Below, piece after piece: positions 1-64,000 of a stretch of DNA of 64,000 bases; the first letter of the stretch is position 1, and the number at the start of each line of letters is the position of its first letter. The position numbers were made by a program, and so were the translations under genes. The DNA is taken from NCBI GenBank assembly GCA_013265495.1, contig MU058213.1, positions 1,054,001-1,118,000 of the forward strand, given 5' to 3'. This DNA is from Vicugna vicugna (lineage: Eukaryota). Under the pieces are notes generated by a model. It saw only the letters and a program-made list of their open reading frames with translations, was not told the origin of the DNA and made no database searches.

Positions 1-218
1 TGCTACCTGGCTGTGTAGTTTAAGATCCTCTTTTACTGCTTTGAGGCATGTCAAATCAAAATGAGAAAGGAAATACTAACCCCCCTGAAGTTCTCACACC
101 CTAAAGTAGACAACACTGCAGGGTTGTATTGAAAAGATATAGGAAGGTGTAATGGGATCTGTCATATTTGTGCTTGCTTGTCATCCTTTCTGTATTTGGG
201 GAAATTTTCTACAATAGT

Positions 219-1286
219 CCTGCCTCCTGCCAAGTCCCAGATTCCCTCCTCGTTTGCACCTTGGATGCATTCAGCTGACCTAAGCTACAAAGATCAGATA
301 CATCAGACAAAACTTGGTGTTGGAAGTGAAAAATAAGGAGAAATATGCTCTGCCCAGAACTTCCATTTGCCAATAAAGGTGGTAACAGAGGTAACCAAGT
401 CTGGGGGACAACGGTAGTCACATAAAAGTTGGGCGCCTGGCTTTCTGTGTTTGGTGGTGGCGGCAGCAGCATTTTCTGTATCAGATCATTGCTGTAGCAT
501 GTTTCTGGGATTGTTCCTGGATTTACATCAAGACTGTTTCTCCAGCTGTACCAACAATTTTGTAAGTGACCTGATCTCTTTTGATAAATCCCCTTTCTGT
601 TAATCCCCAGAATTATGAGTTTGTGATTTTAAGCACTCTGACCATTATGGAGGGTATATGGGATGAATGGGGTAAATGGGAATGGCTACAATCAAGGGTA
701 TAATTTCTTTCAGAAAATATTTATAGGCAGACACTGGACTAAGTAAGTGCTAGAGTGAAATAGTAAGATTCCTTTTCCGCAAGAGAAGATAACTGAATGA
801 AAGCAATTAGAATGTACTGTGATTAAGTGCTAAAACTGTGTTACATGGAAATGGTTATTGTGTTAGAAAATGGAGCAATTAACATAATGTAGGGGAGGGG
901 AATAGTTTCCACAAAGGTATGTTTGAATTAAGTTCTAAAATACAAGTAGGAGTGTATCAACAGATATCACCAACTAAGACAAGGGAAGCCACAGATTGGA
1001 GAAAGACGTTTATGATGCCTATGACCATCCATGAAATTTTTAAAAAATAAAGAACTTCCACTTCTGGGAACCTGACCTAAGACACAGACAAAAGGCAACG
1101 GTTGCCATACATGCAGTCTAGAAAATAATGGATTCAGTTCAGGAGAGCAGCTAAGTGCCAAGATGACAGCTGTGCGTTAGGATGAGAGTAACGAGCTCAG
1201 ACTGAAGCAAAGGAGACGTAGCTTAGGTCAGCTGAATGCATCCAAGGTGCAAATGAGGAGGGAATCTGGGACTTGCAGGAGGCAGG
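219..1286. repeat. 70-bp inverted repeat pair (219-288 and 1218-1286)
   Basis: The arms differ by one substitution and one 1-nt indel. Confidence 0.93.
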
Positions 1287-3724
1287 GGAGTTTTCTGGAG
1301 CAAAAGGATGACTCTATAGAATACTTAATATAATGGAAGATATTAAAATAAGTGTGGTTATAATAGAGGCCAAAAGGACGAGGGGGAAAATAATTAGAAA
1401 CACCAAGAAAACAAAAAGCTATATATATAAGAAAATGAAATCATAGTACATATTGTGATCTGCAGTGAACTGTATCAACCTACAAAGCTGAGAGGACTAT
1501 TAATGATTATAAAATAGAATGCAAGTGTTACCAATCTCAATAAGGTAACTGTAAGAACACAGATGACAAAAAGAAGGGAGGAGAGTCAAAAGGAAGAATA
1601 GCGGTGTTAATACTGTCATCTTACATGCTAGAGAGCCAAGAAATACTGTTGACGGGATAAGAAATAAAGGTGAAAACATATTACTAGGCATTGTAAAGGA
1701 AGTCTATAAAGGAATCAAAAAAGTGATATGATCCTAGAAAGATGGTGGGAAGGAGGGGACGTCAGAAATTAAAGCTAAATCTTCACTTTCCAGTCTTGAA
1801 AACTATGTCTGAAATTAAAAGTCAAGAAACAGCAATATAAACATACTATTGAGAGGCATGGAGAAGAAACACAAAACAGCTTGAATGTCTCCAGAAGTTA
1901 GTTCTCCCTCTGGGAGCTAAACTTGGTAGTAGAGGCATATTTTGTGATTCTTAGCTTTTCACTATTTCCTTCTATAGTGCTTGACTTCAGAAATACTACA
2001 AGTATAATTTTAACTTTTTAAAAAAGCTAAGGAGAGCAGGAAAAGAAATCTAATTTAATTTAGAACCAAGTTTTGGTTCTATCATTTTCCATATTTTTAC
2101 CCTAATGATTGATGCCCCTCTAAAGGCATTCGCTCCATTCAGTTCTCCTAAAACTAAAAATAAAAGTTATGAATTCAAGCAATGATCCCAGTGAAACCAC
2201 TTTTAAATTTCTAGATTCTTTCTGGATCTGTTAATACATACATGCATTTACAAAGTGGTAAAGGTTCTCTGGGTCGCAAACCTCTACCCTCTTCATACCT
2301 TCTAGGAAAATGCCCTCAACCCCTCTCTTATGGATAGGATTGCAGTCACTCAGTGAGCACTCTCCTTCAGCATCTCTTTTCCACACCTGCACTCTAGTCA
2401 TTCGTTCCGTTTGGAAGACATGCCAAGGCCAATCTCTTCACTGATGCTCTCAATCCCAGCTCTTGCACTCTTGCCTCCTCTACATCTTTGGTTTTTCTTT
2501 TGTACTTTTGTTTTGCCTATAACCACATTCAAGTCTTTCCTATGCTGAAAAGCAAAACTGTATCTTCCTTCATACACCTCAGAATCTCTCAGAACTACTT
2601 CCTTGCCACTAATTCACCTTTAGTCACTTACCATTCCTCTTCTGTTCCTCTGCCACATGCCCTCTCACAGCTCTGCTGAAACTACTCTCTCCAAATGAGC
2701 AGTGATACCAGTTTCCAAATCTAGTGGCCTTTTCTCAGGTCCCACTCTTCTCTCTGCTACACTCCACTCTGTAGACTACCTTTCCCTTATGAAAACTTTT
2801 TCCTCTTTTGCTTCTGATACTTGTAGAAACGAGCTCCCATGGGAACGTGAATATACTGCAAACAGCTGGCACTATTATAACAGACTATACACAGGAGTTA
2901 CAAGATAGGAAACAAGTATAATGAATAGTTTTTTGAAGTTTACATATAAACTTAACATATGAGAAAATAAGCTTGATAGGAGTAATACTATGTATGACTA
3001 CCTTAAATTACCCCGGCTGGTTAACACTTGAGCCATAGCTCTAACTCAATACAGGTATCCAAGACAGTCAGTAGTATTTGGCTGCCAACTTAAAATAGTA
3101 TTTGTAGTCTTTCTTTTAGCAAGTACATCCATAGTGACTGGGGCTTCTGATAATATTGATATTACAAGTGGTTGAGAATTAAGGAAGATGTGAAAGGTTT
3201 GTGTTCTGTAACTTGTAAGTGTGGCCTCACAGAAAGCTGCCCACTGGTGTGTCTGCTTCTGATCTTTAGCCTAAAAATATGGCTGCTCTATAGTGATCAT
3301 TTCTGCAGTAATCCACACAACTGGCAACTTACAGTTATAGACAAAGTCATTAGAAATATTAGCTTGTATACTTGCAGAAAAGCGAGTCTACAAGACACTA
3401 ATCAGCCTAAGTTACTGGTAGCGGGGCAGGAAAGAGCCTTGGAAATCAGATGCAGAATGCTTGTAAGGTTATGATCACAAGCAAGGGTAGAGGAGCAGTG
3501 AACACAGTACGTCCTTGCCATGGAAAATCAGGCATACCAGTTTCAGTGACATGAAGTTTGAGAGCAGAGCTCTTTGACATTTCTCCTCATTCAGAGAAAC
3601 ACGGAGTATAAAGGCCTACTGCAACAAAGGAAGGGCTAGCCATGACTGAGACGGAGAATCAACCTCCACCTCTCTACATTCACATCCTTAATCTGGCTTC
3701 TCAATTTCCAACCCAATATTCCAC

Positions 3725-4260
3725 TTCACTTTATTTGTTCAACAAGTATTTGAGTATGTATAAGCTGTTTCTAGTTGCCAGGGATGCAATGAAGAATGAC
3801 AATTTCTCTAAGGAAGTCAAATTTGGGCTGAGATCAGAATGAAAAAGGGCCAGCTAAGCTATGAACCGGGTTAAGTGTTTAATGGAAAATAAGCGCACTG
3901 AACAGGGGCAGGAAGGAGCTTGGATATATGATTTAAGAATGGAAGTGGGATAGGGCAGGGGGAATGGGCTGGGGTGCAGAATGGACAAGGGAGCAGGAGT
4001 GAAAAGTGATGTTAGGAACTATAGCAGTTGTCCAGGCAAGAAAGAGTGGCTTGGGTTTAATGGTGCCAGCAGCGAAGAGAAACTGGCAACTTCAGCACAT
4101 TTTGCTAGATGTTGGTCATAGCCTCTGAGGAGCAAAGGATAACTTCTAAGGTTGGTCTGAGTACCTGAATGGGTAAGTGCACAGTGGTATCATTTACTGA
4201 GTTGAAGGCAGGAGGAAAGGAGTGTTAGGGAGAAATGTCAGAGTTCCTTGACATGCCACG
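3725..4260 (-). mobile_element. L2 remnant
   Basis: TTATTTGTTCAACAAGTATTTGAGT... and GCAGTTGTCCAGGCAAGA, CATTTACTGAG motifs. Confidence 0.55.
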
Positions 4261-4513
4261 ATCTCCAACAAAACCTCCTTATACTGGGCCACATTTCCCC
4301 AACTCCTTACCTATTTGAAAATGCTCTAATTCCTTCCTTTCCTCTCACCCATGCCTACAGCAACCCCTCTCAAAAAACCACCTCTTAAATTTCCCTGATT
4401 TACCATTCATTGCATTTATCCCCTAAATTGAATAATTCATTCCTCTAGACTTCCTGGAACTTATTTCTACTTCTCTTATAGCACTTCTACTTTACAATTA
4501 AATTATATATATA

Positions 4514-4712
4514 CAGTTGACCCTTAAACAACACAGATTTGAACTGCGTGGGACCACTTACAGGTGTAATTTTTCACCAAATACCCACAACAGTACTACA
4601 CAATCTGGGGTTGGTTGAATCCGCTAGGCGGACAGACTGTAAAGTTATATGCAAATTTTCAACTGTGCTGAGGGTCTGCGCCTCAACCCTGGTGGTGTTT
4701 GAGAGTCAACTG
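4514..4712 (+). mobile_element. Tigger2-type non-autonomous DNA transposon (MITE)
   Basis: TIRs CAGTTGACCCTTAAACAACAC and GTGGTGTTTGAGAGTCAACTG, with TA on both flanks. Confidence 0.85.
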
Positions 4713-5040
4713 TATACAAAATTTCTCAGAATGTAAGCTCCTTGTCTCAACCATCTTTCTATTTTTGACAGTACTGTCTTAGTGTTTTACACGAGATGGA
4801 GAAAACTATCTGCAAACATGTTACCTTGATTACAAAGCCTTTACAAATATAAGTTATGCTGCTAGGATCTCATAAACACACATTATTTAAATTAAAACAA
4901 AATTTAAGACAATAGTCAAATTTTTTCTGCATATCATAGTAGCTGAAATCTAAAGGGATCAACATCAGAAAATATACAGAAGAAATGTAACAAAGGAGAC
5001 AAAAACTGCAAATTAAATCAATAGAAATTAAGTAGATCAA

Positions 5041-5046
5041 TTTATT
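5041..5046 (-). terminator. Candidate distal poly(A) signal of ARPP19
   Basis: AATAAA on the minus strand followed by a TTTTTGTCTCCTTTGTT-type downstream element. Recognisable repeats begin shortly beyond it. Confidence 0.6.
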
Positions 5047-7863
5047 TTTTGTGTATTTCACAAGTATAATTTTGGAAGGGCTATTTGACAAATTTCAGCA
5101 TTAACTGCCAACTCCAGATATATTCAACAAAAAAAGGCATTTGCTCTTGGCCCTTTTAATACAGGCAGCTGTCCTATTGCATCACAAAGATGCAGTTAAC
5201 AGGTTTGAGGGCATATTAAAGAAATTAATTTTTCTTTCAAATGCTGTTTAATTGATAAATAACATAACATGAACATACATTAATGGTTGTCATGACCATC
5301 GGTGATTTGCAGATAGTAAAACTTATAGGCCTACCTATTTTAAAAAAGCAGAAACTAGTAAAACAGTATTAAAATCAGTTTTATCAGTTAATCCTTAGAT
5401 TAACAATCCCAGGATGAGACTTCTTTGATCCCAATTTTACAAGGTGTGGTGTGGCATCAGGGGGAGAAGGGTTATGGGGGAAGGCTGGCAGTGCATGCTG
5501 AATTGCAGAGTTGGGACAGTGGCTCAAATTTGTCATTATCCAGATTAGGAAAGTGTTTTAGAAAATTTAAAATGGGCCCTTAATTGTGATATTGGGAAGG
5601 ATGTTAAGGCTTGAAAATTCATCAGCCCTAAATACCATTTAATGAATGCTATCATGGGGCTTAAGAAATAAGCAGGGATGGGGGTGGGGTGTGAAGTAAA
5701 ATGAGGTGAAAAAAGAAAATGCAAAATGGAAGAAAAGTCTCCAAATGCTGGGAAATGTGAAAAGGCCACCACAGAAAACTGCTGTAGTTGCCACTCAGAC
5801 GTGCTCTTCCTATAGGCTACCTGCCCCTGGATCACCAAACACCAAGTTTATAGCACAATTTAAGTAGAGGTCACATTTCAGCATTGATAAAACTTCACTA
5901 ATTTGGATTCAGAAAGAATACATGTCTGATTTAGTAGAAAGTTTCAATAAATATTCAGAAGTATAGTTTTTGTTACATCAAGTAAAAGGAGCAACAAATT
6001 CTAAGTGAAGTAATAACAAGTAGAGGCCTTGATGAACAGTTAAAACTTATTCTTAGGTGAACAGCACAACAATATTGAGTAACTGGTAAACAGAGTGCAG
6101 ACATGCTCCTTCTCGGTTCACCAAACAATTCAATAATCCTTACTATCCCAACATGCCAATAACAATAATTGTTAAGTCAAATGTAGGCTTTTAAAATGTT
6201 TCTCAGAAGTGTACTATTGAATACAAGCTGCTGGACATGAAACAGGTAATTAAGCTCAGAATTTAGCTAATTTTCTTGAAGTATCTGTTATGTCCAACTT
6301 CCGTTTACTCCACATTTCATTTATAATAAATAGGACAATGATTAAAATTGGCCATTTCTCAAATCACAATTCTGAAATCTAAGCTCATCTAGTCAAAATC
6401 TTCATTCAAGCAATAGTGAAACAGCCTGAAAATGTCTACCTAAAACTAAGTTTTGAAGCTGAACAAAAATAGAAGAATGTAAAACCTCTATCCCAAGCAC
6501 CAATAATGGAGATTAAGCAATTATACCTACAAATCCTTAATAACAGGTCTTTCCTGAGGGAAAGTCCTGATTATTTAAACACTGTGACTTTACAGAAGGC
6601 AGGTTGGTTTAATGAGAAAATTTACTTGTAATAAAAAGACAGTGACAGTATTTTATTTTGGGCACTTACTCAGTATTTCACAGATCCTCAACAAGTTTTG
6701 AGGTAGGTTAAATATTAGCATTGTATTTTACAAACTAAAACAAGGGCAGAGATTACAGCACTTGTCACGAAACACAGCAGGAATCCTACCATAATCAAGA
6801 ATAACATGGTCTCATCTTTCAGATTAATCTTCGGTGTGTATGTGAATTTAATGGTGATGGCTTGCAAAGTCATTAAAAACAAACAAACAAAAAAACCACT
6901 AAACATTACAGAAGTTCTACTTTGGGGTATTTTGTAACTCTTAAAATCAGTCCTACAATGATTAAACATACTTTGGAATATCCTTACTCCCATTACAAAT
7001 CTATTTATAACCAATCCTTGTAACAAATTAGCATATTACTGATTTTGTTGTTTTCTGTCTTTTAAGCTGGTGGAGCAGGAAGATAATCAGCAAGCTCCAT
7101 AGAGCACCAGGCAGCCTGGAAGTGCAGGTGCTATGTACGTGCAACGCATCATCTACGGTGATTTGGGGTCACAGGAAAGCAGGTGTACAAATGGAGCAAA
7201 GATCCAGAAAAGATGCCTAGATCCAAAAGAGGGGAGGCCCTGCCCAAGTTAAAGATGAAGAAAAAATACTATCATCTCAGGCTGTGGATTCTTATCATCA
7301 TGCAGCAGTATGTATGATGCACTACTCCTAAAAGAACAGTAAATTTGTCCCAGTAAAGTCTGTTAGTTAAAGTTCTTACTAACTAGAGTTACCACAAGTT
7401 CTTTACAAATAAAATTAAAATTACATTTTATTAAAGTGACATCTATAGAAGCAAAACGCCTAAATATTTATCATGAATATGTTCCACCTATCATGTAAAT
7501 TACTCTAATTGTCACAAACCTAATTCACTTAGCTCATTATAATTACTTAAAACCCAGCTCATCCTGACATAGGTTCCTGGGCCCGTCTTCTCAAGTATTT
7601 GTTTCATTATAAAGTTCCTTTTATTTAAACAATTGTCAAATATTAGTAATAATTCAGGATTAAGAGTAGTTAATTAACAACTGGGAAATTATTAAGGAAA
7701 ATATCATTACTGTGTTAGAAAATACAGCATTCAGCAGAGCAGACTTCAAGAGTAAAGATACAGACATCTATGCTTCTGAATAGACCGAACAGCACAGCCC
7801 AACACAATGTGAGTCAAAGAAGCCAGGAAAAAAAGGAGGAAGGGGCCACAGGAGGCAAAGTAT

Positions 7864-7869
7864 TTTATT
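7864..7869 (-). terminator. Candidate proximal poly(A) signal of ARPP19
   Basis: AATAAA on the minus strand about 1.1 kb after the stop, followed by a pyrimidine/U-rich tract. Confidence 0.55.
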
Positions 7870-8999
7870 CTAGTGTCCCCAAAATTGACTGTGGAAGTAA
7901 AAAGTTTCTATATTAAAAAAGTTTATATAAATTACATGAATTATAATTTTCATAGAAGTCAAAATGAAGTGTTCTGCATAGGACAAAAGATATGCCTAAG
8001 CAACATATCGTATTTGCACAAGGCCACTGGATGTCATGGATTATTAGTGATGCATGGAAAAGCTTACGTCTGCGGCAGACTGAGCAGAGATTTCAGTTTG
8101 GTATTCTATGACCCCATGACTGTAAACTACTTTCTATACAAAAGCTCTAATGAGATACAGAGTTTTGTGTAGGAACTCTTGTGCTTCTGGTTGGCACATC
8201 ATCTACATTTTCATATGTGAAATTAATAGAGACATTTGTGAGAGGTTGTGCAAAACTATTGTATTTACAAAAATGGCACAAAAGTGAATTCAACAGTCAA
8301 TGCACATGCACACTTCATTCACATCTTCAACAACAAAACGTATCCTAACACTACAGAACTGAATAAGAATGCTAGCTTCAACAGCAGCTGTTAAGCACGA
8401 GAGTCACATAGTTACACCAGAATGGGCAAATATTGCCCAAGTAAAATTCTATTGTTAAAGCTGAAAACAGATTTAAGGCCATTCAAGTTCAAGCACAGGA
8501 TACAAATCTTTCGGAGCCCCATCTATGTGTTTGAAATATGTGACCTTTCTTCTAACTTGTGGTCTTAAACTTCTGTTTTACAAAATCCAAAGGAAAAATA
8601 CAGAAAAAATCAATACAATAGAGGTTATATTAAATAAGAGTAACATACAAAGCTGTAATTAAGATGAATTAAAGAAAGCCAAAACATTAAAATTGTAAAA
8701 CTTGCTTGTTACTTGTTGGAACCAGCCCTACACTAGGAGTTAGGTAATATATACAATTACTTTCAAGTAGATTGATTACTTTATGTTGCTCTAACATGTT
8801 CTTTTCATCAGTGCACTGTTAAACTAATAAAAAACCCTACACATGTGTATTCCTTTACAATAGCAGCACACACTACCGCTACCTGCAAAGCCGTCAGTCT
8901 CAAATGACTTAGTGAATGAAAGGAAATAAAAAGCAGAGAAGTAACATATTAAGGAGAAATAACAGGAATTAGAAGATTCATGCAGTTCAGCTCTTTTAA

Positions 9000-9170
9000 T
9001 CAGCCAGCCAGCTTGCTAGTAACAAGAGATGGCTTCCGCTGAGGAAGGTCCTGTGGAGTGGGAATGTGGTCACCAGTGACCTCTGTCTTATCCGGGGCTG
9101 CAGTAGGAAGCTGCTTGTTCTTCATTTTTGCTTTAGCCATGTTGTAATCCCCAGAATCAAAATATTTTTG
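9000..9170 (-). CDS. ARPP19: ARPP19 coding exon 3 ([56 protein letters not shown])
   Basis: ttgtag| acceptor and TGA at 9002-9000. Contains the FDSGDY Greatwall/MASTL site (Ser62) and the RKPS PKA site (Ser104). Exons sum to 15+41+56=112 aa. Confidence 0.97.
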
Positions 9171-11959
9171 CTACAAGGAAAAAAAAAAGTCAGATTAGAG
9201 TTTAAAAGCTTTCCTATGCAATTACACTGGTTTAAGATGTAGCTGTGACCCTGTACTGTTGATATAAAATAAGCCTTAAAATATTAAAACAAAAACATTA
9301 ATTACATAAAATAGCTATGCCTCTGTAGTGAGTCCTCTCGTAAGTCAACAACTGAGAAGTCAGGCAAGAATCCCCCCTTCCTCAGGCTCACTTACCTCAT
9401 TCTAGTTCCAGTACGGAACCGTCAAGACTGACATCAACTTCCACATCAATCTATCTGCGAATGAACAGTCCTGGACTTAAAGAGTGAGGAGCGAATCTTT
9501 CATTTACTAACAGAAAAACCAGGGTGAAATTCTTGCTTAAATGATTTTGAAAATAAAAACACATAATTCACCAACTTGCATTTTGGATGCGCCACCCCCG
9601 CCTTCAAGCAACCTTACAGTTATTAAAAATTATTACTTAAAGTTGCTGGTGCTCTGTCATCTAAGATGAACATTTCTGTTAGGATTTAAACTATTTGAAT
9701 TACAGCAGTGTACTAAAATAAAAATTAGGGTTAAAATATAAATGCTAAGGTAATGGAAAAAAAAACTCTTTAGAAATTATCATCTAAAATACACATCCCT
9801 ATCCTTTACCACCACTTCACCTAAGACACTAAGTAAAACTATCACTCCTCGTAGTTGGAGAGATGACTAACGTAAAGACCATACCCTTTATCACTAAAAT
9901 AGAAACTGTGGAGCTAAATATCAACCTTAATATAGTCTACATGAGTTAATCTGTTACAGAGCAAAAATGGATGAATTTGCCTGGGTTCTGACTTCCACCT
10001 ATCAAGCTTAGCCCATCTTTATCAAGAACCTGTTATACTACATGTGAGGCACTGTGTCAATCTTGAAGAGAGATACAAAGATGGGTAACAGTCAAGTAAA
10101 CCCATTACTATTCTGTTTTAAGTACACAAGGTGCTACAGTTATCCAAAGGAGAAGAAAGTAATCTCTGCCTATTGTGTAGGCAAGAGGGAATAATTCAGA
10201 TTATGAGATGAGGGCATGGACAAAGGGTGAAGGGGGAAAAATAAAAATATTTTCTTTGAGACTTCAGAGATACCTCAAGTGGTAAATGAAGTAGCTCGGA
10301 ACTCACAGCTTAGTCTAAGACCGTGGAGTGGCCTGGAAAAAGGTCTCACTGGATGCCTCCCTCCAGGGACTATTCTTTGATAAGCATGTGGCGGACGGCC
10401 AAAGGGTCTATAGTTAGAAATCGCTTTTCACATGTCATTATTCATGTAACATATTATAGGAAACTTGGACCAGGCCTTTCTAAGGTTTGTTGCAGCTTCA
10501 TTTCTGCATGTTTTAAAATGTGTAGTGAAAAAAAATCTCAGAATCTCTATGTACTGTATTACATTAGAGAGCTACTTCTGCCTCTAAAAAGAACAAAGCA
10601 GCTTGCCAAATTTTTGAGTAAGAAGCACAAAATGAGAAATTTAACGCACAGTTCAAATCTTAGGCAATTTTTTTCCAATGTAATAAAGTCAGTTTCTAAT
10701 GATACCTATTTTATAGTCACCAAAGGTTCATCATAAGGGATCCCACTTAACTGTAGATTAAGCTACTTTCTTTGGGGAAAAGGAATTAAATTTACTTAGT
10801 GTGGCTAGAGACAAAATTAAAATCAATGGTTAACAATTATAACTGCTCAAAGGAGAGAAATGAACTAGACCAGTGTTTCTCATATTGGGAAAGAAACAGT
10901 CTGAGAAGGCAGTATTATTTGTCTTTAACAATTAAAAAATTTTGTATCTTAAGTGAAAATTTTTTAAAAAATTAACATACTCTGAATCATCTAGATGACA
11001 CTTTTATACAAGCCTCCACCCACTCCAATTTAAAGGCCATACTTACATCAGTATTAATAACTACACTGACACTAACTGATCACCAAAGTGACAATATTTA
11101 AATTTTAAGGCTAAGTTTCTTAAAACTGGATCTTCGGTTTTCTTGGAAGTTCACAAAACTCCACAAATAGGAAAAAAACAAGAGGCTAGACTGCTTCTTG
11201 AAACCCCTCACATGTCATATTGTTAAAAGCCTAAAATAGGGGTCTGAATAACATTAAGGATAATAAACCAGAAAGGGACTGAATATAAATGATATCCATC
11301 CAATCACTATTCTCAAATGAAGAAGAAACTGTTCAAAGATACTAAGATTACTTGCCAGCTTCCTATTACGACAGAGGAAAACTACAACCCTGTAACCCAG
11401 ATATTTTTAAAAAATCAACTCTTTTAACATAGTGAGAAATGATGGCTGAATATAAGACTTCATTTCCCTCATACAAAAGTGCTTATTCATTGACTTTTTG
11501 ATAAAATACAGAATCATTCAAGAGCTCCCTTCTCAAATTCTATATAATTATTTGATTCAAGAGGCATTTTCTTATTGACAACCATTTATATCTGTAACAC
11601 CAACTCCAAGATACAGTGTATATAAATTCTAACTTGAAGATACCTAGAGTCATAAATAGTTGAAGCTAGAGAAAAATGACAAAGACAACAGCCCAAATGT
11701 CAAATAGAAAGCCTGTCAGCCTAAGTTATACTGAAGATTAGCTAACGAATATTTGCTGAACACTAATAATCAGTCAAAACCTAAATCCAAATAATAATTT
11801 AATAATCAAAGACTATGTAATTTATTTCATAATTAAAATCATACCTGATGGGACCATTTCAAAACGAGACTTGGTACAAGTATGTTCTACATAGAATGTA
11901 GAACATGTTTCTCATTCTGCTTTTTATTTATCCCCCATCTTGTGGTCTCATAATGCTTT

Positions 11960-12290
11960 GTTTTCCTTCTAATTTTATTAAGATATAATTGACATCCAGC
12001 GCTGCGTAAGTTTAAGGTGTAGAGCATAACGTTTCGACTTAACGTACATCATGGAATGATTTCATTAAGTTTAGTGAACATCCATCATCTCATAGATACA
12101 AAACAGAAATTTAAAAACATTTTTCCCCCTTGTGATGAGAACTCTGAGGATTTACTCTCTTAACTTTCATATAAAACATACAGCAGTATTAATTACATTT
12201 ATCCCTGTTGTACATTACATCTCTAGCACTTATTTATAACAGTAAATTTGTACCTTTTGACTACCTTCATCCATTCCCCTCCTCACTCCC
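11960..12290 (-). mobile_element. L1 3' end fragment
   Basis: TTTTATTAAGATATAATTGACAT...GTGATGAGAACTCTGAGGATTTACTCTCTTAAC...TTTGTACCTTTTGACTACCTTC, typical of a laurasiatherian L1 3'UTR. Confidence 0.75.
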
Positions 12291-12987
12291 TATAATTACG
12301 CTTTTTAAATAACCACATGGTATTTTATTTTGTTGACTTATTACAATTTAACTATTTCTCTGCTGCTGAATAGTGATGCTGCTTCTAATTATAAAGCTAC
12401 AAAGTGTACCTTCTAACGTGAAGATATTTTCCTTATATTGAATTGTACCCTTAGATTAATTCACGAATGATTAGTCATTCAAATATGAACAATTTCTGTA
12501 AATCTTGATCCATGTCCCTTTCCACAAAGAGTAATGCTACACACAACAAAGAGCATATTAGCTACATTCACTTCAACCTCACCAATGGGTATTATTTTAA
12601 AATTTTTTTCTAATTTAGTTATAGGTATACTATGGTATAATTGTTCTAATTTACATTTCATTAATTTCTATCATGGATTAACATTTTTCTGTGTTTAATA
12701 ACAATACTTCCCCTGTTAAAATCCTTTATCTAAGCCACCTTAATGTTTTTCTTGTATATTTGAAAAACCATTTTATGTGTTACAAATATTAACTATCATT
12801 TTTGTAATAATATTCCCACCAAATTACTTTCATGGAACATGGATTTTATTTTATATTTTGGTATAATTCTTCCTTGTCATTCTATTATTTCAAAGCTGTG
12901 AATGTTATTCTTTCATGTAATTAAAAAATACCATTTTATATCTTGCCACTTTTAAAAGTAACTTTTTAATCTAAAATAATGTTAAAA

Positions 12988-13326
12988 TGGAGTAGAATGG
13001 TGGTTACCAGGGGCTGGGGGGGGAATGGTTAATAGGTACAAACTTTCAATAATAAGATGAGTAAGTTCCAGGGATCTAATAAATAGACAACATGGTTAAC
13101 TACAGTTAACCATACTGGACTGTATATTTGGAAACTGCTATGAGAGGAGAGCCTAAAGTTCTCACCATAACAAGAAAATGGTAATTATGTGAGGTATAGG
13201 GCATGTTAGCTAACCTTATTTTGGAAAGCATTTAGCAATATGTACATGTATCAAATTATTACACCACAGACCTTAAATTTACACAATGTTATATGTCAGT
13301 TATATCTCAATAAAGCTGGGAAAAAT
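12988..13326 (+). mobile_element. L1MA-type 3' end fragment
   Basis: GAGTAGAATGGTGGTTACCAGGGGCTGGGG...TTATATCTCAATAAAGCTGGGAAAAA. Confidence 0.8.
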
Positions 13327-13519
13327 ATCCTTTTACAATCTGGTTTACTTGAGAAAATAATCCATATATAACTACAGCCAATATATACACAAGTAACACA
13401 CACACATCTGGCGGTAGGTAAGGTACAGAGCTATATACGCAGACACTCATTTCACAATCTCTATTGGCAAACTGAGTTCACAGGGCTCAAGCATTTGAAG
13501 ATTACACATCAGAACTTAC

Positions 13520-13642
13520 CCCTTTCTGCAACCGTTTCCTTAAAAAATCTGAACCTCCAGGCTTTTGCCCCAGATGAGGATATCTTGCTTTTAATTTTGC
13601 TTCTTCAGCTTTCTCTGGACTAGTCACTTTATCTTCCATTTC
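13520..13642 (-). CDS. ARPP19: ARPP19 coding exon 2 ([41 protein letters not shown])
   Basis: tttcag| acceptor, 123 nt, phase 0/0, GGG|gtaagt donor. Endosulfine-family sequence containing Met17, the ARPP-16 start. Confidence 0.97.
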
Positions 13643-15461
13643 CTGAAATAATTTTAAATCAATTACTTCTTTATTACAATTCAGTTATTTTTGATAATTC
13701 TACCTCTTGACTATCCGGACTCTGACTTTAGTTGTCAAACGCCAAATAACGCAGCATCTGACTAAGAAATCAAGTGCAGAGGCTTTTTAAAATGTCTCTG
13801 TCTTGTTTTTCATATGATCCATGTGATAGCTCTATTATAGCTGTGAGGCATGTTTAACACCCCACACACTGGATAAAAATATCAAGATAGCTCAGCTCTG
13901 AAGTCTTGCTTGCCATTACTTTCCAGTCATGTATAACACATTTATAGTTAGTCACCTTCTTTAGAACTCATCAGCTCTTTGCCCATATTTAGAGAACCAT
14001 TTTAATACTGTTAAAGTAAAAAAGATCTTTTTGATCTCGTTTGTTCAAAATCATGTATAGCTGGAAGCTCTGAGACTCTTTAATAGAAATGAACAGCAAC
14101 CTACCATCATATATTCCTTGAATAACTCAATGCAGAAGACCTTGTTATTTTTAAAAAAGAGAAACATCATCTTTGTCAATCTTTACATCTGTGTATTTTA
14201 TTGCCAACTTTCTCCCCGTATTTAATGACAAACACTGTTCATGCAAAGATCCCATTCTTTAATAGATCAAAAACATGTTTTCTGACAAAGGACTGTCAAC
14301 ATCTTAAGCCTATTTGCTTTTAACTTTAAGAAAACAGACTTTTTCTCTTCCCAAGAGTGATATTTTATAGGGAAGCAGTATTACCACTTCATGGCAACTA
14401 CTGCAGAAGAATGAATCAAGAACAGGGCTGCCTTGATAGGGAAGGCTGAGCAATGACAAGGCATACTCTCGACTCACTGTCAAAATGGACTCACTTCTGC
14501 ATACCAGGCTCAGCAAGATCACACACCTCTGCATATCTTGATTCTTCCAAGTTATTAATGAATAGTCAAAAAGCAGGAATGTTATCCACAAATGCCAAGC
14601 CCGTTGTTCTTGCATCAATCGAGGAACTGAAGAAACAACTTCATATAATTTTTGCATGTCTTCCTCAAAAGTACATTCATAATGTTTTATAATTAGCTTT
14701 ATTCACCTTATAGATTGTCAATATTTTTTTTTCACCTTGAACAGCTTCTTTATGTGTTGTTGTATCTTCTCATTTTTAGTCTTGGAGGATTTTGGAAAAA
14801 AAAAGGCTGCTATCAAACATACATTCTCTATGAGGCCTCTTTTATGTGTACGCTCCTTTCTGCTTCAAATGTTCTACTCTCCTCTGTTTATGCTGCAGTT
14901 TCATGCATCTACATATTTTGATTTTTATTCTTTTTACCATGTTATCATTTACTCACTTGATGTACAAAAAAATTCAACTATGTGTGCTTAATCAGAGACA
15001 GAGACTCCGTTAATAAAATAGTATCAGTGATTCTGCCAGTCATTCCATTCAAAAAGGGTAAGCCACAAGGAGCTCTGCTCAAGTGTGAGGTGTGTGATGC
15101 TAACCTGCCATTCCCATGATGGTCTCAGTCCCTTAGTGTGATCTTTCAGAGTGTAAGCATGTCAACATACTCTTTATCATTCCAGTGTTTAAAAACTTAG
15201 TCCCTACAAAACAAGTCAACTATCTCAGCTGCCAATCAACTGAAGAATCAGCCCAGCCATCTGTTCAAATGCATCTTAGACAAAAACCTGACCACCACTT
15301 GACCTACTGAGAACTGATGGGTCAGTCTCCAATGTGATCATGACTTTGCTGGGATTTTTCAAGGGTGATTTTATTATTTTTTAAAGCATTTTCTTTTTAT
15401 TCAAATATATGCAAATCAAATGGTAAAAAATATAGAAAGTTAGATTTGCATTGTATTAGCC

Positions 15462-15641
15462 TTTTAAAAAATTTGTATTTTTATTGAAGTGTACGGTCAG
15501 TTTACAATGCTGTGTCAATTTCTGGTGTACAGCACAATACTTCAGTCATGTAGGAATATACATATATTCGTTTCCATATTCTTTTTAACCATAAGTTACT
15601 ACAAGATATTGAATATAGTTCCCTGTGCTATACAGTATAAA
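15462..15641 (-). mobile_element. L1 3'UTR fragment joined to U6
   Basis: CTGTATAGCACAGGGAACTATATTCAATATC...CACCAGAAATTGACAC...AATAAA is homologous to the L1 3' ends at 16720-16860 and 58280-58440. Confidence 0.9.
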
Positions 15642-15720
15642 TGCGTGTCATCCTTGCGCAGGGGCCATGCTGATCTCTGTATCATTCCAATTTTGGTATA
15701 TGTGCTGCCGAAGCGAGCAC
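15642..15720 (-). pseudogene. RNU6: U6 snRNA retrocopy, nt 1-82 (3'-truncated), fused to L1
   Basis: GTGCTCGCTTCGGCAGCACATATACcAAAATTGGAAtGATACAGAGA---TcAGCATGGCCCCTGCGCAAGGATGACACGCA matches U6 with about 3 substitutions and a 3-nt deletion. Confidence 0.95.
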
Positions 15721-15960
15721 AAGGGTGATTTTATAAACATGATTTTTGCTTTACTAACTTTAGAGCCTAACCCCTATATAAGATGTAACTACATTGTATT
15801 CATCATGAAAACTGGAGAAATAATATAAACTTAAGGTTCATAGTTCAGCATAGGAAAGTGGGCTGAGTCACTGCAGAGACTCAGGCTCAGCGTTCACTGA
15901 GGCTTCACTTCACTAGTATAGCCCCAGGGTATTGGTACTGCTGCAATTTAGAAGTGGAAT

Positions 15961-16870
15961 CTAAAGATAGGCAGAAGACCTAAACAAGCAATTCTCCAAA
16001 GAAGACATACAATGGCCAAAAGGCACATGAAAAAAATGCTCAATACAGGGAAATGCAAACAAAAACGTCATTCAAATGTCCACAAACGACAAATGCTGGA
16101 GAGGGTGTGGAGAAAAGGGAACCCTCCTGCACTGCTGCTGGGGATGTAGTTTGGTGCAGCTATTGTGGAAAACAGTCTGGAGATTCCTCAAAAAACTAAA
16201 AATACAGTTACCATATGATCCAGCAATCCCACTCCTCACTATATATCCAGAGGGAACTCTAACACGAAAAGATACACACACCTCAATGTTCACAGCAGCA
16301 CTATACACAGCAGCCAAGACATACAAGCAACCTAAACGTCCATTGACAGATGACTGGATAAAGAAGTTGTGGTATATTTATACAATGGAATACTACTCAG
16401 CAATTAAAAAAAGAATGAAATAATGCCATTTGCAGCAACATGAATGGACCTGAAGATCATCATTCTAAGTGAAGCAAGCCAGAAAGAGAATGAAAAATAC
16501 CGTATGATATGACTTATATGTAGAATCTTAAAAAAAAAAAAAGGTGGGGGGAAGAGGACATTAATGAATTCATCTACAAAACAGAAACAAACTCCCAGAC
16601 ATAGTAAACAATCTTATGGTTACCAGGGAGGAGGGGATGGGAAGGGATAAATTTGGGAGTTTGAGATTTGCAAATGTTAACCATTATATATAAAAATAGA
16701 TAAACAAAAAACTTCTTCTGTATAGCACAGGGAACTATATTCAGTATTTTGTAGTAATCTTTACTGAAAAAGAATATGAAAACAAATATATGTACATATA
16801 TGCTGACTAGGACATAATGCTGTACACCAGAAATTGACATATTTGTAACTGACTACAATTAAAAAAAAAA
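15961..16870 (+). mobile_element. 5'-truncated L1 (ORF2 C-terminus, 3'UTR and poly(A))
   Basis: The ORF at 16076-16423 has the CX3CX7HX4C knuckle. TSD AGAAGTGGAAT at 15950-15960 and 16871-16881. Confidence 0.93.
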
Positions 16871-17669
16871 AGAAGTGGAATTGGTAGGGATCTACTCTTG
16901 GGTTCCCCCTGTAAAGTTGTTTTTTAAATTGGTTGACATTAAATTTAAACACTGGCTGAAAAGACTCCAACTTTTCAGTCCCAGCACCTTCAAATTAAAG
17001 GTGTTAACAGAGTCCTACATTTCATTGTTTGATTTGAATGATCAGTTCTCTATATCTGAGAACAACTCCCTAAAATTTCTAGTATGGGGTAGCAACTTTT
17101 TCTAGATTCCAGTGTTTCTTCAGGTTCTCCCCATTTTATATATGAGGAAAAACTTTGTATACAATATGCCATCTTATCTGGCATTCCCTTATTTTAATAA
17201 GGAATATATTTATATATAGTCATATATAATGAATTGAATGAAGTGATTCAGTTAACTTGAAAGTTTACTATTACAAGAACAATTTAGGCAAAACAGCACC
17301 TACAGCTGAAAAAGTATCATTTAGACTTATAATAAATTTGCAATGTGTCCTAGAAAAACAAACCAATTCTTGAACTTTGTCAAATGCAAAGCAAAATGGC
17401 AAGTCCCTGTTACTTGCAATTTTGTAGCTAGATTCAGAATTTCAGCTGTATTTAATACCTAAAAGGGAAAAAAATATGACCAAAGCTACATTTTTAAAAT
17501 GTAGTCAATACCATCAAGACATCTACAATACTCTTAATGGATCATACAGAAACATTCTTAAACCTTTTGCAGATATAGACAGTTCTAGGACTTTACTGAG
17601 AAGCAAGTTCAAATGCTTGGATGTTCACCAACGTTCTGACACAGGTACAGATTTTCTTGTGAAGTATTA

Positions 17670-18165
17670 ATAACACATCAGGCGGTGGACTGCGTCCGTG
17701 AGCATTCAGGCCACACTTAACCCTTCTCTAAACACTCCTCTGAATCACTACAGTTAGAAGCCTGAAAGTACATTTTCCAGACTGCATTCCTGTAAGGTTC
17801 TGCCAATGGCATCTATACCAGATTAAAAGCTATGGGACAAAGAATCCATTCTGTTCCTGGTGATGCCACCAACAAAGTACAGGCAGCAGTAGCTCCTGTG
17901 AGTTCCTGCCAGAGGGCATCGAGCACAATATAGTAGCCACTGTAGCACCTACATGAGATGGGGGTGGAGGACGCTGGACTAGGAAGAGTGCTCACTCTTA
18001 CTGGGTCAAAGGCTTTTTGTAATCCCACACCTCTAGAAACATCTTCTCCCTTTTGCTACTCTATCCTCTTCAACAATTTGTAACCTAATCCCCTAAATCA
18101 TATCCCTTTCTGTTTGAAATAACCAAAGTGGTTTCTATTCTCCAGAACAGGACACTAACTGATAC
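17670..18165 (+). mobile_element. Degenerate ERVL-type solo LTR (LTR33/LTR16-like)
   Basis: TTTGTAACCTAATCCCC...ATCCCTTTCTGTTTGAAATAACC...GTGGTTTCT...CTAACTGATACA terminus. Confidence 0.55.
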
Positions 18166-18439
18166 AATCAGGTATAAGAAGCAATTTATCCCTATAGCCA
18201 TGTTAAAAAATGCAAAGAAGGACACAAAATTTGGTGTAACTGCATGTTTCTGGACATCCTTCAAAGGAATTTCTAAACATTTATTCTAGTTAGAATGGAA
18301 ATACATCCCTCAAAAGGTCTGAGATAAAGAAGGAAATAGCAAACAAAGAAACTGATATACATGCATGTATACTGACAAGTCACTTTTCTAACTTTTCCCC
18401 AGCTTTACTGAGATATAATTGGTACATTCACTTTCTTTA

Positions 18440-18588
18440 TTATTGTATTATTTTTTAATTCTTTTTTGTTTTGGGGGGAAGAGGTAATTACGTTTTTTTT
18501 TTTTTAAGAGGAGGTACTGGAGATTGAACCCATGACCTCGCCTGTGCTAAGCATGTGCTCTACCACTTAAGCCATGCCCTCTGCCCCC
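18440..18588 (-). mobile_element. tRNA-Ala-derived camelid SINE (Vic-1 type)
   Basis: Reverse complement of the GGGG...GTGGTAGAGCACATGCTTAGCA...GGGTTCAATC..CAGTACCTCC head plus an A-rich tail. Confidence 0.88.
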
Positions 18589-19156
18589 TCACTTTTCTAA
18601 TTTTAATGTTTTAATATGTGAGGTTAAAAAAAAAAGAACAAAAATATGTAACAGTATTTTTAGAGTTTAAATGCTCTATATTCCTGTATCATTTAGAAAA
18701 GGATTTATGATATTAATCATACATTTTGTTTAGTTAAGGATGCATGGTAAAATTTCAAGAGGAATCAATGTAATAATAGAAATAAAGTACACAGCTTCCA
18801 AAACTAATAATAGTATTGGGGTAAAAGGGAAGAAGAAAATTGAATCAATCAATTGAAAAGAAGAAGAGTTGGGGTGGGGGGCGGAAGAAGAGCAAGAAAT
18901 GAGAGGGAAAAAAAAAACAGACCAAAAGCTTTCTCAGGGATACAGAGGATCTAATGTTCATGCCTCTTTAAAAAAAAAAAAAAGTCTCAAAATATATAAA
19001 GCAAAAATGGACAGAATTACAAGGAATAACTGATAAATCTATCAGCAAAGGAGATTTCAACACATCTTCCTCATACTGGTAAATGAAAAAGACAAAGCAG
19101 TCAAAGCACGTGACTTTAATTCTGCACCCAACAATTAGAAAATACATACTCTTCTC

Positions 19157-19296
19157 GGGGGAGGGTGTTGCTCAGCATGTGTGCGCTTAGCATGCAAGAG
19201 GTCCTGGGTTCAATCCCCAGTACCTCCAATCAATCAATCAATAAACTTAATTACCTCCCCCTCCAAAAGACAGACAAAAAAAGATTAAAAAAAAGA
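19157..19296 (+). mobile_element. Vic-1-type SINE
   Basis: tRNA-like head with a B box. TSD AGAAAATACATA(C/T)TCTTCTC at 19137-19156 and 19297-19316. Confidence 0.9.
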
Positions 19297-19809
19297 AGAA
19301 AATACATATTCTTCTCAAGTACAAATGGAAAAACTGACTAAGTACTAGGCCACAAAGCAAGTCTTAACCATTTTCATCCAGACCACAATCTACGACTGCA
19401 ATTCATAAGATTAAAAGTCAATTATTTAAAAATGTATATATCCCTGCCATGTGGAAATTAAAGTACAATACTAAATAATTCATGGTTAAAAAAGGAATCA
19501 CGGGAATAAAAAAATACTTGGAACTCACTGATATTAAAAATTCTATGCATACCAAACTTGTGGAATACAAGTGTCCTTTAAGGGCTTATATTACAGAGGA
19601 AAACTAAAACTCACTGACCTATGCACCCAACTTTAGAAGTTAAGACAAAGAACAGAACCCAAAGAAAATAGGAGAAAATAAAAGGCAGATATTAATGAAT
19701 AGAAAACAAAGATACAATAGAAAGGATCAACAAAAGGGAGAAATGACAAGCTTTACCAAGAAGAATGTATTTTTAAAAAATCAATCTGGTTTCAAAACTT
19801 TACTCTCCA

Positions 19810-20876
19810 AAGGTGTAGAGAAAAGGGAACATTCCTACACTGTTGATGGGAATGTAAACTGGTGTAGCCACTATGGAAAACAGTATAGAGATTCCTTAAA
19901 AAACTAAAAATAGAGTTGCTGTATGATCCAGGAATCCCACTCCCAGGCATATATCCAGAGGAGACTCTAATTCTAAAAGATACGTACACCTCAATGTTCA
20001 CAGCAGCACTGTTTACATTGGCAAAGACATGGAAGCAACCTAAATGTCCATCAACAGATGACTGGATAAAGAAGTTGTAGTATAAAGACAGAAATAGACT
20101 CACAGACAGAGAATACAGAGTTGTGGTTGCCAGGGGGTGGAGGGTGGAAAGGGATAGACTGGAATTTCAAAATTGTAGAATAGATAAACAAGATTACACT
20201 GTATAGCACATGGAAATATACACAAAATGTTATGATAACTCACAGAGAAAAAAATGTGACAATGAGTGTGTATATGTCCATGAATGACTGAAAAATTGTG
20301 CTGAACACTGGAATTTGACACATTGTAAAATGATTATAAATCAATAAAAAAATGTTAAAAAAAAGAATAAAGATCACCTATAGTTTCATCACACACACAC
20401 AAAAAAGGAAGTTGTGGTATACATACACAATGGAATACTACTCGGCCATAAAAAAGAATGAAAGAAAAAAGAATGAAATGCCATTTGCAGCAAAATGGAT
20501 AGACCTAGAGACTATCATAGTACGTGAAGTAAGTCAAATAGAAAAATAAATATATGATATCACTTACATGTGGAATCTAAAATAGGACACAAATGAACTT
20601 ACACACAAGTGAACTTATTTACCAAACAGAAACAGACTCAAGACACAAAACAAACTTATTGTTACCAAAGGGAAAAGGGGGTCAGGAAGAGATAAATCAT
20701 GAGTCTGGGATTGGCAGATACAAATTACTATATACAAAATAGAGAAATAACAAGATATACCATACATATATATATGTATGTACACATACACATATATATT
20801 GAATCACTTTGCTATACACCAGAAACTAAAACATCATAAATCAACTATACTTCAATAAAATTAAAAAAAAATTAAG
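19810..20876 (+). mobile_element. 5'-truncated L1 interrupted by a younger L1 fragment
   Basis: ORF2 3' end plus 3'UTR. TSD TTACTCTCCA at 19800-19809 and 20877-20886. Confidence 0.88.
20085..20407 (+). mobile_element. Young L1 3'UTR nested in the older L1
   Basis: Nearly identical to 58170-58440. TSD GAAGTTGT(A/G)GTATA at 20071-20084 and 20408-20421. Confidence 0.9.
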
Positions 20877-21933
20877 TTACTCTCCATGAAACCTTTGTGT
20901 TATATAGCAATTTTATTACTTCTTAGAAACAGAGCTGGAATATGAGTGAATTCACCTAGCTAAGTGGTTTCTGCTGATAATACCTTTGGGAGGAGGAGGG
21001 AAGAAGCATTATTCGAATTCTGAAACTTTCACTCTAGGCTACAAACTAGGAAAGCAGAAACCCAGAATATCACAACAGAGGTATATGCTTAGGATGTACC
21101 CAAAACCACAAAAAACAAAAACTTAAAAACACTATTTTAAATGATAGTTATTCTCTCGACAAGTAACCTATACCCCAAAATAATCTTTGCTGCATATTCT
21201 ACAACTAGCATAGGGCCTAACATTTATTAATATTAGGCACTTGCATTTTTGTGAACTATTCTATTGAAATACATTAGCTATCCTTTCTGTAAGTGAGTGG
21301 GGGTATAAGGTATAAATATATATATATATAATCTATATATAAATAAAGGATATCCAAATAATTAGGGATTATTTTATAGTCTGCCATGGACTTGATAGTA
21401 AGTCTGAATGATTTATACCACTTTCCAGCCTTCAGCAGGGAAGTTACACAGCAACATTAGGAATAAGAATCTGACCACTCTAAGCAAATTCTCCTCTATC
21501 TGCTCAGCAATATGTTCAATGATGCACTAACTGATAAACAAATAGGAAAGATTAATGAAAGCCAATAAATCCTTTGAGATACTGTCAGGAAGGTTCCAAT
21601 ACTGCTACTAACCTTTATATTCTTTAGTCCTAATAGTCTGTGCTGCTTACCCAGCGCCTGGCGTTTAATGGGTGCGCAATAAAAGTCTACGAATGAATGA
21701 ATACAACGCACTCCAATTGTTTTTCAAAAATTAAGAAACTTTCTAAACACCAGTTTCCCCATCAGCTTACCTTTGAAATATTTCATGTTATAGTTGATAT
21801 TTACAAGTTCAGGAATAGAATTTGTTAAGTATTAAAGCTTTGCACAAACAACAGAGACAAGCCTAAAACACTGTTGTACAGCAAACTGCTGAGATGCCAA
21901 GGAGAGACATTTTTAAACTTTTCTGAGGATTAC

Positions 21934-22020
21934 CTCAAGACTGCTAAGAATCAATGGTTCACACAAACCAGACTAGCAGGTTGTGCTCCAAACTGAAAAT
22001 ACCCTGAGCCTTTTAGTTAC
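21934..22020 (-). other. ARPP19: Candidate alternative 5' exon for the ARPP-16 isoform
   Basis: Non-repetitive segment in intron 1 ending TTGAG|gtaat. An in-frame TAG precedes Met17 if it is spliced to exon 2. The 5' boundary is unknown. Confidence 0.4.
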
Positions 22021-23989
22021 CAAAGGCACTGTCAAGACAGTCCCAGAAAATGCCAATATTAATTGTAATTTTTTAAACTGGGAAAATGGAAAAGCTTTTT
22101 ATATTCATTCTTTACTGATGACATAATAAATTATAGTTCTCTTCCTCCTCCACCACTCACAAAAGCACCAAGCATATCTTTTAAACTGAAGAAAATATTT
22201 AAATTGAGCTCTACTTAAGTCTTTCCCAGGAAATCTTATTTGATGAATCTCAGTCAAATCTCTAGAAAACCTGTCTTCTAGAGAACCTGCTATTAAGATC
22301 TTCTTGAAAAAAATTAAAAACCACAGTATATATATGAAAATATATATACATATAACATCCTTCTACTTTCATTCAGATTTCTTAAATGGGTCTAAGCCAA
22401 GGTTTTTATATTTCCATGGTCTCTCTCTCTCTTTTTAACTGCAGTACCAGCATTGCCATTTGTATTGGAATAGTGGTTTTAATGAATTTTTCCCTGAACT
22501 TTTCAGTTATCTAACATGTTCTGAACAATGCCAGGTACTATGCTAGGTGCCATGGGAGAAGAGGTAAATAAAGGAGGGTCCCAAGCTTAAAATGCTCACG
22601 ATGAAAGCAGAATTACGTGTTTTAAGTCTCCATATGACTCTCCCCACCCCCAGGATAAGAGTGCATGCCAGTCTTAGGTTAGTGTTATTCAAAATGAAAG
22701 TCCCTGCTAAAATAATGTTTTGTTGTCATTTCAGTGATAATCTAAAAGAAAAATATAAGCATATTCTAGGGCATCTGAATTGCCACTTTTATGTCTAAGC
22801 AGTGCTACGGTATTTCTGTGTCTGAGCTTTCATTCATGGTGACTAAGACTCAGCAGTACTACCCCATTTGTCCAGGGAACAATGAGAAAAGAACAAAGCT
22901 GAATTTAGAAATCTAAATGATGTACCTATGACTTTAGAGTTAAATGACCATACAGCTTACTCTCAAAAGGGAGAACTGAGTGAGTCATCATTTGAACTAG
23001 GGGAGTGTTAACTTGCCATACTCAAAACGCTCCTGCACTTTAACAATTGCTACCATCTTCTCAATATATTGGAGATTTAGTTTCAGCAAAATACCATGCC
23101 ACAGTGAATTAATAATTTGGACTGTTTTTGTTTGTTTTAGTTTTAGAGTGGTATAAAAGATAGTTTATAGTTATTTTTACATTTGTAGTATTTAATTATT
23201 ACAGCAATAAAAATTGTGTCTTACAGTTTTCTTAACAAGGGTACACACAGTACTCAAGTAGATGTACAGTGATTTAGCTCTTATTCCCATGTTGAGCTCA
23301 CCTCCTTTCCTTAATTCTTCAGGGACAACAGGCTATGTATCATAAAACTATAAAAAGTTATTTTGGCTGAATACTTTGGCTTTAATTGAAAGGTCACCTC
23401 AGTACACAGACTATAATCTAATTTTTTAGGTCACCTAACTATTCTTCCAAACAGAAGAAACAGGTGATTTGGCCCACAGGAACACAGAAGTGACTCTGCA
23501 CATTTTCCTCATGTTTAGGGATGGTATCCATGCTACGCGCACTTAACATCTACAGCCAACCCTTAATTCAACAAGGGACATTATATTACTAACACACTTT
23601 GGTATTAATGACAGCAGCCCTAAAACCAAAGAATTAAATTTTTAATGTAGACAGAAAGAGAAAACATTCAAGGCAGCCTTAATCTTGTTAAGAGACAAAA
23701 TATTAGGCTGTCCCAAGTGAAAGCATTTGCACTGCAGAAATCAACACTCTACCTTTGGCAACATACTAACAAATCTCATAAAAGAGAATTACATAGCACC
23801 TGTTATTGTACATCAGGTTGATTTTAGTGTTTAGGACAAGACAGCACAAACATGAGTTTGTTGGGTTTTTTTCTGGGTTCCTAAATCCCAAGCAATAATG
23901 AACATCATGATAAATATTTTACAATAAATACATAACATTTAATATTACAGTTAGGATTACAATCCTTTAATTACATATCTGTATATATG

Positions 23990-23992
<3 letters not shown>

Positions 23993-24029
<37 letters not shown>
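23993..24029. repeat. (AC)18 microsatellite
   Basis: Perfect dinucleotide run read directly. Confidence 0.95.
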
Positions 24030-24030
<1 letters not shown>

Positions 24031-24769
24031 TTGCCCCCAAAGTTCACTTTTTAGCAAAGAGTGAATATCCAACATAGTTATCACTGGAATATTCTCGAAT
24101 AATGTAGTGGCTTGCATTAATCTGTGCTGCTTGCCCAGTACTTGGCATTTAATGGGTGTTTATGATATTGCTTTTTTCTCCAGTTACTTTACAAATAGTA
24201 TCATAACAGAACCATCCAATTCAGGAAAAGTTAACATGGCAAAGAACTTATAGAATGGCTATAGAACACTAATCAAATTTCCAGCCTGATTAGAAGCATG
24301 GGTGTAATTTGAAGCAGAAGCTGTTACAAAATCCAAGTATTAGACCAAATCCTATTTATGATAATGCCCTCTGTCTTTTTAAGAAAAGGTATTGGCAACT
24401 CACCATAAACAATTAAAGAAACAAGATATCATGGACCTTTGTAGGCCAGCCACAAGTACCCAGGAGGGCAGGGCAGCAGAAATAATTACGGTGGCAGAGG
24501 GAGCACTAGCCTAGAAAAATAAAAAGCCCTTGTATTTTACATTTATATTTATAATTTGAATCCTACTGATCCGTGGCATATTTCTGTACACCAGCAAGAT
24601 ATTACAAATGAGTTTACAAAATGTTCCTATTACCACGAAAGACGTAATCAACTAAGTTGTTAAAAAAAATTTAAATTCCGACCTTTCAACTTTTAGTCAA
24701 GTACCATATGCAAATTCCACTGGCTCACATTTCTGAACAACACGCTGCGCCAACGCCCTGAGCTAGCAC

Positions 24770-24915
24770 CTCGTTTAAGCCTTCCAACCACCATATCAAG
24801 CAAGGGCTATTATTCTTATTTTACAGATGTGGAGGTTGAAGCCTGAGGAGTTTAGCAACTGACCAAGGTTACACGGCCAACAGTAACTGGACCTGAAATT
24901 CCAACCCAGGTCTAA
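24770..24915 (-). mobile_element. MIR
   Basis: ATTTTACAGATGTGGAGGTTGAAGCC...CCAAGGTTACACGGCC core. Confidence 0.65.
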
Positions 24916-25341
24916 CTTAACGCCCAAACACAAGACACCTCCCTTGGAGTTAAGAGCACGCAGACAATACAAGTAGTTGGCGATTCATTCTCCGGGGGGA
25001 AAATAAAGCTTCCTGAGCCAAGTGAGGCCCACGGGAACACTTAGGTCCCACGCCTAAGGACCGAGTCTCGGGCTCTTGAGTACAAGCAAGTGATTAAGGA
25101 AAAATCCGACATGTCGAGGCCTTAGAAAAGGCACGTTTCGGCCAAGACGTGGAGAACGCTTGGACCCCGCACCACGCCAGCTACTATCAGAGCTCTTGTG
25201 GGCGACGGATTCCGAAGTGTCTGGCCTCCCAGACTCCGCACCGGCGCCGGGCTGACTCGGGACGCGCCCCTCCGTTTGCGAGCGGAGCAGGCCGTCACCG
25301 GGCCCTCCCGGCTCCCGGGCCCGCTCTCCGCACACACTCAC

Positions 25342-25386
25342 CTTCTGCTCCTCCGCGGAGGCTCCTTCGGGGACTTCCGAAGACAT
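25342..25386 (-). CDS. ARPP19: ARPP19 coding exon 1 (MSSEVPEGASAEEQK)
   Basis: ATG at 25386-25384 with A at -3, 15 codons, then AAG|gtgagt donor. Matches the ARPP-19 N-terminus and lies inside the CpG island. Confidence 0.96.
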
Positions 25387-25507
25387 ACTGCTCCCTCTGC
25401 GGATGAGACGCCGGGAAGAGATGCGATTACCGGGTGGCCGAGGCCGCCCGGCCGCCGCGCCGCCCGCCCTGCTCCCCTAGCGCCCGCCGGGGCCGCCTCC
25501 GCCCGCG

Positions 25508-25519
25508 AAAATGGCCGCC
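25508..25519 (-). promoter_or_regulatory. YY1 site (GGCGGCCATTTT)
   Basis: Consensus GCCATTTT core in the CpG island about 120 bp upstream of the ATG. Confidence 0.6.
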
Positions 25520-25634
25520 GCTTTATGACGACACTCAGCCCCGCCGCGCCCGGCCGGCGGCCACTGCGACTCTCCGCTGCTGCCGCCGCCTCCCCGCCGT
25601 CCCGCTGCCCCTGCCGCGCCGCGCCCTTGCCTAC

Positions 25635-25700
25635 CTTACTCGCTTCTCCCGCTCTGCGACGCCCAATCACTTCCTTCTTTCCTTCAAAGGTCGCGGCTCG
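25635..25700 (-). other. ARPP19: Candidate upstream non-coding first exon of ARPP19, splicing to an acceptor at 25396
   Basis: AAG|gtaggc donor at 25634 and a pyrimidine-rich ...ctcatccgcag| acceptor 10 nt upstream of the ATG. The 5' end is uncertain. Confidence 0.5.
25663..25675. promoter_or_regulatory. CCAAT box abutting an ETS site (AGGAAGTG on minus)
   Basis: CCAATCACTTCCT read directly in the CpG island. Confidence 0.55.
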
Positions 25701-25734
25701 CGCCTCACCTCACATCCGTCTGCCGAATTGCTTC

Positions 25735-25748
25735 CTGGGAATTGTAGT
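25735..25748 (-). promoter_or_regulatory. ZNF143/THAP11-type motif ACTACAATTCCCAG
   Basis: Exact ACTACAATTCCCAG on the minus strand, with a GC box GGGCGGAG at 25753-25760 next to it. Confidence 0.8.
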
Positions 25749-26639
25749 TTATGGGCGGAGCTTTCTCTGCTCCCTTGCCTGCCTCTTCTGGTCCCTTTGA
25801 TCGCAAGAACTTTTCCTATTTCCACTTCCCCAGACTTACCTAGTCGGGTTCTCCTCGCTCCCCGCTTCGCGGCCGCACAGACTATTTTGGGCGACCCAAA
25901 GCTCTGTGCTTCACAAGTCGGCTTCGCCTGCCTAACCCTATGTGTCTTTCACATCCCCAATACTACGTCATCGCCTCAGGCTTTTCCTGAGCCCCGACAC
26001 TATACGCCAGACCCACCTCTTAAATGCTGTCACATCTCTGCATAGTTCTTCAACAACGCACGCTGTATTATTAGATAGTATTTGTTGTGATTACTCTATT
26101 AATGTCACCTTTCCTGCTCAGGAAAGTCACATGAGGGCATGGACTTCCTCCATATTTGCTTTTATTTTGTTCCCTGAGCCCAGCAATTTCTAGGTAGTCA
26201 CTACATATCTAATGAAGGAATTCGGCTTTCATTCGTGTGACTATTCCCAGGGTTCCATTCCCACAACTTTACTGAAACTGCTGGCACCAAACCCCTCCAA
26301 TGACCTTCCTAATTGCCAAATCCTTTAGCTTCACATTTAATTCTTACTCTACTTGACATCTGAATAGTTACTGGCAATATGTGGTAGTTCCAATAAAGTG
26401 CCTCTTGGAAACTTGGAATAAGATTGCTCTCTAAGGATTAAACTAGTAAAAAGCAACAGATAATGCAATTCCGTAGGAATTTGGAAACCATCAAAACTCA
26501 ACCACAGTGTCCTGGGTAGAATCTCAGGCAGGAAGCGTTGCACTGGGATTACAACCTGAAAAACAAAAAGTGCACTCCCTTTGGAGAAAGGAAAGAAGAG
26601 GTTTGTCAGACAAGGGAGTATTTAAAATACAAGGGTTTA

Positions 26640-26773
26640 GGGGGAGGGTATAGCTCAGTGGTAGAGTGCATGCTTAGCATGCAAGGTCCTGGGTTCAATC
26701 CCCAGTACCTCCATTAAATAAATAAACAAACCTAATTACCCCCTCAAAAAATAAATGATTAAAAAATAAAATG
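26640..26773 (+). mobile_element. Vic-1-type SINE
   Basis: A box TAGCTCAGTGG and B box GGTTCAATCC. TSD AAATACAAGGGTT at 26625-26637 and 26774-26786. Confidence 0.92.
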
Positions 26774-27503
26774 AAATACAAGGGTTCGAGAGGCCAACTC
26801 TTTGACAAGGCTATCCCTTGAGAGTGACTTAAGCTAGACCAGCTGAGAAACTTAAGATCAACTAAATATTTGTTCTCATTTCCTACTCACAAAGTAACCT
26901 ACTGAAAATTTGCCTTTCCTTTATGCAGACCTACAAGGAGAAAGGAGAATGCACTAGTTAGGCTAACTGAATCATCTAACAGTTGTATTTTTATTAATAA
27001 GTTGTCATTCTGATATATATCTTATATCAATGTATTTGTGAGCTAAAATCAGATAGACACATATATAGCAAATCAGCAATATGTAACTTTAATCTGTTTC
27101 TAAAAGATAGTGACACTCTCATGAGGTCAAGTTTGAATTTCTGAGCAGTAGATTTTGGCCAGTGGAGAATTCATAGAGGATGTGCCCCGTTGTGGGGACT
27201 GTCTGAGAAGCCATCCTTCCCCAAGTAATACCCCTGTGCATAATGGACCATGTACGTTAATATTTAAAATTATGCACTAATCATCAGGACCCTTTTTCTC
27301 AGAATTTTCTTCCCTTGACCTCTAGGATACCACTCTCTTGTTCTCTCCTTCTCTGGTCATTCCTTCTTAATCTCCTTTGTTGAGTTTTTACTGCCTCCTA
27401 AGGGAAAAATTCTAACAATCCTGTTCTTGGATCCCCTGCTCTTCTAGGTTTACACTGAGAGATTACTTCCACCCTCAACTGCCATTTATATATTCCAGGT
27501 CAG

Positions 27504-27648
27504 CAGTGCTGTCCAATGGAACTTTTTGTGATGATGGAAATTTTGTCTATCTGCTACCCATTACAGTAGCCACTAGCCTTATATGAATATTGAGCATGTG
27601 AAATGTGAATTTATTTTACTTCATTTTAATTAATTAAATTAGCCACAG
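27504..27648. mobile_element. MER3-like hAT MITE fragment
   Basis: CAGTGCTGTCCAATGGAACTTTTTGTGATGATGGAAAT...GTAGCCACTAGCC. Confidence 0.7.
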
Positions 27649-30600
27649 GAATTAGAATCAATGAGAAACCCTAAATGGCAGAGATTCTCATTAGGTCTGG
27701 AGCAAAGTCAGAGACTTGATGTTTAATCAGAGCTCCCCCTGGTGCTTCTGATGCATACACACAAAAGATTTTTCAGGCTTGGAACTTGGTAGGTGTATTT
27801 TGAAAACATCAAAGATCTTTTTGAGGTTTAGGTACCCTAGCTCAAGAGTTTGCAGGATCAAATAAAGGAGATCAGTTATCACACCCCATCCATTCCTCAA
27901 ACAGCTGAGAGAGGAAGTCTACCCGTATCATTGCTGATAATGTGGCAAACATCAAGAACTGAATACATTTTTAATGAATGAAAGAGACTAGATCAACTCA
28001 GGGAAACCAAGTGAGATATGGAGTGCCCAAAACTCTGAGGTTTATTATGGTGACATCTGTGAGCAAAACCCAGGGAACATTACCTGAATAAGCATATCAG
28101 ACAACTGTAAAAAGAGAAGTTTCAACAACTTGAGTGTTGGAAGTGGAACATGCCACTTCTCTAGGGACTTAGTGAGATGAGAGAACTTTGTATGAACTGG
28201 AAATTTTGGAGTAAGGAATTTTTGAATGAATTAAAAAGAACGATGAACAGTGGGGACCGGAAGAAGCTTTGAAAACTTCAAATATTTAAAATCTCAGAAA
28301 AGATTTGCCACATTGTGTTTCTAAAACTTACCACAACTGTATTTGCATGCCTCCTGACGTTATACTAAGTTGAATGGCCTCAAGAGTTGTTTGAGGACAT
28401 GCCTTCCTAAAGTCTTTCTCATAAAAATCTTTTCCCCCCTAATGATTAAAAGGCATTGCCTTATTATATATCACTTATAACATAGCAAATTATAGACTTT
28501 TTGACAAGAATATTGATGAAAAGTATATTTTAGTGCTAGGCCACAATTACTAGTGAAAAAAGTGGCAAAATGCCAGTGTAGTAAAGTGGAAAAGATGAGA
28601 TTTAACTTTTGATTTCAGTCCTGGCTCTTCAACCTACTGACAGTGCGGACTTTGGGCAAGCAGTTCAAGCCTCCACTTGTTTCATTGTAGACTATGTCCA
28701 TACTCTGTCTGAGTTTTATGGCTCTAAGTATTAAATAACAAATTGCTTACAGTGCCTGGCACATGGTAGGCATTCATATGTTCTCTTTCTCCTCCCACAG
28801 TGTCCAAGTTTAAGACACATATCTCTCACAGATAATCTGTGATGGAGTAGAATGAGCTGATTCCAATGCCACACAGAGACAGTCTTAGGGACTGAGAGTG
28901 AATGCCTACCATGATGAAAATTCCCCTTCCCATCTACACTGATACTGTGTTCCTAGGTCTAGTAGACCATATGGAGTGTCATATACCAAAATTTTGCACC
29001 TCTGCAAAGTGATAGAAGGGCAGAGAGAGGAAGGGGCTATCACATTTACTTTATATAATAGTGTAAAAAGTTTTTAGAGTAAACATGTATTGCACAAATT
29101 TTAAAAATTAAATTTCAAAACGAATCATTGATTCACTCACAAAACTGATTAGGGAAGAATAGGGATCCTAAGTATGCAGTCTTTGAGGAAGAAATTTCTT
29201 CCTTTCTTTAGCCCTCTGGGAATGAGACCTGGTGGGGTGAAATGGCAGGAGGCGAGAACCTTCTGATGGTACCTTCCAGCCAGTCCCCATTTCATCACTT
29301 GTTAATATTTTTCATCCTTATCTGGTAAGAAAATTTCCAAAGACTTTCTGAAGGTTATTTGTGCCCTGGAGGTCCTTTGAAAAGAAAAGTATCACTCATT
29401 TTGTTAGTCACTGCCCAGTAAGCCTGCAGTAAGTGAGGGGATCTGTTATCTACCACAGGCAGCAGTGCTGGTTGTCTTCTAGAATCTTTACCTGCATGCC
29501 GGCTCTCAGTCTAATGATATAATCTGTGAATACGAAGAGGAGCCATATAGGAAGTGTGGAAAAGTCTCAGCCTATGACAAAAGAAGGGGAGAAAAAGAAG
29601 CAGTATTATAGAGACAGTGCCAAGCAAATGAGAGAGACAAGTGCTGGGGAACCTCACCTCACTGGGAAAGTCAACATGGACAAAAAAGATTCTAAGAAGT
29701 AGAGGGACAACATGCCAGCACTTGTTTCCCTTGCACAAACTTGGCTAGAAAGATGCATCCAGATGCTTAAATCGTTTTCTTGAAATTTTCTTTAAGATGC
29801 CCAGCAAGGTGGAAAACTAGGTACTAGAAAGAATTCTGAAAAGACTACAGTGTGGTATTTATGTTAAAAAGATACCTGTATACACATACATCACTAATTT
29901 TTGCATCACTAGGGAGGGTAACGTAGCAGTAACACTTTTTTAAATTAAAAAAAAAGGCATTTTGGTGTTTTAACTACTTGGCATTTTCCAAGTTTTAAAT
30001 AAAATTGTCAGTATTGACCTTTGTCCAATGTATAAGAAGCCTAGATACATGTATTGAAATACTTAATTAGATGACAGAATCTAAGAAGAGAAGGCACATT
30101 AATGTTACTCTCACCACATCCTCTCAATCACACAGACCCAGAAAGGTTACAGGATTCCTGGAATCAGTCCCATCAGATACTATTAGAGCTAGGACTATAG
30201 TCCAAACCTTTTGGGTCCTAATCCCATGTTGTTTCCACACACCTGACGATTAAGAACAGATCTTCATAAATTTGTGCCTCTGAAAATGTTTTTATTTTGT
30301 TTTATGGAATATAAATAGGCTTTTCTCTTTAAGCTGGTATTTTAAAAGGGATTTTTAAGAGGCTTCTTGCTGACCACCCCACAGCCTGCAGCCACACACC
30401 CAACTCTCGTCCAGATACCTTCGTATAGAGTATCCACTAGATGAGTCCCCAAATAAAAACCTTCCCATCTCCCAAATACCAGACTGCACACTTGGCTCTA
30501 GACTCCCAGGTTTCCTATGTCTGACCCACTTGAATGGCATGTATTTTCTACCTGATTCACAGCTTTGTCTGAGCATTCCCAGTATTTGCGTCTTGTTATC

Positions 30601-30879
30601 TGATCTGCTGTTGCCCACTGTCCCTGTACAAAGATCTAAAACCACTCTTCTTTCTAAGGGGGCTGGATGGAAGACTTCTTATGCTCTCAATCAAATTCCC
30701 TTTCTCAGTGGTTTTCCCAGTTGCCAAATGCCTTTCATGTGACCCTCCCTGAATGAGAAAGTGATTAACTGGTATGAGGCTCAAGACATCGTCCCTCTCC
30801 TTTTGTTAGCTGTGAAGACAGAACACAAACTGCCGATGGGTACCAGAAATTCACTCAATCACATAAATGTCTCATCTAA

Positions 30880-31755
30880 AAATGAAAGCCAAATACACGT
30901 TTCTTTGTTTTTTGCATATATTTACAATATAAATACTAATTTGTTTCCAAAGTACATATTCTTTTAACAATTTGCAAAAGTTATCTAGCACGGGACAGCA
31001 ATTTAATGTAAAGCCTCTGTAGTAGTGATTAAGGAAAAAATAGAACTGTTTCTGGGATAAGGGGTTCTAGAAGGACTATGAATGGGCATGATGATCTGAA
31101 CCTGCAAGGGAAGTGTGAAGCAGCTGGGTCCGCCTGCACCGCCAGGACAGCCTGTTAGGGGACTACCACGTGAGACAGCAACCTGGACGCGGGTTGTAAA
31201 AACTAAACCCGGGAGATATAAAAAGTACACATGCTTGCATAGTGCGTTAATCTTAAAGAAGCTCAACATTTCATTCTCATTTTCAATAACTTAAAGGAAT
31301 AGTACTTAAAACACATCACACAAAATTAAAAGACTTGTGCATATATTTCAGATTTCAACATTAATGTCAAAAATACATAGTATGATTTTACATAGGATTT
31401 GTGCTACGTTAGAACACTAGAGACAAACATCACTTGAGTATTAGGGAAAACATTAAATATTAAATAACTGAAAAATAAAACGTGTAAACACTAATCTAAC
31501 TGCGGGGGTGGAGGGGTTGCTATTGCAACATGTCCAATGAAGTGGTTTCAACAGTACAAAAAGGATTAGGATATGAGTATTTCCAGTCTACTTGGAATAT
31601 GTGGATCTCATTCCAGGAATCCTTGAATAAAAACTGGTCCAGGATAACAGGAGAGGATTCACTCTCCTGCTGGTTATTTTGGTACACTCCCTTCTACGCT
31701 AATTTTTGCTTTCAACCTTGGGTACTGAGCAAATACTTTAAACTGTCACTCCTTA
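30880..31755 (-). other. ATOSA: ATOSA 3'UTR
   Basis: AT-rich. Contains TGTAAATA (Pumilio element) at 30919-30926, a miR-30 8mer TGTTTACA at 31483-31490, and variant signals ATTAAA (31002-31007) and AACAAA (30905-30910). The end is inferred. Confidence 0.6.
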
Positions 31756-31909
31756 TCAACATCTCGGTGAAAACTGAGGGTTTGTTGGCGATTCAGTGTA
31801 GGATTTGAGTTCATATGCAGCACCGCTATCAACTTCCATTGACTTTCTAGAGAACAGTAGCCGTACATCTCTGTGGAGGTAGATCTTTCCAGATTTAGAA
31901 CTCTGGAAC
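31756..31909 (-). CDS. ATOSA: ATOSA last coding exon (FQSSKSGKIYLHRDVRLLFSRK...PQFSPRC*), Chromosome_seg / Atos C-terminal domain
   Basis: gtttag| acceptor and tandem stops TGA TAA. The 11 exons total 3248 nt in one consistent frame. Confidence 0.95.
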
Positions 31910-33435
31910 CTAAACAAAGACACAAGAAGAAGATGCGTCATTTTAGGGAATTGGTGTTTAAAATAAGCAAACCTGAGTAATTACATTTTGAAAGCAGGAA
32001 GAATTAGTCTTGCTGTGATATTGACAGGATCTCTTTATTGAGATATTTAAAGTCTTACATTGCCAAAGCTCGTGCTGCTATTTAAGTGCCTCTTCCTATT
32101 CTTTAAATGTTCTGTACTCCCTTCCCTGCTTACAATGACAGAGTTGCTTCTTTCTGTATATCTGGGTTTCACGTACAATCCTGCTTTACCTCCCCGGCAC
32201 CACAGCACATACCTTTCCTCATCTACAGCATCCAGTTTCAGTTCATGCCAGCCAATTATATTTCATTTGGGCTTTGCAGGCCCAGCACCTTCTAGCTACA
32301 CAGAATGACCCATTTCACACAATTTGCCCTCCTACAATTTTGAGCATACTAAAAAGGATTCCATACTTGGAAAGTCATCACAGAAAATGATCAAGTTTCG
32401 AGGACAATCACAGGATGAGAAAGGATGAAAGGACTGCTATCAATCAGCAGTGGCTAGCTAAATAAAGCCTAATCATCATTAAAAAAAAAAAAAACAAGAG
32501 GAAAGTTAGCAGTGAAATGAAAGTAGTTACCAAAGCTTCTATCCGCTGCTTAAATCTACAACATAATATAGGGGGTTGGAGGCTTTAACCACATAAATTT
32601 AACTGGCAGATAGTCAAACATACCGTTTGGTGCTAATTTCTCTGGTTTTCTCTTTGCATAGCAGAAATATTCTGTGTTTGTGGACTTTATTCCTAAATTA
32701 GCTGAAAAATCTGGTGGTCAGTTGTATATATTAAAGCAGACCCCTGACTGGCTTACTCATTCTTTCTGAAGTTTTTCACCTTCTCAACCTGAAGGAGAAC
32801 ATGGTGAACTTTGGGAATTATGCCATATTTTCCAAAGCAGTTTCTTTACAGCATTTAAAGTATCTAATCATGATGTGGGGATTATAAAAGCTGAGATAGT
32901 TGATTTTTACTTTGGTTAATGTTGGTTACATACAGCTAAGGTTGTAACAGATTAAAGAGGTCCTCTGCCTGGGCCCTGGAAGGAAGGTGCCTCCTCCTGA
33001 TGAATAGGGCTCCCTGGAGTAAGGAATTACACTAAGATAAATTACTGTCACTGACATGATTGAGGACTTACTGTGAACATCAGAAAGTTATTAGGAACAG
33101 AGTTACAGGCAAAAGGCTATGGAATTTTCTTTTAACCAATAGACTTGCTCATTGATCCTAAGAACTACACTAAGATTTCAGGGCTGAAAACCTTACCTTA
33201 GGATGCTGGGAGCATGGACCTCAAGAGCCAATAGATGGTTTCTCACAACTTAGATGTGTGAGCTGGGTAGTAAAAATCAGAGGAAAACATATTTCTGATG
33301 GGATCACTAGAATACAAACTGTCTGAGGACAGAGATTTTGTCACTGCTATTTCCCTGTAGTCTAGAAGCATGCCTGACACATCAACACTTGAACAAATGA
33401 ATGAATAAATGAAGGTTAAGAACTTCCCTGTCCTT

Positions 33436-33541
33436 GGGGAGAGGGTATAGCTCAGTGGTAGAGTGTGTGCTTAGCATGCATGAGGTCCTGGGTTCAATCC
33501 CCAGTACCTCCACAAAAAACAAACAAACAACAACAACAAAA
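33436..33541 (+). mobile_element. Vic-1-type SINE (short-tail form)
   Basis: TSD AACTTCCCTGTCC at 33421-33433 and 33542-33554. Confidence 0.92.
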
Positions 33542-33547
33542 AACTTC

Positions 33548-33856
33548 CCTGTCCAATTCAGCAGCCACTAGCCACATGGGGCTACTGAGCACTTGAAATG
33601 TGGCTAGTTCAAATTGAGTTGTGCTGTTTGTTAGTGTGAAATAAGTATTTACATCAAATATTTACTATAGCAAAAGAATGTAAAATAACTCATTGATAAT
33701 TTTACATAGATTTTATATTCAAATTATAACACTTGAATTTGCTAGGTTAAATAAAATATACTAATCCTTTGTTTCATACTACTTTTTAAAATGTGGCTAC
33801 TAGAAAATACAGAAATACATACATGGCTCATATTACTATTCTATTGGACAACACTA
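33548..33856. mobile_element. MER33/MER3-like hAT-Charlie MITE
   Basis: CTGTCCAAT...AGCCACTAGCCACATG...GAGCACTTGAAATGTGGCTAGT...CTATTGGACAACACT. Confidence 0.75.
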
Positions 33857-34127
33857 GTTTAGAAAACTGGGTTTCACTGCCCCAGATATATCAGCATTTG
33901 TTTCGCTATAAAATATTTTCTATTATACAGCTATACATGAAGACTCCCCTTATTCAACAACGATGACCAGAGGAAGATATGCCATGTGTTTTCTGCATCA
34001 TGGCATCTCATAAAAGTGTCCAAGTTAAGCAAATTCCAAGGGGCACTGGTCTAGTTAGAGCAACAGTTTTTAAAAATAAACTTAAAAATTGTAGAGTTTT
34101 CTTCTAAATATTCATTTGAAGCATTAC

Positions 34128-34327
34128 CTCAAATGTATGAGGTAGCGTAATAACCGTTCTTCTGTATGTCGGATGTTCTCTTTATTAACACTTCTCTTCA
34201 TTTCTTGTTTAACAGGTACAGAAAAAGTTCTTTGTCGTAGGAATGTCTGATGATTGGCTGGCATATCTCGTAAGTCATATATCACAACAAACATCTTCAC
34301 CACAGTCTTATTAGGATTAAATAAGGT
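34128..34327 (-). CDS. ATOSA: ATOSA penultimate exon (TLFNPNKTVVKMFVVIYDLRDMP...LLRYLIHLR)
   Basis: cttcag| acceptor, GAG|gtaatg donor, 200 nt. Confidence 0.95.
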
Positions 34328-36591
34328 CTGAAGAAACAATATAGAAATTATTCTTTAAAAACAGTATTTTGTTGATCTGACTCAAAATGACTGAGCCAAT
34401 AATAAAATAGGCTTTTTCATAATAAATTAATCCCAGTGGATACAATTCAGTTTGGCGGAATAAAGTTAATACAATTTCAGAAGTTTATGAAATGATATTC
34501 AATTTTTAAAAAATGGTTCAGTTTAATTTTTTATTCACAGTAATATAAGATCCTGTAACAAATTAGAATTTTTAGTCACAAGTCTCATTAATAATGGACA
34601 ATACATAACTTTCACTCTTGTTCACATTTTAAGAAATGGTCCGACTAGATTAAGCAAAATATATCTTCACTGGATTAAAATATTCCAGTTCAATTATTTC
34701 AAAAGTTAGCTCCATTAAAATGCATCAGTTGCAAAATACTCAAATTGAATTTTAATTTTCCTCATATTTTAATAAAGAATAAATATAATTTTTAAAATGT
34801 AAAAGCTTGGCAAAACTAGACTTTGGTGTTTTAGGTACACATAGTTATTATAAAATTTAAAATATGTTCTCAAAAAAGAGACCTTTTCCCATTTGGAAAA
34901 TTTTCCAAGTTTAGAAAATAAAGTTCATTATTATTAGTTACAATGTAGACTAAGTAATACTTCATGTTCTTATAGTTGAATTCATTTCAAAAACTGTAGT
35001 GACACTATACTTTTTAAAAAATCATCATCAATACCATAATAGACCAAAATTAAGTTCAACTGATACTTGGCCATTAATAATTGAAGAAATATTATTTTTT
35101 AAGGTACTACTTTTTAAACAAAATCCAAGCTGCTGATTTGACTTTAACCAAATTACCAACACATCAATAGGTAACTTGGTGCCCATGCTTTCAGAAGCTC
35201 ATCCGTGGCACTGGACATCACTCACTGAATCAAAATGAGAAATATATCAATATTATGATCCAATTTTTGAAATCTAGTGAGTCTTAAGATTAAGGCTAAT
35301 ACATTTAATAACTACAATAACTAGCAAGCCAGGAGTTCAAACCATGTTTATACATAATTAAACTTATATAAGGAGTGAAAGACATACCCAAAATTCAGAT
35401 TCAGAATTAACCATTATTGTTGGCAGTCTTCAAACAAGGGGTAATAGGTTTATGTCTCATTATTATGAAAACTGACAGCCAGCTTTCCAGTGACTCACAC
35501 TTTAACAAGAGCAACATAGCCCGAGGCAAGAGATTAGAAGATGATCACTCTTTTAGTTCAGGAAATCCATCCAACATAGAGATCTTACTTTAATATGCAG
35601 TGATTTTTCCTCAGTAAAATTTATGCATGTGTACATATTGTAATACATAGACACATATATATTGCATAGTATTACAGTTCATCCCTGTGTGATATGAGAC
35701 AAACAAATGTACAGACTCCTTGCTGCACTGGAACAATGGTGATGAGTAAACGTGGTCTGGTAAAGCATTGAGTACACTATAGCCAAAGGTCAGAAAAAGG
35801 TTTGTTGAATTAGACCAGATTCTGAGTGTGAGAAACTCAGCTAGGCTTTTTTTTTTTTTCTAAATTTCAGCTTTATTGAGGCACAATTGACAAATACCAG
35901 CTAGACTCTTTTCAAGAGTTGCAAGAGCCACACTGTAATAGACTTCCAAGCTTACAGGATTATCCTGGGTCTGACTTGGAAACAAACGCAATGGCAAACT
36001 AGCCTTGATACCAAATTACTCTTCTGAGAATCAAGGATGATGAAGGATTATTGCTCTGGGCTAGAAGTCTCCCGAGCCCAAACTAGATCAACACCTAGAC
36101 TAAAAGGAGAGATGCCTTCTCTGCTTGACATTTGTCAGACTGCATTTCTGCTTTGTGTAACCATCTCACTAGATTAATTTTAGAAATTATTACACTAAGG
36201 ATAATAGAATATTGCTTTCCAAGTTTTCCTGCCAAAACAATACTCACATTTGGGGTTTCATTTTACATAGATCAATCTCAGCCTGGCTTATTATATTAAA
36301 TAGAAGGCACTGGCATTGCTAAATTCTAATTATATTAAAAATAGCTCTATTTAAGTTAACTGTCATATACTATTTTTCTAATGCATTCACCTTGATTAGC
36401 TTATTAATGCTTTCCTTTTATGGAGGTCCCCAAATGGTCATTCCTGGGGCAGAGCAGGGAAACTCCAAACAAAGCTGCAGCCCCACTGTTACTTACCAAA
36501 GTTGTTGCAGCAGCAGTAGCAGGAGAAAGGGCTAAGTTCTATATGTATGTGAGAGAATGATTATTGCAATTGTAGGCTATAAAACACATAC

Positions 36592-36660
36592 CACTTGTAT
36601 TGTTCCTGAAGGAGGTACTCGATAACCCCTTTTACCAAGGGACTCTAAAGTAATCACACC
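36592..36660 (-). CDS. ATOSA: ATOSA exon (GVITLESLGKRGYRVPPSGTIQV)
   Basis: ttcaag| acceptor, GTG|gtatgt donor, 69 nt. Confidence 0.94.
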
Positions 36661-36699
36661 CTTGAAATAAAAGAAGACAAATTGAGTACAAACTCACGC

Positions 36700-36730
<31 letters not shown>
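36700..36730. repeat. (TA)n(CA)n compound microsatellite
   Basis: Read directly; about 40 nt upstream of the acceptor at 36661. Confidence 0.85.
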
Positions 36731-37164
36731 AAAGACTAAAATAATAATAAATCATGTAATTACTAACATTTCAGAATTGTATTTGTATGGAAAAACATTC
36801 ACAGAGAATTAATAGAGATACATTCTATGAATATGAAATAGTGAGGATCCCTCCTGTAAGGAAAGAATTTACTGCGCTTCCTGGAGATGTTGCAATGAAC
36901 AATATGTAACATCAGTGACCATGCGGCCTGAAATTTCTATTAAGGTGTAAGATACAGAAGTGAGAAGTTCCTTAACTAAAAAGGAAGTAAGAATTATTCT
37001 CTTGTATCATGTGGGAAGAGGGAAATGAAGAAGCAAAACAATTTATTGGTCTTTGGACATATAAAAAGCCAGGAATGAGCAAGGGTCTAAGTCTTGCCCA
37101 AAAATGAAGTCAGTTCTTCAGTCAGCAAGTTGAGTTGTTATATACCTACATGGATTTCTGACTA

Positions 37165-37312
37165 GAGATGGACTAACATCATCAGCATCACCTATGAACC
37201 TGTTAGAAATGCAGAATTTCTGGCTTCTCCCCATACCTACCAAATCAAATCTGCATTTTAACAAGATTCTCGAGTTGATATCACACGTACATTAAAGTTT
37301 AAGAAGTACTGT
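37165..37312. mobile_element. MER5A-like hAT MITE
   Basis: CATCAGCATCACC...TGTTAGAAATGCAGAATT...ATCTGCATTTTAACAAGATTC...AAAGTTTAAGAAGTACTG. Confidence 0.75.
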
Positions 37313-38861
37313 TGTATTATATAAAGCAGTTTTCTGAAAAAGATGCTCTAATCACTGCAGGGGTCCAAACAATTGGAAACAGTATAAATTAAAACAAGGG
37401 AAGCTAAGATTGAATGCGTGTAAGTCCCTAGATAACCAGGATGACTAAATGACTACAGGTGGTGATTGTGAGACTTAATTCCTAGATAGTTTTAAGGAGC
37501 AAATGCTGATTCATTTGTCTTAACTGGATGAATAGTTTTCTTTTGGGTAGTTAAGTAGAGTAATTGTACACTCCACAGTTCTTATCCTATCATTATGCAC
37601 TGTACATGCCAAAACATGTCAACCTTATGTAAAAGCAAATATAAAACAGGACTGTCCCATCAGGCAACATCTCTGTCAGGTTTGAAAGACAGACCAGGGA
37701 TGGTGGTAGGGGGTAAGAAGGACAGGACAAAGGTAAAAGGGAGGGCCAGACTCCAATATGTGAATACCTAATCTCCAATGAACAGCACTTGACAATCAGA
37801 ATATTAAATTAACACGTTAATAATGGGAAATGCTCATGGAAATGGGCACTGAAAAGACATATGTGGTTCTTAAAAATCTGATTTATCACACGGTCATTTA
37901 AAGCATGACAACAGCATTATCAACAAACTGTATTCCTAACCAAAACGGCAATAAAATTTCAACAATTTCTCTCTACAATCTTCTCTACATGAAAAAAATG
38001 CTATGGTATATGAAGTTCCTCTTCTTCCTAGTTCCAGGAAGAAAAAGCAAAACATATCTAAATAACAGCTACCTTTCTAATCATATTGCTACAGACAATA
38101 CATTACTGTTCTTCCTTGCCATCCTCCCCTAAAGACATATAGGAAAACTAGTGAGGCAACAACTACTACCAAGTTAATACTTATTTCCTTTAATAGATAC
38201 AATTCTAATAGTTCTTAGAACGTGATAACAGTAACTAAATCAATATATAAAGAAATAATAGATTTTTTTTAAAGTCTTATCAAAGTTTAAGGCAACAATT
38301 TACAACAATTACTTCTAAGCAATGTAAGGCCAGTATTGGCAATGGTAAGTTAGGAATTTTAGAAAGAGATTGGGAAAGTATTTGGAATTTTAATAGTATT
38401 ATTATTAAATTTAGTATTTAAATAATTTCATTATTTTAATTGGTTGACATATTAATATTTCCACCTAGAAAGTTACTGTGTTTAACATAAAGAAGAAAAA
38501 CACACTTTCTTCTGCTATTTAAGGATGGAATAGGAAGATTAAGATGAACTAAATTTGGTCAAAATCTTACACAAAAACTCCTTCTTAAATGATTGGGGAA
38601 TACAGAAGGAAGTATATCTTAATGTGGTTAATTACAAATAGAAGAGACTATATAGCATTGTTAATAAGATACTAATGCAAGTCATACTATGAATTTGCCC
38701 CTGAAAAACTTGCTTTAGACCTTCTGCCTGGCTCCCCCCTGCAGTAATTTCTAAACAGTGAAATGTTGTCATATTACATAACACTTGGAGAACATTTTTA
38801 CCACTGACACCCAAGTGGAGGTAGATATTTTATGGCTTTAAGGTAATCTTTAAAACAAATT

Positions 38862-39016
38862 ATTATTTTTATTTTTTTAATTTAATTTAATTTAATTTAA
38901 TTTTATTTTATTTTATTTTATTTTATTATTTTTTTTTTAATGGTGGTTCTGGGGATTGAACCCAGGACCTCGTGCAAGCTAAGCACACACTCTCCCACTG
39001 AGCTAAACTCCCCTCC
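38862..39016 (-). mobile_element. Vic-1-type SINE with an expanded (TTTAA)n/(TTTTA)n tail
   Basis: Reverse-complement tRNA-like head at 38941-39016 plus a patterned A tail. Confidence 0.88.
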
Positions 39017-40934
39017 AAGCTTATCTTACAGGAATTATTTAATGAAAAGCCCTATGTTATCTCTGCACCAAAAAACAGAATTCTCTGTCCTAAAATTTCA
39101 CCTTCATGAGTCATTTGTATAATTTGTTATGAGAGGTTTCAAGGTTATTATTAGAGTAACAAACAGGGGTTTGGTGTCCACTTAGCTCTGCTGGTCTATG
39201 ATATGTACTATCTTATCAAAACATGATCAATCCTCTGAAAACAGACTAAACTACCAAAACATAACTCAAATTTCCTAAAGAATAAGATTACTTTTATTAC
39301 TTTACAGTAGGAAATATCTGTGGTCTATGATTTCAATTGGGTAACTTCTTGCAAAGGTAACTTTACTCATTCTTAATGAGTGAAAAAAAAATTACATACT
39401 GGAAAATGTATTAAAAAATATTATCACAGAAAAGTAAGTAAGAAATTCTTAAAGGATAGACTAACTTAACCTGATTTAAACTCTTTCCAATATTTCTTCA
39501 AAATCTACGATCATTTGTATGCAGTTTCTGGAGACAGCGAGATAAAATCCTTTCTCTCTTAATCCTTCATTTTTTAGATGTCAAGCAAGGTCAAGGAACA
39601 ATGTTGTTTTGCTCTTTTAAAGCATAGTTCAAATTACCTACTGCTCATGAATTTCACTCAAAGATATTTTTTGAGCTCATTTTTAGCCAATTCACTCTTT
39701 TATCTTCTTTCTAACTTATCCTAATGGTCATCAGGGACTCTGTACACTAATGACAGATTACGTTATGTTAGACCTTATCTTTCCACTCTCTATTACTATG
39801 TGCCAAAAGAGTATGTGAAATTGATGAGAATTTTTGATGTTCTGGTTAAGCAAAATGGGCACCTTTAGTCTAATATTGAAAGCATTCCAGTATGACTGAT
39901 AAACATTTTTTCTTTTTAAAAATTTTTTGATTGAAGTATACTTGATTTACAGTGTTGTGTTAATTGATACACATTTGATACTGAACTTATCTCAATGATA
40001 TTTTCCATTTTATTAATTATTCAAACTTAACTGTTATTTTTTTTTTCAAAATTATACGGGGAAGTGGACACATCTTTCCATGGTAAATGAATAACACGTG
40101 GTATATGTGATAATTGGGCAAGTTTGTGAAGAATTGGGCCTGTTTCTTTCATGATAACCATTGGTGTGCATCTTCATGATTATGACCCACAAATATAAAT
40201 ATTATTGGGAAAAGAAAACTTTGAATGATTAGACACAACTATGCTTTTTCTATCAAAGTATGAAACACAGATTAGACTCTTGACTAAAATTTTCACCCTT
40301 AGAAGGGAGTAAGGCTAAACAATTTTCCCTGAACAAACTAGGCCAATAATGAGTAGGCTATATTTAGGTCCCTAAAAATTATAACTTCCCTTCCTCTGAT
40401 ACTTCTCAATTATGTAGAATTCCCTTTTCATATCTTTTATTAATAACAAAAGACACTGTTACTGATGTCTTTGAAAACCTAGAAGGTGGGGGTGAGGGAT
40501 ATTGGAAAAGGAAGAAATTAGGCCAGGTGATAAGTTAGGAAACTCAAGTAGCAAGACCAGAGCTGTATATTTCTATGTCTATTGCAGTAAAAGTAAGACC
40601 TCACATAAAAACCCAGATCTGACTCCAGTGTCATTAATCAAATTTTTATCATTTTTTCAGATTACACAGAAAGAAATATATTTTCAGCACCATCCTCAAA
40701 TACAATAAAGGATATCTGTCATTAGCGCTTGCTCAGAAAGAAGTTGTGAGGTAATATTTTGGTTATATTAGCCTGCATTTAGCCTTCAACTTTCTCTTAG
40801 GAAGTACTTTATATGTTCAAGTATTGCACCAAAGCAGAACTAAATCTCTTTAAATTTAAAGACATTGGTATTTGTCATTAAGTTGGTTGATTTGAACAGG
40901 AAAAGACAATTTAAAAAAAATTTTAAATACTTGC

Positions 40935-41093
40935 CATATAAGGAGAAGGAGCATTATCATCGGAAACACTGTAGAATGACACTTCAACTGGAAGAGTTAA
41001 ATGAGTGGGGCAGAAAACACCACTTGCCCCGACCTCGGCAGTAAAACCATCAACAACGCCAAGAGGATCTAACCGATAGTTCAAGACAGATTC
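40935..41093 (-). CDS. ATOSA: ATOSA exon (ESVLNYRLDPLGVVDGFTAEVGASGVFCPTHLTLPVEVSFYSVSDDNAPSPYM), DUF4210
   Basis: ttccag| acceptor, 159 nt, ending at a non-canonical ATG|gcaagt donor. Confidence 0.94.
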
Positions 41094-41974
41094 CTGGAAG
41101 ACAAAATAAAGGAATTTTTAAGAAATAAAATTTAAAAGTTGAACACAGTCATTCTTTCTTTCTGTTTAAAGAAATACATTACTGTGCTTTCTGGGACTAG
41201 AGAGGTGGCCGAAGCCATTGCCATGCCCTCATTTCAAATGTTAATCTGACCTGAAGTTAACCCCCTCCCACACCAATCTTCTGCCGTCCTATAAAAGTGT
41301 GGCCTCCTCACTATTCCAGCCCACACTGAACTATCCTTGAACTTCACCATTATTCAGACCTAACTGTTTAATGTGTTATTCTTATCTTTGTAAAGAAAAA
41401 TATGCTGTACTAGAGCAGGTATAGTGTTAGAAGTTTTCTTACTCCTCACAGTCTAGTCCTCGGGCGAGCCATGGAGAAGCGCTTGAAAACTTGTTACAGG
41501 TCATATACAGGAGTTCCATCAAAAGAGAAAGCCAAGGACGTATAACTTTGAGAAACAACTCGTTCCTGAAAACTTTTGTACGTGACACGTGTTTTATTGT
41601 GTAATTTTAAAAAATAGTAAATGCACACGGGGGAGAAAAAAACCTTTAAACTACCGAAATACAAACAGTAGAGAAACTCCTTATCCATATCTCCCAAGCT
41701 GACTTGCTGAGGTAACCACTTTTATCAATTTAGTTGTTATTTGTTCAGCTATGAGGAACATGTTAAACCTTTCATAGGCTCTCTTTTATATACAAGTATC
41801 AACATATATATGTACACATCACGAAATGTCAGTAGCATTTCTTTGGTTTAGAGACTCTTTGAAAAGGAACACTGCAAGCCCTCATGAGTCTAAATTTGAA
41901 AGTGATATCAGCAATTCCAAAGCCTCCTGATCAAAAAGGCCAGACCAAGAGACTATGTGCAACCAGCCTTCTAT

Positions 41975-42700
41975 CTCTCCCTCCTGCCCTGCAGTCAATC
42001 CAGTCCATATCCCGTTGATACGACCTCTCAGTCTTATGGCCTCAGCTCTCTCCCCCACCACCAGCCTAGCTCAGAACCTTACAGCTTCTCCTCTGAACAA
42101 ATCCAACACCTCTGAATTAGTTATTCCACCTCTAGTGTATCCTCTGTATTACTGCCAGAGTTTTTCTTTAAAAAAAAAAAAGTCTTATGTCACCCACCAG
42201 GTTAAAAACTTTGTATTTCCCACACAGGGTGAAGTCAAATCTTTGCAGTGTGGGAGGTAAGGCCCACCCTGCCCTTTCTTACCTCAGCTCTCCTCATTGG
42301 CACACAGTCTTCTGCTCCAGTTCCAGTTGATACTTTTCAACACCATCATGCTCTTTTACAACTTTTGCACACATGTCTTTGCACATGTCGTTCCATCTGT
42401 CTAGAATCCCTTACCACTCCCTACACAAATTTACTTGGCAAATTCCTACTCATCTTTTGTAACCAAGCTCAAGTGACAGTTCTTAGCAAAGCTTTCCCAA
42501 TCCCTTTAGCAGAGAGAGCAAATATATGAGGACTGAGAACATTTCTATCACACTGCTAACTACTTGAATTTATAAATTATTTACATGTCCACCTTCTCCA
42601 GTAGATTGTAAACTTCTTTAAGGAAGGAACTTTATTATTTAGCTTCATATCCCTAGCATACAGCATGACATGTAGTAGGTACTCAATAAATGCTTCTTAA
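41975..42700 (+). mobile_element. L2 remnant
   Basis: Pyrimidine-rich body ending AGATTGTAAACTTCTT...GTAGGTACTCAATAAATGC. Confidence 0.7.
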
Positions 42701-42999
42701 ATAAGAAAAATATTCTAAAGATATATAAAATTTTCATAGAAAGAGCACATATAAAAATGCTTATGGATAAGGTCAGTGACCCATATTAGTCTCTGGCTTT
42801 ATTCAGACTTTTGTGACTTTAAACTAATATACTAAAGCATGCATGCTAGGTCTTATTCAATGCAAACAACAAGAAAAGAAAAGGCATACAAATTACAAAG
42901 TAATAAATAAAACTGTCCCTATTTGTAGATGATTTGAGAATCTACATATTAAACCCCCCTAAATCAATTAATAAGCAAGTTGAACAAGGTCATAGGTGA

Positions 43000-43084
43000 T
43001 TATATATGTTTACATACATGCATATACACATACACACATACATGCATATGTATGTGTATATATATATATATACACACACATATA
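43000..43084. repeat. Mixed TA/CA/TG alternating purine-pyrimidine repeat
   Basis: Read directly. Confidence 0.8.
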
Positions 43085-43400
43085 AAATCACTTGAAAAAA
43101 GCCCCAGACCCTAAAAAAGAGTCAATACCAAATCACTCTACTTACATAAAATTCTAGAAAATTCCAGCTATTTTATACTAATAGGAGGCACTGGGATTCC
43201 CCCATGTGGGACAAATAATTGACCCATTTTGAATGGCTGTCAGCATTGTGCTGGACTGAAGGAGGGGAGGGGTTGATTTTCAGGCTTTGGAAAAATATAA
43301 TCCATTTTTTTATTTCTTTTTCACAAGCAAATGACATAAATGACACCATGGGTCTGGGTTAAGAAACTTCAACTCTTAAAATAGTTTCAGAAAATATTAC

Positions 43401-43509
43401 CTCAAAATTTCCTAAGAGACTAAGACTCGTTACAGGTGGAGCACTAGAACTCAGAAATGGTTTTTCATGAATATCCGGATCATCTTCAATGTTTAAACAC
43501 GGTCGAGGA
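43401..43509 (-). CDS. ATOSA: ATOSA exon (SPRPCLNIEDDPDIHEKPFLSSSAPPVTSLSLLGNFE)
   Basis: aatag| acceptor, GAG|gtaata donor, 109 nt. Start of DUF4210. Confidence 0.94.
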
Positions 43510-44224
43510 CTATTTAAAACAAGAACAAGTCAGCAAATGGACATATCCGTTAAAATATCTTCTAATTTACTTTTGTGCAGAATTAAATTAGGAGAATCTA
43601 ATCAATTTTACTTAAACTACCACAATAAAAAACTAATGTAACCGAATTTTAAAGTATGAAATATCTAGTTTTAAATTCCTGATTAGATTTTATAATCTTT
43701 GTCATAATATTTGATAAAGAGTATATATAACATTCTTGTTTCAAGGTGGAATTTATAATGTATCACATAGTGGCATCTACTGGAAATATTTAATACTGTA
43801 ATACAGTCTTCTATATCAATCTTAATTTTCAGTTCATAAATAGGATACAAAGGCAAAATTATGTGACTAAAGAATATAATGAGAGTATTATTTGTCAACA
43901 TAGAACAAATTGCCAAAGCTTTTTGCAAAGGAATGTAAGGCAAAGAAGGAGGTGAATGACAGAAATATATAAACTCACTTAAATGTTAAAAATTAATGTA
44001 CATGTTTATCTTGACGACCATTCTATAGTAGATACTCATTGTCTTAATTTCTCCCTCATTCATCCTTAATAACTGTATGTGAAATCATATTGAAAATGAT
44101 AACAAGCTGGAAAATAATATTCCTATTAAAATTCTGATTGTTAGAGTCAACACTATTTACTGTGAAAGGCTAAAATTTTGTGCAATACTGTTTCATATAC
44201 ACAAAAGAATTTTAAGATAAATAC

Positions 44225-44304
44225 CTTCTAGATGATAAGCTTTTCAGATGCAGTAATGAAGAATCCAGGTCAAAGCAACCTGATTGTGTCTTTCTTTGAG
44301 GAAC
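44225..44304 (-). CDS. ATOSA: ATOSA exon (VPQRKTQSGCFDLDSSLLHLKSLSSR)
   Basis: ccttag| acceptor, AAG|gtattt donor, 80 nt. Confidence 0.93.
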
Positions 44305-47156
44305 CTAAGGTTAAAATAATCATTTGTGATATTTTAAAAGAGTACAATTTTTTCTTGAATTTATACAATAATTTTCAAATGAAATTTAAGTATATCTTAA
44401 AAAATAATAAAACTTCTCCCATAACAGCTTACTTAAAATCATGCTCTTTATTACATATTAACCTTATGTCTTCATTTTATTAACTAGTTTGAAAAAAACA
44501 GATGATTAATAACAGCACTTTTACTAGGTTTTGATTTTTTAAGAACCAGAACCAGTTTTTTCGAAAATCAAATCTTACATGGAATCCCAATATATAATAT
44601 ATGACTTTTATTTTTTTTACTTCATATACTTCTGTACTAGGGGAAGGCAGTAGGAATAAATGATTTATAGCTTCACAATAAAAAGAGGGAGAAATAGAAT
44701 TAAACGGAAAGGGGATCATGGGGTCCTGCCACCTCTGCTGTTCCTCCACCCATCCCTACCTCACCACACATTTCCAAGAACCCTGGCTGGGGCTTCACAG
44801 AGAACAGGTTTGAAAAATACTACTCTGGATATTCAACTACTATAGTATACTAGATTACATTTAAGACAAACCACCAACAAACTCAAAATATCCTCAAAAT
44901 GAAACTCTCAAGTGTAAATTAAAGGTAAAATCGTATACAACATGCAAGTTAGATAGATTTGTTACTAGAATTAACGTTAAATATGTATAAAGTATCTGAG
45001 TGATTAGTCTAATTGCTGACTAAGAACAGATGATACTGAAAGTCTAAACCACCTCAGTATTTTTGAGAGCTGTACAAATGCAACATGCTATATTTTGTAG
45101 TCAGAACTTAATGTGAAATTTTCAATCCAAATTCTTATGTCTTCAATTCTGGAAAGTTCTCTAATTTCTTCTAATACTGCATTTTCCTTATTCCATGTAG
45201 TCTTCCTCTTGGAATTTCTACTGGGTTTATATTGAACACTTCATTCTGTCCTCCAGGGCTCTTTCATATTTTACTCTCTCTCTTCCTTTCAGCACTTTAT
45301 TCTAGGTGCTTTCTTAACATGTGTCTATTCATTGACTAGATCTCTATTCAGCTGATACTAGTCTACTGTTTAATCCAGTGTGTATGTGTATGCACATGTG
45401 GGTGTACACTTCAATGACAGTATTTTTCACATTTATAATTTCTATTTTTTCAGTCCACTTACTCTTTCATCTCAATCCCTTGTCTTTATCTTCATTTCTC
45501 TCTTAGAACATTTTAAACAGAATTATTTTTTATTCTCTTTCAAGTTGCTCTGATAAACAGGATCCCTAAATCTGAATTCTCTCACTTCTTGCTCTTGCTG
45601 ATTCTTTTAAAGTGCTTTATAATTTTCTTTCCTCTGAGATCATGTTCAGCAAGAGTATCTTCCATGACAATACATCCTTGGTGCCATGGATTATAAATAT
45701 GAGATAGTTCCATGTTTCCTCATAGACAGTACAAATTCAGAACCCTCAGCCCATGGGTGGCTTAGGCCTAGGTCCAAATTCTTTGGAGGGCTTCTTTTCC
45801 CACCTACTCTATTCCTTCCTGTTACACCCTTCAGTAAATAGGTGAATTTTGTTCTCCTCTCTCATTTCTAGAATGGCAGTCCTCCCCTGTTTACGGCTCT
45901 ATGAAGAGTTTGGTTTTAGGTCCCAGCTATGATTGGTGTAGACCTGACTCCTGTTCCAGCAGAGGTGTTAAACCCTGTACTTCAGATATCCCAGAAGGCC
46001 ACAATTAGCCTCAAGTTAGCATTAGTATTTTGAGGTTTATCTTTCTCGCTCTAACACTATGTTATGTATTTAGAAGTTGTGTTACATTTTATCTAGGATT
46101 TCTGTCTTTGGGAACGAGGAAGGGTCTTCTTGTGTCAACTCAGTCCACCGTACTGAACAGAAGTCTGTAGTGCATTTTATACTAGCATGATGCTAATAAT
46201 TTTTTTCTTGATCACTTGGGCATTTTGAAAGCACTCATAGGTAGGTTAAATATTTGGGGTTATTTTAAATTGTTTGGAATTCAGCTTCTCTAAAATAAAC
46301 ATATAAAGGTCCAAGTTATAAATTTAAATCTAGATCTCTTATTCAAGAATTATTTTTTGAACATATGCCAGATACTGTATGCTTTGAGTTTACTTAAAAT
46401 ACACACACAAAACAGCAAAACTCATCTTACATCAGTAGCAAAATAAATACGTTTTTGGTTTGTTAGGATATTGACTGCTTACCTCTGTTTTAACTGAAAT
46501 GGCAGCCCTAGTGACTAACTACTGGATGTTTACTATCTGTCAGGAAAGGTACTAATCATCTCCCCAACACTAAGGTAGATATTATCACCCCCTCTTTACA
46601 AATGAGGAGACCAAGGCTGAGAGAGATAATATTATTCACTCAATGCCACACAGCGAGGGTGAAGTTGGTGTGACTCAAAGTGAGGCTCTTCATCACACTC
46701 AGATCTATACATCTATCTGTAAACGTAGAGTGGGGAACCATGTATGTCTTAAAATAAGATGATTAACTGCATGGGTCTCAAGTCAAAGACAGCCACAAAT
46801 TTGATTCCCAGATGATCCAGCTGGTCGTGTCAACAAGCCTCAGCACTAAGATAGAAACCTATTTATTCACTTGACACCAAGTATTTTCCTTACATTCGGT
46901 AACAATTAATATGTTAGACAAAAGATTTCAGAGAAATTTTATAATCCTAACATAATAAATTGCATTTTTATTCACTTTTCTGCCTTTTTCCATATTGGCA
47001 TCTAGCTATTCAATGTATCAAAAAACAAAATGTTTTCCAATTAGAAATTTATTTTTAAAATATTAAAATTTTTTTCCATTAAAGTTTGGACAAAATGATT
47101 TGCAAACATTTTACATGCTTGCAATTCTAAACACAAAATAAAAGAAAAAAACTTAC

Positions 47157-47273
47157 AGGACTTGAAAGAAGAGGCAATCCAGTTCGAGGATGAAAAGCTC
47201 TGGTTGAGGTTCCATCCAAGGAATGAAAATTATGTTTCCTCCAGACATTTGAATGTTTAAGTGGTGTAGTCCT
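47157..47273 (-). CDS. ATOSA: ATOSA exon (RTTPLKHSNVWRKHNFHSLDGTSTRAFHPRTGLPLLSSP)
   Basis: tagcag| tandem acceptor (start at 47273 or 47276) and CCT|gtaagt donor. Confidence 0.93.
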
Positions 47274-47869
47274 CTGCTAGGAAAAGAATTAGATTTTAAT
47301 GGTAATATTTAATTTTTTTTAGCTTTACATTTATTCTTAATAGGTACTGAGGTATTGTATTATATCCTTGGTGGTAAAGCAAATGTAATGACCTACTTAT
47401 CTATCTATACACACACATATGTACACTTCAATCAGAAAACGGTATTTAAGAGTTTTTTTCTAAGATGCTGAATAAACTCAAATATTCTAGAGAAAGTATG
47501 TCCAAATACAATTGCCTTATCAACATATGGTCTTATTTATAAACCAGAGTCTAGTATCTGGTATAAGCTAATATTCAATTCTTTTAATTTGTGGGAAAAA
47601 AAACTCACAGTTAGAAAAAATTAGCATCATATTCTAAAATATGAAACTATGTCAATAGCAAGAGTTATTCTCAGAGGATACAATCTGGTAAAGCATGAAA
47701 TAAAAATATAATAAATGTGAATTTTAAAATATATCTGACACTGTCACAGTATCATGTTTTTGAAGTGATACAAGAAATAGACTAATTCTTAAGAATTCAG
47801 GTAAGCTTATACTCAGAAATCAGAAAGTCATAAAAACATATAAATGAAAATCACAAAAGACTAATTAAT

Positions 47870-48060
47870 TGGGGTCCTGGCTGTACCATTTACTAGCTAT
47901 ATGAACTTGCACAAGTTACTTAATCTCTCCTAGACTCCTCATTTGTAAACTGGAGTTAGTAATAGCACCTAACCTCATAGCGGTTAAGTAAGGATTAAGT
48001 AAACCAACTTGTATAAAACATTCAGAAGAGTACCTGGGCACATAGTAAATGCTGTACAAG
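47870..48060 (+). mobile_element. MIR
   Basis: CCATTTACTAGCTATATGAACTTGCACAAGTTACTTAATCTCTC...CCTCATTTGTAAA core. Confidence 0.8.
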
Positions 48061-49064
48061 TATATTTAAAACAAGTCCATGAAAAAACAAATCTTACTGT
48101 CTTGGAAAATACCATGGTCAGAGTAAGCGTTTCTATTAGGTACCAGAAAGGATGATGAAAAGCTAATATTCTAAAGGCCAAGGTAGGTTTGTGACAATTA
48201 TAGTTTTAGGAAATTGGAAACTACTATTTGATTAAACCCGTATGTTGGAAAGATGAGATCTTCTGTTGAAAAATAAAAATTGGGAACAAGATATAATTTT
48301 AAGACTGTAATATCCAGCAAAACTAATCTGTATAATAAAAAAGATGAACCATGGTCATTCAAATTTGGATCAGGGAAATTAAGGTAGTTAAGTAGTTTCC
48401 CATACTCCAAGAACTAATACAAATTTATATCTCAATAAAGGATATTCAAGCCTAATCACACTTTTCTAAAATTAAGAAATAATTTGGTAGAAGGTCAAAT
48501 AAAATGGAACTAACTTAAATATCTTTGATTTATATAGTGCATTAAAAACACATCATTCTTGTTTTAAAATTGAGGAAGTTGAGGTTTTTGAAAGTTAATG
48601 TGATTTATTCAGCTTCACTCAAAGAGCAAATTGTCAGTACTGAAACCCAAGTATTTTGACCAACAGCCCAGTGATTTCATTTCAGATATCCCTAAAATCC
48701 TTAGCTGAGCATTGGCATAACGCAATGCATAACGCACATTAGGCCAGAGCTGCTAACAAACAACACACTAAAATTAACTATACAAGTTTCATTTCCGACT
48801 TCTATTTACTCTTCAGCAATTGTTAACAGTACTGAAATAAACATAAAAGGGCAACCAGAAGAATTTACCTAGCACGTGCTCTTTAGTGGGTGCATTATTT
48901 GCAAGGATATTAATACTAGTTCTATATTTTAGGTTTACTATATCAGACTGTGTGTTTTATAAATAATGGGCATCTTGGGCCATAATAATTAGATCTCCTA
49001 TAAACAAAATGCAAACTATAACAAATGTTTGAGGATTATATTTGAAATATTAGCTATTACCTAC

Positions 49065-50910
49065 CAATACCTCTGTATTTTTCAGTCGTTCACACGTAGA
49101 CAAACAGTCTTTTACATTCTTTCTCTGAGAACGGTTTTGAGATTTTTCATCAATTGGATCTTCTTTCTTATCCTGTTCATTTTTTAATTGATCTGGCTTT
49201 TTGCATTTGAAACCTTCGTTATCTTTATTGAAATAATTTTCTATACTATTAAGTTGAGTATTTTGCTCACATGGCTTGGGCCTTTTTGACACTTTATTTG
49301 AGCACGCATTTTCGTGTTTGTTCAAATATCCAGACATTTCCAACACAGTAACTTTTATTTTTGAGTCATTTATTTTTGAATGATCAAATTGGTGATTGTT
49401 TAAAGATTCTGAATTATAATTTCCATTTATTATTATTTTGTCCTTATACCTATTTGGGCAAATCTGTTTGTCAGTACTGTTGCAACTTGAATACTGTTTA
49501 TCAACTTCATTAATTTCTTGCTCCTTAAACTGACACTCAGAAAGTGTGTTTTCCAATCTGATTTTCAAATCTAAGTTATTTTCTTTGCAATGAGACATAT
49601 TTGAGGGAGTCATTAGACCAGTGGCTTTGTTCTGTGTCTCTTGAAATGTACTTTGGATTTCACGAGGATTGTCCTGATACAGATTTCTTCTTGTCTGAGG
49701 TTTCAAAGAAGGCTGGACTTTACTACTGCATTTTAAAGAACTAAAATATTTGTTAGGTATTAAGTGTTTCCCTTCACTGATGTCATCTAGCAAGGAAAAC
49801 TTTGTGTTAGAAATGGAAATAGAAGCATCATCCTTGTTTTTCTTCAACAGATTTTTGTCTTCGTAGGAACTCCTGAACACTTTAGAAGGAAGTGAACTGG
49901 AGCCCTGCGTGTTGAATGACTGCCGGGGTATGTGAGATGCCGTTGGGTCGATATGCTCCAAGTGTTGAGCAATCCTTGCAATAACATCTTGCCGCTCCTG
50001 GAGTAAACAGCTTATCAAAGGATTAGTCTCACCAACAGACTGACGAGAATGAAGACCATTAGAGATGCAAGTGTCACTCCGAGGGGTTTCTGGTTTTACT
50101 CGAATTTTCCCCTCATTGGTGTTTTCTGAGGAGGTGAGCTCTGGAATACCAAAAGAAATGGAGAAAGTTTCTTTACATTTTCTCACATTTTCATTTTCTT
50201 GTGAAACTCGGAGAAGTTTTGAATTAAGTGAACTAGATTCTTGTGTATTAAGTGGGTGTCCAGAAACATGTGAAGTGCTTGGATCACAATGAATCAAATG
50301 CTGAGCAATTCTTGCAATAACTTCTTGTCGTTCCTGAATTAAAGACCCTATTAAAGGATTAGTCTCACCAACTGACTGCCAAGAATTCTGGCATCTAGAG
50401 ACACTGGAGTCAATCACTGAAAATGATTTTACAGTTCTCACTGATGTTTCATGTGATTTTTTATCTCCTATACCACTAACGCCCAGAATATTGCCTTGAG
50501 ATGTTCCACAGTCAGATTTACTGCCAGCGCCTGGATATAGTTTGACATTTTTGACAGCTGCTGTATATTCTGGAGTTGTGCCATTTTTTGCATGTAATAA
50601 TATGCTTTCGGGTGCCATCATCCAAGTTTGTTTGCTACACAGACGCTGTGAACTGTTTGTACTACATTGTTCTGCTTCAGTAGAATTTCGGTGCTGATGG
50701 GTTTTAAGTTCATGCTCTTGAATCCTTTTCTCATAAAGGCCAATATTAGTGTGAATACTACAGGTCAAAACTGGGTAATTAGATTGTCTGGGCAAGGACT
50801 GAACGCTGACTTTCAAGGCCACATTGTGAGAAACATTGGGAACAGGAAACACATGTTCAGTTGGAGTCTGTGAAAAATTCCACTGTAGGTCTACATCAGC
50901 AGCACTGATT
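49065..50910 (-). CDS. ATOSA: ATOSA large internal exon (1846 nt)
   Basis: Corresponds to the 600-aa ORF. ttctag| acceptor at 50911 and TTG|gtaggt donor at 49064; phases fit both neighbouring exons. Confidence 0.95.
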
Positions 50911-50960
50911 CTAGAATCACACAGAAAAAAATGGAATCAATGGATTATAAAACTGATCAT

Positions 50961-51033
50961 GTATAACTGTAAAATTGTGCTCTACACTGGAAATTGACAC
51001 AGCATTGTAAACCGATTATAACTCCATTAAAAA
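50961..51033 (+). mobile_element. Very short L1 3' end
   Basis: AAAATTGTGCTCTACACTGGAAATTGACACAGCATTGTAAACCGATTATAACTCCATTAAAAAA matches the other L1 termini in the window. Confidence 0.8.
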
Positions 51034-51734
51034 ACTTACATCATTATATTATTTTAAAAATTTTACACAGTCATATACTTTGTTTGCATTAATTACTATT
51101 GAGATTTCACTCTTACCTACTTTACCATGCTCGTCATTCTGATAAAATCAACATAAATAGTACAACAGATTACGCTTGGAATAGAGATGATCTTCTTTTT
51201 AAGAACTCTATACTACTAAAGCATTAAAGCTCAAGAATATCGTAATTCAAAATTAGTGGGCAAAATAGAAAACAAGGACTTTGTCTTTACCAAATAAATG
51301 GATTCAACTAATTCTATAGTGCAAGGTGATTAAGAGACACTCTCAATCTCACGGCCACCTGCTTAAAGAGACAATTAGACAGCTGTTCAACAGCCTATAT
51401 GTTTATAGTTTCCAAATTAAGTAAGTCTACCATTATGGAAATTCGGCAGCCCAGAAAGTGTTTCCCCTTTATTTATAATGGTGGTATTTAATCATTGCTA
51501 GTTCTCTAAAGTAAGCATAAAATTTCTCTAAAAACTATTCTACACCAAATTTAACTGAACAAGCAAAACTCATATTGATTCACATCTAAATTTCTCTACT
51601 TTGTTTTGAGAGAAACTTCAGTAAATTTTACTTATATTCAGAAATGAAGGAAATAAACTGCATAAAAGGTAAAACAGCATTCAGTAGCTCACCACTGTAG
51701 TTGAATGCACACTGTCCTTCCGCCCTAGACATAC

Positions 51735-51860
51735 CTGTAAAGAATATTTCGTGGAATAGCACCATGAGAAACACTCAGCCAAGCACTTAATTGAGAAAAA
51801 AACACAAATGAGCGGACAGCCAATAGAAGAGTCTTCTCTTCAACAAATCGATCGCCACTC
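51735..51860 (-). CDS. ATOSA: ATOSA exon (SGDRFVEEKTLLLAVRSFVFFSQLSAWLSVSHGAIPRNILYR)
   Basis: ccttag| acceptor, AG|gtatgt donor, 126 nt, phase 2/2. Confidence 0.95.
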
Positions 51861-52141
51861 CTAAGGGAAGTAAAACAGCATCATCTAAATGTGAGCAAGT
51901 ACACAATGACTGAATTTTAGAAAGACAGAAGCTGAAATAAAAATATTACTCAGAATGTATGCTTTCAAGAGTATAGGAGTGCATTTACCAGCATCACTTG
52001 AAGTCACATAAGTATCAAACATAAATTTTACTACATAAAAAGATGGATTCAGAAAAATAACATATTATTCAAATAACTTATAGAAAGTAATGGAAAACCT
52101 GATTTACCAAGGACAACTTCAAACTCAGTTCAATAACTTAC

Positions 52142-52344
52142 TGTCGAGGAACTGGCTCCAATATCCATCTTTCTAACAGCAATGCATCTTGCTTAATTGC
52201 AGGATCATTTAGATCAATTCCTTCTGTGGTGGGCCCGTCGTCGCTGTAGCAGCAGTCTGGTAGCAGCATCACTTCCACCATGATTGGAAGGCTGTTCTTC
52301 CACAGCAACGCAACCTCAGACCTGGTTCGTCTGGCTTGGCGACA
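52142..52344 (-). CDS. ATOSA: ATOSA exon (CRQARRTRSEVALLWKNSLPIMVEVMLLPD...LLLERWILEPVPRQ)
   Basis: aag| acceptor, CA|gtaagt donor, 203 nt, open frame. Confidence 0.95.
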
Positions 52345-53309
52345 CTTAGAGAAAATGATGATAAGTGTAACAGCTCAATAGCCCACCCCATTTTACATTT
52401 AAATTTGAAGTATAATTGTGCAGCAGACATCTGTATGAAAATGAGTCACCTATTGCAGGGCTTTGCACAGGCTTGTCTATTTAGGTTTCCTCATTAAATA
52501 ATGGATCAGCACTATAAGCTCCAGAGTACGGGGATTAGGAGTGAACAACAATTATGATGCAAATTTTCTCGGGGGAGGATATCTGTGCTTTATTTTGTAG
52601 AAAAAGAACTGCCGCCATGCACAACGTCTGACAGGCCTCAAGATGGCCCAGCCTTGCCTAGTCTGTTAATTACATCATCATTAATTACAGAGGAAAGATT
52701 CATTGTAAGAGAAAAATATTAAAAACTCATTTTCATTAAACACTCAAACAAGATTTTAAAAATTTACAATTTTGGACTACATTTAAAAAACTAACTGGGA
52801 GAAAAAACCCCTTACAGCAAATTACACACTACATTCCAAAATATTTTTAACAGTATTATACAAAAATATTAATTATAGCAAAAAGTATCCTCCCATTAAA
52901 AAGGGGAGGGAATAAGAGGGAAATTGATTAACATCGGGGAGATCACCATGAACATCAATCTAGTAAATAAACAAGACCACAAAGCCGATGAGCCAGGGCT
53001 GAGTCTAAAAGTAAAGAAAGCTAATTCACAGTACCAAAAATAATCTTAAATCTGGCTTGTGTGGAGGCAGGTAGGAAACTGGCTGCCCACCTGCCTGCTG
53101 ATCAAAAAGCTACCCACTGTGCCTCGTTTAGGAGCCGAAGTTAGTAGCTATCGTTCAAGACTAGGACTTTTTCTTTCTTTTCTTTATGGTTTTGGCTGAT
53201 TTTATACTGAAAAGTGAACATGATAATTGTGATATAACAAAGGTTATGACAGAATTTAAACTAGTTTGTATAAAAGACAGATAGAAAGTATTCAACACAC
53301 AGTTCTCAC

Positions 53310-53494
53310 CTGGGCCAGCTTGTCACTACATTCATGTTTGGTAGTTACTGGGTAACAGGACTGTGCTGGAGGGCAATGGAAACTTTCTGTCCGACCTTTT
53401 ACAGAGCATTCAGGTGTTCGTCCTTCTGTTATTAACAAGGCCAAAGAGACCAGGAACTCCTCTGCATCGTATTCAAAATATTCATCTAGAGTAT
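53310..53494 (-). CDS. ATOSA: FAM214A/ATOSA exon (DTLDEYFEYDAEEFLVSLALLITEGR...SDKLAQ)
   Basis: ccag| acceptor (phase 1), CAG|gtgaga donor, 185 nt. Recognised as the FAM214A N-terminus. The short upstream ATG exon was not found in the window. Confidence 0.95.
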
Positions 53495-54849
53495 CTGGTA
53501 TTAAAAAAAGAAAGAAAGAAAGATAGGTCCTTGCTTTAATATATTCTGGTAATAACTCATTTTTTATGCCTAAAATGGCTAATGTCATAGTCCATATTCA
53601 AGTATATTCATTAACAAAGAGAGAAAAGAGAGTAAAAATGAGGCAATTAGAATACAATAAACTCTTAATTCACAAGGTACACAAAAATCAGATGGTGATA
53701 GACAATTCCAAATTTCAGTTAGGACAAAGCTGGCTAAAATTGTGGCATAAAATTGTTTTTATGTAAACTTCAATGAAAATATCTAAGATTTAGGAAAACA
53801 TTTATAATCTTTCAGATAATTATATTTTTGGATGTCAAATACAATAGTTTTCACACGTAAAACTTTGCCAATAGCCAAAAAGTCAAAATGTTTTATTATG
53901 TCATATATTTTTAGCTAAGATGCTTTATTACTGTTATTAAATATTAGAAAAAAGTGACAGATCCAAATGCATATTTCTCCCTATCTCTCCCTTCTTCCTT
54001 CCTTAACTAGTTCCTTGTTCTTATAGCTCTAATTCTGTGACGTGGACACTCATAGCCACAGGGTCCTTCTCTGCCTTTGTTATATAGTGGTAACAGTTTC
54101 AGAGGAAGAAATTTTATAATTACCCAGCAGGAGATATAGGACTGTATTGCAATATATGAAGTGTGATTTTTTTTTATTACTATGTAGTTCCAAATAATCC
54201 AACCTACAGATGTTTCACTTAGTTGCAATAATTTTTAAATTTTTCACAACTGCTCCAATTTTTAAAATACAGTTAATTTTCAAAACTGTTAACCTGCTAT
54301 TGGTTGGATATGCATGCATGTGTACACACACACATGAAATTCAATTTGTAGTGCAATCTTGAAAAGGTTGCTTTCTCTTATCTCTGCCAATTAAGCAACA
54401 CATATTTTAATTACATTGTGTTAAGTGACAAGGGGACACAAAGTTTTACTGCATGTAGCCTGTAGTCTCAAAGGGTTTATAATTTAGAAATAATTTTAAA
54501 AACAAATAGAACACTGAAGCATATAATAAATGTCAAAGAAGTTCAGATAATAGTGGTAAATTTTGCAAAAGAGGTAGGAGTTGAGCAGAGCCATGAGAAA
54601 GAAAGTGCAATTTGAGTGGAGCACTTGTACAAAGTGTAGAAAAGGCAGGACTGGAACCAGATTGTGAACAGCCTTGAAGGGTATAATGAAGAGTGCCTAT
54701 TTCTAACCTTAGGAAGGCTTTTTAGGAAAAGAAGGAGCCTTGAGAGTCTACTTGATTGAGCTGGTATTTTAAGATCATTCAGCAAAGTTTCCCTAAAATG
54801 ACCATTTTTAACATATAAAATAACAGCCAACTCTTAGTAACAATATCAG

Positions 54850-55045
54850 GCATTGCCAGTTCTCAGCACTTTCTATACATTAACTCATTTACTCCTCAGA
54901 GTACCTCTAGAGAGTGGGGACTATTACCACCATTTTTACACATAACTGAAACACAGAGAGGTTAAATAACTTGCCCAAGATCACTCAGCTAGGAAGCTGC
55001 AAAGTTGCGATTTGAACCTATACAAATCTGGCTCTAGAATCTGTG
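54850..55045 (-). mobile_element. MIR
   Basis: CATTTTTACA...ACTGAAACACAGAGAGGTTAAATAACTTGCCCAAGATCACTCAGCTAG. Confidence 0.8.
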
Positions 55046-57289
55046 TCCTCAATTACCTCATACATGGCTTCTTTCACTGTGGCTATAAATTTTGTCTTTA
55101 TATATACTTTAACATATGTTTGTAAAAATATTAATAAAAATTATATTTAACACATATTATAATAATTCTTTTTTGAATATTTGTGGTATAGGATTTATTT
55201 CCAGGAAAAGGACTCTAATTCATAATAATGTGCCAACTTGGGGGAAGAAAGAGAGGTCTCAACTTTCAACTCTCCTCCAGGAACCAATTAGGTCATAAGC
55301 GAAAGATCTCCTGTGGTCTCCTGAAACCCACTGAATTAAATCATGGTGTCCTTCAGAGGGAAGCAAAATATGTACAAAGAAATTCCTTCCTCTGATGGTT
55401 CTGTGGATTTTCAAGGTGAGCTCAGGCTGGCCATGAACTGGCTACTTGGCGTGATTTTAGCTCCCGGAAAATTTCTCTGGGCTCATCCTTTCCCCTCTCT
55501 CAGTGTGCGCGGTAATCAATCCTGGAGAGCTAAGAATTATGGAAGAGCAGTGGCTCCTAATCTCTGGAATGCTGAGGGATGCCAAGATGTCAACTACTCT
55601 GTGAGTACCAAGAATGGTCCACAGCCTAAGTAATGTCTCATATATATTTGGCACTATTTAAAAATACATAATACATATAATTTGTCTCCAAAGCCCTAGC
55701 AGGAAATGGCTTACTCCCATACTAGAAATTATCAAGTTTCAAGTGATAAAAACTAAACTGTTATGAAAAAGCACTTTTTAATAATTTAGTATTTCACTGG
55801 AATTGGTTGCTTTGGTCATTACCTCTTCAGATAGCAAACTAAAAAAATCTCCAAAGCCATGATTGAAGTCTGCAGTCCTTTGGTTATTTTGCTGAACTTA
55901 GCCAAAGTATTCAATATTAAAATGAAAAAGGTGCAACAAAGATTAGAGATGACAGTAGATACCTATTAGTTATCTATGTAACTATGATATAAGTATTGCA
56001 AGGAATAGTATGGATTATACAATGGTATTATGAAACACATAAAATACTAGCTAAAAGCATGTGACTATGTGATGATGACAACCTTTAGAAACCTGTCAGG
56101 AAAAATTTATGGGTGTCTGAATTTAATAAACGAGAATACTGAAGCATGTAGTCATTAGAATAGCTGCATAGTTAAAATTTCGGTAATTTCAACCTCTAAA
56201 AGTTCTGCCAAAGAGCAGAGTTTACTGTAGTAAAGAATATGACTAAGTAATGGGAAATATCATGTCATGCTAACGAAAATTCATGAGACACAATTTGATA
56301 CTTTGAGGACATGGCTCACTCCAGAAATAAGGTATAATTTTAGGGTCTCTAAAAATAATTTAGTTTAACAAAACAGTTTTCAATCTGGACAAATAGGTGC
56401 TGTAGGCTTACCTACTAGTTATATATTTTAGAAGAGAGAAATTATTTGATGTAAAATATGATTTTGAAGAGAACAGAAAGGAAATTGTAAGTTTTCACAG
56501 GCTATTGATGACAGACCATTAGCGGCTGGGGATTCTAGAGTTCCTCTATCCACAAGGCCTCAGTCTGACCAGGAGCCATGACCAGTCTAGCGGCCCTTTT
56601 AGTGGCACGCTCTTCTGGCTCTGGAGTTCAGCCATCTTAAAGTTCCTCATCTGTTCTGTTCAACAAAAGAGGTGAACAATTTGGCCACTAAGAAAAGCTT
56701 GAAGAGTCAGAATGATCCACAGATGAAACAGACTAACTTGGGAAGTAATTCTTCATCACCAGGGATCTACAAGGACAGACTGATAAACACTTGCCAGGGG
56801 TGTGGTTGAAGGGATTTAGACGCCAAGTAGCTGTATTAGGCTTACAGTGGTTCCTTCCATCTCGAGAGACTATGTATCTCTGCTCTTCAGAGTAGTCCAG
56901 TAAAATTCCAGGGGAGAGGCCAGAACCATCACTTCCTTCTTGGGAGGCCCTAACCAGGTGCCCCTCTGAACCAGTACTCATCATATACACTTATTGATGG
57001 TGTCTCTGGATCTTTGATTTAGAACAAAAACCTAGAATACTTCAACGCTCTGTCTAAAGAAGTGGAGGAAGAATGTCCTCCTCACTGGGCTGCTGTATAT
57101 GCTGTTCAGTTTACTTCTAAGCCTGCCAAGGTAGTAGACTTCACACCCTTCACGATGTGGAATAAAATAGCAAGAGAAGCATGAGAACAACCTGTGGGGC
57201 CGCTAAAAAAAGAGTGTCTCTAAAAATAATGTCCTTTCAACTTTATGGTGGACAATTTGGTAATATGAAATCAAAATTCTCCTTTTATG

Positions 57290-58444
57290 TCTCAAAAATT
57301 TTCTCTTACAAGAAATAAAAACAAGAATAAACAAATGGGACCTAATGAAACTTACAAGCTTCTGCACAGCAAAGGAAACAAGAAGTAAAACAAGAAGAAA
57401 ACCTACAGAATGGGAGAAAATTTTTGCAAATGAAACCGACAAAAGCTTGATCTCCAGAATATATAAGCAGCTCATACGACTCAATAAGAAAAAAACAAAC
57501 AACCCAATCCAAAAATGGGCAGAAGACCTAAACAAGCAATTCTCCAAGGAAGACATACAAATGATCAAAAGGCACATGAAAAAATGCTCAATATCACTAA
57601 TTATCAGAGAAATGCAAATCAAAACTACAACGAGGTATCACCTCGCACCAGTCAGAATGGCCGTCATTCAAAAATCCACAAATGACAAATGCTGGAGAGG
57701 CTGTGGAGAAAGGGGAACCCTCCTACACTGCTGGTGGGAATGCAGTTTGGTGCAGCCACTATGGAAAACAGTGTGGAGATTCCTCAAAAGACTAGGAATA
57801 GACTTACCATATGACCCAGGAATCCCACTCCTGGGCTTGTACCCAGAAGGAAATCTACTTCAGGATGACACCTGCACCCCAATGTTCATAGCAGCACTAT
57901 TTACAATAGCCAAAACATGGAAACAGCCTAAATGTCCATCAACAGGTGACTGGATAAAGAAGACGTGGTATATTTATACAATGGAATACTGCTCAGCCAT
58001 AAAAACCGACAACATAATGCCATTTGCAGCAACATGGATGCTCCTAGAGAATGTCATTCTAAGTGAAGTAAGCCAGAAAGAGAAAGAAAAATACCATATG
58101 AGATCGCTCATATGTGGAATCTAAAAAACAAAAACAAACAAACAAACAAAAACAAAGCATAAATACAGGACAGAAATAGACTCATGGACAGAGAATACAG
58201 ACTTGTGGTTACCAGGGGGGTAGAGGGTGGGAAGGGATAGACTGGGATTTCAAAATTGTAGAATAGATAAACAAGATTACACTGTATAGCACAGGGAAAT
58301 ATACACAAAATGTTATGATAAATCACAGAGAAAAAAATGTGACAATGAGTGTGTATATGTCCATGAATGACTGAAAAATTGTGCTGAACACTGGAATTTG
58401 ACACAACATTGTAAAATGATTATAAATCAATAAAAAATGTTTAA
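57290..58444 (+). mobile_element. Young 5'-truncated L1 with an open ORF2 C-terminus
   Basis: Uninterrupted frame to 58124 containing [26 protein letters not shown](T/C)CTCCTTTTATG at 57273-57289 and 58445-58461. Inserted into an ancient L1 remnant. Confidence 0.95.
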
Positions 58445-58696
58445 AAAATCCTCCTTTTATGACTTTATCCCAAGGAAATAATAGAACAAGTACACAGAGC
58501 TGAATGTAGAAGAATATTTATTAAAATGCTTATAGCAGTTAAAAATAATCAGAATCAACCTAAATGTCCAACAAAAATGGACTTGATAAATAAACTGTGG
58601 TACAGTTTTATCTAAAATAATGATATAGATCTACTTTAGACAAGAAAGGTTATCTACAATGTAAGTGAAAATACAACTCTCAAAAGAAAGAATTGA

Positions 58697-58828
58697 GAGG
58701 GGGGAGGATACGGCTCAAGTGGTAGAGGACATGCTTAGCATGCACAAGGTCCTGGGTTCAATCCCCAGTACGTCCTCTATAAATAAACCTAATTATCTCC
58801 CTCCCCCACCAAAAAACAAACTCAGAAT
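58697..58828 (+). mobile_element. Vic-1-type SINE
   Basis: tRNA-like head. CAAAAGAAAGAAT is duplicated at 58681-58693 and 58829-58841. Confidence 0.88.
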
Positions 58829-59276
58829 CAAAAGAAAGAATGTTATGATCATGTACCTGTAGGATCAAATGCGAACACATGCATAGAAAGATATACAACA
58901 AAATAAACGGATTACATAGTGTCATATATTTTAATTAATTAGAGTTAATGATTTGTGAAACCCCTGCTAAGTAGATCATAGTTTGACTACTTAATAGAGG
59001 AATTTGTGTAGAAATACATAGGTAACAGCATACTGGTTCCGGCATTAAAAAATTGGAACTTAGCAGTTTGAAACACTTTTTTGCTTTGCTTGCTTCTTTT
59101 TTCTTTAAAAATAAACCTCTAAAAAATAATTAGGTAAGAATTAGCATCTCATACCGATAATATGAGAAACATATATAGAAGTAGCTGAGAAAGAATGTTA
59201 AGAATTAGTGGAAGAGGTTATGCTCAAAGAATTGGACTCTCAGTTAATAGAACCAGTATGTAGGTATTAAGACTTG

Positions 59277-60240
59277 ATTTATTCAACATATATGTTTTAT
59301 ACACAAACTGTGTGCCTAGCACTTTCCTAGACACGGGAACTTTGAGCTTATATTGTACCCTGCTTAGAATTCCACCCCTGGGTCAGAGAAAAACAAAAAC
59401 AAATTAGTAAGAAAAAAAACCAGATGGTGCTAAGTACTATGCCATAATTGCAAAAATTGAGAGTTATCATGTGAATGCTTTGTATTGACTGTTCACAGAA
59501 GGCTTTTCTGAGCAGATAACACTTAAACTGAGATCTGAACAAGGAATGAGCCATTTAAAAATTAGGGTTAAGAGCATTCTAAACAGAGGGGTTAAGCTGA
59601 GAAGGAAGAGGTACATGCCCCAGGAACTAAAATAAGGTGAGTAAGGCTGGAATGGCAGTGGCAGAGAAGGAAAGTGGTGGGAAATAAAGTTTAGAATGCT
59701 GGTAAGGGACTATATCATATAGGATTTTGAAGGTAGGGTAAGGAGTTTAGATTTTATCCTAAATGCAATGGGAAGCCATGAGAGGGTTTTAACTAGAGAA
59801 ATGACATGATATGAATTACATTTTTAATTGACTGCCCTGATTGCTATGTTGATAACAGAATAGCAGGGAAAGAATCAGAGTATATTAGTTAGGAGGTTAT
59901 TGTTGCTTTCCAGGATTGCGGATACAGTTTGAGGAATCATTGGCATTTGGATAGAATTAAGAGTCAAGAGTTACCTAGATGCATACATAGGGAATTCAGG
60001 CCAGAGCCCCAGGGCACCCTAACAAGTAGAGATCTGGTAGAAGACGATGAGCCAGCAAAAGGAGCTGTCAAGTATGGTACCATGGAAGCTGTGAGAAAAA
60101 ACAAATGCTTCATGGAGGGCATGACCAATGGTCTCAAACACTAATGAGGTTTAATAAAATATAAACAAAGAAATGACCGTTGGACTTGACAATAAGGAAG
60201 TCTCTGGTGACCTTGACAATAGCAATCTCAGTAGATGGTG
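59277..60240 (-). mobile_element. L2 remnant
   Basis: TTTATTCAACA... start, with GGTAAGGAGTTTAGATTTTATCCTAAATGCAATGGGAAGCCA and GGTGACCTTGAC motifs. Confidence 0.7.
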
Positions 60241-62279
60241 ACGACGGAAGATTACACTGATGATGTGACATACACTGTCAATTATTCTGAAGGGTACAGA
60301 TGACAAATACAAAAGCCTACTTTCCTAGTCCTCTCTTAACACAATGGCAATTCACATTCCACACAGCCCTCTCAATAAAAGCAAGCTAAGTAGTAAATAC
60401 GCAAAATCATCACCCAAATAAAATTGTCTCCAAATCCCCCAAAAAGACCAAAAGACTTCCCTTCTAAGTCTATGGGGTAGAAGATTCTCCCTCTTTATCT
60501 GGTCCTAAAATCCAGTCACTTAATTTGGCTAATTTGTTCTTCAAATTTCTCTTGGAGTTAATTAAACCTTCCACAAAACCTTTTAACCACAAAACAGTTA
60601 CCTGGTTAGGCTCTTATTACTTTACAAATAAATTACTACCCTAGTCTCCTAGCTATGGTCTAGGACTCTAGGCCCTTTTTAATTCATCTTGCACCCTGGT
60701 GCAGATTAATCTTCCTGAAAAGCCATTCTATTACATTCCTTTCAGCTCAAAGTTCTTTTTGTTTGTTTGTTTTACTGGCTCCCTAATTGCCTGTTGAACC
60801 CAGTGTAAACTCCTAAGCCTGGCATTAGGGTCAGGGCCACCACACAGAGCCAGATACTCTGGATGCGCCCTGCCAGATTCTGATGTGAATGTTGCCTCTT
60901 TAAGTTATACACTGAGGTGTCCTTTCTTAAGACCCACCCCTGGGTCTTCATCTCACCTTTTACTGTTCCCCACACGGTCTCCCTCTTCTACCCAAACAGC
61001 TTCCTATACCATGCTCCACTCATTTCCCACCTCAGAACACTGCTTTCTTTTTTATCTATTAAACATTCCTTCCCCCTCTCTATTCCACCAGTCCCAAGCT
61101 TTCTGAAGACCTTTCCTGACTATTTTTCCTACAAAAGAGCCTTTTCCTAACTCATTTTCACACTTATCTTTCACTTACTTTGTGCTTCCCTCCAGAACTT
61201 ACATAAGCCATGTACGCTGTGAATGGTTACTTCATGGTACTGGTGCACAATCCTAGGGTCAAAAATTACCTCCATCTGGGTAAGTATCACTTTATTCCAT
61301 GGAAAGACTGTCCTGCTTAACCTCAGCCAACCCTTTCCCACACTTCAGGCACTTCCACAGTTACACCAACCTACCCATTTCTTTATAAAAATATTCTTAA
61401 TATTTCATGGATGTGTGCCTCCTAACAGGTTAACTTCTACATACAATGAAATATTTTTGGTTTCTCATTTATATGTTCCAATCTCAGAGGTATGTGTTTT
61501 GTGTTTCTGTTTTTAGTGAGAATTTATAAAGGATCTTAGAAATCACATAGCCTAATCTACCTTACTTCCAGATGAATAGAATAAGGCAAAAAAAAACCCA
61601 TCAACTTTCTTGTCCAAAGTTGTATGTACACTGTTGCACACTAAAATCCAGGTTTCTTCATTTCTAGTGCAACTTGATTTATATATCGTAAGAAGTGTTT
61701 AAGTAGAGAATAAAAGATAAAGTTGACTTTTGTGACAAGTGCAAAAAATAGTGGCTGTGGCTTTAAATGAAAAACAATTTTATATGTCATGTTATGTATT
61801 ATTTTATTAATCCTAGTTACACACAAGTATTTTCACTGACAGAACAGTATCTTCCAGTACAAAAATAATCTTTGTTTTTGTTATTGTTAACCAACAACAG
61901 AGTGTAAGCTGAATTTTAAAAAAATCCTCAGCATTCTATTACAAAAAAGGCAAATGACCTGTGAACAAACTTATCACAGACTAACTTTCAAAAGCAACTT
62001 TCTGGACTTCTGTGTGGTTTGTTTAAATTCAACCAAATATTTCTGCTTTATGCCTACATTATACAGTAACCACCAAAATTCAAAATTATGATTAAATCAC
62101 TAAATATTCTGAGATGTCATATGAAAAACTAACTCGTGTATGTTTTTATAATAATCTAGCTCTTTGAAAATTAGCTATAAATTTTAATTGTCACATAATC
62201 ATTATCATCTTGAGTTGTAGAGTGTTTTATCAAGTGCTTCCTCATTTTATTTTTCATGATGTAGCATTAAAACATGAAC

Positions 62280-62600
62280 TCTTAAGGTCTGACAACCAGT
62301 TCTGCCACTTGATAGTTGTTCAGCTTTGTATAATTCATACAACCTCTCTTTCTGTTATTTCTTTTTAACCTATTAAATGCAGATAATAATAGTATCAACC
62401 TTCAGAGGGTAGTTATAAGGACTGAGTTATTATTTGTAAAATTTTTAGATATTGTCTGGCACATGGTGAGCAGCACATTGTTTCTTAAATTTAAAATAAA
62501 AATAAATGCAATGACGTATATCTTTTTCCCATTTTACAGATGAGAAAACTAAGTTAGTCAAATCATTTGCCCAAGGTCACACATATTATCCAGTAAGTAG
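62280..62600. mobile_element. Two adjacent MIR fragments in opposite orientation
   Basis: TTCTGCCACTTGATAGTTG... (plus) followed by CCCATTTTACAGATGAGAAAACT...TTGCCCAAGGTCACAC (minus). Confidence 0.65.
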
Positions 62601-64000
62601 AGAACCACCTCTGAGACTCCCTTCCCACGACCAATAGTTCTTAACAATTCTCAGTTATGAAAGTTCATTCTTATTTTTCATTTCACACAAAAGTAACTCA
62701 TTTTTAGGTTAGTGGTTACCTTACCAACTGAGGGCTTAGATTTCAGAAAGCTCTTCAGATGGACATACCTTAAAGGATTCCTGGTATTAAAACAATCTGG
62801 AAAACTATTCCTTTCTTTCCTTATGTCTCCCTTGTTTAAACCTCTCAACTTAGATATCATGGAAAAGAACTAGATCAGGCAGTTTCAGAAAGAGCAAGAG
62901 GTTATCCCACTTAAAAACATTCTCATAATGTTTGGCAAAACTGGACAACTACATCTGCTTATAAATAAAATACTTCAATGCTCTTTTTGTGAATTCAAAA
63001 CACATATGGTTAATTAAAACCAAGCTTGGTCCCTTTATCATCAAAGAAAAACATGCAGCTTCCATGGGCAAAAAGATAGGGGGGTAAGTTAAAAGGGTTG
63101 GGGGGCCCACCAAGTCTTGGCTTTCATATAGAATTCAGTGATTAAAGAACTCAAAGGAACCTTAAAGGGCATGTGTTTTCATTAATCTATGAAGAAACTG
63201 GACTTTAGAGAACTAAAGTGACAACTCAGGCACACAGAGCACCATAATGGTAAAGTGAGGCCTTAAATCAAGATCTTCAGTGTACGTAAAATGTTAAAAA
63301 TTTGAGGACTTATTTCCAAGTCTCATCCAGTGTGCCTACCTAAACTCTACTCCCCAGTGAAGCCAAATTCAGTCCTGGCTCAGGGAAGTACTGTGGATGG
63401 AGACTCAGCTTCAGATATTTGTTGGTTTAAGATTAAGGCCATTCTTACTGCTCATTTTGTAGCAGTTACCCAAACTCTGAACATTGATTCTGGTCCTTTC
63501 TGTAAAACATCTTGATGCCTAATTTCCAATCTCTGTTCTCCTGTAAATTCTAACTGGACTTTCCAATTTACATGGCTACTATTCTGCAATCCTGCCAGAA
63601 TTTTCTTTGTTTCTCTGCCCATGCAACCATTCTGAACTCTCTTTTGCCACTGAGACATAATGTGCTTATCTACCTCAGGACTGTTTCCTTGATCTATTAT
63701 ATTTGACAGGAATTTGACAGGGATTCCTATATGCCATGGCTACCCAAACTAAACTTGCTACTTTGAAAGTTGCAAAAAGAAGAATTGTGAAGGAGATGGA
63801 AAACACCAAACAGGGAAGGGAAGCAGGGGTTTTGAAAGGTTTAACTGAGGAGTACAATGTTACAAACTGCATACTTTCCAATGGAGAAGTTGAAAATCCG
63901 CCAATCTTTTTCTGGTCCCTGATTTCAATTAAATTTCAAGTCAGGTGGGAAGTAGATGCAGAGGAAAATCCTCTCATAAACTTCATGTGTCCCCACTGCA

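What the first reader, a model, noticed from the sequence alone, without database searches (positions are those of the whole stretch)
15360..15734. Three-part retro-insertion: truncated U6 + L1 3' end + apparent 3' transduction inside one 15-bp TSD
An exact CAAGGGTGATTTTAT repeat flanks the unit (15360-15374 and 15720-15734), with a T/AAAA-like L1 endonuclease site on the minus strand. Read on minus, the order is U6 nt 1-82, then ~180 nt of L1 3'UTR with AATAAA (15480-15485) and a decayed A tail. About 85 nt of non-L1 sequence follows, with its own AATAAA (15396-15401) and a short A tail abutting the TSD. U6/L1 chimeras are established and usually carry full-length U6. A 3'-truncated U6 points to template switching or ligation of a cleaved U6, and the transduced tag would identify the source L1. 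A single event would have joined three RNA sources.
Basis: partly seen in the sequence, partly recalled or inferred. Interest (0 to 1): 0.7.

Follow-up and report, generated by a model that had tools for sequence, protein, structure and literature searches.

The report
Shortened U6-L1 retrocopy with extra tail
A dead copy of most of the U6 splicing RNA, fused to the end of an L1 jumping gene and a short extra piece of DNA, was pasted into a gene's intron, most likely in one step; it is an uncommon but expected mix of known L1 accidents, and where the extra piece came from was not found.

Summary
The anatomy is real. An exact 15-bp target-site duplication encloses, on the minus strand, U6 nt 1-82, 179 nt of L1 3' UTR, and an 80-nt non-L1 segment with its own AATAAA and short A tail. 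It sits in intron 1 of ARPP19 (name recalled). Best reading (about 0.6): one L1-driven insertion. An L1 read-through RNA carried a short 3' transduction, and reverse transcriptase then moved onto the interior of U6. Neither decisive test was achieved: no source locus for the segment and no empty orthologous site. The segment's origin is therefore inferred, and a nested second insertion or a later deletion at the U6/L1 junction remain open. Each ingredient is known. In a human catalogue 5 of 177 sense U6/L1 rows end at or before U6 nt 92, and 248 of 349 transductions in a nanopore study are under 100 bp. A second apparent short transduction lies 4.6 kb away in the same intron. About 0.1-1 such triple-looking elements per mammalian genome are expected. 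Uncommon, not new in kind.

The parts
15720..15734 (-). Target-site duplication, 5' copy; its last base (15720) is also U6 +1
15642..15720 (-). U6 snRNA nt 1-82, 3'-truncated; three substitutions and one 3-nt deletion at positions conserved in the Rfam model
   Evidence: (RF00026, 72.8 bits), differences read by eye from its alignment
15463..15641 (-). 5'-truncated L1, last 179 nt of the 3' UTR, ending in a short A/T-rich tail with 4 A
   Evidence: 72-81% identity to four other L1 3' ends of the window
15480..15485 (-). L1 polyadenylation signal AATAAA
15383..15462 (-). 80-nt non-L1 segment, 22.5% GC; candidate 3' transduction, source not found
15396..15401 (-). Second AATAAA, 13 nt before the final tail
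   Evidence: chance of an AATAAA in a given 21-nt window of this intron about 1.8%
15375..15382 (-). Final A-rich tail (8 nt) abutting the TSD
15360..15374 (-). Target-site duplication, 3' copy
13643..25341 (-). Host intron 1 of ARPP19 (gene name recalled from the peptides); the element lies in the same sense as the gene. Coding exons at about 25342-25386, 13520-13642 and 9000-9167

Best explanation
One target-primed reverse transcription event by a camelid L1. Step 1 (inferred): a source L1 was read through its own weak poly(A) signal and polyadenylated about 90 nt downstream, at a genomic AATAAA. Step 2 (footprint shown): ORF2p nicked a T-rich site in ARPP19 intron 1, primed on the new tail and copied the 80-nt flank plus 179 nt of L1 3' UTR. 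Step 3 (inferred): the cDNA moved onto U6 snRNA at nt 82, at the start of a short A-run, and copied U6 to its first base. Step 4 (shown): the insertion resolved with a 15-bp duplication. Two RNA templates, three sequence origins. The product is a dead pseudogene with no sign of function. I weight the U6 truncation as internal template switch about 0.5, ligation of a cleaved U6 about 0.25, later deletion about 0.25.
For: A single exact TSD encloses all three parts. No repeat longer than 5 nt flanks U6-L1 alone. All parts are in one orientation, in the order L1 - short A tail - unique sequence - AATAAA - 13 nt - A tail - TSD, which is the layout given for partnered transductions (passages). In nanopore data 248 of 349 transductions were under 100 bp and 274 of 349 ends had a poly(A) signal nearby (passages). 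Rates of 2.5-25% of L1 insertions are reported. A second L1 fragment in the same intron has the same layout, with a 36-nt extra piece inside a 15-of-17 duplication. U6 begins exactly at nt 1 against the TSD. 20 of 23 listed runs, under 6 organism labels and 8 studies, hold 0.84-0.93 of the sampled words of 14750-15950. The insert is 30% of that stretch, so these runs carry at least much of it and an assembly artefact is unlikely; one run may be the window's own source.
Against: The source locus was not found: 0 matches in the window, metagenome contigs, Rfam or earlier findings. None of these holds a camelid genome, so the blanks say little either way. No empty orthologous site was obtained. 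A 7-nt A/T repeat abuts both ends of the extra segment (15469-15463 and 15385-15379), which a nested insertion could also leave. The L1 subfamily consensus is unknown here (best window match 79% over 158 nt), so a longer subfamily 3' end is not excluded. Doucet 2015 state that internal switching had never been seen for U6/L1, and Moldovan 2019 treat truncated U6/L1 cDNAs as RT-PCR artefacts. At most 1 nt of junction microhomology is visible against the window's L1 copies.
Confidence: 0.6

Rival explanations
1. Later deletion: an ordinary full-length U6/L1 chimera (RtcB ligation or terminal switch), with or without a transduction, lost the last 24-25 nt of U6 and some L1 after insertion.
For: 168 of 177 sense U6/L1 rows in the human table reach U6 nt 100 or beyond (counted by eye), so full length is the usual starting state. 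This copy already has a 3-nt deletion inside U6 and is old enough to have 3 substitutions in 79 nt (3.8%, 95% interval 0.8-10.7%).
Against: It needs an extra event that crosses the junction. The TSD is still 15 of 15 identical. Shares of 0.84-0.93 in all 20 holders show no obvious large length difference among them, though that listing cannot resolve a 25-nt change.
Confidence: 0.2
2. Two insertions: a U6/L1 chimera came first and made the 15-bp TSD; a 5'-truncated 80-nt retrocopy of some RNA's 3' end later landed in its T/A-rich tail.
For: A 7-nt repeat abuts both ends of the segment and contains an endonuclease-like T/A step. Doucet 2015 name sequential insertion into the 3' extremity as one explanation of tripartite structures (passage).
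Against: The A part of that repeat is expected under every model, leaving 3 T as the only extra match in very AT-rich sequence. A TSD normally starts at the nick, which would leave only 4 nt. It needs a second hit in a 20-nt target, in the same orientation.
Confidence: 0.12
3. The segment is the 3' end of a different repeat or of a longer L1 subfamily 3' UTR not represented in the window, so the unit is only two-part.
For: No camelid repeat library could be searched. The closest window L1 is only 79% identical.
Against: An AATAAA plus tail already ends the L1 part at the same place where the window's copies end. Local alignment of the segment to 7 L1 3' regions (the insert's own and 6 others) was no better than shuffles: 41-296 of 300 shuffles scored as high.
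Confidence: 0.1
4. True three-RNA chimera: reverse transcription began on a cellular mRNA's tail, switched after 80 nt to the L1 RNA's 3' end, then to U6.
For: TSD-flanked tripartite chimeras exist: mouse B2-U6-L1 and fungal WEIRD-SINE-LINE (passages). The segment looks like an RNA 3' end.
Against: It needs two switches, the first landing exactly on the L1 tail. A read-through RNA gives the same layout with one switch fewer, at a rate of several percent or more.
Confidence: 0.08

Closest known systems
U6/L1 chimeric pseudogenes (Doucet 2015, PMC4476161; Moldovan 2019, PMC6789731; Law 2026, PMC13174262)
   Same: U6 from nt 1, in sense, fused directly to a strongly 5'-truncated L1; endonuclease-like site; TSD in the usual range (6-19 bp in Moldovan).
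   Different: U6 stops at nt 82 and lacks the oligo(U) end that RtcB ligation uses; a non-L1 segment follows the L1 tail.
Sense 3'-truncated snRNA/L1 chimeras: U5/L1, U3/L1, and the minority of truncated U6/L1 rows
   Same: snRNA 5' part joined internally to an L1 3' end. U5 truncated at 78, 83 and 98; human U6/L1 rows ending at 51, 54, 67, 89 and 92.
   Different: None of the listed human U6 rows ends at 82. That sheet gives no TSDs and does not record 3' transductions.
Short partnered L1 3' transductions (PMC13009371; PMC4862182)
   Same: L1 - short A run - under 100 nt of unique sequence - AATAAA 10-30 nt before a second tail - TSD.
   Different: Here the source locus is not mapped, and the 5' end carries U6.
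Tripartite chimeric retrogenes (Gogvadze 2007, PMC2104539)
   Same: Three sequence origins within one TSD of 14-16 bp.
   Different: Those have the LINE last and need two switches; here the third part lies 3' of the L1 and probably came on the same RNA.

Membership tests
U6/L1 chimeric pseudogene | U6 copy from its 5' end fused directly, in sense, to a 5'-truncated L1 | tested here: met
U6/L1 chimeric pseudogene | One TSD flanking the whole unit at an L1 endonuclease-like site | tested here: met
   site TTAT/AA, or TTTT/A with a 13-bp TSD
U6/L1 chimeric pseudogene, canonical RtcB type | Full-length U6 ending in 4-8 T at the junction | tested here: not met
   U6 alignment ends at nt 82; definition
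U6/L1 chimeric pseudogene | Both parts absent together at the orthologous site of an outgroup | tested here: inconclusive
L1 3' transduction | Non-L1 sequence between the L1 tail and a second poly(A) signal and tail, inside the TSD | tested here: met
L1 3' transduction | The segment maps directly downstream of a source L1, or of its empty site, elsewhere in the genome | not testable with these tools
   no genome held; no read alignment obtained; searches of non-camelid collections blank
L1 3' transduction | The segment is not part of the L1 consensus or another repeat | tested here: inconclusive
   absent after 6 of 6 other window L1 ends and no better than shuffles; no camelid repeat library searched
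Tripartite chimera by double template switch | Three separately transcribed RNA templates | not testable with these tools
   depends on the source of the 80-nt segment

The most novel reading that the evidence does not exclude
A germline three-RNA chimera in an order not seen in the papers I read: a cellular RNA's 3' end, then the L1 3' end, then an internal jump onto U6, all within one TSD. It would show that ORF2p can start on a trans RNA, jump back onto L1 RNA and then enter U6 internally, without the oligo(U) end that RtcB needs. A bolder form, that the U6-L1-segment unit was itself re-copied as a small U6-headed family, is also untested (about 0.03).
Probability: 0.1. Interest if true: 0.5.

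Novelty: new member of a known kind. Interest (0 to 1): 0.25.

Why it matters
Modestly. Whether U6/L1 chimeras arise by RNA ligation or by template switching is still argued. A TSD-flanked germline copy with U6 cut at nt 82 cannot come from ligation of mature U6, if the cut is original. The extra segment, if a transduction, would name the parent L1 and so give the exact pre-junction sequence, making microhomology measurable at one truncated junction. One old copy cannot settle the mechanism, and human rows with truncated U6 already offer better material. The locus may also serve as a camelid presence/absence marker.

Tried and rejected
Own-genome search: none held. Alignment of public runs to the element: no result was obtained, so the empty site, the source locus and the copy number stay untested. 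Exact 24-nt pattern of the segment in metagenome contigs: 0 matches; uninformative, as that collection is not a camelid genome. Segment as local templated DNA: best match in the rest of the window reached by 6 of 40 shuffles, rejected. Segment as a duplicate of the L1 end (72% over 32 nt): 89 of 300 shuffles scored as high, rejected as chance from shared AATAAA and A-runs. Segment as decayed poly(A): only 30 of 80 bases are A, rejected. Segment as a structured RNA: two inverted octamer-like motifs form a 9-bp stem, but z = -0.54 with 53 of 200 shuffles as stable, and Rfam gave 3 matches, all far below gathering score, rejected. Separate TSD around U6-L1 alone: longest shared stretch 5 nt, rejected. 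Earlier findings: none near the locus, none with a look-alike segment. Literature: searches returned 0, 3, 2 and 2 listed papers; none of the passages I read describes a U6/L1 chimera with a 3' transduction. The library lacks most subscription papers; Buzdin 2003, Gogvadze 2005, Garcia-Perez 2007 and Hasnaoui 2009 were seen only as citations and may hold such cases. The supplements of Doucet 2015 were listed but not read, and those of Moldovan 2019 were not opened.

Full report
Setting. No whole genome is held for this window. Minus-strand frames give three exons whose peptides I recognise as ARPP19, at about 25342-25386, 13520-13642 and 9000-9167, and a large exon I recognise as FAM214A/ATOSA at 49050-50936 (both names recalled, from no call). 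The element lies in ARPP19 intron 1, in the gene's sense. It fits the tRNA-headed SINEs seen by my recall, but no tool named the organism.

The observation. A 15-nt exact direct repeat stands at 15360-15374 and 15720-15734 and nowhere else in the window. Chance for a 14-nt recurrence anchored at the U6 start is 3.5e-6 within 400 nt by composition; the empirical background is 12 of 62,987 positions. Rfam places U6 on the minus strand from 15720 (72.8 bits). The true match ends at 15642, U6 nt 82 once a 3-nt deletion is counted, with three substitutions at conserved model positions. From 15641 the sequence is L1 3' UTR, 72-81% identical to four other L1 ends in the window, with AATAAA at 15485-15480 and a tail ending in 4 A at 15463. 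Then come 80 nt (15462-15383) of 22.5% GC, against 38-39% in the flanks, with AATAAA 13 nt before an 8-nt A-rich tail that abuts the TSD. An AATAAA in a given 21-nt window of this intron has about a 1.8% chance. The description is confirmed.

Presence in other samples. Of 23 runs listed for 14750-15950, 20 hold 0.84-0.93 of 113 sampled words, under 6 organism labels and 8 studies; 1 holds next to none and 2 are not indexed. The insert is 30% of the stretch, so runs lacking it would score near 0.7 or lower. I infer that it is genuine and shared among close relatives. The listing ranks by holding, so it would not show animals with an empty site. Three substitutions in 79 nt is 3.8% (0.8-10.7%). 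At a recalled neutral rate near 2e-9 per site per year that is roughly 4-50 million years, which would postdate the split from pig and cattle (recalled, about 60 million years).

The extra segment. It is not decayed poly(A), not a local template, not a duplicate of the L1 end, and not a structured or catalogued RNA. None of 6 other L1 ends in the window continues into anything like it. Its source was not found in the window, in metagenome contigs or among earlier findings, but none of these is a camelid genome. A search for an orthologous intron returned 2 loci of 596 pattern matches, neither aligning to this intron. No read alignment was obtained. The layout matches a partnered 3' transduction. 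In one nanopore study 248 of 349 transductions were under 100 bp. Reported rates run from 2.5-8.8% in primate germline calls to about 25%. Against this, a 7-nt A/T repeat abuts both ends of the segment, so a nested insertion is possible, and an unsampled L1 subfamily end is not excluded.

An in-window comparison. At 20087-20364 a younger L1 3' fragment (94.7% to the copy at 58169-58448) is nested in an older L1. It is followed by 36 nt of non-L1 sequence with AATAAA and an A run, inside a duplication matching at 15 of 17 bases (20068-20084, 20405-20421). This looks like a second short transduction in the same intron. Its source is equally unmapped, but it suggests such tails are ordinary in this genome.

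The truncated U6. Doucet 2015 wrote that internal initiation had never been observed for U6/L1 chimeras, while reporting it for U5/L1. Moldovan 2019 showed that RtcB joins mature U6 to L1 RNA, and set aside 11 of 64 RNA-seq junctions with truncated U6 as likely artefacts. The larger human table of Law 2026 (Table S2, U6 sheet, read in full and counted by eye) has 180 rows, 3 antisense. Of 177 sense rows, 5 end at or before nt 92 (1-67, 1-54, 2-51, 6-92, 18-89) and 9 before nt 100. That sheet lists no TSDs and rests on RepeatMasker ends, so some may be decay. A further 23-row U6 sheet has one more, 2-90; it is not in the count. Truncation is thus a minority form of about 3% (0.9-6.5%). Here at most one base is shared across the junction with the window's L1 copies, and the parent L1 is unknown, so switch, ligation of a cleaved U6 and later deletion cannot be told apart.

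Mechanism and base rate. The simplest account is one event with two RNAs: an L1 read-through transcript, then U6. Five truncated chimeras times a transduction rate of 2.5-25% gives about 0.1-1.3 such elements per human-like genome, assuming independence and human rates (my arithmetic). TSD-flanked three-part chimeras by double switching are also known. I met no published U6/L1 case with a 3' transduction in the searches, with the limits given under Tried and rejected.

Papers seen. PMC4476161: parts 2-5 of 10 of the text plus passages; supplements listed, not read. PMC6789731, PMC2104539, PMC13009371, PMC4862182, PMC13756887, PMC8605555 and bioRxiv 10.1101/2024.08.27.596794: passages only. PMC11838501: passages and section 21. 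PMC13174262: passages, Table S2 whole, Table S3 parts 1 and 3 of 3.

Verdict. Real and well preserved, most likely a single L1 insertion combining two known accidents. New member of a known kind; interest 0.25.

Noticed in passing
window 20068-20421 (+): Younger L1 3' fragment (20087-20364) nested in an older L1, followed by 36 nt of non-L1 sequence with AATAAA (20366-20371) and an A run, inside a 17-nt duplication with 2 mismatches: a second apparent short 3' transduction in the same intron.
   Followed up: partly
window 15409-15420 and 15440-15451: Two inverted octamer-like motifs in the extra segment, 2 of 7 exact octamer matches in the window; the hairpin is no more stable than shuffles.
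   Followed up: yes
window 15958-16870 (+): An older 5'-truncated L1 (about 900 nt) begins 224 nt from the element on the opposite strand; its 3' end is the best long window match to the chimera's L1 part, 79%.
   Followed up: partly
window 57264-58448 (+): L1 3' fragment with an open 286-codon frame resembling the ORF2 C-terminus (identity recalled), apparently a young subfamily.
   Followed up: no
window 18448-18594, 19157-19306, 26637-26780, 33434-33543, 38911-39016, 58691-58840: Six copies of a tRNA-headed SINE; three reach the Rfam tRNA threshold.
   Followed up: no
window 49959-50050 and 50295-50386: A 92-nt internal repeat (84% identical, 336 nt apart) inside the large coding exon; both copies encode a similar peptide.
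   Followed up: no
window 219-288 and 1218-1286: A 70-nt inverted repeat, 97% identical, about 930 nt apart.
   Followed up: no
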